Shown here: piece after piece, positions 1 through 64,000 of the stretch | Numbering within the stretch: position 1 is the stretch's first letter | Layout of the letters: each line of letters begins with the position of its first letter | NCBI GenBank assembly: GCA_904063045.1 | Contig: CAJFCJ010000015.1 | Location: 434,001 to 498,000, forward strand | DNA from: Dimorphilus gyrociliatus | Taxonomy: Eukaryota; Animalia; Annelida | Direction of reading: 5' to 3' | DNA: 64,000 nucleotides | The notes under the pieces: generated by a model | Seen by the model: the letters and a program-made list of their open reading frames with translations, nothing else | Told to the model about the DNA's origin: nothing | Databases searched by the model: none | Translations under genes and position numbers: made by a program

Positions 1-1628
1 TTTACATAGGAAACAGTTGTTTTAATCGCTTTTTTTAAATAAATTAAGCGAATTCTTTTAAAGAAAAAATATGAATTATTCATAAAATAATATTGTTTTA
101 ACAGTTTTTAAAAAATAAAACTTAAGGATCTGAACGAATAAACGATAACAATCTAGTTATTCAAATACTAATAATAATAAAGATAAAAACTTACAAGGAT
201 ATTTAAGAGAGCAAGTTGATAAAAATTTAATAAAATATGGCAAAGTTTTTCCGAAAAAAAACAAGAATATTTTTTCCTATACCGTTGAAAAATCCGCCTG
301 CAACGACTCGCTTTGAGCCTTCGGATTGCGACAATTGCGCCGCCTAGTGTCAAATCGAAACGCTTAATAGAATTAGACGTCGAGTGTAGGAGGGTTGAGT
401 TTTTTAGACGTCGCAATTCGGCCGTTGGCTACCATGGAAAGGTGTCGCAAAAAGGCAGTTAGGTTACTCTCATTCTTCATTATTTTTTTATTTATTTCAC
501 TTTTTTTCAAGAGAAAAATATTCTTTGTTTTCTCACATTTTTTCAAAGAGGACATCTAGAAAGTAGGGCAAGGAATTTTATAGATGGGAAAGGGAGGTTT
601 GGTTGGGTTACAGGTTTATTAGAAGAAAAAGGATAAGGGTGAGAACTCTAAAGCTTAAGGGGGATCATATGCATTGTAAGAGCGAAAAAAATATTTCGAC
701 AATCTGACGAGGAATAAGGAAAATAGATTTTGAGCAGAGGAGAGACCCAGTAACCTATGCCTATAGAACTCTAAGGTCAGGACGCCATCCCTTAAACAAT
801 ATTCTTCGATTTTGTTCTTTTGCCTTTATTTTATGTATATATATTTATATATATTTATATATATACATAAAGGATTACTTCTTAGAATTAATTTCTTTCT
901 TTGTACACTTAGCGTAAACTTTTCAAGTTTAAAGGACTAATGGGAATGAGAAGAGATGAAGGAGAAGGATAGATAGTTAGATAGATAGATAAATAGATAG
1001 ATAGAGAGAAAGAGAGACAGTTTCCTACTTTCCGCCTCTCGTTGATATAGTCGGAGAGCATTCTTTCTATTTCCTTCTTTTGGTTGATTTTAACGGGTTT
1101 TTTTCCCGTTGTACTTTTTTTTCAGCCTAACCTTGGTGAAAAGCAGCAAAGGCTGATCCTGCCGTAGGGTGTTTTTCAAAGTCCAGAAAATATACATATA
1201 TACGTATTACAAATAACCCAATAGCCCCTTACAATTGTTATCTGTTCTTTTCAATCTTTGAAAGATGAGCTCAGAAGGTTGAGGCGGTTAATTAGGTTCT
1301 TCTTTCTTGTAGATTTTACTTCTCCATTGATGATTATGAATATTGAAGGAGGATCAGAAATTTATCTGTTCTATACGCAAGGATGTTAGGGTCCTTGTGA
1401 TTATTATATGCTATACTATTTCGCTTATTTATGTACATATATGACAAATCTTTTATGGGCGTTTTGAGTAGGAGATCGCATCCACCGTTGACACCACGCG
1501 AATGCTTTCTGAGGTTTAGGATCCAGGATCATCATTGTAGCCGTAATGAGTCAATTCGCTGGCAACCATTAATTATGCGTAATTGGTTTGAATTAGACGT
1601 CGAATATGAGGTGCTGTTACTTCCCTTC

Positions 1629-2207
1629 TTAAAGGCCACATTCTCCACCAGCAACACGGACGTCATCGATACCGATATCAGCAAATGCACCTAGGTCCAA
1701 GATTGTCTCAAAGACAATCTTGTAACCGAACCTAGTCAGTTCGCCTGGCACGTCTATGTTCGCTTTTGTCCAGAATGTGCCTTGATTGCCATACGCCGAC
1801 CACTTTGGTGTCGGACCACTATCTTTTGTGTGGGTATACACATTTAACGTTCCTACGTTATAACCAACCATATAATAGAAGAAACTAACACAATGACTGT
1901 CCATCCCAAAATAATAGGGACTAGCAATAAAAGTTTTTTGACCTCTGTATCGACCTCTTTCTGGTGAACTACTTGCAATATGCAGAAAATAGCCTGTCGG
2001 GAGGAACTAATTAGATAGATTAAAGTTGGCTGTATCATGCATTTGTACCTCGCTCACTACCGCAAGTATGGTCTATCAAAGAAAGACCAGATGGCAGCAC
2101 TGCAACGTTTGAACGACCCCACCAGATGTCACTTAGCGAATTTGAATTATTTTCCTCGAAACCGCAAAGAGCATCATCTTCAAAGCCGCAAAACATTGTT
2201 GTATGTG
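1629..2207 (-). CDS. MAM-domain exons (2049-2207, 1629-1993); probably the 3' part of the coiled-coil gene at 3477-4160
   Basis: The spliced read gives FCGFEDDALCGFE...WWGRS...DHTCGSERG/YFLHIAS...CVSFFYYMVGYNVGTLNVY...KWSAYGNQGTFWTKANIDV...YKIVFE...DIGIDDVRVAGGEC, which are classic MAM motifs. The GT-AG intron 1994-2048 (55 bp, phase 1) keeps frame. The stop is at 1629-1631. The 5' end is unresolved. Confidence 0.9.
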
Positions 2208-2724
2208 CTATAAATTGAAAAATATAAAAATTTATGTTTATCATTATGAATTGGCCTATGGATTTGCAATGAAATAAAAAGTTCATGTAACAAAGCAACA
2301 ATTGGACCCTCATTTTTTATCAAATGTCATTTAATTAATGGTTAAGTTGGATAGCGCTATTCTACTAATCACTAACAATATGTTTTACATTAAATATTAT
2401 ATTTTACAATAAATAAAATAAAGACTATTTAAAGGTTTTGTATCCTTAATGGAAAAAGTAAACATAAACTACTCAGAAACGATCAGATAACCACTTTTTC
2501 TCTCAACCTGTCTTTTATTTAAGGTTTCAGGTCTTAATAAAAACGAGAGGTTTTTATAAAACATATTAAAATCAAATGGTAAAGCTTTGTTTTAATTATA
2601 TATGAATAAAGTGTTGATTTATCAGCAATCATAAGCAGTTGAAAACAGGAGCTTTAAACTTAGACTTATTGTCTTTCATTGAGTTGTTCCTTGGATCTGT
2701 CCATCGGCGTGTCTGCACGCGCTT

Positions 2725-2890
2725 GTGTATATATATTTACATATATACATGTGTGTATGTATATATACATATATACATGTGTGTATGTATATATACATAT
2801 ATATATTTCTCACTCACTCTCTCTCTCACACACACACACACACACATACATACACAAAGGTGTACATACAGATATATATATACATAATAC
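2725..2890. repeat. Compound (TA)/(TG)/(CT)/(CA) microsatellite with a ~28-bp tandem duplication
   Basis: ACATATATACATGTGTGTATGTATATAT occurs twice, followed by CT and CA runs. Confidence 0.9.
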
Positions 2891-3054
2891 ATACAAGAAC
2901 ACTTTTCTCTCTTTTTTCTATCAGACTTTTCTCTTTTTTTACCCTTTTTCTCTAATTGTCTCTAAAGAGCTTTATTATAATTATTGTTAGTATGCATACA
3001 CGTGTAAAAGAGACATGGAAGCAGTATATATTCTGTCACCCTTAACTCTCTATA

Positions 3055-3140
3055 TGTAATATATATAAATATATATATATATAAATAGATATATATATAT
3101 ATATATACACCTATCTAAATATACAGAATATATATATTGT
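3055..3140. repeat. Interrupted (TA)n tract
   Basis: Read directly from the sequence. Confidence 0.85.
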
Positions 3141-3476
3141 ATAAAACAGTTGGATTATATAAATAGAGCAGATATCTTTGAATAATTCCGGAGGGTTTTT
3201 GTTGAAGTTTCGAATAGAAAAAATAAGTAAAGATTTTCTATGAAAAATTTTTTTGTTATCTTTGAAAATAGGAACCTTTTATGTGCTGTATGGTCGTTAT
3301 TTTTACTATTTTAACTCAGCCTATTCGCATTTTTTATCTATCTTCCCTTGAATAAACAAAAAAATAGTTATCTCTAACTATTTCGCTCTTTCTTTACATA
3401 TTTTCCTTTTTACTTGGCATAGTCTTAACACATTGTGCAGAAAGGTAAAATTCTAATCATTCCCCTCCTGCTACAA

Positions 3477-4160
3477 CTATTTGGTAATGCCATCTATCGG
3501 CATAAATTTACCACCAGGGTTAGAAAACTTACAATTTCTACAGCGATTCAAAGTTGGAAGAACTACTGCAAGTTGTTTTCGAAGTATTTTGGCAAGTCTC
3601 ATCCATTTTCTAACTTCTTGCTTCAGAACTTTGTTCTGTCTAGCAACTGCTCTAAAATCATCTGTACAGTTTTCGAACTCATCTTCTAAATAGCTGTGAT
3701 TCCTTTTTAATTCCTCGTTGAAATCCATAGATGTCTGAAGAAGTGTTCTGGCTGCCTTTAATTTCTCTTCTTGCTCTCGAAGTTGCTTCTTTTGTTCATC
3801 ATTCTTTTCCATAAGTTTTTCTATCAAACTCTCTAACTTTTCGATCTTTTCATTTTGCTTTTCACTTTTCCTTCTTTCTTCTTCATAGAGTCTCTTGAGT
3901 TTTTCTTTTGAGCTTTGACAATCATCCAAATCTTTTCTAAACTTATGAAACTTTTCACCCAGCTCATACAACATATCCCGTTCATCTTGCGAAACCTTCT
4001 CTGCCTCTTGCTGCTGTTGTTCGAAACGTGTTCCACAATATCTATTTGCATCTACATCTATTTCAAGTCGACTTCCAACCCGACGAATAGAGCAATCCTC
4101 CTCCCATGAATATGGAAGATAGATAGAAATGATGAGAAGGAAACGCAAGAGAACTTCCAT
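3477..4160 (-). CDS. Secreted coiled-coil protein (227-aa ORF; probably exon 1 of a coiled-coil + MAM gene)
   Basis: It has a signal-peptide-like start (MEVLLRFLLIISIYLPYSWE), ~150 aa of E/K/L/Q-rich heptad-like sequence and a CRNC motif near the end. There is a candidate phase-1 donor G|GTAAAT at 3512/3511. Confidence 0.8.
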   Translation of the reverse strand: MEVLLRFLLIISIYLPYSWEEDCSIRRVGSRLEIDVDANRYCGTRFEQQQQEAEKVSQDERDMLYELGEKFHKFRKDLDDCQSSKEKLKRLYEEERRKSEKQNEKIEKLESLIEKLMEKNDEQKKQLREQEEKLKAARTLLQTSMDFNEELKRNHSYLEDEFENCTDDFRAVARQNKVLKQEVRKWMRLAKILRKQLAVVLPTLNRCRNCKFSNPGGKFMPIDGITK

Positions 4161-5525
4161 TGCCGACGTCCACTTTCAGAGTGCGATTCTGGAAAAGATT
4201 CTCCACATTTGTTAATCATATGTCGAAACATTCCATTTCAAAGTCACTTAGTGCATGTTCCGATTTTCCGAGGTCGGCTGACCGTGTTATATAACTTATT
4301 TTTATAAAAATCAATTGTCTACGGAGTTACCCTTAAGTATTTTACAGTGAGGCTTAGCTTGGAGCATCATTGAACATCAGATGCAAAAAAAACCGGGTTT
4401 TGACGCAGATGAAACTGTTTTTAAAGATGTGATTTAGAGAGTAGAAAGAGAAGATTCGAAAAAAAGCTTTAAAATATCTAGACAGACTTATGAAGATGGA
4501 TAGAAAGGAGACAGGGAGAGGATAATCTATACATTGTGCATTACTTCCTATCAAATGATATTAAAATCATAACTTTCTCCCCGAAATTATCAAACTTAAT
4601 AAGCGTCTTAAATGGTTAATGCATTCAATCAAAAGATTTGTATTCGTTGGTGAAATTTTTAAAATTGTTTATAATGTATTAAACTATTTAGAAAGCAAAT
4701 ACGATAGATGGAGCCATAAGATTCTTTCTCTAGAGTTTAATTTCTTTAATCACGTCTTATTCTCATTATTTATCTTCGTATTTCTCGATCGGACGAATTG
4801 GAAAGGTCCCATAGTTTCGGTTAAAACTGGTGAAAGTTCCAATTCATTCATTATAATAATTGAGAAACGAAATATCAAACAAAGAATAACTGTTAAAATT
4901 GATAAACGACAAAAAAACCGTTTAGAGAATTCCGTAAAGGAATCTTTAACGTGTCCGTCACTTTTATAATAGCATTCCGGATCCTTTATTTCTATGGAAT
5001 TAATCCATTTTTTATTAATAAAAGTCATTTGGATTAGTATCCTATATTTTTATTTATTATTTCTTTATTCTTTGTGTTTTTTTAACAAAAATTGAAAAAA
5101 AAATAACGTCACCATGATTCCAAACAGATTAAGACGGATAGATAATTTATAAGAACAAAATGACCTAAATTGGCTTTATTGAAGAACTTAAATAAGCTTT
5201 TTATTTCATCAGTTTTTTTTATTAGAGGAGATGGAGAACTATAGATATACTGTATAAATTTATATATTTACATTGTTTTTATATATATATATATGCTATT
5301 TATATGTGTAGATTGACAGATAGAGATAGATTGATATCGAGAAAGAAAGGAAGAGAGATTTAGAGCAATAGATACATTGACGAAAAAGAAGACTTGTCTT
5401 ATATATATTTTTATTATTCATTTTTCTCTACCACCTTTTTATTTATCTGTAAAATGTTTATCTTCCTCTCTCTGAGTTGATTATTAAGTATTAAAAAAAA
5501 AAACAATGAACAATGACGAGAAATG

Positions 5526-8500
5526 TCAAATTCTCTTTGCTTTAAGTGATTTAACGAGTGGAGTATTTAATGAATTATCACTATAGTTGATACTTGTGGC
5601 TTCATAAATAGCATCAGCTGACAACCTGGAATTATACATATCTTTCATCCTTGGATTCTCAGAAACTTGTGACGTGGAACTGCAAAAAAGGGGAAGGAAT
5701 GGAAATGATATAAAAAATTTAAAGATGGAGCATCAGCCAATAAGCTAGTTGCTTTTGCTGATTATACTTTGAAGTTAAGACATTATCTGTCTTTTTCAAT
5801 ATGAATGACTTACTTTTCATGCCTCTCATACGCAAAATACCTTTGTTTCCAAGCTCTAATTTGACTTGTCCCATGGGTTTTGAAATAACACACGCTAAGA
5901 ATAATTACTGCTAAAAGTACAGCGCCTCCTAACGTTCCAGCGATGATAACCAAGTGATTGATCTTTGAGGGGAACGTTCCCTTCGAAACTTCATTGCCTA
6001 CAGTACTGACATCTGAAATACATGGATTATGTCAATATTAGTTTAATTTCGGGGGAGGGTAAAGGGGAACAATATTTGTACTAACCAAAATCCTCGCAGA
6101 GTTCTCCGCTAAATCCATGAAAACAGAGACATTCGAAGGAAGCTTCTAAATCTTTACATTTTCCTCCATTTTTGCAAGGATAACTTTCGCATTCGTTGAC
6201 GTTAATTTCACAAAGATTACCTATTTTTGTGTAGAAAAAGGAATTATTTCCTCAATTTTGGATTTCTTTCTTAAAATATAATTCATTTATCTTTCTTTTC
6301 TTCAGCGCCGTCTAACGGATATTAAAAAAGCTTACTTTTCTACCGCTAATTTACCAGCTAAAGGTTAATATTGTAGCCTTTTGTCAATGATTTACCATCA
6401 AAGCTGGTAAAACGTAGCGTATCTTAACTATTATATAGAGGGAGCCACCAAAATGGGAATATCTAATGCATTTTTATTATGGTTTGGAAACGCCGGTCAG
6501 AAAGCGATTAAACGGAAATTGTAGAAAGAAGGCGCGTAGTTTGTTCCCTAGAGAATTTCAAATTTCCTACATTCTTTTCCCTGAAAAAACCATATACAAA
6601 GGAGAGATAATTTCACAACTTTGGTGCAATTAATTAGACAATATTTGTCAACTAAGAAGACAAATCCCTCATCTCCCACCCTTGTTCGATTAATGTTCGC
6701 TTTCCTTACCGTTGAATGTTTGACGCTAAGTTTGTTTTTTATCCCCTAGCATGTATGAAGAAGATTTATAAAAGGAAACCTCTTTTTTAATAAGAACATT
6801 AGTGAACACACCTAATCCTTAAAAACCCTGAAAGCTGAGTTTTCTCTTTATTCTACCCTTTTATAAGGAAAATAAGATAGAAGAGATAAAAAATAATATA
6901 CATTTGGTAAGAAAGAAATAATGCCTTCAACGAAACATAAATCATAGGAAAGCGGAAAGTAAAGAATGCGTCGAATAGGCCTAATTTTTTGTAAAAATTT
7001 CCTCGTCCTCTATGCAGATACGCAGTGAACGCCTGAAATGGCTGGCTGTCAAACATACTTTCGATATTCATTGTTACATTAAGAGTAGAGCGCAGAGCCT
7101 CAAAATGTTTGTTTGCGCATAAGATTGCAAGCTATCCAACTGTTAATCTCCTAAGCTTCAAAAAAAAAAAAAAAAGGATTTAAGATTGATATCCACCTGT
7201 CCATCCATTTTTGCAAATGCATTTAAATTCTTTGCCAAGATCGACGCAATCTTCTTCATTCTTACATGGGGACGGCTTGCATAAATCGACCTTTTTATAT
7301 CAAAAGAAAAAGGAGATGGTGTTACTATTTTTCCCTTCAGTTGAATAAGTAAAGATAATTCGTATTTTATATGAAAAAGTAAACAAACTTTGATTTCGCA
7401 TTTTTCTCCCGTAAATCCGTTTGGACAGAAACATTCGTATCCACTTCCTATCTGCGAACAATGTCCCCCATTCTGGCAGGGCGAACTAACGCATTTTTGT
7501 AAGTTGATTTCGCAATTTCGTCCAGAATATCCTGTTTCGGTCCAAAATAATATTTACTCAATTAATGCAAAAATCGTGTATATAACTGAACCTTTCCAAT
7601 ATAAAAAAAATTTATTGATCTCTACTCTATAATTTTTGTTAAGAGCGTGCCGTTTTAATTAATTCTACCTTAATGCCATTTTCTCTATTCTCTCTTTGCT
7701 AAATTTTCATCAGAGAAATTCCAAGTTTTTCATTTAATTATAATGATAGTTTAATATTTTTCCTTATGTTTTTAATAGAGAAGATTAGAAATATACTTAA
7801 CGAACAGTAATTAATGATCATTTTAATATTGGTAAGTAAATAAAAAGAAAAGGATAATGAGAGCATTTTACCTTGTCCCTTTGATCTAATACATTACTTG
7901 AAAGCGTGTCAGTCCTCATTTAGATGGTAAAATATATGTTATCCCTATTTTTTTACCTTCCTATGTACTCCATACATATATACTATATACAATTTTGTAT
8001 TGATGCTGATAATAAAAGAAAAGTTACCTGGCATACAGTAACATTGGTAAGCATCTGCCTTATCAATGCACAATCCGTTAATGCATGGGTTACTATAGCA
8101 ATCATTCCTGTCAACTTCACAGTGATCTCCTTTAAAAGCTGTAAAGAAAAGAAGAATAAATACGAAATGTTCTATAAAGATTCTATTAAAATATTGATTT
8201 ATTAAAGTAAATTAAAGGTATGCTTCTAAGACATTCACTTATTCGTACCTGGCGGGCAATTGCACTCGAAATATGTCCGATTACCTACACAAGTTGCATT
8301 ATGCAAGCAAGGTTGTTTATCGCACAAGTTGTTCACATGGCTTTCACAGTTCTCACCCGTAAAACCTGTTATGTAAAATAGATAATTTTTGTATTAATAT
8401 CTTATAAGTAGAAAATATGTGCGTAAGGAGAAAAAAGTACTGGATTTGAAAGCATTTTATATGTAAAGAGGAGGAATAATTTCGTTGAGAGAGGATAAAA

Positions 8501-11500
8501 AGAGGAAGGACAAAAATTGAGAGGGAAAGAGGGTCAGAGAAGAAAAAGGGTCAATAATTGATTTAGAAAGAATATTAACTTAACAATTAGTTATTTTATA
8601 GGTTAGGACGACAATTAAGTAACTAAATGAACTTTCTATTTTTAGATCTTTTTTGTTTTTTCACTTATTATCGAGGCTATTATTAGACGCCTCTCTTTAA
8701 AACTAAAAAATAATAGCATAAAGAAAAATGACGATAACATTGAAAGAGAAACAATTTGCATTTACCGACCTAGTTTGCAACTGCAATTATATTTTTTTCC
8801 AGTCGGATCTCCGTAATGATCTAAGCATTTACCATCATTTAAGCACGGCGACGAGACACAAGCATCCTTATCTTCGCAATATTTACCTGTCCATCCAGGA
8901 CAGCATTGACAAGTGTAAGATTTCTGATTGAAAAGAAAGAGCTTAGCATAATTTTATCTTTTATTTAATTATTTGTTAGATGTTTATAAAGTACATATTG
9001 TATACTATGAACTTTTCAATAATAACAAGAAAGTGTCTATACATCCATAACGGGAGAGAAGGTGAAAAAAAGGAAAAAAAGAGAGAATATATATTTAACG
9101 CAAAGAAAAAATTGAATTTTTCTTTTTCACCCTTTAAAAACCGTTTTAACATCGTATTTCTTTAACCTTGTCCATTTGTTTTCTCTTAATCTATACATTT
9201 ACAAATTAATAGGAATCCGGTACAACGGATTTCACTTCAAAGCATCAACGAAAAAGAATACAGCTTAATAAAACAAAGTTTATTTAAGATGAGTAATCAA
9301 TACATAGTACCGATTAAGACGTCTAGAATTGTTCGTAACCTAGTCTTAGGCCTACGTTTATATTAAACCAAATCTGATCTATATCGTGCGAATAAATTAC
9401 TATAAATACCAAAGGTTGTTGCGTATTTTAGAGACGTACATTTCGTTAGAATAATCACAGTTATCCTGTATATATATTTATAGATAGATGGATAGATAGA
9501 TGGATAGAGAGAGAGAGAGAGAGATAGAGAAATATGCAAATATATTTTACATCTACATCTATGTTATGAAAAAAAAGTGATCAATCTGTGACTAAAAGAT
9601 TAACGGTGTTAAAATCGAAATTCTCAATAGCCTTTATGTAAGGAGTAAGAAAACGTCAATTTCCTTTTTTCTTTTCCCTTTTTTTAGACTCTATAGACAG
9701 TTTTTTTATGTTTCGGCGAAGAAAGGGAGAAGAAGAAAAAATCTAAAACTAATTAAATGATGAGCTATCCGCAAATAGTATATTACTATGTTTCTTAATA
9801 AATATTCTACGTTTCCCACGTACAATCCCTGAAGGGGCTTTTAAAGCCTAACTTGTATATATCGGGGGATAAATGATGACGTCATAGGAAATATCTTTTA
9901 AAGCGTATATGTCTACTACAGATTTCGGTTCTCGAGATCTAAATCAAAAAAATAAGATTATATACTAGATTGATTAATCAAGAGTGGATGAGCGAAAAGA
10001 AGAACTGAATACAAGGGGCTTTGGGGCCTTCGTATTCTTTCTCTTACGTTTATTTTCTATCCTCGATTAACGTCGGAAATCAAACGTTTTTGTAACTTTC
10101 TACGCTAGGATAAACTTGGATCAACCTTTTTTTTCTGCAGCATAAATATATACCTATTTATTATTCAAGACTATGACTTAGCAGCGTATAGAGCATTAAT
10201 AAATTAAATTATTAATTATCCTTCAGTTTTACCATAAGAATCGACTTGTTTTTTGTCGACGTCCTCCTTCATTTTTTTTCTTTCTCTCTCTCTCTCTCCC
10301 TCTTTCTTGTTCTACTTTAAAGGAAACGCAAAGATGGTATGCTAGATTATCTGTACCGCTCTATAAGCCTCGAGGGCGAAAGGGGAAGAAAATTCGACAG
10401 CGAAGAAGAAAATTAATTGAGGGGAAAAAAGATAATGGCAAATATAAATAGGAAATTTTAAGGACATTTCTGCATGTTCCATAAAAAAATCGGCGACATA
10501 ACCTCATTTTTTATATACAGACAAATGTATTCTACCTGCGTTCTATGCGTCACACATCGTCCTCGTTTCCAGCAAGCATCTTTCATTTTAGGTTCTTGAC
10601 AATCATTCTTCTTTACAGTTACGTTCAATTTTAGGCCGTATTTACATTTGTATATCAATTCAGGCGTCATTTCCGCTATTGAAAGGGAAACACAATTTTA
10701 TCAACACATATAAAAGAAAGGTAAAGATTGCCAGTTATATTATTCTATTTCGAAATAAACATTAACTTCGCTCGACCTTTTCGTCTAATTAGTTTTGTTT
10801 GACAAATAAAACTAGTTTAACGGGCTTCTGTAATTTTTACATAACCCTTCATAGTTGACAAAAGAATGAAAAGATTTATTTTACATACCCAAAAAGTAAT
10901 TCGAACCATAGTCCATATCTTTAAGTTCGATGTAAACATCCTCAGAGGTCCTTTCTCCAACAAGAGGTTTCCCTCCAGATGTCTGGCATATTTCAAATGA
11001 ATTGTTATCCACTTTAAAATATTGAAATGCTATTGATTCATTTATTTTCCGACTCGGGTAGAATCTAAAAGAATATTTTATTAAATAATGAAATAATAAA
11101 AGACAAAAACAGATATATTTCTCTAATTATTTATCTATTATTCGTACCGTAGACGAACTCCAGGCTGAATTTCCACGGGCATTAGCTGCGGGGATAATGA
11201 CTCTATTTCATTGCCCAGGTGATGACAAGTTGGAAAGGACTCGCAGATATGCTACAAAATACGATGAGAAATATTATAATTAAGTTGTTTTAACTCGCGC
11301 GTTTAGAATATATATAGCATATGCTTATTTAAAATAAGAGGAAGAGAAACGTGTTGTCAAAGCCGTATTTTTTCTCAGCAATGATTATAGTAATAAAAAA
11401 AAAAAACGCTTTCTTACATGTTTTCTATTTTTTTCTTATAGCGCCACATTAACGTCTATTTCATATACTGCACTCAATAATTAAGTTCCTTAAATGTAGT

Positions 11501-12928
11501 TTAGAAACTTGTTAAGTTTAAGTGATAATTAGTCGTATAGAAAATTAAAATATGAAACTAGCCTATTAAAGTGTGCTCCTATAGATTTCTTCCTTTTGTT
11601 GTTTATAATAGTAATTATCGAGCATTTGTTTTTTATGCTTGTCTCTTTTTTTTTAAAAAGAAAACGCCAAGAAGAATCTGTTAGCGCTATTTAATTTTGG
11701 TTGAGCTAATCTTATTTAAAATTAAATTACATTTACCGTAGAGTGTAAGCTTTCTATTTAGATAAGATAAGAAAACAAAGAAGAGACATAGTAATGCAAA
11801 GCTATTTATAATGATTACGAAGCATTACGATATTATTATCCACGGATTAAATCGAGTAATCGCGTGAGTTAAAATGGAGTGTTTCTCTATGGTTATCGGA
11901 CATATAAATGAAAGATTCAGTAATTTTTTAAATCAGAGTATAAGAAATATGATAGAGAACCGGAAGAGGGATCGAGAGAAAGACAAAATGAGAGTGAAAT
12001 AGTGATGTAGTGGAACAGACAAAGAAATACAGAAAGAGACAGGCGAGGAGAAAAAGAAAAAGAGTGAGAGAATGTTATTTTCTTGATTCAACTTTACTTC
12101 TCTTGGGGAAGGCTTATTCTCAACGGCCTAATAGATAAACCTTACAAATCTAATAAAATTAAGGGCATAAAAAAAATATAAAGACTTATAGTCTATAAAT
12201 ATAGGGACTAGAAAACAACATGATATAATAATCCTGAAGCTACGAATGGGTCAGTAGTCGCGTATCTACAATTTTATCTAATAATAAGCTTAGAGATGTT
12301 CGATTTTCTCTCTTCTTATTTCCCATTAGAATTTTCTTTTTAAGCGAACCACCCAATAAACGAGAGAAAATTTTCTAAACTTGTATAGTTATATGTAGAA
12401 TAGTCTCTGGGGAATGACGTCAAAACTAGCTTGATAAATAAGTAGGAAAATGTCAATTTTTTTATGACATAAAAAGTTTTCTTTTTTTTTTGAACACAGT
12501 CTAATAAATAATAAAAAAAACTAGAGAGAAGAGAAAAATCAATGAAAGAGAAAACATTGAATTTTAAACAACACCTGGCTTTAAAAAAAAAATGAATTTT
12601 TTTTTATTTTTTTAATATCAATTATTTAATTTGATAGATTATTTTTTTTTGCTAGTTTATACTATTATGAATATTCTGTTATTGTTGATTAAAATGCTAA
12701 TTTTGATACCTTGCCGTACATCCATTCTACCGAAATAACTTTCTCTGGATTGTCTGTCCATTCAACGTATCCTTTTGGCAATGGTAATTTATTAGGGCAG
12801 GTGACTGAGGGAAAATTTTGACCAGTTTCGTTTAATCCGTAAGATTTGAGTGGAATGAGAACGAGCGAAAAGTAGAAGAAAAACATTCCGCTTTTAACTC
12901 TGATTATTTTCCAACATATCACGTTCAT
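5526..12928 (-). CDS. Type-I membrane EGF-repeat protein with an EYS-type N-terminal domain (Weary/EYS-N-like), ~581 aa, 12 coding exons
   Basis: Exons are 12710-12928, 11148-11251, 10889-11064, 10536-10675, 8770-8923, 8249-8365, 8028-8138, 7389-7531, 7197-7290, 6086-6220, 5814-6012 and 5526-5679. All introns are GT-AG and phase-compatible, and the total of 1746 nt is 582 codons. The protein has a signal peptide, then a domain ending GSNYFL..KCKYGLKLNVTVKKNDCQE (recalled human EYS: GTHYFI..PCPLGLRLNVTVKQQFCQE). Seven EGF repeats follow, then a TM helix LVIIAGTLGGAVLLAVIILSVCYF and a ~70-aa tail. Confidence 0.9.
9877..9884. promoter_or_regulatory. Perfect CRE palindrome TGACGTCA (intron of the EGF gene)
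   Basis: Exact 8-mer; function not shown. Confidence 0.3.
12415..12422. promoter_or_regulatory. Perfect CRE palindrome TGACGTCA (intron after the first coding exon of the EGF gene)
   Basis: Exact 8-mer; function not shown. Confidence 0.3.
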
Positions 12929-13694
12929 CTGACAAACTATACGTAGCTATTAAACGCCAAATAGCATATAAACGACATCTATATTAGTTAGTGGCGCCAT
13001 CTCTGCTTACAACGATTGTTTCTAAAGAATTATTAAAGTCCGATTTAGTAGTATAAACGTCATATTTTTCAACAGTTTTTTTTAAAGGTTACAATCTAAT
13101 TTAATTATTAATTAATTGATTAAAAAGAATAACTATATCAATAACTTATTTACGAAAAATATTTAATCATTATCCTCTAATTACATTATTAATTCTAATC
13201 TCATACCAAGCTATTTAATGGTTTTACAATTGATTTTGTACATAGCAAATTACTTATTTTTTAGACCTAGCTGGTTGTATTACACACAAACAAATATATT
13301 TTAGGTGTATATATTAGACTGTTATTAAATGACTGCAGAACAGCATAAAAACTGATCTATACATTGTATAAGCTCATATATTTAAAAAGTAAACTGCTAT
13401 ATTGAAGCATCCTATAAAGAATAATATTTATATTAATATATACATTAGTATACAAATATATAAATCAATAAAAATGTACATTTTCTCTTTTTCTTTTAAC
13501 CTAAAACTCTCTTCTTTTTTTCTACTTCAGTTGTTCTTAGTTTTACTCCTAAAGATTCCCTTCTTCATATTTATATCTTTCCTTCTTCTCTCTATCATTC
13601 TGAAACGTGTATACAGAATCAAAGTCAATATATTTCTTATTTTTTTTAATTACTCATTGGAAAAATAATTTGTAATGGTAAATTATTCGTTTAC

Positions 13695-13780
13695 CTTTCC
13701 GCTTTTAACAGGATTATAGGCTTAAGCTAGGCAGCAGCAGTGGCAGGCAGAACAGCAGCTTTCTGCCGATATAAATATAT
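13695..13780 (-). other. Probable non-coding first exon of the EYS-N/EGF gene (boundaries approximate)
   Basis: This GC-rich patch ends in a strong minus-strand donor (GAAAG|GTAAAC). The ATG at 12928 is directly preceded by an acceptor (TTTGTCAG|ATG). Confidence 0.5.
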
Positions 13781-16329
13781 ATATATATACATATAGACTA
13801 ATATATATAATTCCCTGATTGTTATAAAAAAAAGTCAATTGTCAACAGGCTTTTTTTTATTTCGATATAACAGAATATACAGTATATACTGTATATATAT
13901 ATATATATATTTGTGAGGGGAACAATGATCTCGTACGCTTGTATTGGTGTTTTTATGAATAAATTATGCATTACCAAAACAATAAATAGAGAGACTATTA
14001 TGTAAATAGAATATAATATTAAATGATTTTAAATATCATATTCATAAATACAGGTATAGCTACTTCATTCATTAAGCTATGTTAGTATTAATATATTTAT
14101 ATACTGGATGGAATTGTATAAAAATATATATACTATATCAACATAACAAAGAATAAAAGCAGTGTGAATAACAATGATTCTTCTTTATAAAAATTAGAAT
14201 ATCAATCAGGTAACTACATCTGGCGTGTAAAGTTCGAAAGTATAAAAAAATATGCATATATTATTATATTGACTACATTGAGATAAAAATGAGTAGCAGC
14301 CAGTTTTCTTTTTTATTACTTTTATTATATTCTTTTCAATATAAATATTCTATATTCAGCATAACCGTATGTTTATATATATGTATACTTACTCTATGGT
14401 GTTATTACGTATGTAACAGTTATATACAAATCTATAAATAGTTCTATATACGCTTAGAACTATAAATGCATATTATCTTAACGTACACACTCTAGCTAAA
14501 TGAATAGTAAATATACTTTGTATATATTTATTATATAAGAAAAAGCATCTCTGATGTCAAATGTTTGTTAGTTCATTGATTTTCACATTTTCCTATAAAA
14601 CTCTCAATTGGGAGCATTCTCATCAACTAACTTAATTCAATCCTGTTAAGACTGCAAAAGCAGGGATCTGTCTAAGAAGTTTATCAGATTTCTCGCTTTC
14701 GTACTCTTTGGTCAATTTTAATTCCATTTCAACGGTGAAATATATACTTTACGAAATTTTTTGTACTCTTCTCCGCTGAATTTCTTCTTCCTGCTGTAAA
14801 GCATTAAAAGTAAAGTTTGTTTTATTAATATGGCAATACTAAAAAATATAATTGTCCTCGTGATTAGGCCTATCATTATCTTTAGAGACTGGAGAGAAAA
14901 TGTAAACATGAAATATAATAATTAATTAATTTGCTTAATTAATCAAAAGTATTATATTATTTATAAAAGTAGACTTTAATTTTTATATATACTGTATATA
15001 AATTTTATATAAAGATACTTATCAACGTAAACGTAGAGTTTAAAAATGAGAAAAATTCCCTTATTTTTGTATATTTTGTATTACGAATTCTACATGGTAT
15101 ATTAAAAAGCCCTGGTGACTTTAATACTTTATATTATACTCAAAGGGAATGTTAATTTGTATTCCCATCTTCCATCTTCTTTTCTTAGCGTCTTATTGGT
15201 CTACAAACCTTTCTTTTTTTCATTTTTCTATCTTTGTAAAACTATTTTTTTCTATAAAAATTTCAATACTATAGAATACTATACTTTTTCACTATTTATC
15301 CTATCCCAAATCACTTTTTCCCTTTATCCGACCCTTTTCTGTTTTTTATCTCTTCTAATCATCAAACTATACTTTAGTTCTAATTTTATTCATATCTATT
15401 TTATATTCATAACAGAAATGACATACTGAATCATAAAATATAACGTTAACGCCTATTATAATTCCATTACCGTAGGGGAATTGATGAATAGAAAGAAAAG
15501 TACGAATAATTTTTACATATGAAGAATATATGATAGAGAATAAGTAGACTTGCAAAAGTTTTAATAAAGAATGTGACCAATACATAGATTAATAAGATTA
15601 ATTAATGCATTTTTTTAGTGTTTTATATATTCCATTTTCTTGTTCTCTTTATTAGTATATATTGAAAACAAATGAATGGTCTCTTCTCTTCTCTCACTTT
15701 CATAACAATACTCCATTTATGGAGTAGTTTAAACAATTATTCCATAGTATTACTCACATTTACAATCTATACAACCCTGAATAAATTTTTCTTGTTATTA
15801 TTATTCGACGGAAGTTTGTTATAGACTTCTGTTAAGAAGTTAAAACAACTCTTAATCAATAATTAACCCTGACAACGTCTTTTGTGATTACATGTTTTTC
15901 TAGTCCTTTCTTTAGTTTATCTTTTTTTATTCCAACATAAAAAGTGAATAGATCTGTTGATGAAGTTTATATCAATTTTTTGTACCTTTAATGGACATAT
16001 TATCCTCTATAATTAAAGAGCTGAAAATATTTACCAAGAAAGTAGGATTGATGATGCCACCTGTAGGATATAAAGTGAAATAATTCAACTTTGTTTAAAT
16101 ACAATATTATAGTTAGTGAATATCGTGATGTTTCTAAAAGATTTTAGAATCTATAAAAAGACTATACACTTTTCCATCTAGAATTAATTTGGATTTATTT
16201 AATTAGAACTCTATTTAAAGTTTAATTCTCAGATAATTTCTTGAGATAAACTCCTTTTATGTATTATATACACATATACATATACTGTATATTTCTTGTT
16301 AGTAATTACAATTCAACCAAAATGATTAT

Positions 16330-16330
<1 letters not shown>

Positions 16331-16381
<51 letters not shown>

Positions 16382-16398
16382 TATATATATATATATAT
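16331..16398. repeat. Long (TA)n microsatellite interrupted by CAG
   Basis: Read directly; TACAGTA lies at 16377-16383. Confidence 0.95.
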
Positions 16399-19341
16399 GT
16401 TTTCGTTTCCCGCCTACTCTTTTCGGTAATTCTCTTTCAATGGAATAGTAGATTAGTCTATAAATATTGTCAGCTGTGAATCTAATTATCATGAACAGAA
16501 AATTTTACATTTGGCTTCGTTTCACTTTTATAGTTATTTAATGGATAAGAACTGCTTCACATCAGTGAGTATTGATGATTTCGGCTTCACTTCTCCATAG
16601 GGAAAATCATGGACCGGAAGTCCTATGCATTAACATGTACAAAATCGGAAGAGATGGTAAATCTGATGAAGTTGATTGAGGTGCTTGATTAATTGTAAGT
16701 TATTTAAACACTTGGAAATTATCTAGAAGTATCGTTTTCTTTTCTTTTACATGTAAAGTATTAGAATAACTTTTCCTTTAATTCCATTATTAAAGACAGA
16801 ATGATGAAAAGGGTATCAGTTTTCCCTTACATTAAAATAATATACTAGGCCAAAATTATTGTCAATGGCATGTCCATGTTTGATTAAACTTTCACAATTA
16901 TCTTTGGAGGAATCGTCTAAAGAACTTAAGCCGAAAGAAGACGAACGCTATGAAAACGAATCGCCAAAAGACGTATAATAGATTTTCGATACGTTCTAAA
17001 TACGTTTACTTCACTTTTTCAACTTGATCTAGTAAAATTTTTGTTTTTTAAACGTTTTTTATTCAATTATCGTTCAATTATATTATTATCTTTACATTTT
17101 TCTTACACTAGTTAAAAAAAGAAAAAGAGGAAATAAAACAAACAGAATAAAGTAAAGCATCCAAAGTATCGATTACAAAAAGTAAAATGTATCATTTGCG
17201 AAATTGAGTAGAAAGAAGAATAGATGTTTTTTTTTTATATAAAACAAAAAGAAACTGTATTATTTTATATGTTTTCGATATATTTCATATCACTTTACGA
17301 CCAGAACTAGAATAAAATAGAAATAAGATAAGATACCCTTTTAAGCATATATTTGTTTTCTATATTATTTTAGGCTAATAGATTATATTCTTAATTATTG
17401 TTATTAGAATTTAAGCATAAATGATAATTAATGAGAAAGTCATTTTTTCCTATGTAAATATTATATAATACATTTTTATATATATATATATACAATATAA
17501 GAGGAAGTGTAACATCGAAAAACTGATACATTTTTACTGATTAGCTTTATTCGGAAGTTTGAGGAAATATAACAAGAGTTGTTTCCGGAATAAATTTTGT
17601 CTCCTATATAAGTTCTCAGGAAACAAAGAAACTTATGTTCATCCGAAACGTGATTTATTTGATTCACTTACATATTATAATCTAATAATGTGAATTTTAT
17701 TACAATTAATAATAAAACGTATCTATTATAAGCTTTAATAAATGTTTGGTGTGAATTTTATTGAATAAACTTGTAGGTATTTAAACCATAATCGGATTTG
17801 CTGAGAAACAAAGATGTATTTAGTTTAGAGATAAGGAACGTTCGGTGGACATATATAGAGTAGAAGGAATACAAATCAAGATTTCATTTTACACTTTAGC
17901 AGTTAGTATTTAATCAGAGTCGTTAATGTCTGAGTCGAGTCCGCGTAGTATCAAAGGCGAACGTGTTGTGTAGAAGGCAGTTAAACTGCTACAGTGGGCA
18001 CCGAAAATTTTTATAACACTGACTATTTTAAAAGATTCGAATTCAAGGTTATTAGTTAAAATAAAGAGGAAAAAAACAAATTTTACTTCAATCGTTTGTA
18101 GTTTCTTACAGAACGATTATTTTTAAGCACATCTTTAAAAAACTAATATTTTAGTATTTATTCGAAAGACATGCATAAATCAGCTATTATGCTACGCTTA
18201 CTTCAATAAATATTACATAAATAGTTTAGAAAAACCTTTAGTAGCTGAAGTCATATTACTAAAATAGACATATACTGTTATACAACGTACAAATGTTTAC
18301 AAAATTGAGATTCGTTGAAAGAAAATGTATTAAAATGTTACAGATAAAAAGAACGAACGTATCTCTTGCGTAAGACTTCCTGAAAGGATGCTATTAGATA
18401 AATAGGCGTGTTTCTAGTATATTCGTAGTATAATTTCAAATAAAAATAATTACCAATGTTGTCTTTCTTTTGATAACATGTGGTTTTTTAATAAGTACTG
18501 TTATCTCTAGGTTTTATCGTTCATTTTTCCACAATTCCTTTTAGCAATGTATAAAGTATATCAACATTTACAGTATATATACATATATATATATACATAT
18601 ATATATATATGTCTATTCAATATGTTACATGTTTACAAATGTATACTTGTTTAAAATCGTATTTATTTAATATTATGATGATCTTTGACCTCATGAAATA
18701 ACCTTTACGTTTTCAAGTTATAATATAATATTAAATCTTTCAAGATCAGAACTTAATTTCACCTTCTCACTCTCTATCTCTCTATCTATCCATCTATGTC
18801 TTTATCTTTTACTCTTCTACTCTTTCTTTCTCTCTCTTTGTTTGATTTGCCTTTTATTTCCTTTGACCAAATAAAATGATGTTGTTGAAAGGGAAAAATA
18901 CAGAAATAGGAGAAAAACTTATTAACCAAAAACACTTTTTTAATAGAGCTACCACACTAAATACTTTTGACCCAATTTTTCTTTGATTTTGTCTCTAGAA
19001 TATTTGAATATATATGCATTGAATAAAGTATAACAATCCACGATCGTTTCCCATGAGTAAATGGAATAAATGGTTTGAATTTAGTGTGGCTTTTAAGTTT
19101 CCTCTTGTATCCGTATCACGAATTTTTGTCGATCTCTGCTTTTGTTAGACAGTAGATTTTTGTATACGATCCATTGTCTAGAGGCCACGTTTAACACGAA
19201 CCCGTTTAATTCAATTGGAGATAAGAGCAAGAAATACTTGTTTGAAAGAAAAGAAATAATAAAAACAGGTCTTGTAAGATAATGAGACAAGAGAGAGCGA
19301 AAAAAAATAAAACAACACGTTTACGATATGTGACAGCTGAG

Positions 19342-19349
19342 TGACGTCA
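19342..19349. promoter_or_regulatory. Perfect CRE palindrome TGACGTCA (intergenic)
   Basis: Exact 8-mer in the context CAGCTGAGTGACGTCA, next to an E-box-like CAGCTG. Confidence 0.3.
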
Positions 19350-21296
19350 ACATCAATACCTTATTTACAAGAATAAGACGCATTTTCTATATAAGTCTGG
19401 AGTATATAATTTTTTTTATGGTCAACCATAACCTTTTTCGTTTTTTTTCTGTCTCTGAACAATTCATAGTCTTTATGATTCTTGTTCTAGAATGTTTCCT
19501 ATGTTGTAAAATGCTAATTGATAAGGAATTAATATTCAACACGAAAAGTGAATGCTAATTGTATTAATTAATTGTTATAATAGAAGAGGAAAAAAGCTGG
19601 CAAATATCAATCAACAATGTATGTGGTGACATCTAAAGCTGTCTTCGCAACTACATGATATTCCGAAAGAAAACCTTACTTCTATGTCAATACTCTAACA
19701 TTTTTTGATATTTTGATACTTGAGATGAATGTATTATGTTTATCATTTCAAAGCTCTTCAGCTCTTTTATAAAAACTTTAATTGATCAAAAGAAAAAGTA
19801 AAGGAAACGAATGAAGTATTATTGATTAATGGAAATTGAATAAAATCTAATTGTCAAACATTATTATTTTCCTATTATAAATGTTACAAGCTATTTGAAT
19901 GACTTAAATAAATTCTAAAATAAGGCATATTATCCGATTTTCAGATCAAAGAAACTTCTCCTCGTAACATACTAATAGCAATTAGAGTAAGATAAGAAGA
20001 GGAGAGAAGCAAAAAGGAGGGAATAAGGAAAGGCGAATTAAAGGGGAAATCTATAGAATAAAATAAGAGAGAGAAAATTGGACAGGAGATGGGATTAATA
20101 AAAAATTTTAAATAGATAAAAATCTGACTATACAGGTTTAACATTGAAATTGTTTAATTATGAAAAAGGAATAAGTCTTTTATCTTTTATTTTATCTGAT
20201 TAGCTAAATGATTTCCTAAAACATAAATATTTTAGAACCTTTGTTTTGTTCTTTTACTTAAATAATTATATGTACATTATTATCTTGTATATGTAAATAT
20301 ATACGTATACATCTATGGCTATGTATTTACTGTTTAAAGAAAGAGAAAGCTAAATAAAAACCAAATTTTTAAGTAATGACTAATATTTCTATCTAATATG
20401 AAAATTCTTAATAATTAATAGAAGTTCACGTTTTAAGAAGATTTGTAATTTATATCTCTTAAACTTCCAAATATATAAATGATATGGCTATAAATGTTAC
20501 AATATCTAGAAATACTGCTTTAAAGAGTCGATTCAAAGGTTTAAATTACTTGTTATAGATAAAAATGTTTAAAACTATCTATTATTCATTACACTATATA
20601 TGGCTTCCCAACCGTAAACGCTCACTTCTTGCCTAATTTTTACTTTAATATAGTTTTATTTTAGAATTTCATTTTAAATTAATGTTTTTTGTCATGGAAA
20701 TAAGAATTCCTCTAATAAAAAGTTCCTCTATATAGTTCATATAAAGAAAATAGCTTATTATACAAGTTGTATAGAAACTGTACTATATTAATATTGTATA
20801 TCAGACTTTCAAATCTATTAAACCTCTTTAATGAGAAATTAAATAACAATATTATATATCTCAATCTCTTTTGAAGAGGAAACGTAAGTTTAAAGCTATC
20901 CATATGCAATAATTATGTAAAATGACACAAGTATAATTACGTAATATTACAGGAATATTGTTTGCTTTATAAAGTTAACTTTTTATGGAAGATTGAAAAC
21001 AAATTGCTTTGTTTTTGAGAAAATAGAAAAAGATAAAAAAAAATATATAAGAAAGATGAAAAAGAGATAAAGAAGAAGAATAAAAAGTAATCAAAATGTT
21101 TTAACATATTGTTTGTTTTGAATAGATGTTTCTTTCGAAGGAAATTCAATGTCAGAAAAGATGGAATATATCTTCAAGGTTGGATAAGAATAGGAATAGG
21201 AATAAAATGAAAGAAAGCAATTAATACTTTTAATGAAAAGTTACCGAATTTACATAAATAAAGTAGGCCTATATTTTGCATGAATAATTTTAATAA

Positions 21297-21298
<2 letters not shown>

Positions 21299-21338
<40 letters not shown>

Positions 21339-21342
21339 TGTA
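21299..21342. repeat. (TA)n microsatellite ending in TACTGTA
   Basis: Read directly from the sequence. Confidence 0.95.
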
Positions 21343-21888
21343 TATTATAATTTTTTTACAGGGTGAAGCAATCAACTACACTCTTTTTAAGAAGCTTAGT
21401 AGACCAATCAGATGAGTAAGGTGAGATAAATCTCTGCTCGACTTTTTACTTTATATATTTCATTTTCTGAGTACCAACAAAAATTAGATACGTGCTTTAC
21501 TGAATATTTTTTGTTAAATTTGCTTATTTTTATCCTTTTCCAAGAAATAAGTCATATTTTGTTATACGCCCTCTTATGTGAAAACAAACATCTTCATATC
21601 TTGTTGGAAAGTCTGAAACAAAAGAGATAAAAGGAAAAGAAATTATAATATTTATTTTTAGTTAAGAACCTAATTAGTTAATTAATTAATTACAGAATCT
21701 AATTCTAAACGTCTTTTATATACTTATTCTATATTTAATTTAAAGTAAATCGAAAATTTACCTAAAATAATAAGCATACCTTAAAATATGTTTGTAAGTA
21801 TAATTAAACAAAAGAGAGCTATCAATTGTTAATCACTTAAAAGATTCTACGAAAAGATAGCTAATAATAAAGTTCTCTCACTTTGGTG

Positions 21889-24800
21889 TTAAGCGCACAT
21901 TTTCTGCCTTTGATTTTCCAACTGCAAAGAAAAGAGATTTGAAAATGTGAATAAAGTTACTGGTATTTTCCTCTTTCTCTCATTCCTACTCCACTTCTTT
22001 CTTTCTCTCTTCTCTCTATCTGATTTCATTTTTTCTATCATCTTTCACTCATCCCACGCTGACATTGTTCAAATCTTTAAATAAACGCCTTTTTCTTTAG
22101 ATTTGTCCCTCTTAATTAAGTAAAAGAATATGTATTAAAATAAGACAGAGGAAAAAGGCTCAGGTGGTGTCTTGGACTTATCTATTCTCTGATTATTATT
22201 CACACAACCCTCGAAAGCTATTTGGCCGTGTAATTCACACGTTCTTCCTCTTGTTAATATTTTTGTCTTTTTAATTACTATTATAGGCCTGTAGAAAATA
22301 AAGTTTTCCTATTTTCGGTAATTTAAAAAGAAACAGTCAATAGTTGCTGACAAGTGAAAAGGAAATAGGAAGTGATGGAATGTTTAAAGTTAAAACTATT
22401 CTTTCACTCTTACTCCCACTCTCCTCTCTCCTCTCTCTACTACGCAGTCTAACATAACCTTCAACTCTCGTTCACATTGTGATAGGCTTTTTTTTTAAAG
22501 CAGAACCATGTTCCCTTCTTTCTACTCATACTCCTTCTCCTCCCCTTCGCCCCCTTCTTATTCTGTATTCTATTCATATTCTCCGTTTTATTCTCAATAA
22601 ACAAGTTTATCTCAGAATCATATGTTTTAAATAATTAATACTTTCACTCAATAGATGTATAGACGTTATCGATATTGTTAGACAAACAACTATTTAACAA
22701 TACCCTTGTCAATCGTAAAGTATATCTTGTAGATAGTGAATTATATTGATCATATTTTAAGTATAATTATCATATTCATATTAACTAGTCAGTTATTCAT
22801 CAATCTGATTTATTAATTTACTATTCAAATCAGAAAGTATCTTCTGTGAACTTTGTAATAAGGCTAGATAATTAAATAAAGAGAAATATTCAGTCAGTCA
22901 TGCCAATAGCGTAGGATTTTTGTTTTCGTTGAAATGACATAAAAGTTTTAAATTCCATTAGAAATTATTTATCGCAGAGATTACTTATGAATTTAATACA
23001 TAATAGTGTACTCTCATTTATTTGCATATACTATTCCAAACTGCTAATGGAATAATAAAGAAAATATCACTTAATGTTCCTACATGCTTGAACAAACGTT
23101 TAACAAACTGACCATGAAACCATCAGTTGACTAATTTGAGCTTTATCGTTTAAAAGATCAAGCATTTAATGTAAACCAAGTACAAAAGTATTGGAAAATG
23201 AGTTACCTAAAATCAATAAATGTCAAATCATGGAAATTAATTTTAAAATTTAGCAGTTGAGATGAAAATTAGAGTTTTGAAAGGAGGATTTTTAATCATG
23301 GTTTTTTTAAAGGACTTTAAAAGCTGTTATAAATTTCTTTAGCCTTTATAATAACAAATCCCAACGATTTTTATATCTTTTAAATTAAGATATTTGGCAT
23401 AAAAGAGGAAGGATTTATGGACACTCGCTAAGGTTAATGATTACTGTACTGATTAAATAAGGCTTCCACACGTTGGCCTAGATTAGAGAAAGCCCTTATA
23501 CATATTTACTTTTTTCAAGACCCTCCTCTCTCCTCTCAATGCTCCTCCTACTCCTCTTTCACTCATACAACAAGAATAGATACATTTTATATATCAAGTT
23601 GACAATATATAAATTTGTATCCTTACTCTATAACTCTTTCATCACTTTCATTACACTATTACTCTCCTACCTCAATAGCTTTAAAAGTGTAGAACATAGC
23701 ATTCTGCTGGAGTCTTTCGCAAGCCTCTTCTTCAGAGCCTCTCTTTCCCCAGCCCATCGCCCGCTTTCCCCAGCCCATTGCTCTCTTTCCCCAGCTACGT
23801 CTCTTCTCTTCAAGAGCATCGAACTGGAAAACATTTCCAAGTATTAAAAAAAACGGAAAAGGAAAAGTAAAAAAGATTTATTGATGAATTTTATTGAAAC
23901 TATTTACTTATTGATTGTTTAATTACTAATAATATTCATAAAAATTTCAATTGAAAGACAAAAAATTTCTTTATCAATCTGAGTAATAAGAAAAGAAAAT
24001 CTCTTTATCTTCACAAGTGACATGACTAATTAGCTTACAAAACCACTAGGTTTAAACTTTATTAACCTCAATTCTTTCGTGCAAAAAGAGCATGAAACCA
24101 ATCCAAGGATTATATATATATATACATATGTTTAGTTTCTATTTTTATATAAATCTTAATTCTGTATTTCTCAAATGGCTCTTATACCAAAACAATTTAA
24201 AAGATATCCTGCTAAGCCTAGTTGACTCTTTCTCCGCCTAACCTTATCACTCTTCTTTTCTTCTCCATTTTTATCGTCTCCAGCTACTTATTTATTAAAT
24301 AGAAATATTCCTCACTTTTATCTCTCTAGTCAATTATTAATCAGAATAACCTACTTCTTATCAGGGATATCAATTACAAACCCCGAAGCAGCCATTCTCC
24401 TTTCTTTTGAAAATTTAGTTGCTTTTTCCTATATTGCTTAGTATAATAAGGGAATCTATTAAGAAAAACTTGAAAAATGTCTAAGCAAAAGAAAACAGAC
24501 AAAATTTCCATCTAATCGTACTAATTAATGACTTGAATTGTTTCCGAAAAGTCATTGAGATAACACTGAAGAGTAGTACTTATTCTTACTCTATACTCTC
24601 AAAATAATTCTCCTATCCCACTCCTTTTACCTCCTTTTCCCATTCATTCTATCCACTTGCTACCCTCTTAAAGATGATATAAAGATTTCCATAATTATAT
24701 TAAGAAGAGAAACGAAAAGCGACCTTTTTTTAACTTGTTCCCTAAATGAATAAGATATCGTTCAAAGAGAAAGAAAAATACAGATTATATATTAACTTTT

Positions 24801-25311
24801 CAGAAAACTTCTTCTCTTCTGAATTGTCGTCTAATCTCAGTAATTTCCTGCAATAGCAGGATTTTCCAGATTCTCTTATTTGACATTTAACCAAATTTTT
24901 TAAGTACTAAGAAATAAATTATTAAGATAGTTGATTATTTTAGTAACTTATCTAGTTTAAATAGAAGAAATCGGTCATTTTTACTTTACTCTTCTAAACT
25001 AAAAGAAAGTTTGTCAAACAAAATGTCTTTAACACCTTCATATATATAAAGGCCATTTTGATTATATTCTTTATATAATATAAACTGTTAGCCGATTGAT
25101 AACTTTTCATCTTTAAATTTCTATTTTTTTTTTAGTAAAAGTTAAGAGAAAACTATATTTTATCAATTGAACTTACTCTATCTTCATCATCCGATCTCTT
25201 TCCCCATGACCTCTTTCCCCATCCTCTTCTCTTTTCCTCAGCAGGAGATTCGTCGGCAGTAACGTAAATTGTAACAGCAATTAATAGAAAAGCAACCACA
25301 GCTAACTTCAT
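21889..25311 (-). CDS. RGWamide/APGWamide-family neuropeptide precursor, 106 aa, 3 exons (missed by the ORF track)
   Basis: Exons are 25177-25311, 23671-23823 and 21889-21921, with both introns phase 0. The protein reads MKLAVVAFLLIAVTIYVTA-DESPAEE-KR-RGWG-KR-SWG-KR-SDDEDR/FDALEE-KR-RSWG-KR-AMGWG-KR-AMGWG-KR-GSEEEACERLQQNAMFYTFKAIE/LENQRQKMCA*. It shows a signal peptide, dibasic cleavage sites, amide-donor glycines and a two-Cys tail. Confidence 0.95.
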
Positions 25312-25368
25312 ATCGTAATATCTTCTCTTCTTTTCTATGTAGCATAAAACTGACGACAGACGTCGTAT

Positions 25369-25374
25369 TTTATA
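25369..25374 (-). promoter_or_regulatory. TATA box of the RGWamide gene
   Basis: TATAAA on the minus strand ~58 bp upstream of the ATG. Confidence 0.55.
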
Positions 25375-25915
25375 CCTTAACAGCCTACGCCTAATGAATA
25401 TTCATCTGCATATAATAAAAATTAATCTAGGCGTTAGTTTAAATTCGTATTTCTATGTGTAGGAATAATCATATTTATGAAACATAGATATACATAAGTT
25501 TAATCTTTATAAGTCGAAGCAATTTATAATTGTATTTAAATAATTTATAATATTTAAATGTACTGCACATAAATTCAAAAATCTGTACTATCTAATGAAT
25601 ATGTATTTATGCACTTTCTTCATCATCACCTCGTGCTGCTTTGACTACTTCTTCTTGTTCCCCTTCATCAATATCTTTGCCAAAGATGTTTATAGGTAAC
25701 GACATTTAAGGATAATGATTTTAAATAACAAGTTTCTTGTTTTTCTGCTAAAGATACATGAATTATTCACCTATTCTTGTTCTTTCAAAAAAACCCTTGA
25801 AACGTCTACCTACTATTATAATTACTTCAAATTTCTATTTATACATTTTTGATTCTAAATTTATTCCGATCGCTTTCTATTAATCTAATGATAAGGTCAA
25901 AATTTATCTCCATCC

Positions 25916-25923
25916 TGACGTCA
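25916..25923. promoter_or_regulatory. Perfect CRE palindrome ~600 bp upstream of the RGWamide ATG
   Basis: Exact TGACGTCA; CREs are common in neuropeptide promoters. Confidence 0.4.
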
Positions 25924-28096
25924 TTAGACAGTAAAGCGTTGTATTTTCCTATCGAGTGTTAATTATTCAGCAGTTTTCCTTTATTGTATTACGATATTTC
26001 GATAAATTACGCCAATTACTTAATTAACTCGAGTAAACATACACAAATACAAAGGTTTGCAGATATAAATTAAACTACAAACGTCATCAGAAATACTACA
26101 AAATATCTATTTTATATACTTTGGCTGTATTATTCAAATGTCTATTAATTATATTCACAAAATACAACTAACTTCTTTCTATTTGTTTTTCTAATCCTTT
26201 ATTTATCTTTTTTCTCGAAAACTTTTTTTTATACAATAACATTTAAAAACAGAGAGTAATAAATTATCAAGCAATTGGCATAATGATAGATTAGTCTTTC
26301 TTTTAAAGATTAGCTATGGTGAACCTAACCCTAGATCTATGAATAATAATCATTAAAAGTAGACGAAAGGTAGCCGAAACTAGAAAAGGTTTTTTTTATA
26401 AAACTAAAGCAATTTTTCACTGAATCAAGGATATAAATGAATAGTATACAAATATTATGAATATAAGGGTCCTTGGCAAAGAAAAACAACTGGAATTGGC
26501 AATTTTATATTGATGGAAATTTTAAAAATGGCGTATCAAAAGATATTTAAATTCTTGCTTTTGAAAAAGGATTTGTGCAATATTGAAAAAGAATTCTGAA
26601 AGATTAAAAATCGCTATCGACTTAAAGAGAAAAGAAGTCTTTTTAGAAGAAAGATAAACAAATTGAAGAAAGATGCGATGAGGGTTACAAATAGGAAAAT
26701 TACAACAAACTGTGATTTAAATATCTCTTCTTATGTATGGAAAGGAAAGGGTTCATTGTACAGAAGCTGCTCTTTCAAACTTAATCTGAATGAAGCATGT
26801 AGTTCAGTCCAGAGAAACAGCGCTTAAGAAATAAGCGATTAACAGGTGGTAGAGGAGTAAGAAGCCAACCTAAAAAGGCGTTAAGCCAAGGATCTATCAG
26901 CAAGATAGTGTTACTTGCCCGTTAGGCCTAAATTATCATGAGAATTTTTTAAAAATAAGAAACAATATTTGATATCTTGCTCATCAGATTTACCCTCAAT
27001 TGAGAATGCCCAACATGTGTTACAAACTAATATCTACAATGACCCATATATTACAAATTAACACATTTCAACAGATAAATTAAGAGTTGCTTACCATCGC
27101 TTCATAACTCTCTCTGTTAAACAAAGAATTGAACTGCATTTAAAGAATTATCTAAAGTTAAATTAATATTTAAATAATGAACATAAAAAAACAAGTCATC
27201 AGTATAAAAAAGATACTTGTTACACAAACTAATCAAATTGTTTTGATCACACTAAATGAAAATACAAAGTATGAAAAGTTCCTTCAACCACTGTACAAAA
27301 TATATATATAAATTCATATCTTTTATAAAAACGATTTATGCATCTTTATTAGTGCAGAAGTTTGATTACTAAGGCTAAAGAGTGACATCAGATGCGAAAT
27401 ATTCCACATAGAACATCCGCTTTTCGTAGGTGTTAAATCCGATCAAGAAAAAGTTCACTGTTGCTAGTGAAATGTCGTATTCCATTCGGTTTAAATTTTT
27501 CTCCACTATAATTCCTCTGATTAATACTTCCGAATGAAATAGTATTTATATATTCTATTAGTATAGTATAAAAATAGTTCATAATCGGACTTAAAAAATA
27601 GTATCTATTAGACAACAGATGGCATTACTTCTTCTGGCTAACTGAAAAATAGCTTTCTATATCTATCTATATATTACATTATGAATAATACCTATATATT
27701 TATAACACAGTATTTATAGTTTTCTCCTACTAAATAGTTAATTAGTTAGTAATTTAAAGAACAAATATTAATTACGATGTTAAAAATTGCTATTCACAAT
27801 TGCACAATAATCAAGTTTTAAAAACAGTAATTAATTATTGGAAACCATTTGAAGTCTTTTTGAAAATCGTATTCATTAGAGTTTTTTAAGAAAATTTCTC
27901 AGTAAAAACTTTTTTCAACAGAATTAAAATAAATCGATTTAATAAGATTTTAATTTAAATTCTCAGGTGGTCGGGAATTAACGTTTCGTTAAATTAAGCA
28001 AACAACTTCATTAAATAGAGGAAAGCGGTTATTACTCTGTAATAAATAAAAAGGAAACGGAACCGCAAAAAATTAGATAGAGGAGATACAAACAGA

Positions 28097-28100
<4 letters not shown>

Positions 28101-28175
<75 letters not shown>
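28101..28175. repeat. (GT)n(GA)n compound microsatellite
   Basis: Read directly from the sequence. Confidence 0.95.
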
Positions 28176-28180
<5 letters not shown>

Positions 28181-28981
28181 AGAAAAAGTTTCTGAAAAAA
28201 TTTCTTCATTGATTGAGTGTTATAATTGAAAAACAAATGTTGTATAAGCTATTTTTATATTTCATTTGAAATGAGGAGTTGATGTATTAAATACCAATAA
28301 ATTGTAGCATAGATGATTACTGTGTTAATTTTTCATGCAATTAGTCTATTACGATATTGTACTATTGATTTTATTTCACTCGTCATAATTTTTTCATATG
28401 AATATATTTTCCTAGGTCTATATTACTTGTTTTAATTTGATGATTATATAACTATTACTGTATTAAACTCCCATTAAATGCTTATGATGCATATTCTCTA
28501 AATATATCCTTCCAAGCATCCCTTTTATCTTTGTTATCTTTTTTTAATATAAGTAATATAGTAGTATATCTTATTATTCAGATTAATGTAATAATTTTAA
28601 TAATACCTTTTTAAATAGAGAATTATTGAATTTTTAACAAGTTTTTTCAGTAATAACAACTGCAAATTCATCTTTCATGCAGAGTTGTCTCTTAAATGTT
28701 TCTTTCTCTTATTTTCTTGTTTATACTAATCAGAAATATTTATTTTTGAACAATTTGTGAATTTATTTTCTTAATTTTTTTATATACCTTCTTATTTAAG
28801 ATAACATACTTTATAAGTAAAATATTTAGGTTTTTACTTCTTTTATTAGATACACGACTGATAAAGTTTTATTTTGAAAACAAATGAAACGGGAAACAAA
28901 GAGAGAAAGACAAAAAAACACGAAAATTTTAATCCAGAATTCAGGCTAATAATGAATAATCATTATTAAGAAATAAATAAT

Positions 28982-28984
<3 letters not shown>

Positions 28985-29020
<36 letters not shown>
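28985..29020. repeat. (TA)n microsatellite
   Basis: Read directly from the sequence. Confidence 0.95.
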
Positions 29021-29023
<3 letters not shown>

Positions 29024-29257
29024 ATTATTTATATCTATATGTATATGTCTTTATTTACACTTATAACTTTCAGTCGCTGGTTTCTTTTTTTGTTATTGTG
29101 TTGATTATCGAAGAGCCACACATTTTTCCCTATAAATTTTTGTTGAAAGAAAATAATAATCAGATAATAGAAACACTGAAAATTATTTCTTTAAATAGAA
29201 AATACTTGCAAAGAAACAAGAATAAGAAGTTTCCTTTCAAGTTTACTTACTGGAAAT

Positions 29258-29571
29258 TTAATGCTTGCTTTCCACAGCTGCCATACATTTATGGTAATGA
29301 AGTGCTTGAAGCTTTAAAGAGTTATTATACAATTAGGGAAAAGTTTCCACTCTAATTATTATGGTTTATCTCAAACTTTACATACCATCATAGCTTGTTG
29401 AAGAGCAGCAAATGCTTCACGATCCCATTTTAAACATTGGTTCGATCCAGATCGTTTTCCACTTCCCCATTGACCAGGAAGACTAAAGGAAAATTGACCC
29501 TCAATTTCATTAATTTGGAAGGCCAAGAGAAGGCAAGCAAAAGCGATAAAGAATACACTGGAACGGTTCAT
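29258..29571 (-). CDS. GnRH/AKH-superfamily precursor A (predicted pQFSFSLPGQWGSamide), 79 aa, 2 coding exons
   Basis: Exons are 29386-29571 and 29258-29311, with a phase-0 intron at 29312-29385. The protein reads signal peptide MNRSSVFFIAFACLLLAFQINEIEG, then QFSFSLPGQWGS-GKR, then SGSNQCLKWDREAFAALQQAMM/LQALHYHKCMAAVESKH*. A single pGlu-type peptide right after the signal, with F, W and GKR, is the GnRH/AKH/corazonin layout. It is close to the recalled annelid pQFSFSLPGKWGNamide. A 5'UTR intron lies at 29602-29672. Confidence 0.92.
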
Positions 29572-29718
29572 TTTTTTATTTAGAAGTTTTAAAATCTGCT
29601 ACTGAAAAGAAAAGAAAAATATTAAAGATTAGTCTTTTAAAATATATCAAAAATACTTTGAGATATATATACCTAGATCTTTCTTTCCGAAATGGTACGG
29701 ATTAAGGGAAACGAAGCG

Positions 29719-29726
29719 TTTATATA
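29719..29726 (-). promoter_or_regulatory. TATA box of GnRH/AKH-like gene A
   Basis: TATATAAA lies ~45 bp upstream of the 5'UTR donor at 29672. Confidence 0.55.
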
Positions 29727-30556
29727 CATACTGTTTGAATAATAATGAGCTTAATTACGCTCCCTCGCGTGAGATGAGTGTCTGTTTTGTAGATTAAATC
29801 TGCTAAATTTTAGAGTTCAATATCTGCTTACAAAGCAAAAATTTTGGAGCTTAACAGACTAATTATAAAAAACGAAAAAGTAATAAAAAGATAAAGTAAC
29901 CAAACTTTAATTGAGAGAAAGAAAGTTAGATAAAACAAAGAGAACGATTGATTATTCAGTTCAGTTACAAATTAGTATAAAGTAGTCTTTTCTTACTGTT
30001 TAATTAAATTAACTTATTAATAATACTATTCGTATTCTTTATTTTAAATTAATAATGAATAATTCATCTATTGTATAATTGAAGGTTGTGTTTCAAATAT
30101 CAAAATTCATGGAAAAACATACTTCAAAGTTTTAAATAAAACTACTAATAAATATGTTGAAAGTACAATTACTACCAAAAAGAATAATGTTATTATTTAA
30201 AGCGTTTTCCTCGCTGACAAAAATCGAGGGGAAAAAAGAGACATTCCGCTGTCAATTAGAATTTATAATTTATATACAGGATATTCCGGATAGGATACAC
30301 ATCTACAACACATTGAATTTAAGACAATTTAATTATATTCCTTATTTTTCTATCTAACAAGTTATAATTGACTATTATTATAAATTTTTTATTTTTAATC
30401 TTATAACAAACTTGATAGAAAAAATGAAAATTGATACTACGCCATCTCTATAAAATATTCCATCTCTTTAGTATTCAAAAGCAATAGAATATATAACTTT
30501 ATAGTACGAAGAGTTAAAGCTGATATTTTTCTATATATTTTTATATCGTCTTAAAA

Positions 30557-32581
30557 CTAACCTTTATCAAAACTTTTACAAATATCTTCTAAAGTTTTAT
30601 ATCTAGTTTTATCTGGTCCAGGTAATCTTCTTGTTAGACTATTTGAACAAGTCTCCTGTACTATATATACAAAATACCATCGTGGATGGTTATAAGGAAC
30701 CCAAATATAATTAGAAGTGCCTGATACAGATCTACAATCTGCTACGTAGCCAATACCTTGATTAACGCTTGAAGGATATGTATAAATCATATGTTCTGCA
30801 TTGGCAAAACGTTTTTGTGAACAATCTATTAGATTTAACTTCTTAAAAGTAAATTTGCCACTCTGTAACAATTTTGTAAAACCTGAATCACTTCCCTCTT
30901 CGTTTCGTAACTCTATTATCGAATTAAAATGTATTCTTGATATTCTATTTGTAAAAAATTTAATATTCACTCTTCTCCATCGAAATATCGTTATATCCTT
31001 TCTACTAGTTTCTAAACTTGGTGTTATAGTAAAAAGTGGTATACGTCTAAAATAAGGTTTAAACTTTATAGGACAGTGACTAAAATCCACTATATTATCA
31101 AAATCTATATAGTTAACTGAACCGTTTTCGTCGTGAAAGTTGAAATCTTTTCTAGGTATAATTTCCGTTCTATAGACAATACTAACGAAATTAGCCCTAT
31201 ATGGAGAAATATTTATAGTAAATAGCTTAATAAATTTAAAGCAAATTAAAAATAGTTTTAGATAATTAGTACAGTATTTTTCTATAAAGAGGATGATATT
31301 AACTTATTAATATTATTCTTCTTTACTCCTTCATTAATTTTTCAAGGCTGAAATAGTTACTATCAGCTATTATTATGTCCAAAAATATCAGCCTATAATC
31401 TAATTTACTAAATATACTATACGTTCCGCTCTATTTAAGTCGTTTTCTTACCTAAATCCGCAAGGTAAGAAAAAGCTTCCATCATTTAAAATCATAGCGT
31501 TTATTGATTTATTCTCCAAATTATCATAGTCCGCCATTTGTCCCTCTAAAATAAATTTACCATATCTACATTTATTTATGATGTTTAGACGTCCGTGAAT
31601 TGGTACTTTTATAACTTTTTCCATTGGTCTTTTATTATTGCATTCAATAACTAGCGTTCCCCTTGACGACACATTTCCTAATTCAGTGCAATTAGACGCC
31701 TTAGTTTTACTGGATATATTATCCCTCTTTTGTAATTTCTTTTGTTTTTAATGGACAAACACAAAAAATTAATTGCATAAATCAGATAGGGAAAACTTAT
31801 TTAATCTATAAAAACAATGATAATTACTATTGCCTTTAAAAAATCATTATATGAATTGTAATTGTTCGAATAAGCGGATTTTGCTGTACTCCAGTTTTTA
31901 ATTTTCTCAGCTTTTGTGTTAAACTCATTTGTCAATGGGAAAGAAGAATTACAAAAAATTCTACTTTCCTTCTTCGCCGCATCAACACAATAACACGCAA
32001 ATCTAGCCTCAACAGGCTCAAAAAAAGAGGCGCGTTTTGGAGACATTTCTTCAATCTTTGCGTTGATCGACGGTCCTGCTTTAAACTTAATGAAAGGGCT
32101 AATAGGCAATCTAAAAAGGGATAACAATTCAAATAAGCACTCTTACTATTCATATTTAAATTTGGTAAATTACCCATATTCTTTAAGATCAACCAACCTC
32201 CAGTCGAAACTCGAATGAACAATGTTATCTGTAATCAATTTACATAGGAAAATAAGCCACAAATATTCAGTCCTAATCATTTTAGTATATCATCTATTAA
32301 GAATATTTCAACTAATTAAATATTTGAATTGAATAATACTATATAGTATTTTTCCATTCAAAATATGTTAATCAAACATAATGATATTATAAACACTAGA
32401 TGGAAGAAGCGTGAAAAAGTAAAAAAAGAAAAACGATGTATGCGACATCTGTCAGTTATGAGATTCCTTAAAACAAATTCAAATGTACATATATTTTAAC
32501 CCTCTTCCTTTACGTTCAAGATGTTAAATCTTAATAAAAATATGGCAGTATGATGTGCACCATATAGAAATAGAATTGCCT
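30557..32581 (-). CDS. Uncharacterised multi-exon protein (about 408 aa or more, 5' end not found)
   Basis: Phase-compatible exons are 32501-32581, 32174-32228, 31828-32110, 31452-31738 (AAG acceptor, less certain) and 30557-31079. They join three long ORF-track segments. I recognise no family. Confidence 0.65.
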
Positions 32582-32960
32582 CTAACACAAACTTTAACCT
32601 TTCGCTTTAATGTTGATAAAACTACTTCCAGTTACAAATACGTCAACCCATTAACATTCATTAATAATTATAATAAAAAGTACTTAAACATAAACCAAAA
32701 GTGATAAATTAGATTTTAAAAATACACTGTAATATACTGTATATTTAGCTCTAATCAAAATTTAATGTATTTCTATTAGTTGGACTTGTAAGATAGATTC
32801 TTGAAGTTTTTAGCTGAGATTTCCTTTTTTCTTCGTTAGCAAAGATATTCTATATAAACTATATATATAAAGTAATCTTCATAAAAATTGGAACATCTCA
32901 AATTTTGAATAGGCCAACATAATAAAAATCTTTTTCACTAAGAAAAAAGATTTTTTTTTA

Positions 32961-33313
32961 ATTTTTTTCCACAATTCATCCTCAGATTCGAATTGTAGAC
33001 CGTCATATACCAGGTTTTTGGTGAGGTGCCATATGTTCTCAATTGGGCTGAGATCTGGACTCTTTGCTGGTCAATCAAGAGGGTGGATACCTTTCATCTG
33101 AAAGGTTCTTTTAGTCGTCCTGGCAGTATGACACCCAGCGTTATCTTGCTGAAAGTCGTACTTCCTCCCCACTTTTTCCTCAATCTATTCAATAACAGGG
33201 AGAACATCTTCCACAATGGGTGCCATTCCTAAAGCTCTTGCTGTGGCCCGTAGTTTTCCTAATTCATTGTATTTCTTGAATACAAGCTCCCTAATGTCTT
33301 CACTCCATGTCAT
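32961..33313 (-). mobile_element. Decayed, internally deleted Tc1-type (DD34E) transposase
   Basis: It reads MTWSEDIRELVFKKYNELGKLRATARALGMAP-IVEDVLPVIE*IEEKVGRKYDFQQDNAGCHTAR...LD*PAKSPDLSPIENIWHL. The QQDNA..H and (W)P..SPDL.PIEN.W motifs are present, with 34 residues between D and E. Stops fall at 33185-33187 and 33071-33073 (the conserved W, TGG>TGA). I did not find terminal inverted repeats. Confidence 0.9.
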
Positions 33314-33698
33314 ATTTAAATAAATACAATAAAAATAAACTAATATAATTAAAATTAACAATTAATTGATAAACTTGGCTTAGTAAATGAAACAAGTTGA
33401 AAAAAATGTTTTTTAAGACGTCTATTTGAATGCCAAACCGGAAGTCAAGTGAGTGTTCCAATAATTATGAAGTGCGACCAAATAAAGAAAAAATTGATGA
33501 AAATTACCAAAAATATTTTGCTTGTAATATTGATATTATCATTTCCTCAATTTTTTTTAATATTATGTAAATATAGCGCTTTTTTTATATAAATTTAGAC
33601 CAAAAAAAATTCTTTGCAGCGAACAAACAATTTTAAGGGTTAATTAAAAGTTGGCCCATCAAAATTTACCGTGTCACAATTTTTATGAAGTTTACTAT

Positions 33699-33710
33699 AT
33701 ATATATAAAG

Positions 33711-33739
<29 letters not shown>
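33699..33739. repeat. (TA)n microsatellite
   Basis: Read directly from the sequence. Confidence 0.9.
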
Positions 33740-33742
<3 letters not shown>

Positions 33743-34150
33743 GTATATACTATTTATAGATACATAGCTAAAGAGCGAGAGAGAGAAAGAGAAAGACAGA
33801 TCTTAAAAAATCAAAGCAGTTAAGTAATGTGGAAATAAATTACCTATAAGAGGAGCAGATGTTACTCAGTAATCAATAGTAAAAATATGTCAAATTTCAA
33901 AATAAAAGGGAAATTAAAAAAGATATTCTCATAATTTAATTTCCTTTTTTTATTGTTTTTTTCGTTTATTATTTGAAATGTCAAATCTTTAATTATAAAA
34001 TTAAATAGACAATGAATACTATTGAAATTTATTAGTTGTCTTCCAACGGAATATCTTCAAAAGAAAAACAAATTCATTAATGTTTAAGTTTGACAAATTA
34101 TTTCTCTTTAGAGCTATAGACTTTCACTCATTAACTAGCCTGTAATACTT

Positions 34151-34156
34151 TATAAA
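34151..34156 (+). promoter_or_regulatory. TATA box of GnRH/AKH-like gene B
   Basis: TATAAA lies 65 bp upstream of the ATG at 34222. Confidence 0.5.
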
Positions 34157-34221
34157 CAGACAAGAAATTACAAACCAACCAATCTCCGATTTGCAGTCGT
34201 CTCGAACGTTGATTTAAAAGA

Positions 34222-34522
34222 ATGAAACCGATAAAGTTTGCTATTTTATCAATTCTTGTGTTATTATTATCTAATGCTGAAGGACAACTAACTCAAACCC
34301 TAGGATGGGGCAGTGCTGGTTCTCCTGGCAAGAGAAATGGATTGTCTTCCTTCTGTAAAGATTCATTTCACAAAGTTCAATTTCTTATCTCCGCTTATCA
34401 GGTAAAAAGAGAAAAAATTTTATATTTGAAAGCAACTTTTCATAGATTTCTTCTCCCTAAAATTTTTATAGAAAGAAGTCTGGAAATTAAAAAGCTGTAG
34501 ATGGACGAATGATATGAAATAA
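34222..34522 (+). CDS. GnRH/AKH-superfamily precursor B (predicted pQLTQTLGWGSAGSPamide), 76 aa, 2 exons
   Basis: Exons are 34222-34401 and 34472-34522, with a phase-0 70-bp intron. The protein reads signal peptide MKPIKFAILSILVLLLSNAEG, then QLTQTLGWGSAGSP-GKR, then NGLSSFCKDSFHKVQFLISAYQ/KEVWKLKSCRWTNDMK*. AATAAA lies at 34587-34592. Confidence 0.9.
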
Positions 34523-35090
34523 TGTTATGTAAAGAAAGAAAATCAAGAATTAAAAACCATTAAATCAAAACCAAACAAAAATACTTAATAAAGCAGACAC
34601 ACAAAGGAAAATGAAACCTGGATAGAACTTTTCAAATTGTTTTCCTTACTGTTTATTTATCGTTTATTTGATTTCAAATGAAAATTTAATAAAAGTGCAT
34701 TTTCATGTTGTAAATTTGTCTATCTATCGATATGCTAAATTTAATTGTTTTATGATATTCAACTGTTTGAAGGCGTATATTTCGAGACATAGAACTGATG
34801 GATAATTAAATATTCGTAGTTATTTCTTGTTTTCATAAATCCAATTGAATAATATATCATCTCCAGTTTCTCTTTAACCTGGAAAAATTTCATTAATGAA
34901 AGTTATTGAATAGGTTACTAGGAAAAATTTCTATCTAGAGAAACTCATTTAGCAATTGATTTAAAATCAAGATAAGCTCGTAAAAAGCAACTTTGTATTT
35001 AATTTGTTAAGTATCACCATAGATATAATACTTGTAAATATAATAATCTTCATTATAATTTCCATCGTTATAGCCTTCTCGTTGTGTTTC

Positions 35091-35957
35091 TTATTCGAAT
35101 TGGAATTGAAAATTTGTCGTTTCGTAAAGTTCTTTGCATCTTTTGTCTATCAAACTCGACTGATCATCATTCAACACATTCCGCCAATCTCCTACAATTC
35201 CTTTCCTCATAAATGGACTGACGTTACAATCAAAACTATCAATCATTGTATAATTTGTTGCCGCATTTGACTTCATAGCTTCAAAAGTTGTATTGTTTGC
35301 TATTTCTTTTATCAGGTCATCATTCAAATCAATTTCAAGAAATTTTGAAACAAGCTTGACGCATCGTTGTAAATCTCTTTTCATCTCTTCATAATGCATA
35401 AATAGTATCTTAGGATGGTCTTTAAATTTCCACCAATTAGCGATGAAATCTAATGGATCACCGTAAGGTAGCTTCCTCTGTATAAAAGTCTCAAAAAGCT
35501 CCTCAAATGATCCATCAAAATTTCCCATCGTTTTATTCATTTGAATAAAGCTATATAAGCTAACCAACAGATCTTTAGGATTTCTTACAACTACGATAAA
35601 TTTTGCTCCAGAATTGAAGTGTTTTTCAAAGAAATAAGAAGGTAAATGAGTTTTCATTAGCCTTGGTGGTTCTTTGGGTAAATTCTCATAATTATTTCCG
35701 TTTACATCTATTTCAATATAAGGAATTGCATTATAAATCTCTATCTTTTTTGCTGCATCAATATCTTTAAAATTCATAATTAACCAAACAATTTCTTGCA
35801 TCCAGGTAGTACCGGATTTCATAAAAGTCGAAATTAAAACATCACCCTCGCCCATTTGGAAGTTGTACATAATTTTTCGTAGACTGGAAGCCGGAACAAA
35901 ACCTGGATAGATAACATTATCCTCCCATACATAGTCATCTGGAGCTCTATAACTCAT
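35091..35957 (-). CDS. Cytosolic sulfotransferase (Sulfotransfer_1), 288 aa, intronless
   Basis: It carries the PAPS-binding loop TFMKSGTTW, the catalytic KTHLP, the 3'-phosphate-binding RNPKDLLVSLY and the C-terminal RKGIVGDW. Confidence 0.95.
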   Translation of the reverse strand: MSYRAPDDYVWEDNVIYPGFVPASSLRKIMYNFQMGEGDVLISTFMKSGTTWMQEIVWLIMNFKDIDAAKKIEIYNAIPYIEIDVNGNNYENLPKEPPRLMKTHLPSYFFEKHFNSGAKFIVVVRNPKDLLVSLYSFIQMNKTMGNFDGSFEELFETFIQRKLPYGDPLDFIANWWKFKDHPKILFMHYEEMKRDLQRCVKLVSKFLEIDLNDDLIKEIANNTTFEAMKSNAATNYTMIDSFDCNVSPFMRKGIVGDWRNVLNDDQSSLIDKRCKELYETTNFQFQFE

Positions 35958-36372
35958 TTCTCTCTTTTAAAGTACTGTTTCTTAACGAAATTTGTAATTT
36001 GAATGAACAAAAGTTCTAAAAAACAAAATAGGCCTTCGAGCCAGTATATGCTTTCTTCAATCTATAGTTAACGCATATGGGATACATTTCACAGTGGAAA
36101 ACTACTATAAAAACTGTAAGCTGTTTTATCTCTTTACTGAAAGTTGAAGATTTGTTTGTTAAACAATCGTAAAAAGAAAACAATACAAAGGTAAAGTATA
36201 AATTTTTCAAATACAACAATACAGGAGAAAATTTCAATTTCTTATCTTTCAGTAGTCTCTTCAAAGCGTTTTCTTCTTCAAAACACAAATTGATCATGTT
36301 AGAAAATATAAAACCTCCTTAGTCAAATGAACAGTGTTGTCAATCAAATATCTTTCTATTTAAGATCAGGAC

Positions 36373-36380
36373 TGACGTCA
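36373..36380. promoter_or_regulatory. Perfect CRE palindrome ~420 bp upstream of the sulfotransferase ATG
   Basis: Exact TGACGTCA. Confidence 0.3.
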
Positions 36381-36982
36381 AGTTTAATTTAATTGATGTT
36401 ATTGTCTTGTACTAAAAATAGAATCATGAAAATTTAATGATATATTTCTCTTATATAACGCAAGTCGAAAATTAAGGCTTTCGCAACTATTACAAAGGAT
36501 ATTATCCGTATCAACATTCGTTAAAATTCAATGTTAAGATGATGCAACAAAATCATTAACTTGAACATTCTCAATTTTATCCAATCTCTTATAAAAAACA
36601 GAAAACAATATTCACAATCTAATATTTTATTTCATCCAACTGTTTTCAACTGTTTTTATTACTTATAAAAATATCAAAAACAGCAATTAGGTACAAAAAA
36701 AAAACCGATCTTATGTAATAAAATTTTCAGCACTTTTGCATAATTCTCAAAGGGTTGTTACGACATAAAAGAAAAATATGTAAATAAAGATCTTGACATG
36801 GTATTAATTTTTTGCTCGTAGCCTTTTTGTCATACTTTACGGATGGTTATATTTTTCACATGATATGAACATTCTTTGTTTATTGTAAAGATGCACTGTA
36901 TGTAATAAAAGATGTAACAACCGATAATATCGGTGAAATCGTATATTCTTAAGAAGAACAGAAAATTTACAACACTTAATAT

Positions 36983-39900
36983 TTACTTTACAAGTCCTTG
37001 TCTTTTCGCTTCTGTTTCATATATCAACAACCTCCACATTTTAACGACGAACACTTCAGCTTCCTCGTCAAGTACCATCTCGACATCCTTTAGTATACTA
37101 TCAGGTGTGCATCTAGCCATTACTTTCTGGCAAATAAAATCCGTTAAGGTAGGCTCTTCTTCACCTATGTATTCAACTATTTTCTTATCAACCCAAGGTC
37201 GTATACGTTTGTCCATTAGAGAAGCATCAACCATTGCCCAATTCAATGAATATGCGAAAGCTGCACTTTTCTCTGTCGGAATAGAATCGATAAGTTTTTT
37301 TATTAGTTTTCGCTTTTCTTCAGCACTATTTGGAGCCTTATTGAGGGCATCGTTGGGGCCAGGAACATCGCCGTAATCGATTGGCACTAATTTTCTCCTC
37401 TTAGCAGCTGCTGCTTCATCGTCGTCGTCATCTTGATTGAAAACTGTATCGACCAACTTTTTCTTAGTTGGCTGTTGTTGAGGAGGTGTTGTGGTGTCTG
37501 AACTGTTATTTGATAATTTTATGGCGCTAAAGCCCAATTTTTTAACCTCTGATTGAGGTGGTAAACGATCATTCACTTCAGGTCGAGGTGAATTTGGAGG
37601 ACTAGACGATCTCATGTTCGAATCAGGTGATGGTTGATCTAAGTTAAACGAATGGATAGGTTGACCCAACCTTGGAAGTAAGTGTTGATCTCTCTCCTGT
37701 TCAATTTTCGCCATTTCTCTATCGACATCAGGATGACCATCCTTTTCCATCTGCTTTCGAATTTCTTCTAATTCATGCCTTTCCTTATTTCTATCTCTCG
37801 CGTCACTCTCCATTTCTCTTTCTCGCTCTCGAAGGCGCTTCGTCAAAGCGTTATCTTTGTAATATTTTCCATCGTCCCTCTCATCGTTATAATCTTCCAA
37901 AAACTGCCTTAGTCTCTTAGCTTCTTTCTTTTCAATTGTTAGTCGTTCGTTTTCCTTTTCTTCATCCTTAGAATATTCGCGAGACTTCATCCTTTCCCTC
38001 TTTTCCCAAGTTTTCAATCTTTCCTGATAAGCGGTTTCTTTTTGTTTCAACTTTCTCTCGGTTCTTTTTCGTTCATACGAAGCTTCTTCTTCATCATCAG
38101 AAAAATCTGGAGACTTGTGATCTTTCCGATCCTTCGCTCGGTAGTCATTCTTATCGCGATCTCTTCCTACAAGTATATTTAAACAACGATCAATAAATAA
38201 AAAACCAAGAATTTAAATTTTTATAAATTTTTATAATAATATTAATAATATTAACCTTTTGTTCGATCGCGATCCCTATCATCTCGAACCCGATCTCGCT
38301 CCCTCTCCTTATCTCTCTCACGTTTTTCGGCCTCAACCTCCCTTCGTTTACGCAACTCTCTTGCATAATCACGTTCTTTATCTCTTTCAACTTCATCTGC
38401 ATCCTGATACGAAAATATAACAATTATCAACTAAAGTAATTTCATTCTTAACTACGTAAGATATATATATATATATATATATATATGTAAAAAAATAAAT
38501 ATAAACAATTATATCATACAATCAGTCTATTTTGTCAGTGAAATATGTCAAAAAATTTCACAGAGAAAATATTTATTTCTAATACTCGTATAGTAGAAAT
38601 ATAACCGTTAAGCTATCACCGAATCTTCGTGATTGAACGAGCACCAATTGCAGAATATTCGACCATATATACCAATAAGTTTTCTTCGTGTACTCTTCAG
38701 TAAGTCTGCTTTACATAGCGAACATGTATGTTGGATGAATGCGCACGTCCAATAAATAAAATAAAAGGGTAACTTTTAAAAGAATACAAACCTGTTGCTC
38801 AGCTACGACCATCTTATAAAAATATGCCTACTCACCTTTATAATGTTGATAATATTACGACCCAAGCAATCAGACATTTACATATATAAATTTATATATC
38901 CGCCGTCGCGCTTATTATGTTAAACTCACTGATAATAATAGTAGTGATAATAGTGTAATTTAATACTTTAAGTTTATAGACTTTTTACTATATTTTTTAA
39001 TTAAAAAAAAAAGCACGACTGATAATTTACATATTTGGCGGTTGAAAAATACTACAAACCTTCGAGAATGCCCCTTGACAACGCGAATTGTAAAATACGA
39101 AAAAAATAGTAGCGACTCACCGCTACGAAACGAATACAGATTAATTAGACAAGATGCGATTTGGGATGTACGCGAAGTCCTCAGCGATGTGATATTCCTA
39201 ACAGCTCATCACCAATCCATCCTAATAAATGCCGCAAACCGACTTTGTTAACTCCCAATTTTTTAGTATTTTTCAAAATTTTATATCATTATATTTATGT
39301 ATATAAGTTAAATTTTTAAATTAAGCTCATTAATTAAATTATTTAATTTTAATTCTAAAATAATAAATATTGTCTTTTTATATGCAATATTCACATATAA
39401 TGATTTAATTTTTCATATATGCAAGCATCCTTTTCTTTGACAAATATGATCAATTTCTAATACATAAATATATTCATTAAAATTTTCCTACTTCCAATAT
39501 TCTCTAATATGGAATTTTAACTAAAGTAGAATAAAAGATTTTTTACAAACCTTGTGCTTTTCGCGGAATTTGTTTATTTCTGAATCAATAATGTCTTTCT
39601 TTTCGTCTTCTATATCAATACCATTTAAACTCTGAAATGTAACGTTCATTGATAGTTTTAACAATTAATTCTCAAAAGTTATTTAAACGTACCGTATCTT
39701 TTGCTCTTATCTGTTTGATTTCATTTTGAGGATCATCTGCTAAGCAAGTTTAAAGACTTAGTTAATTAATTTTAATAATAAAAAATATAGTTATGTACCT
39801 TCTTTTGTTAAGTCTTTTTCGTATTCTTTCATTACAGCAGTTAGTCCGGCTCTAGCAACTCGATCTTCTTTTTTCGTCATTTCATTTAACGCCTCCTCTA

Positions 39901-40539
39901 TATCTTCTTTTAATTCGCCATCCTCTTTTTTACCCAGACCAGTTCCCGGCTTAGAAATTGTATATTTGTCAAGCAATTCCTTTGTTTTGGTATCGACTTT
40001 GACAACTAGTTGCTTATCCCCAATTTGCCACTTATTTAACAAACGCATACACCTCAATGTTGATTCTGGTTTTTCGAATTCACAGAATCCAAATGCTTGC
40101 AGTTTGCCTAGGAATTAAAAGCTCAATTAATAAAACTTAATTAAAAACAAATGTATAAATCAATCAATAGTACCAGAAGCTCCTTGTACTCTTTTCCAGT
40201 TCAGAACATTGCCACAACAAGATAACATTTGTCTTATCATGGTATCCGGAGCCTTCTCACAGATATTTCCAACGAAACATGTTGTTACAGGCGGCTTTTC
40301 TCCTTCACTTGTTATGTCTTGAGGTACCAATCGAGGTTTCTCGTTGTTTTGCTGGGCCGGTACAGGTGGAGCAGTAACGACCGGCATTGATACCATACCT
40401 ACTCCTACCATGCCTAGATTTTAAGTTCGATTAGAAGAAATATATAAAGATTGAAAAGCAACTCACTCATAGGTGGTGGTTGATAATAGGTTTGTGGCAC
40501 CATTCCTACAGTCATCGGAGGTCGGGGTGGATACGACAT
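36983..40539 (-). CDS. RBM25: RNA-binding protein 25 (RRM, RE/RD-rich region, PWI), 693 aa, 7 exons
   Basis: Exons are 40467-40539, 40174-40413, 39799-40107, 39693-39739, 39551-39631, 38256-38403 and 36983-38166, totalling 2082 nt. The RRM reads TTCFVGNI..GNVLNWKRVQGASGKLQAFGFCEF. The PWI domain reads IRPWVDKKIVEYIGEEEPTL..FVVKMWRLLIYE. Confidence 0.97.
38459..38487. repeat. (TA)n microsatellite in the RBM25 intron
   Basis: Read directly from the sequence. Confidence 0.9.
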
Positions 40540-40655
40540 GATTTAGGCGATTCAGGGAAAGACTTAATACCAAAAAGGAGGTATTAATATAGCCTTAATT
40601 TTGATATAGATCCCTATATGTCAGATTTCCGGTTCGATATTTCGACTAAAATGAT

Positions 40656-40667
40656 TGCGCATGCGCA
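40656..40667. promoter_or_regulatory. Perfect NRF1-type palindrome TGCGCATGCGCA in the divergent RBM25/SRBD1 promoter
   Basis: Exact 12-bp palindrome ~117 bp upstream of the RBM25 ATG, in very AT-rich DNA. Confidence 0.65.
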
Positions 40668-41533
40668 AAAAAGAGACACTATAAAATACGAACGTTTTTC
40701 AATTTTCCAATTTACTAACTTCAAAACATTTTATAAAATATTAAGGATTATTTTTTTATAATTTTATCTTTTTATTAAACTATAACTAATTTCAATGAAG
40801 TATTAAATAGGCAAACAGCGCTTTACAAGTATAGTTTTTTTAATAATCGCTAATTTCTGTTAAAACGAGGTCCTTTTGTACGAGACTAACTCTTACGTCT
40901 CAAGACTATACGACCAAATACATTTTATGAATGAAATTCTTTCTTTAAATAATTATAAATGCATTGACAAAGAGCTTAAAAATAAATAGTGCTAATGTTT
41001 CACAAATAATTTAATTAATTTAATGCAAATATTTTCCTATAATAATAAAAATTTTAATCGCTTTTGTAGCTTAAAACAACTTTAGTGAAGAAATTTTAAG
41101 ATTTCAAAACTGCTATCGGCCATATTGTTACGAATGTTTTGTCTTTTCATATGAGCATGAAATAAACATCGTGTATTTTGTAATCGATAAAAAACGTTCT
41201 ATTTTCGTTCTATCACTGAAAGAAAGCTAATCGAAAGCAAAGATTATATAATTAAGTTATATAGATGATAAAGTAATATCAATAACCAATAAATGCTTTT
41301 AACAGAAGTTAATACATTGGACAGCAGAGAAAAATAGAAATTTTTGACAATAAATTGTATTTTTATATAAATCGTATCGTAATTTGAAGTTATTCGATTA
41401 AAACGAATCGAAAATCGACTTTTCGGTATATTGTGAAATCGAGAAAAAATCTAGCACTTGAAGAATAATTCAAAAAATGTTGGTAGTAATAGTTCAATTT
41501 TTTTCAAAATTAATCATAAATACGCTATCTAAG

Positions 41534-44500
41534 GTCAGGTACAACGACGATCGATAATGATGAATCCGATGAAGATATTATAGTTATCAACGCTGCAAGT
41601 AACAATTTCGATGAAATTACGATATCATCTGAAGAAGAAGGAGAAATTACTGCAAATAAAGATGATAAATTTCATAATAAAGAAAGAAAGGAAACAAAAC
41701 AAAAGGATAGCTATTCCAATGAAAAAAAGCATAAGAAAAAGAAAAAAGAAAAAGATAAAAAAAAGAAAAAAGACAAAAAATCGAGTAAAAGTGAATCAAA
41801 ACAAATAGAGAAATCTAAAGATGACTTTATAAAACCACCAGAACCTCCGTCTAATTTTCAATTTGAATCCAGTTGGCGCGAGAGTGATATTATTGCAGAT
41901 AATTTAGGAATTTATAATGTTATAATAGAAAAAGTCGTAAAATTGTTCGATGAGGGTAATACTATGCCATTTATTGCAAGATATCGTAGTCACATTACAC
42001 AAGAAATGGAGCCAGCTACTTTAAGAAAAATCGAAAGTCACCTTAGTGAATTAAGGTTGTTTCTAAAACCACTCTTTATACCTAAACGAAAATAATAAAA
42101 AATTCAATTTTATCTTTGCTATTCAACAGAACTGTGAAGAAAAAGATGAAATATGTGGCGTCTACATTGTCAAAATATGGATGGTTAAGCAGTGAATTAG
42201 CATCTAGATTGAGATGTTGTACAACTATTGAGGAAATTGAATATTTAGTTGGTTTTTTTAATTTTATAATTTTGGAGTTATTGTTATGTAACTTCATTTT
42301 TCTGTATAGTTTGCACCATTCAAACCGGGAAGCAAGAGATCTAAGGCTCATAAAGCTCGTGACTTAGGATTGGAAGAGTTTGCTATAAAACTGATTGAAA
42401 GCCAGTCAGACGATATTTTAAGGGAAATGAACCAAGCCGTTGTAGCTGATAAAGAAGGTCTGCAAAATGTTAAAGAAGTCAGAAAAGGCGTCCAGTTTAT
42501 TATTTCTGACATAATCGCTAAAGATAAAGTGTGTCTTGATTACATCCGAGATGTGTGAGCTTCTATTGATAACTTTGTATATTTAATAATCATAAAAATA
42601 CTGACAAACTCAAACTATTAGCTGTAGTAATCGGAGAGACGGGATTCGAATACGATGTTCACAGGCCCCCGAAAGGCCATTAGACGAAGAAAATGAAACT
42701 GTTATTAGTTATCAGCCTAATCCTCAGAAAGATTTATTTAAAAATTACTACTATTTTGATGCTTCTGCCCTAAATATCAAACCTCATCAAGTGATATTAT
42801 AACCAGACATATTGATATGACTTTTTATTAATATTTTTCATCTTTAAAGGTTCTGGCTATCAATAGAGGAGAGGCTCAAAAAGAATTAACTGTGAAGATG
42901 GTAGTGGGAAATTACGTTGCTGATAGATGGAGGGAATTTTGCCGCCGAAAATATATTCCAAGAAAAACATCGTTCGAAATAGCAGCAATGATAACAGCTA
43001 GTATTGATGATGCTTTTTCAAGACTTGTATCTCCAGTTCTCATTCGGGAGTGCAGATCTAGACTAACTAAACAAGCTGAAAAAGCCTCTCTGGAAGTATT
43101 TGCATCAAACCTTCGCAGCATGCTACTAACTCCTCCTATTAGAGGAAAAGTTATAATGGGGGTTGATCCTGGTTATAATCATGGATGCAAATGGGCTGTA
43201 ATTTCACCGGTTTATATCATTTTAATTGATTCTGACCATATAATTTAATAAAAACTAATCATTCATTCAGCAAGGGGATGTTTTAGATACAGGAATATCC
43301 TACTTACATGAATGCGACGAAGACGAAAGTGGTAATATAATACGAAAAAGAAAGAGGAAAAGGAAAATTGACTTTGAGGATTCAGAAGAATTTTCGAGTA
43401 TTAAAGGAGCTATATTTAGAAATAATTGTGAAATTATAGCAATAGGCAATGGTACTGCTAGTAGAGAAACTCAGGAACTTTTCGCAGAACAAATTCAAAG
43501 AGGTGCATTTAGTCCTTTAGTAGTCCAGTTTGTGTAAGTTATTTTCTTGGTTAACTTGCATGGAGTTTCACCGCTACATTTTTATTTAGAGTCGTCGACG
43601 AAAGTGGATCATCGATTTATTCTGTGTCAGATTTAGCCAAAAAGGAACTTCGAAGATTAGAAATTAAACTAAGAAGTGCTGGTAAAAGCTTTCAAATGGA
43701 ATTTTTATTGCTTATTTAACACTTTTCTTTTTATTAAGTTTCCATTGCAAGAAGATTACAAAATCCTGTTGCAGAACTGGTTAAAATTGAACCACAACAT
43801 CTTGGCATTGGGCAATATCAAGTAACTGAATCCATATTATAAATTCCATTCAAAAAAGTGTTAATTTTATAGCATGACTTAAGAGAAAGCACTCTGAAAA
43901 AGACATTAGATAAAGTAGTTGAGGAATGTGTAAGCTTTATCGGCGTTGACATAAACACCTGCAGCGCATCTCTTTTACAGTAAGTGTTATTTATTTACAT
44001 AGTAGTATCTGTACAATTGCTCACTCTATATGCATATATATATATATAAACTATAACAAAGCCATAGGATAAATACGATAAGATTCGTTTGTTGGTTCAC
44101 CCATGAGTTGTCTTTTTATCGCTCTCATTCTTCTTACAATTGACTTTTGGCGTTTATGTTCAAAATTTTTCTTCTCTCGTTTACTTGTTGGATTACTAGC
44201 AAAAGAAAATCGACTCCTCTTTCTGTATCTAGAGGAGGATAATTCGTCCTCAGTAGTGGCTCCAAGTGTTGTATCCATAAATGATGACTCGGCATGAGAG
44301 GAAGCATCCTTTGATCGAAATAATCGACGAAGCAGAGATGTTCTCTTGTTAGCTTTTGGTGCGGTATCAGGCATGCTGGCTACTGAGCTACCAATTCCAG
44401 TCTCGTCTTCGGTTTCAGTTTGAACTCCAGTATCACGTGTAACTTTTCGGTTGATATAAATAGGAAATTGTGTTGCCGGTTGAGGGGAGTCGATACTGTT

Positions 44501-46176
44501 TGGTAGGCAACGTAAAATTTTAGCTGTTCGTGGAGTTCGAGTAGACTGGCAATGACGGCAACAGCAAACGAGATCTTCAGAACGAACGAAAAAGCTGGGA
44601 ACGTCTTCCTTGAATGAAGTCATGTTTATCGAATTAGATGCAATTGTCTTGATCGGTCAAGTTGTTGTGAAGAACTACAGAATAACCTATCTTATATATT
44701 GAATTGAAATCGTTGAAATTTCGAAGGTCGACTCGATGTGTCAAAGATGCGTTGAATTTTGCGTTTGACACCTTTAACCCTTTTTTTCTGTTCGCGTAGC
44801 TCCTTCTCCAACGTTTACTTTGTAATTAATTAAAGCAGTTAGCTATCAAGATATTTTGTTTCATTTAGACATATTGCTGGTTTGGGGCCGACTCTTGCCG
44901 AGAGAATAGTTGAGTTACGAGAAATAGATGGTCCTTTTGTATCGAGACACCAATTACTCATGATCAAAGGAATCGGACCGTCAACTTTCAAACAGATAGC
45001 GGGTTTCATTAGAGTGTTTGCTGATAAACCTAAAATAATAAAACCACCAGGAGAATCTAGCGGTGAAGAAGACGATGAAATTAGCTGTGAAGTTGTTAAA
45101 ATCGGCGGAACGAACTATTCTCAACCTAATAATGTTCACGTTAAACCTGGCCTTCATAACATTCTTTATCCGAACTCAATTCAATATAACGTTGCAAAAC
45201 AAATTTTACGTGATGCTGGCGCCAAAGAGAGCGAAATTGGAAAGGAAAAGTTCATTTGCGCAATCAAATCCTATTTTATGATGGCTTGTAAGGACCCTTT
45301 GAAATTTATTTGATATGTTAATATAAGATTCATTTTCATTGCAGCTCTTAAAAATTTATCACAAATATACGATGGGGTGTCAACTTTGGTATTACAAGAA
45401 CTATGTACTAAACTCTGCAGTAAAATCAATATAAACAATATCATAAAACGGGAGCCGATAGAGCAGGCATCTATGGAAGATATGAAGCGTAAAATGGTAG
45501 AAACAGCAATGGAGGGGAAGAAAAAACGGAAAAAGGTTGAAGTGAGTCCCAACGTCCTGGATAAAACATCCATTCATCCAGAAAATTATGAATTGGCTGA
45601 AGAAATTATTAAAGACGCTTGTTTGAACATTGCACACGTTGGTCAAGAACAATTCTGTACTGCAATGAAGAGTTTTATGAAGTTTACAAGTAAGTATATA
45701 TATTAACAAATTACTGGTTTATTTATTTCCAAGTTTAAATAGCCTTCGAAAATTTGTCGTCTGTTTATAAAACGGAAATACCGATTTTAAAGCAAGTACT
45801 AGGAGCGTTGACAGAGAAAACTGAGACTGATATTAGAGATGGTAATAAAGTATAAAGTCTTTTTATTTATATTTAATATGCTATATTCAATATCAAAACA
45901 GAAAACGAAAAACCTCTTTTTAGGACAACTTTTAAAAAATTCTCTGATGTTGTCGAAGGAAATGAATTAACCGGAGTAATATCAAACGTAACTTATTTTG
46001 GTGCTTTTGTTGACTTAGGCGTGGGAACGAGCGGACTCATTCACGTTTCTAAAATGCCTGAGAATGCAATAACAAACAATGAAGTTTCTAGAGGTCAAAG
46101 GGTTTTGGTTAAGGTGATAAATGTCGACCCAAATCGCAATAGAATTTCATTAAAATGGCTGAAAAATTTAAATTGA
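41534..46176 (+). CDS. SRBD1: S1 RNA-binding domain protein 1 (Tex family); start exon unresolved (candidate ATG at 41265)
   Basis: It has the Tex_N motif [15 protein letters not shown] and the YqgF/RNaseH-like motifs [25 protein letters not shown] and [11 protein letters not shown]. It also has [29 protein letters not shown], the HhH motif [20 protein letters not shown] and the S1 domain [28 protein letters not shown]. The stop is at 46174-46176. There are many short GT-AG introns. Confidence 0.95.
44051..44623 (-). CDS. Nested antisense single-exon ORF (190 aa) inside the SRBD1 intron 43980-44868
   Basis: The ATG-to-stop ORF fills the only long SRBD1 intron and has coding-like GC content. 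It has a CCCRHC cluster, an LC8-like DTGVQTE motif and an S/R/K-rich disordered composition. I recognise no family. Confidence 0.65.
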   Translation of the reverse strand: MTSFKEDVPSFFVRSEDLVCCCRHCQSTRTPRTAKILRCLPNSIDSPQPATQFPIYINRKVTRDTGVQTETEDETGIGSSVASMPDTAPKANKRTSLLRRLFRSKDASSHAESSFMDTTLGATTEDELSSSRYRKRSRFSFASNPTSKREKKNFEHKRQKSIVRRMRAIKRQLMGEPTNESYRIYPMALL

Positions 46177-46314
46177 AAAATGCTTTTTAACATACTTTTT
46201 AAGAAAACATTGGTTAGTGAGTTTATTGACCTAATACTGTTTTTGGAGACAAAATTGATCTATTTTTTAATAAATTAGAAAAAGAACACATTTTTTACAA
46301 TCGCTAAAAAAAAA

Positions 46315-48391
46315 TCAAACGAACACTTTTGCGATGGCGTCTGCTCCAGCAGACGCAATAAACGCCTTCGAAGGGTGAAAAGCGACATCGAAGATTGATT
46401 CATCATACTTTTTCCTATGTGCTGTAATCTCGTGCAGGCACTGTCGCGATTCTACATTCCATATTCTTACTGTTCCATCATGACTACCAGACACTAAATT
46501 TATGGCTGCTGAATCAACATCCAAAGACGTAACGCTATCCATATGTGCCATGTTAATTACATGGGCAGTTTTGGCTGAAGTTAAATCAAAAAATCTTATT
46601 TGTTTATTATCATGAGCAGTTATAGCGAGAGGAGATGTAGGATGCGTGACTACCGCATTGATTCTGCTTCGAAAGTTGTCAGGTATCTGTAATGACATTA
46701 TCTCTTCTCCTGTTTCAATATTGTATAGTAAAGCTGTTAATGTTGTTGGTTTATTAAAGCATACTATCATATAGTGTTTATTAGATTTAATATAATCCAA
46801 AGCTGACGGTGACCCAAGCTCAGGTGGTGTATGGATGGTATTTAAAAGAGGTACTGCAGCAGGCTCTGCATTCCAAATTCTAATTGAATTGTCGGCGGAG
46901 CATGACAATAAAACATTTTCGCAACATTTTAATCCCCAAATAGCATCCGTATGAGCTGTTAAGCAGTCGGCAGCAATTTTTGGATTAAAATTATCATAAG
47001 GATCCATGCTAACAGGTGGTGTTCTCCACACTCTAATATTTCCATCAAGTGATCCTGAGTATAAATATTCCGCGTCTTTAGATAAGGCCACTTTAGTTAT
47101 TGGAGTTTTATGATTACGAAAAGTATACATAGCTTCTACTTCTAGGGATGACTTTTTCCCCGCTGATTTGCTTTGGATAGGGTTTTTTAGATTCCACATT
47201 TTTAAAGTATGGTCCTCGCTACCGGTAAATAATATTGGTTCATTAGGATGAAAATACACGGATCGAATGGCGTCGAAATGTGATCGCAAAGTATATTTTG
47301 CACTCCATGTTTTTGTGCTCGAGTCTTCTGTGCTCTCAAGTAGATTTAACATTTCCTGCTCGCTACTGACCGCTGTATTATCCCCACTACTTGGTTCAAC
47401 TTTTTCTGGAACAATCTCTTCAAAAGTAATTTGTTCCTCCCCTCCACTAGGTGCTATATCATTTACGGGCATATTTAATATATTATTTAATGCTGGTCGT
47501 CCAAGACGAGGAGACGGTGGAGCCTTTTTTCTCCTCCTTTCCTTCCTGTATTCCTCTTTCAAGTTAGATATGAATTTTTCATTAACCCCCCATTCCTCTT
47601 TCACTGGCTGTTGGTCCTGATCAACAGCTGACAAAATCACATCAAATTCTTTCATAACATCTTCTGAATGGCAAGACGAGAGTATATCATCTATTGTTGT
47701 CATAGATTCTCTATCAGATTTTTCTTCTAAATTATCACCTAACTTGTTCACTTCATTACTTAAAAGTTCCAAACTGTCTAGGACAGCTGCTTCATTATCG
47801 GGAATTGTCGGTTTTGGCATCGAGCGAACGGTTTTTGTATTTAAAATAGTATCCGAATGATAACCTATATCCTGCAAATATTGACGAAGAATATGTCTTC
47901 CTGTTCTCCAGGAACCACTACTAAAATTATCAGCACCGGAATCTGCTGAAATGGATATTTCTGAGTCTTCGCTTTGAACGTGAGAAGCTTCAGTCGCACT
48001 TCCCAACAAACGTTGAACTTTTGCTCTTTCTTGCTTTAATGAATGTTCTAACATTTTTATTCGTCGAATTAAATCCTGTTTTAAATTTTCTTGCCCTTTA
48101 CGTTCGCCTTGTAAAAAAGCTATTCTTGCCTGAAAATATTTAATTGATCACTTGAAGTTATATATTACTTTATTGAATTACTTGAAGTTCTGCTCTTTCC
48201 ACTTCCCACTCTGACTTTTCCATCTCGAATCGAGCCCATTCAGACTCCAAGAAATTAAGCAAACCTTCCATCGAATATTGGGGACGAAGGTAGCCGTTAT
48301 CATTTTGCTGCCTACCAGCTGCGGTTTGATCATTATCAATACCGTAACTGACTTCATTACCGGATGAAAAATTTGACGAGTTATCATCCAT
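46315..48391 (-). CDS. STRN: Striatin (STRN/STRN3/STRN4/Cka family), ~674 aa, 2 exons
   Basis: Exons are 48182-48391 and 46315-48129. The striatin N-terminus reads YSMEGLLNFLESEWARFEMEKSEWEVERAELQ/ARIAFLQGERKGQENLKQDLIRRIKMLE. The C-terminal WD40 repeats end FHPSKAFIASAGADAIAKVFV. Confidence 0.97.
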
Positions 48392-48549
48392 TACTTTTTT
48401 TTTCTTTATAATCGTAAGTAGGCGTCCATCTTTGATCTATTTCTGTTTTCGCTTAGACTGGTGCGTGCCGATATTACAAATCACTCACAGGTTTCTAGCC
48501 TGGAATACGTGTGTCGTCATTGACATTGTCTGATGGGAAATATTTTAAT

Positions 48550-48558
48550 AACATGGCG
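48550..48558 (+). promoter_or_regulatory. YY1-like motif AACATGGCG in the divergent STRN/TTBK promoter
   Basis: Matches AANATGGCG; a CCATCTT motif also lies just upstream of the STRN ATG. Confidence 0.3.
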
Positions 48559-49347
48559 ACGGCGAAGTAAACAGATAGGATTTTCTCTAATTTAACCGAA
48601 AGGAATAGCAGTTTAAAGCTCATTAATTTCTTTATTTGAACAGAAAGAGTATGTTTTTCGTTTATATTATCTCTTATCGTCGATCATTCTATATGTAGTT
48701 TAAAATATAAAAATTATCTTTCTCTAATGATGCTTAGCATCTTTTAATGAAAGCTACAATGGAAGAGAATTATATAATCCTTGTTATAAAACGTCTTAAA
48801 TTGCTATAAACTGCTTAAAAACCATCTGACTGTAAATATGATTCCTTTCAAGTTGGTTTTCTCGTGTTGATATAATCATTAATAGAAAATCGAATTCAAT
48901 GTAGGCCTAAACGAAATTTACTAACATCTTCTGATTATTAATGCAAAAAGAACTCGATAAGACACTAAGTTAATTATCTGCATAAGAGTTATTTTAAGAG
49001 ATCATGCGCTGCTTTGTCGGTAATGTTAAATTTCATTCAGAAAGAATATTCTTTATTCACGTTTTTGTCTATAAATAAAGATTGTATGTGAATTATTAAC
49101 AAGAGAATACGTCATTTAAAAAGTACAAATGTAAACTTGTATTGAATTACATGTATAAAGCTGTTTAACGTTTTTTCGGCAAAAAATTTAATTGGGGTGT
49201 AATTCAATCGAAAAATATTGGCCATTAGATTAATAAAATCCATACTTACTACCATTGTTATGATATATTCTTTGCAAAATCGAAAAAAAGCCCTGTGTCA
49301 TTGCGTATATAACTGAATGATTAATTAACTAATTTATTAATATATAA

Positions 49348-51801
<2,454 letters not shown>

Positions 51802-52204
51802 TGTAAACTTAATTTACAATGATAAATTTTAATTGGGAATATATACAAAATAATCTATTTATAAGATAAATGAATTCACAATGATACATGTTTAATGTTA
51901 TAAATTTCATACGTATAAATTATGTTAATTTATCACTTTATAATATTTTTCCTTTGTTTGTTTTTGGCTTGTAAATAACTCAAAAAGAGTTTAGTTGAGG
52001 AAAAGAATCCTGATTTCTTCATATGCTAAAATTAAATGGGAATAAATATTTAAAATCTTTGCAATAATCGTAAAAGATAATTAAAGAATTTTAAATACAA
52101 AAGTCAATCTACTCTAAAAGATTTTGTTGCATTTAACATTTTTTGAATTTTGAAAAAGAAAATAATCTAAAATCTTTATTTTCTATTGTTACATTCAATA
52201 AACT

Positions 52205-54052
52205 ATGAATAGGAATAACAGAGAGGATCTTATTTTAGAACAAATACACGAAATTAGAACGAAAATACAATTAAAAAGTTATTTTTTTTTATTAATTAAA
52301 TCTAATCTAAAATTAAAACTTATTAATTTATTACAATTGTAAAAAGGAAAAGAGAATGAAGACATGGTTGATGACATTTCAAAACACTCTACAAGTGTTG
52401 AAAGATCTATAAAAAGACTTTTGAAAGCGAATAAAGCACATAGAAAACAGATTGCGCAACAACTAATGGGAGTTAGTTTGTTTGTTTTTTTTCTAATATT
52501 CTTATTATTTTATAAACAGCATAATGTCACTTATTTAAGCAAGATGAAAAAATTATTGCTGCAATTTTCTCGTCAGAGGATAAAAGTGATAGGAAAGAAT
52601 TGATGTTATTACGCAATAAGCCTTTAGAATATGTCGCAACTTATTTAGATAATAAAGCTTTCCATTTTCAAAAAGAGCTTGACAAATTACGATATGAAAG
52701 GAAAAAGATTGAAAAGAAAATCAAAAGAACAAGAGAACAATTACTTATATATGATCACTGGTTGAATAGAAGAATGGATAGAAAAGGGAAAGAAAAGACT
52801 ATTCGAATTTTTGAGAATCAATTTGAAAAAGTCCGACTAAAAACTGAAACTGCAGAATCGATTGGCAATAAATACGAACAAGTTATTGGATGCTTACAAG
52901 AGGATTTCCATACCATGCCAAAACGATTAGAACGTCTGGAAAAGTCACTAAGAGAGTATAAAATAGAAGCAAGACAAATGCTAGAAACAAAAGTAAAAGC
53001 TCTTCGCTTACGAAACGAGGCCAAGGATGAACTTAACAAGCTTGAAAAAGTAACTTTTGAAGAGAGACAAGAAAAGGAAAATGAATTACTACTCACTAAA
53101 ACAGATATGGAAAACAGGCGCAAAGAAGCGCAAGAGATTCGAGATAAAAGGATATTAAAGTCTTCTCCTGCTTTCGGTAATGATTTAAATACCGATAGGT
53201 CTGATATCAAAAGGAGAGAGATGCAAGACTTAAAAGAGAAGCTAGAAAACTATGAAACAACAATTCGACAACTACAGAATTCTACAAGAGTTACAGATTT
53301 ACAGAAAGTCGTTGAAAGAATTATTATACAGAAAGAAGTTACTAAATTACTTGAACGTCAGAAAGAGGACGCCGAGAGGCAGCGCAATTACTATTTGTCA
53401 CTTAGAGATGACGCTCTAGAACAGCTTATGGAAGCTAGATATTCAACGGAAGTAGGTATGACCGATTGGAGGGATTCCGTGGAAAAAATGCAAGTGTACG
53501 TTAAAAACGCTAAATCATCTTTGAAAGAGAGAAAGACGGAATTGGGAAAACAGGCAAAAATTTTACAAACTGTCAGAAAAGGAGTAATTAGTATTTTAGA
53601 AAGGACAAATGCAACTCCTACTTTAATGAGAAAAAGTACACATGATTTAGCCGAAAGTCTCAAGCAATGCTGTAGAAAACTTAGAACAATGCAGACGTTT
53701 ATTGACCACTACTCAAATAGCTCAGACTGTCAAAAACAATTCGAAACAGGTGAATTTTATGACTTCATTAAGAAAACATTACCTGATAAAAACATCCAAT
53801 CGTCAACCACTAAAAGTCCATTTATGGACGATTTTTACGAAAGTGAGGATAATGAAGATGTTTTAACAAGAGAGGGTAACTTTATTTTCTATTTATTCAT
53901 TAATTATAATGACGTTGATTTTCATTTTTAATCGAATAGATGTGAAAACTGTAACAACTGATATTTTAAATTCTTTAATGAATAAAAAAAAAGGAAACAA
54001 GTCGACTAAAAAGCACTATCAACAAGCTATTCGTCGTAGTAAGGAGTGGTAA
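52205..54052 (+). CDS. CCDC151: Outer dynein arm docking complex coiled-coil protein (ODAD3/CCDC151-like), 4 exons
   Basis: The spliced read gives MNRNNREDLILEQIHEIRTKIQLK/..MG/QDEKIIAAIF..LDNK, then a long coiled coil, then YESEDNEDVLTRE/DVKTVTTDILNSLM..EW*. The EQI.E...KI.L, DEK(I/V) and terminal ED..TR..(V/I)K segments resemble recalled CCDC151. The stop is at 54050-54052. Confidence 0.7.
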
Positions 54053-54055
54053 CAG

Positions 54056-54469
54056 CTACATAAGGCCGGATTTCTGGGCGAAACTTTCATTGCTCATCAT
54101 TTGATGTTCTTGAAATCTTTGCGAAATTCTTGTAGTCATTTTAAGGTATTTATCCATACAATTCAATGTGCAAGAGTTCTGTTATTGGTTTTTATGGAAT
54201 TAATTATGATTAAAGACACATAGAAAAAGAATAAAAAATATTCATATATTTACCTCTGCATCTAATATTTTTCTGCCAGAAAAGTCGTGCACACAATCAT
54301 TAAAACACATTTCAGAGAGTTTATTATACGACATCAAAAACTCGCGAAACTGTTGATAAAAATTCAAGTTAAAATATTTAAACACGAGGATAGCAAGGAT
54401 AAATTGAGCGATAATAACTTGATTCATTGTTTGCTGTGTATCCGTATCGAGTTTCGGTTGAAAAGCCAT
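54056..54469 (-). CDS. TIMM9: Mitochondrial small Tim chaperone Tim9, 89 aa, 3 exons
   Basis: Exons are 54419-54469, 54254-54349 and 54056-54178. The protein reads QFREFLMSYNKLSEMCFNDCVHDF..AE/NSCTLNCMDKYLKMTTRISQRFQE, with a twin CX3C motif. Confidence 0.97.
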
Positions 54470-54704
54470 TATATTAATGTTTGATACTATGTACTTAATT
54501 CTCTAATCAACAACGATTACTAATTATATTGTGAGTTAGTGCTTTAAATGATTTTTCCTTGCGGGGTTAACTCAAATTCTTCTGCTATTCTCCTCTAGAG
54601 GCTGCAGTGTCCAAAATTGTGAAATACTTTTTTGATTTACTGCGGAAATGATCAAAAGCGATAGTAACGCCATCTAGAAACGATGCTTGGGAGTTAGTTA
54701 CGAA

Positions 54705-57700
54705 ATGAACATAAAATGTATAGAATTCCTCGTCGTTCTCGCTTTGTGTTCGATAGCGGTGCCATTGCCAATAAATAACAACTTAGATGATTTAATCTTT
54801 ACAATAAGGAGACTAATCGACTATTATGAAATTTCTTATAAAGATATTAACTTCGATGGTATCTTTGGTCTAAGAGTACTAGAAGGTACGTTGTTTTCGC
54901 TCCACTTTAAAAAGTTCAAATAATATGAATAATGCTAATAACAGGTGGTTTAAAGCTACAAGTTTTAAATTATGCTAAAGGAGATATTGAAATCTCAGAA
55001 AAAAATTTAGCTATTATAAAAGAACTATCAGAAAAGGCTGAAAAACTCTCAACTTTGGCAATCAATGTTTTAAAAACTGCTAAGGATAAGAGTTATGAAA
55101 GACTATCACCACTAATCAAAACAGAATGGAAAGGATTTGGTGATCATAAAGAGTTAGATTTCAACTTGTTATGGCCAGATAATTTTCCAGAATTCGGTAT
55201 GTCACGTTTATTTTACTTGATAATCCTATTGAAAAGTATTATCGACGCGAATGTAGAGTTACTCTTCCTCAGATGTTGCACACGTGAATCTATTTTGTTC
55301 AGATATAGAACTAAATAGAACATTCTTTTTTTAGCGAACAATTGCGATAAAAAATTGTATACGAAATAGGAGACTCAAAGGACTAGGAGTAATTACCGAC
55401 AGAGCGGCCAGATAGTAGAATTGATTGTCGTGCTTATTACATTATCATCGATTGATGAATATTTATAAAAGAGTAGTTGTTGAATAACTGCCTTGAGAAA
55501 GTCCTTTTACTCCAATTATTTTTTTATGATTTGTTAATCAAAATAGTATAAGACAGATAAAACATAGTAAAGCATGCAATTTATTGAATTATGGATTGGT
55601 TAATATGAGCCTAACCTCTTGCCTACATCCCGCTTCTCTAGCCCAATCTGCCCTGTTTCTTCTTCACTATTCCGTATTCCTATCCCTTTTTTTCTTTGTA
55701 AACTACACAATTATGTACAACTCAAGAAGCCATTTTTTCGTATTTAAACGATGGAGCGAGTTTTTTACTGTTAAAAAGTAAATAAGCAATTTTTGTGCGC
55801 TTCAATCTTGCTTCCTCTCTTTCTCGTCGTTCTCCCTTTATTATTCTGCTACATTTTTTGCGATCTGTTTGCGTAATGAATACGACGACTAGAAACTTTT
55901 ATGTCGAATAGATTACTCGCCTGATGTATCTAGCGTCTTGCATTGATTGCACGAATAGTGAATGCTAATGAAGTCAAGTTGTCTATATATTGAACTCCTC
56001 AGGTGCTCGAGAACTTATGAGGGTGAGAATTTTTCATTATTCTCTTTCTTCTTCTCTCGTATTTCTAGTCTAATTAGAATTTTCGAAGTTGATTATGCAA
56101 CAATTATATATCTAGGGTGTTAAGGAGGAAAATCGATATTATGCATATTCTCGTCGGATGAGGGCGGATGAACGTTCGGTCGTGCGAGAAACGTTTAATC
56201 CTCAAATCGACAAATTCTAATTAGCGTTACGTATTTAGTCATCAGTATTAATACGGAACGTATTTCCGAAGCGGATTAAGAAAGGCGAATGAATGATGAA
56301 TCGTGCATTTGGCGGATTATTTATCAATCACTCATCAATATAGTATACGTTTAACGTACTTTTTAACCTATTTGCTCTGATTGATTAGGTGTTTACATCG
56401 TAAGCAGACAGAGGAGGGTTTAAGGGGCGTCAATATTACATCTTCCTTCCGACTCTTCTCAAGGTTTTGAAAAGACTACTTAAGTTTTCGTATAACCTTA
56501 TTTAAAGGTTCGCATACGCAATTGACTTCCATTGAACAAATTTGTCGTTGTTACTCTTTCATGATGCCGCCAAGTTATGCTTCGCTACTCTCCAATCGGC
56601 GTCTAACGAGAACTGTACCATTTGAAAAAGGAGCGGCTTAAAACGATTTTTTCTTGCTATTCGCTGAATTATCAATATTTTATAAGCCGTTTTTAGACTC
56701 AAAGCTACTTTTTTTGCATTTTTTTTAGGTATAAACTGTATTTGGTACCATATAGTATTCTCTCTTCTCTAACTTGTTCTTTATCGTAATTCAATATGAC
56801 CCTCTTTCCAGATGTAGAAGAAGAGGAGTCAGACAACTGTTTCTCGCAACTTTTTGGAACAGCAGGATACACTCACTGTTCTTTTGGCGATAACTGCCTA
56901 AATATGCTTATTAAGAAAGGGGGCAAAGAGTACGTAATAACTCATCAAGTGCTTCTTGGATTTATCATAAAAATGGTAGGGCCTTTCTTTTATCATATAT
57001 ACCGCAATTGGTTTTTTAGGATATTTGTAGGAAAAATGTGCTGGTATAATGCCAACGGAATTGTAATAAACTCGTTTACCGGCCAGCGGCAGTAATATGA
57101 AAAGCCGCGCTGTACATTTACGCACGTAATTTCCTTTCGAGTCACGCATATGTTCCAAACGACGTAGCAAAAAAATCAGAAATTTTTCTTATATGTTGTA
57201 TGAGGTCTTTATTATATACTTTTAAATTCCTATAGGAGTCGTGTACGAATATAGAACATCAATTACTGGAAAAAGGAATACATCTCGAGAAACACATGAA
57301 CGAATTATGCACAAATAATTTTTTTGAAGTGGCTACTTCCGTTAGACTATTACGAGGCAAAATTCCCGCACAATATAGAGACTTGTTTATGGAGCAGAGT
57401 AAGTATTCAATTCAACATTCTCATCCTGTTTACTTATAAATACTCTCCAACAGTATTTGTGTGTCCTTCTTACGGTTATACTCACTTTTTACACACATAT
57501 TTCTTAAAACAAATAATGTCCTGGCAACATTCCAGCGGATGCTTTGGTACTCCTGACAGTGTAATGTCCGAAAAAAATACCACAGCTATAAAAAATATGA
57601 GGAGGTTGCTGGAGGAGAAAGAACTACCCAATGGATGTATGAGTCATGAAAGTGGGGTAGCATGTGGTGCTCTAGTTGTATTCCTTAGATTCTTAATCGA

Positions 57701-58076
57701 ACATCCGCAATCATCGGATTCGTCGTTCAACAACCTTCTCGAGCATTCTTTAACAACCAATGTTAAACTCTTGACAGAAGTTGAAGAGCAACCTGTTCCA
57801 AAAATAATTGGTCAGGATTATACGAATGAAGAAAAGAAAGAAAGCAACAATGATCAAGATTATCATCAATATATGGATATAGACGACCCTCGTCGTTCTG
57901 ATATAAGACAAGAACTGCAAAGAGACGCTTCTCTGAGACAGAGATCTTATAAGAATCGTTCAGATTCAATTCATTTGTTTATATTTTTGTTAGCTATAAT
58001 ACCATCTTTGATACTGCTTTTCAGATTTATACGATCTCGTAGGATCGTTATTCTATATCCCGCACGGTTTTGGTAA
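54705..58076 (+). CDS. C16orf89: UPF0764 / C16orf89-like protein, 460 aa, 5 exons, with a C-terminal TM helix
   Basis: Exons are 54705-54885, 54945-55196, 56812-56975, 57236-57398 and 57454-58076, totalling 1383 nt. It has a signal peptide and the motifs DINFDGIFGLRVLEG, ESDNCFSQL, YVITHQVL, RDLFMEQ, IMSWQHSSGCFG and GCMSHESGVA. The TM helix reads LFIFLLAIIPSLILLF. Confidence 0.9.
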
Positions 58077-58349
58077 TGTCTTTTTTATTACCAACAATTA
58101 CAATTGGCTTAATGAATCTCTTATACGACTTAATCTGTTAAGTCGTAGGAAGCTACAACTGTCATAGCGCGCTTTCGATCGAATTTCTTCGAGTATATTG
58201 TTCAGGAAAATTCTATACGAAAATAAATTAATTAAAACAATACAAAGTTATCTGATTTGCTTTTGTTGGAAATTCTGAATTTAAATTTTTAAATATTTAA
58301 TAATAAACAAAAATCTCGTCTAAAAGAATGAATTATATTTTTCTTCATT

Positions 58350-58386
58350 CTCTCTCCCTTCTCTCTCTCTCTCTCTCTCTCTCTCT
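58350..58386. repeat. (CT)n microsatellite
   Basis: Read directly from the sequence. Confidence 0.9.
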
Positions 58387-61300
58387 ATCGCTCTTTTTTC
58401 TCTTTAGCACTTAATCCATATTGAGAATAATAAAATATAAAAAAAAGGGGGGAGGAAGTTTTGCGAAAAGCAGAAATGTCTAAATGACGTTATAAATTAT
58501 TTAAATATAAATAGTCTGAATACTTCCTGTAAAGGATGTTAATGCTAAAAAAGTATATATTGCTTATGCTAAATATACATATATACTATATTTATATTCT
58601 GAAGCATTTGGACAAAAACAGACCTATCTTTTTTTCTTTCTTTGCACTTCTCAAAAAAATCAAAAAAAGGGAAAAATTTCCTTCAATTTCTAATAATTCT
58701 ATTATAAGCACTCCTACTAATTGTAAAAGTCCTTAATTGTAATCTCGTATAATTGCAGCGTTTCTTCAAATAAAGAAACGTTTGATAACATTTTGTAAAC
58801 AAATCACTTACAGTTTAATTTCTATCGAACGAAATTTGCTTGCGGTAATTAAAGTTTAAAAAAAAAAGAAAAAAAATTTAAATAAGCCTATACTTATATA
58901 AATCCTTTAGTCTCTTTGCCCTTCTCTTTATCGCACCATTCGCCAATGTTACAATCCTTTCCCATGCCATACATATACCAAATTCCCATAAATTTTAAAT
59001 GATTTTCCAAAGAGGAAATTAGGTTAATTAAAAAGTTTGCTTTTTCAATGCTCTTGAGAAAGAAATAGTCATTTTCTTTTCTTAATATAAGAAATTCCTG
59101 CAAAAGTATGAGTTCATCATTCAAATTACTGCTTATCTAACATGTTTTTTTTTCTTTTTTTTCTTTTTTTTTCCCCTTTTATACTACATCAAGGTCTTTG
59201 TTAATCAATTCTTGTCTAAACGAAACGGGCGCCTATTGAGCGTTAAAATGATTGAGAAGGTACCTTAAGAGGAAAATTTACTCTGTACTTGACTTAGTAA
59301 TTCGGATCGAACGAGTCTAATAAATACAAGCTACTAAAGTCTCTTTTCGTGTAATTTTCTATTGGAAAGCTCTAAAAAATTTGTTTTCTCCTATCCTCCA
59401 CCCTTAAGACTTGACAAAGGATAGTATAATTTAATTTTCTCTCAGAAGATTAACGATTATTCTTGTTTAGACAAAGAGATACAGAAGTAGCAAAAACGAT
59501 TTCCAATTCGATAAGGTAACTAACGGATAAAAGCTGGATCTGTCCCATTGGTAGACGAGTTACTTTGGATCGTTGATAGAACCGATTGCGTTCCCTTCGG
59601 ATTCGATCGTTTTCCTAATAGCATACGACGTAGAAAAACGCCTCTTACCACAAAAAAAGGAAACGATACCTAAATGATACCGGCATTTTAATATATTATT
59701 TGACACCTAGTACAACTACGAAAAGTCTTATATTTTTAATCTCCCATTTTCCTTAATAAAATACCCTTTTAAGAAGAGTTTCCCTATCAAATATCATATA
59801 TAATTTATCAAAACCAATATACGAATAAAAATTCTATACACTGTACTTACTGCTACAACTAAATAAGAAAGAATATGCAGTACTACACTTTCTTTTAATC
59901 ATTGAGCAGGAGGAGAGAAATATAAAGACTTCATCTATTAGGTTTCACGATTTTCCTTTATTTACCTTCGCTCTTTATCTTTAAATATTCGTTATAACTA
60001 GACATATTTAGGTAAAGTTTACATGTATATATAACATAATAGATGTTAATAATTACAATTCTTATGCAATTTTCAAGAAGGTTTTTCAGGATCGAAATGA
60101 TATTGGTCAGAAAGTTAATACCTAGTAATTTCTTTTGTACTAATAGACTATAATTACTCTGCTTTTCCCCCATAGTATATACATAGTTATCTCTGTAATA
60201 ATTATTAGATTAACCATTTATAAAATATCTAAACGTTAACAGCAATTTGGTATTTATTCCTCATATGAATTAGTCTCTAAGGTATAATTTTTTTTAATGA
60301 TTTTAATACTTTATCTGAAGAGAAATCAATTTAAATATAAAAATACAAAAAGTAGAATAAAACCCTAGCCTATTCATCCGTCTGATGAACTATTCCACTG
60401 GGAGGGGGCGTTGCTATCTAGTCTTCGTTGCACTGCCAACTTTTAATAAAAGCACATAATAGAAACCCATAGCGTCTGTCTAATGAAAAAGACACATAAA
60501 TCCATACGAAATGAAATGAATGGGAAAAAAAATAAGAATGGCTTTTTATGTAATAAAAGCATTAATAGTAAGAATGATATGCTGAAACTGTGAACCTATA
60601 GAAGACAAATAGTAGTTACAACGTGTAGACCTAAACTTGGAATCCTTTACCTTATAATTAATTTCCTTGAAGCTTGTAAATACACAATAAACTTGTATAT
60701 GATGATTTAAAGATATTAAATTATTAAGAATATTCTAATAATAGTCTTAAATTTAATATACGTATATGTTTATATACCTATTTACTTTTGTTTTGAATGC
60801 AAAGGTGATATTAATTAATAGGAAAGGAGAATAAGTATAATTAACCTAATTAATCTTTGATTATCTTAACTTTCAACAGCAAAAAATGACATAAAGTTTT
60901 TTAACTGAAAGATTTAGAAGGTTTTCTGGAAGAAAATTTCCCTTTTTTTCACTATTTTAAGAGATCTAAACAACGGGATTTAACTAACAATTTCTCTTAC
61001 ATGTTGCCATGTCCTTGGAGCTTTATTTGAGTACGATAAGGAATTTGATTTTATTCCTGTACTATAGAAATTCGGATATAGAGTTTCCAAAAGTATTGAT
61101 ACATCTAGTATAAGATGTAACTTTAAACTGCTTTATTAACCTTCTAATAGATTTAAAATATAGCGCTTTCCCCCATCATAAGATAGTTACTAAAGAACTA
61201 TGACAATTTTTCATATAAAATTACCTATGGATAATGCTATAAATCATTATTAGTCATCTCACGACCTTATGATATATTATAAAATAACCCTGACAGGGAT

Positions 61301-61419
61301 CTTTCAAGGTTATAATTGTCCGAAACGAAGGAAATATTAATTTTTTACTTGCACCGAATCATAAATTATCCAGTGTTTTATATGCTGTATAACGTAATTT
61401 GCATAATGTATTTAATCTG

Positions 61420-61584
61420 TCAATTAGGACATATTCTGTTTGTATTATAATCGTTCGTTAGAACTCCGTTAAGAGTCCGGGTTGCATCACTGTCATCATC
61501 TGGACTTCCAGTTGAAAATCTTTTAATGTCAGTAGCTAGGTGATTATTGTAGGGGGTTTTCTTTTTCAAACGATAGAATTCCTT
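61420..61584 (-). CDS. Possible terminal exon of an unidentified gene
   Basis: A 54-codon open frame follows TAG| (KEFYRLKKKTPYNNHLATDIKRFSTGSPDDDSDATRTLNGVLTNDYNTNRICPN*). It is GC-richer than its flanks and has no ATG. Upstream exons are not established. Confidence 0.35.
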   Translation of the reverse strand, partial: KEFYRLKKKTPYNNHLATDIKRFSTGSPDDDSDATRTLNGVLTNDYNTNRICPN

Positions 61585-61822
61585 CTACTCCTTCCTCTTT
61601 TACCTCTTTGTAATTCTCTCACATAAATAGAAGACTAAGTACTTTTCTTTTTCTATTTAAGTAGAATACTCTTTCTTTAACTTCGATTATATACATCTCA
61701 TTCACACTATCTGACAGAACATGGAAAAGAAGAGTCGATTTATCTGCGAATCAAACTCTTATTCTTCCACATCTTTTTTTATCCTGCGATAAAGACATGA
61801 CAAATAAAATTTTCGAAACTAG

Positions 61823-61858
61823 AAGAGAGAGAGAGAGAGAGAGAGAAGAGAAAGAGAA
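61823..61858. repeat. (GA)n microsatellite
   Basis: Read directly from the sequence. Confidence 0.9.
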
Positions 61859-64000
61859 AAAAAGAGAAATTGATAATAACAATAAAAATAGTATACCACA
61901 TTCTAATTTGATGTATAATGATTAAAAAAAAACACAATATATCTCATCCCACCGTCTAACACTAACAAACTTATTTCTCCTATAAAAGGAGAGCCGACAT
62001 GGAGCGATGAAGCATCAATTATTTCCATTAATAAATTATTAATCGTCTCCCAAGTTTTTTTTTAATTAGTGTTAGAAAGTTAATTATTTACAATCGAAAA
62101 TATTATTAAACTTATTATAATATATTACTTAGGATACAAGTCACTAAATTTTTAACATTATGTACAAAGGAAAGAGTTTAGTTTATCATATATATATATA
62201 TACAGTATTATATAATAACGTTATATTTTATAAGTCATAACCTTTATAAGAAATGTATATATTTATATAAATATATACAAATTAGTAGTTTTTACTTTTA
62301 TCTTTTAGCCTATATACTAAAACATTTATTTATATTTGTTTAAATATGAACTTTATATCAAAAAAGAGATAAACAATATAGCCTATATATATTTTTGGCA
62401 AATAGTTCTAAAAATTATTATTGCCCTTTCTCTCTGTTTCTTCTTCAATATCCATATAGATTTCTCATTTTGTTGTTATTCTATTTGATAAAAAAAACCT
62501 TACAGTCCTAAATCCCATAACATTATATGAATAAATTATCTAGAATGATAGAATACTTTACAGAGACTAAATTTGAGATTATAAACACATACATATATAC
62601 AAACGTGTATATATATACTGGCTAAAGAAATCATCTATTGCCAAACATAATATTTATGGCCTATTAAATCACTGCTGGTAACATTTAAACTAAAAATATT
62701 AACAGTATTCATTTGATATTTTTTTTATATATATTAAGAGTTTATTTAGAGAGATAAAAACAAATACGTAATCAATACGTAATCTTAAATACCCATGATT
62801 ATAGAATTGGAATTTTATTTGAAAATAATAATAACATACTCAAATTTCATTATTTTTTCATTATATCTTATCTGAATATTAAGTTTCGTATCAATATGCG
62901 TTTTGTTTTCGTAAGATATTTTCCGTAAATATAACATTCTATCTTGTAAAAGAAAGAATATTTCTCCAATTCCTTTTTAACTTGTCTAAATAAATGGTGA
63001 TAGGAAATCAAGACTTTAAGCTATAACGATTACTCAATAACGCTACATTGATGGAACTGATTAGGTCAATTCAAAATCGATTGGTCAATTATTCCTCAAG
63101 ATTCATAATAGATGAAAAATAATCAATTACAATACTAAAATATATAGTATTGAGAAAAACAATATGCAAGTAAATATATATTTGTTATATGAGGAAAAAG
63201 GAAGCAATAAGCTAGAGAAAATGTACAAATATAAGAAAGAGTAGATAATTGCATTTCCTTATACTTTAGATTATAAAATACATCAGAATTTAGTGAGTTG
63301 GGGATATTTTCTTACTATTATTCCGTTATAGAAAATTTCTATTAGTTCTCTTTTCTCTAATCAAATGTAACTAAGTGAAAGAGAAATTTGTCAAACACAT
63401 AGTGAACAAATTTACGAATGAGAAAGGATTGATCAGAAACAACGAGAATAGAAGACAAAGAAGAGAGGGAAAAAAGATGATAGTATCCTGTGTATCGGGA
63501 TGAAAAATGTTAAGTTTTATTAGAAAATGAGGCGTAAGTAAATAAGCAGTTACGCATCAATCGTTTATACGCCATTCCAATGAATCAGGTACATAATTTC
63601 TTATATGTATATATCATTGTAAATTAACAAAGACCTTTAGAAATAACATAATAATTATATTATTAAGAGCATACCAATCATTATTAAAGATTAACGTATT
63701 TCTGTAGGTATACTAAATATAAATTTAAATAGAAGGACAAATTATATAACCTTTCTATTATTAGCATAAACTTTTATATAGGACTATATTTTATATATAA
63801 TTTTAAAACAAATAAACAACGTACTTGTATACTTGTGTTTTTAAAGATATATATACATATAGATACATTCTCATAGGTAAATGAAGAATTGGTTTTATTT
63901 GTAATTTTAGTGTAAAATTTACAGTTATTACAACAAGTATATATAATAATAAAGTAATATGATACAAAGGGAAGATAGACAAAAAGAAAGAAAGATGAAT

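What the first reader, a model, noticed from the sequence alone, without database searches (positions are those of the whole stretch)
21889..34522. Three Wamide neuropeptide genes clustered in 12.6 kb: RGWamide beside two GnRH/AKH-type precursors
Seen: three separately promoted, TATA-containing precursor genes. RGWa/AMGWa is on the minus strand at 21889-25311, pQFSFSLPGQWGSa on the minus strand at 29258-29571 and pQLTQTLGWGSAGSPa on the plus strand at 34222-34522. Only one clear orphan gene and a Tc1 remnant lie between them. Established: RGWamide/APGWamide (multi-copy precursors) and GnRH/AKH/corazonin (single-copy pGlu peptides) are usually treated as separate families. Inference: the linkage is the remnant of a tandem-duplication cluster from which both families arose, and may allow co-regulation. 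I cannot tell whether this linkage has already been reported.
Basis: partly seen in the sequence, partly recalled or inferred. Interest (0 to 1): 0.92.

Follow-up and report, generated by a model that had tools for sequence, protein, structure and literature searches.

The report
Linked RGWamide, GnRH1 and GnRH2 genes
In the tiny annelid Dimorphilus gyrociliatus, the RGWamide neuropeptide gene lies within 13 kb of the two GnRH/AKH-type genes and shares their precursor tail design, which gives new genomic support to an old, largely ignored idea that these two peptide families share one ancestor.

Summary
The window is Dimorphilus gyrociliatus scaffold CAJFCJ010000015.1. Gene 1 is the published D. 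gyrociliatus RGWamide precursor (106 aa). Genes 2 and 3 are orthologues of Platynereis GnRH1 (ex-AKH1) and GnRH2 (ex-AKH2).

All three share one tail plan: Cys, 15-16 residues, a phase-0 intron, 8 residues, Cys. The RGWamide/APGWamide genes of Owenia, Lineus, Pecten and Haliotis have the same plan. A profile built from 14 RGWa/APGWa tails scores GnRH1/GnRH2 tails above Cys-fixed shuffles (z 2.2-5.2). Platynereis GnRH1 also carries an extra AALGWamide copy.

So paralogy is well supported, and local duplication is the best explanation for the cluster. Conservation of the linkage elsewhere is not shown. I found no GnRH-type gene within ±10 kb of the RGWa/APGWa gene in four chromosome-scale genomes, but that reach is too short to decide. 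Co-regulation is untested.

The APGWamide/AKH common-origin idea dates from 2002, and the RGWa tail and intron were described in 2021. I found no paper reporting the linkage. The same stretch was noted before in this scan (s1-080315).

The parts
21402..25374 (-). RGWamide precursor gene (DgyrCDS10277, 106 aa). It has a TATA box at 25374-25369 and four exons: 25337-25177, 23823-23671, 21921-21882 and 21612-~21402 (3'UTR). It encodes 1 RGWa, 2 (R)SWa and 2 AMGWa copies, followed by a tail of Cys-x16-x8-Cys.
   Evidence: The spliced contigs and joints are. The 3'UTR exon was located. The translation is identical to P0004 = CAD5121803.1 and to the published D. gyrociliatus RGWamide sequence.
21922..23670 (-). 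Phase-0 intron of the RGWamide gene. It lies between the two tail cysteines, 8 codons before the second Cys.
   Evidence: The joint 21921/23671 has GT..AG ends. The intron sits at the same position in Owenia, Lineus, Pecten and Haliotis.
29058..29726 (-). GnRH1-type (ex-AKH1) precursor gene, 79 aa. It yields pQFSFSLPGQWGS-amide and has a tail of Cys-x16-x8-Cys. There is a TATA box at 29726-29719, a 5'UTR mini-exon ending at 29673, coding exons 29601-29386 and 29311-29251, and a 3'UTR exon 29129-<=29058.
   Evidence: Joints and the loose end are, the translation. A 79-aa gene is called at this place in the NCBI annotation. The peptide is 10/12 identical to Platynereis GnRH1. The nearest Atlas families are GnRH/AKH/corazonin.
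29312..29385 (-). Phase-0 intron of the GnRH1-type gene, 8 codons before the second tail Cys.
   Evidence: The joint 29311/29386 is seen in four runs.
30562..32339 (-). Intervening spliced gene with no recognisable domain. Introns are at 31739-31827 and 32111-32173. It is not a neuropeptide precursor.
   Evidence: Low-depth spliced contigs cover it. It has no Pfam hit. It is conserved at ~66-72% nucleotide identity in a dinophilid relative.
32640..33450 (.).
   Evidence: Transcript contigs have loose ends at 32660, 32948 and 32968. The interval is about 700 bp shorter in the relative's contig L003. The ORF pieces gave no Pfam hit.
34151..34788 (+). GnRH2-type (ex-AKH2) precursor gene, 76 aa. 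It yields pQLTQTLGWGSAGSP-amide and has a tail of Cys-x15-x8-Cys. There is a TATA box at 34151-34156; the exons are <=34246-34401 and 34472->=34788.
   Evidence: The joint 34401/34472 is, the translation. The peptide is 12/14 identical to Platynereis GnRH2. The nearest Atlas families are GnRH/AKH/corazonin. The gene is not among the public gene calls for the scaffold.
34402..34471 (+). Phase-0 intron of the GnRH2-type gene, 8 codons before the second tail Cys.
   Evidence: The joint has GT..AG ends.

Best explanation
This is a 13.4-kb cluster of three paralogous neuropeptide precursor genes in Dimorphilus gyrociliatus. The order is RGWamide (-), GnRH1/ex-AKH1 (-), an unrelated gene (-), then GnRH2/ex-AKH2 (+).

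Shown: each gene is its own transcription unit, with its own TATA box and abundant spliced mRNA.

Inferred from standard prohormone processing: each product enters the secretory pathway through a signal peptide. It is cut at K/R-K/R sites and amidated at the C-terminal Gly. In the two GnRH-type genes, the N-terminal Gln is cyclised to pyroglutamate. The rest of each precursor is a helical 'associated peptide' bracketed by two cysteines.

Inferred origin: all three genes descend from one GnRH/AKH-type ancestor by local duplication. The RGWamide/APGWamide lineage is a GnRH1-like copy. It lost the long pGlu peptide and multiplied a short xGW-Gly-Lys-Arg module.

Platynereis GnRH1, which carries the GnRH1 peptide plus one AALGWamide copy, and the composite AKH-like + APGWamide precursors look like relics of a composite ancestor. 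The compact and conservatively evolving Dimorphilus genome has kept the copies side by side.
For: Real, separately transcribed genes.

Organism and orthology:
- P0004 is DgyrCDS10277 on a 1.43-Mb scaffold.
- Gene 1 is identical to the published D. gyrociliatus RGWamide precursor. The gene 2 and gene 3 peptides are 10/12 and 12/14 identical to Platynereis GnRH1 and GnRH2.

Shared architecture:
- All three genes have Cys-x15/16, a phase-0 intron, then x8-Cys.
- The same 8-codon intron position is seen in the RGWa/APGWa genes of Owenia, Lineus, Pecten and Haliotis.

Tail profile test, against shuffles with the Cys positions fixed:
- Platynereis GnRH1: z 5.2, p<=1e-5, close to a true RGWa tail (z 5.8).
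- Phoronis GnRH2: z 3.3.
- Dimorphilus GnRH2: z 2.8.
- Dimorphilus GnRH1: z 2.4.
- Platynereis GnRH2: z 2.2.

Hybrid precursors:
- Platynereis GnRH1 carries AALGW-GKR between the GnRH1 peptide and the tail.
- P0045, P0048 and P0050 combine an AKH-like pGlu peptide with APGW copies. This matches the rotifer precursor described in PMC10730642.

Genes 1 and 2 both have a 3'UTR intron exactly 7 nt after the stop codon.

My own estimate of the chance that one specified gene is the immediate neighbour of another among ~14,000 genes in 73.8 Mb is ~1e-4. The APGWamide/AKH relationship had been proposed beforehand, so the linkage is an independent test of it.
Against: - The Platynereis RGWamide receptor belongs to the protostome RFamide/Wamide GPCR expansion, not to the GnRH/corazonin receptor clade (PMC8557429). 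Common origin of the precursors therefore implies a switch of receptor family.
- No GnRH-type ORF lies within ±10 kb of the RGWa/APGWa gene in Owenia, Lineus, Pecten maximus or Haliotis rufescens. None was found on an unidentified 79-kb contig either, followed ~20 kb to one side.
- The three Dimorphilus genes share no nucleotide similarity.
- The Dimorphilus GnRH1 and GnRH2 tail matches are only modest (p 0.01 and 0.004). An amphipathic helix between two cysteines could arise partly by convergence.
- A corazonin tail from Tubulanus does not match the profile (z 0.7).
- Linkage is seen in only one genome.
Confidence: 0.6

Rival explanations
1. The precursors are truly homologous, but the adjacency in Dimorphilus is secondary. 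The RGWamide gene landed next to the GnRH1/GnRH2 pair by rearrangement during genome compaction, or simply by chance. The cluster then says nothing about how the families arose.
For: There is no GnRH-type gene within ±10 kb of RGWa/APGWa in four chromosome-scale spiralian genomes. The copies share no residual nucleotide similarity. An unrelated gene and a probable transposon remnant already interrupt the cluster.
Against: The chance that a pre-specified gene becomes the direct neighbour is ~1e-4 (my estimate). The D. gyrociliatus genome is described as conservative, with an ordered, intact Hox cluster (abstract of PMC7854359). RGWa and GnRH1 lie head-to-tail on the same strand, as tandem duplicates do.
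Confidence: 0.2
2. RGWamide/APGWamide and GnRH/AKH precursors are unrelated. The two-cysteine helical tail and its intron are convergent or generic features of small prohormones, and the linkage is coincidence. Only GnRH1 and GnRH2 are tandem paralogues.
For: The receptors fall in different GPCR clades. Pfam GnRH/AKH/corazonin models hit none of the three genes. Atlas features place the RGWa precursor only vaguely among neuropeptide precursors, at score <=0.86. The Dimorphilus GnRH tails match the RGWa profile only at p~0.01.
Against: Platynereis GnRH1 and RGWa/APGWa tails are near-identical over 14 residues (YRAIQAEALRINEC against YRAVQAEARRILEC and YKAVEAEAQRINAC). The spacing is exactly 16+8 with a phase-0 intron in both families. 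Natural hybrid precursors exist.
Confidence: 0.12
3. The cluster is kept together by selection because the genes share enhancers or chromatin and are co-expressed in the same neurosecretory cells.
For: All three transcripts are abundant in the same whole-animal libraries. Contig depths are ~2090, ~3190 and ~226 in run X7. The intergenic distances are short, 3.7 kb and 4.7 kb.
Against: Each gene has its own TATA box and transcript. Depths differ about tenfold. An unrelated gene sits inside the cluster. There are no cell-level data. Contig depth is a poor measure of expression.
Confidence: 0.08

Closest known systems
RGWamide/APGWamide precursor family (Thiel et al. 2021, PMC8557429)
   Same: Gene 1 is the published D. 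gyrociliatus member. [quoted passage not shown]
   Different: The Dimorphilus precursor is unusually short (106 aa). It has only one RGWa copy beside (R)SWa and AMGWa copies. It also has an extra intron inside the copy region, shared with Owenia but absent in Lineus, and a 3'UTR intron. The paper does not relate the family to GnRH/AKH or report its genomic neighbours.
Trochozoan GnRH1 (ex-AKH1) and GnRH2 (ex-AKH2) precursors of Platynereis dumerilii (AHB62361.1, AHB62375.1)
   Same: The peptides are nearly identical: QFSFSLPGKWGN against QFSFSLPGQWGS, and QLTQSLGWGSAGSS against QLTQTLGWGSAGSP. Both have a single copy directly after the signal peptide, a Gly-Lys-Arg site, and a tail with two cysteines 24 (here 23-24) residues apart.
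   Different: Dimorphilus GnRH1 lacks the extra AALGWamide copy that Platynereis GnRH1 carries. Dimorphilus GnRH2 lacks the long acidic spacer. Their tandem arrangement had been inferred from phylogeny (a duplication in the trochozoan stem) but is not reported as physical linkage in the papers I could search.
APGW/AKH common-ancestor hypothesis ('DNA loss model', Martinez-Perez 2002; Cadena-Caballero et al. 2023, PMC10730642)
   Same: It proposes that APGWamide and AKH/RPCH/GnRH precursors derive from one gene, and it reports a rotifer precursor that carries both an AKH-like peptide and APGWamide copies.
   Different: The hypothesis rests on codon and amino-acid similarity and on tree topologies. 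The 2023 paper contains no synteny, linkage or tandem-duplication evidence. The mechanism proposed there, codon loss by DNA repair, is not what the cluster suggests, which is tandem duplication followed by divergence.
Arthropod AKH/ACP/corazonin precursors
   Same: They have a single pGlu peptide after the signal peptide, a Gly-Lys-Arg site, and an associated peptide with two cysteines 22-24 residues apart. The Bombyx AKH1 tail (IYKLIQNEAEKLLLC) resembles the Mytilus RPGWamide tail (LYKLLNEAEKLHSEC).
   Different: They come from different phyla. No xGWamide copies are reported in the arthropod genes. The receptor relationships are established for AKH/ACP/CRZ, but the RGWamide receptor lies outside that clade.

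Membership tests
RGWamide/APGWamide precursors | Signal peptide followed by multiple xGW-Gly-dibasic copies | tested here: met
   Gene 1 has five W-G-K-R copies: RGW, SW, (R)SW and AMGW x2. phmmer with exon 2 retrieves 54 proteins, nearly all APGW/RGW precursors. The signal peptide was judged by eye only.
RGWamide/APGWamide precursors | Two C-terminal cysteines 20-30 residues apart with no peptide copy between them | tested here: met
   The Cys-x24-Cys tail has the same spacing as 14 non-redundant family tails. Profile z is 5.8.
RGWamide/APGWamide precursors | [quoted passage not shown] | tested here: met
   The joint 21921/23671 is in phase 0, 8 codons before the second Cys. Owenia, Lineus, Pecten and Haliotis have the same position.
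RGWamide/APGWamide precursors | Identity with a curated family member | tested here: met
   The spliced product is letter-for-letter the 'RGWamide Dimorphilus gyrociliatus' sequence in supplement 20 of PMC8557429 and CAD5121803.1.
GnRH/AKH-type precursors (trochozoan GnRH1 and GnRH2) | Single peptide starting with Gln directly after the signal peptide, with a conserved Trp, ending in Gly + dibasic site | tested here: met
   Gene 2 has ...EG/QFSFSLPGQWGS-GKR and gene 3 has ...EG/QLTQTLGWGSAGSP-GKR. The signal-peptide cleavage site is inferred, not computed.
GnRH/AKH-type precursors (trochozoan GnRH1 and GnRH2) | Peptide sequence orthology to characterised members | tested here: met
   The peptides are 10/12 identical to Platynereis GnRH1 and 12/14 identical to Platynereis GnRH2. 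The GWGSAG core is shared with phoronid GnRH2 (GWGAAG in Lingula).
GnRH/AKH-type precursors (trochozoan GnRH1 and GnRH2) | Single conserved intron in the coding region | tested here: met
   There is one coding intron in each gene. Tian et al. 2016 (PMC4923880) state that GnRH-type precursor genes have a single conserved intron. Positional equivalence with deuterostome genes was not tested.
GnRH/AKH-type precursors (trochozoan GnRH1 and GnRH2) | Match to Pfam GnRH (PF00446), Adipokin_hormo (PF06377) or Corazonin (PF17308) | tested here: not met
   There is no hit at E<=10. These models were built mainly from vertebrate and arthropod sequences, so the failure is weak evidence. Atlas features do place both genes nearest to these three families, at scores 0.89-0.91.
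GnRH/AKH-type precursors (trochozoan GnRH1 and GnRH2) | Activation of a GnRH/AKH- or corazonin-type receptor | not testable with these tools
   In Platynereis, GnRH2 activates the GnRH receptors. GnRH1 activates only the corazonin receptors, and only at high concentration (PMC8557429 section 13). Nothing is known for Dimorphilus.
Tandem-duplicate gene cluster | Members are demonstrable paralogues | tested here: met
   They share the tail plan, the intron phase and position, and a significant profile match. There is no nucleotide similarity.
Tandem-duplicate gene cluster | Linkage conserved in other lineages (ancestral rather than secondary) | tested here: inconclusive
   Owenia, Lineus, Pecten and Haliotis are negative within ±10 kb. 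A dinophilid relative keeps the intervening gene and GnRH2 collinear. Its GnRH1 contig ends in a poly-A run and the next contig begins with an A-rich stretch, which is compatible with adjacency but shows no overlap.
Tc1/mariner transposon remnant | Recognisable transposase domains | tested here: inconclusive
   The ORF pieces gave no Pfam hit. The only indirect signs are loose transcript ends and the shorter interval in the relative.

The most novel reading that the evidence does not exclude
The spiralian RGWamide/APGWamide family is a derived branch of the GnRH/AKH precursor family. It arose by tandem duplication of a composite gene (pGlu-GnRH1-type peptide + xGWamide module + two-cysteine tail) in the spiralian stem. 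The copies then divided the peptides between them. The xGWamide product came to act on a receptor from an unrelated GPCR clade (the RFamide/Wamide expansion). Dimorphilus would then preserve the ancestral three-gene cluster. It would also be a clear case of a neuropeptide precursor family and its receptors not co-evolving.
Probability: 0.4. Interest if true: 0.75.

Novelty: new member of a known kind. Interest (0 to 1): 0.58.

Why it matters
Neuropeptide families are usually traced by assuming that ligands and receptors evolve together. On that basis RGWamide/APGWamide is filed apart from GnRH/AKH/corazonin, because its receptor belongs to another GPCR clade.

Here the RGWamide gene sits directly beside GnRH1 and GnRH2. 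The tail design and intron position are the same, and a natural hybrid precursor exists in Platynereis. Together these are independent genomic evidence that the precursors share an ancestor.

If so, a peptide module changed receptor family during evolution. That would also give the APGWamide/AKH hypothesis of 2002 its first structural genomic support.

The question is directly testable with the chromosome-scale spiralian assemblies that already exist.

Tried and rejected
1. Word-indexed protein searches with GnRH1 exon 1, GnRH2 exon 1 and the Owenia RGWa protein found only dinophilid relatives or a handful of RGWa proteins. I therefore obtained no GnRH-type proteins from other phyla as searchable ids, and could not locate GnRH genes on the Owenia, Lineus or mollusc chromosomes.

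2. Synteny within ±10 kb of RGWa/APGWa was negative in Owenia, Lineus, Pecten maximus, Haliotis rufescens and two unidentified ENA contigs, including one 10-kb walk. The reach was too short to decide.

3. I tried to join the relative's GnRH1 contig (L011) to its orphan+GnRH2 contig (L003). L011 ends in a poly-A run and L003 begins with an A-rich stretch, but there is no exact overlap.

4. Pfam scans of the three precursors and of the supposed Tc1 pieces gave nothing.

5. blastn among the three genes found only (TA)n low-complexity matches, so there is no sign of recent duplication or gene conversion.

6. I rejected the idea that the shared 3'UTR intron (7 nt after the stop in genes 1 and 2) is ancestral to the whole RGWa family. 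Owenia, Lineus, Pecten and Haliotis show no GT at that place.

7. Run X12 is labelled 'DNA?', but it covers exons only and carries the spliced joints. I therefore treated it as cDNA and not as evidence for a processed DNA copy.

8. I did not type full-length published precursors into the search tools. Only short tails taken, 51 were used, in a script.

Full report
**Observation**

Transcript contigs from several independent runs cover the exons at high depth and carry the splice joints.
- Gene 1: joints 25177/23823 and 23671/21921.
- Gene 2: joints 29386/29311 and 29251/29129.
- Gene 3: joint 34401/34472.

All introns have GT..AG ends. The spliced products are 106, 79 and 76 aa.

- Gene 1 has a fourth, non-coding exon starting at 21612. 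A 211-nt loose end was located.
- Gene 2 has a 3'UTR exon (29129-<=29058).
- Gene 2 also has a 5'UTR mini-exon ending at 29673. It was inferred from a 9-nt loose end and the sequence.

Each gene has a TATA box at the expected distance upstream. A six-frame scan of the whole 64 kb finds no further gene of this type.

**Identity**

The spliced gene 1 product equals P0004. That is CAD5121803.1 'DgyrCDS10277 [Dimorphilus gyrociliatus]', on the 1.43-Mb scaffold CAJFCJ010000015.1. It is letter-for-letter the 'RGWamide Dimorphilus gyrociliatus' sequence in supplement 20 of Thiel et al. 2021 (PMC8557429).

The same supplement lists two Platynereis precursors.
- GnRH1 (ex-AKH1) has the peptide QFSFSLPGKWGN. 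Gene 2 encodes QFSFSLPGQWGS.
- GnRH2 (ex-AKH2) has the peptide QLTQSLGWGSAGSS. Gene 3 encodes QLTQTLGWGSAGSP.

Genes 2 and 3 are therefore the GnRH1 and GnRH2 orthologues. These are the two paralogues that Thiel et al. infer to have duplicated in the trochozoan stem. Atlas feature searches put both genes nearest to progonadoliberin, AKH and pro-corazonin clusters. Pfam models do not hit them.

The public gene calls for the scaffold include RGWa and the 79-aa GnRH1. They do not include GnRH2 or the intervening gene. The three-gene cluster is therefore not visible from that annotation alone.

**Anatomy and likely function**

Each precursor begins with a hydrophobic signal sequence.

Gene 1 then carries one RGW, two (R)SW and two AMGW units. 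Each unit is followed by Gly-Lys-Arg. An extra intron splits the copy region; Owenia has this intron and Lineus does not.

Genes 2 and 3 each carry a single peptide that starts with Gln and ends in Gly-Lys-Arg.

By the established prohormone pathway, the predicted products are RGWa, (R)SWa, AMGWa, pQFSFSLPGQWGSa and pQLTQTLGWGSAGSPa. That pathway consists of convertase cleavage at dibasic sites, amidation at Gly, and glutaminyl cyclase acting on N-terminal Gln. These products are inferred, not shown.

**Evidence that the three genes are paralogues**

1. *Tail plan.* After the last Gly-Lys-Arg, all three continue with a tail in which two cysteines are 24, 24 and 23 residues apart. A phase-0 intron lies exactly 8 codons before the second cysteine.

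2. *Same plan in other phyla.* Thiel et al. described two cysteines and a phase-0 intron as the hallmark of RGWa/APGWa genes. I confirmed the same 8-codon position in Owenia, Lineus, Pecten and Haliotis.

3. *Same spacing in other GnRH-type tails.* The Platynereis GnRH1 and GnRH2 tails and the phoronid GnRH2 tails also have the 16+8 spacing (sequences).

4. *Profile test.* I built an ungapped profile from 14 non-redundant RGWa/APGWa tails, leaving Dimorphilus out. I compared each target with 100,000 shuffles (20,000 for the gapped GnRH2 case) that keep the cysteines and the composition.

| Tail | z | p |
|---|---|---|
| Dimorphilus RGWa | 5.8 | ~1e-5 |
| Platynereis GnRH1 | 5.2 | <=1e-5 |
| Phoronis GnRH2 | 3.3 | 9e-4 |
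| Dimorphilus GnRH2 | 2.8 | 0.004 |
| Dimorphilus GnRH1 | 2.4 | 0.01 |
| Platynereis GnRH2 | 2.2 | 0.017 |
| Tubulanus corazonin | 0.7 | n.s. |

5. *Hybrid precursor in Platynereis.* Platynereis GnRH1 carries an AALGW-Gly-Lys-Arg unit between the GnRH1 peptide and the tail.

6. *Composite precursors.* The phmmer search returned three short precursors that combine an AKH-like pGlu peptide with APGW copies (P0045, P0048, P0050). These match the rotifer precursor reported by Cadena-Caballero et al. 2023.

7. *Shared 3'UTR intron.* Genes 1 and 2 both have a 3'UTR intron exactly 7 nt after the stop codon. Gene 3 does not, and the four other RGWa/APGWa genes show no GT at that place.

**Linkage**

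RGWa and GnRH1 lie head-to-tail on the minus strand, 3.7 kb apart. The GnRH2 start codon is 4.7 kb from the GnRH1 start codon, on the other strand. One unrelated spliced gene and a probable repeat insertion lie between them.

In a 73.8-Mb genome (abstract of PMC7854359), the chance that one pre-specified gene is the direct neighbour of another is about 1e-4. This is my estimate. Because the APGWamide/AKH relationship was proposed long before, the adjacency counts as an independent test of it.

I could not show that the linkage is ancestral. There is no GnRH-type ORF within ±10 kb of the RGWa/APGWa gene in the following:
- Owenia, Lineus, Pecten maximus and Haliotis rufescens;
- a 7.9-kb ENA contig;
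- a 79-kb ENA contig, followed for ~20 kb to one side.

In those genomes the gene itself spans 8-26 kb, against 3.9 kb here. The negative result is therefore weak.

In a dinophilid relative at ~72% nucleotide identity, the intervening gene and GnRH2 are collinear with the window. Its GnRH1 contig ends in a poly-A run and the next contig begins with an A-rich stretch. That is compatible with adjacency but does not prove it.

**Evidence against, and limits**

- The Platynereis RGWamide receptor belongs to the protostome RFamide/Wamide GPCR expansion, not to the GnRH/corazonin clade. Common precursor ancestry therefore implies a change of receptor family.
- The three genes share no nucleotide similarity, so any duplication is old.
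- The Dimorphilus GnRH tails match the RGWa profile only modestly. Part of that signal could reflect a shared amphipathic-helix pattern.
- Co-regulation is untested. The genes have separate promoters, and their contig depths differ about tenfold.

**Novelty**

Three elements were already known:
- the RGWamide precursor;
- the two-cysteine tail with its phase-0 intron in RGWa/APGWa genes;
- the GnRH1/GnRH2 duplication (PMC8557429).

The idea that APGWamide and AKH/RPCH/GnRH share an ancestor was published in 2002 and again in 2023. The 2023 paper contains no synteny or tandem-duplication evidence.

Full-text searches for RGWamide, APGWamide, GnRH, synteny, tandem and chromosome found no report of the linkage. 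The Dimorphilus genome paper does not mention it either.

What appears to be new is the following:
- the physical cluster;
- the exact identity of tail plan and intron position across RGWa, GnRH1 and GnRH2;
- the reading of Platynereis GnRH1 as a natural intermediate.

**Verdict**

- The family assignments are correct and have been refined to GnRH1 and GnRH2.
- Paralogy is well supported, at about 0.8.
- Tandem origin with retention in Dimorphilus is the best explanation, at about 0.6 overall.
- Ancestral conservation of the linkage and co-regulation remain open.

Noticed in passing
window 34222-34522 and 30562-32339: The GnRH2-type gene and the intervening spliced gene are not among the gene calls on record for the public D. 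gyrociliatus scaffold. RGWa (106 aa) and GnRH1 (79 aa) are. Both missing genes have transcript support.
   Followed up: partly
window 21882-21891 and 29251-29260: The RGWa and GnRH1 genes each have a 3'UTR intron beginning exactly 7 nt after the stop codon. GnRH2 has none within the covered part of its 3'UTR. The RGWa/APGWa genes of Owenia, Lineus, Pecten and Haliotis show no GT at that place.
   Followed up: partly
P0045, P0048, P0050: These are short precursors of 96-130 aa. Each combines an AKH-like pGlu peptide (for example QLTFSSDWHG, QITFSTDWYG, QVTFSSDWDG) with 3-5 APGW-type copies and has no two-cysteine tail. They resemble the Brachionus precursor described in PMC10730642.
   Followed up: partly
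L003, L004, L005, L011 (Logan contigs of SRR23372229, SRR23372215, SRR23372216): A diverged dinophilid-like relative was found, at ~72% nucleotide identity. Its GnRH1 and GnRH2 proteins are 89% and 78% identical to those of the window. The orphan gene and GnRH2 are in the same order. The organism was not identified.
   Followed up: partly
L001 10001-18788 (Owenia) against window 23824-25176: The Owenia and Dimorphilus RGWa genes share an additional intron inside the peptide-copy region, after the first block of copies. Lineus lacks this intron.
   Followed up: no
window 35091-35957, 36983-38050, 46315-48054, 49396-51801, 57324-58076: The neighbouring genes are a single-exon sulfotransferase, a PWI-domain protein, a WD40-repeat protein, a protein kinase and a DUF4735 protein (Pfam). 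None is related to neuropeptides.
   Followed up: no
window ~27994-28236 and ~28990-29030: There are simple repeats in the RGWa-GnRH1 intergenic region, just downstream of GnRH1: an ORF reading through (SL)n/(TH)n at ~27994-28236 and a long (TA)n run at ~28990-29030. The read-laying tool skipped 28900-29057 as repeat.
   Followed up: no
runs X1-X6: Dimorphilus neuropeptide transcripts turn up in libraries labelled invertebrate, marine and coral metagenome. This suggests that the worm, or a close relative, is a common inhabitant or contaminant of marine culture systems.
   Followed up: no
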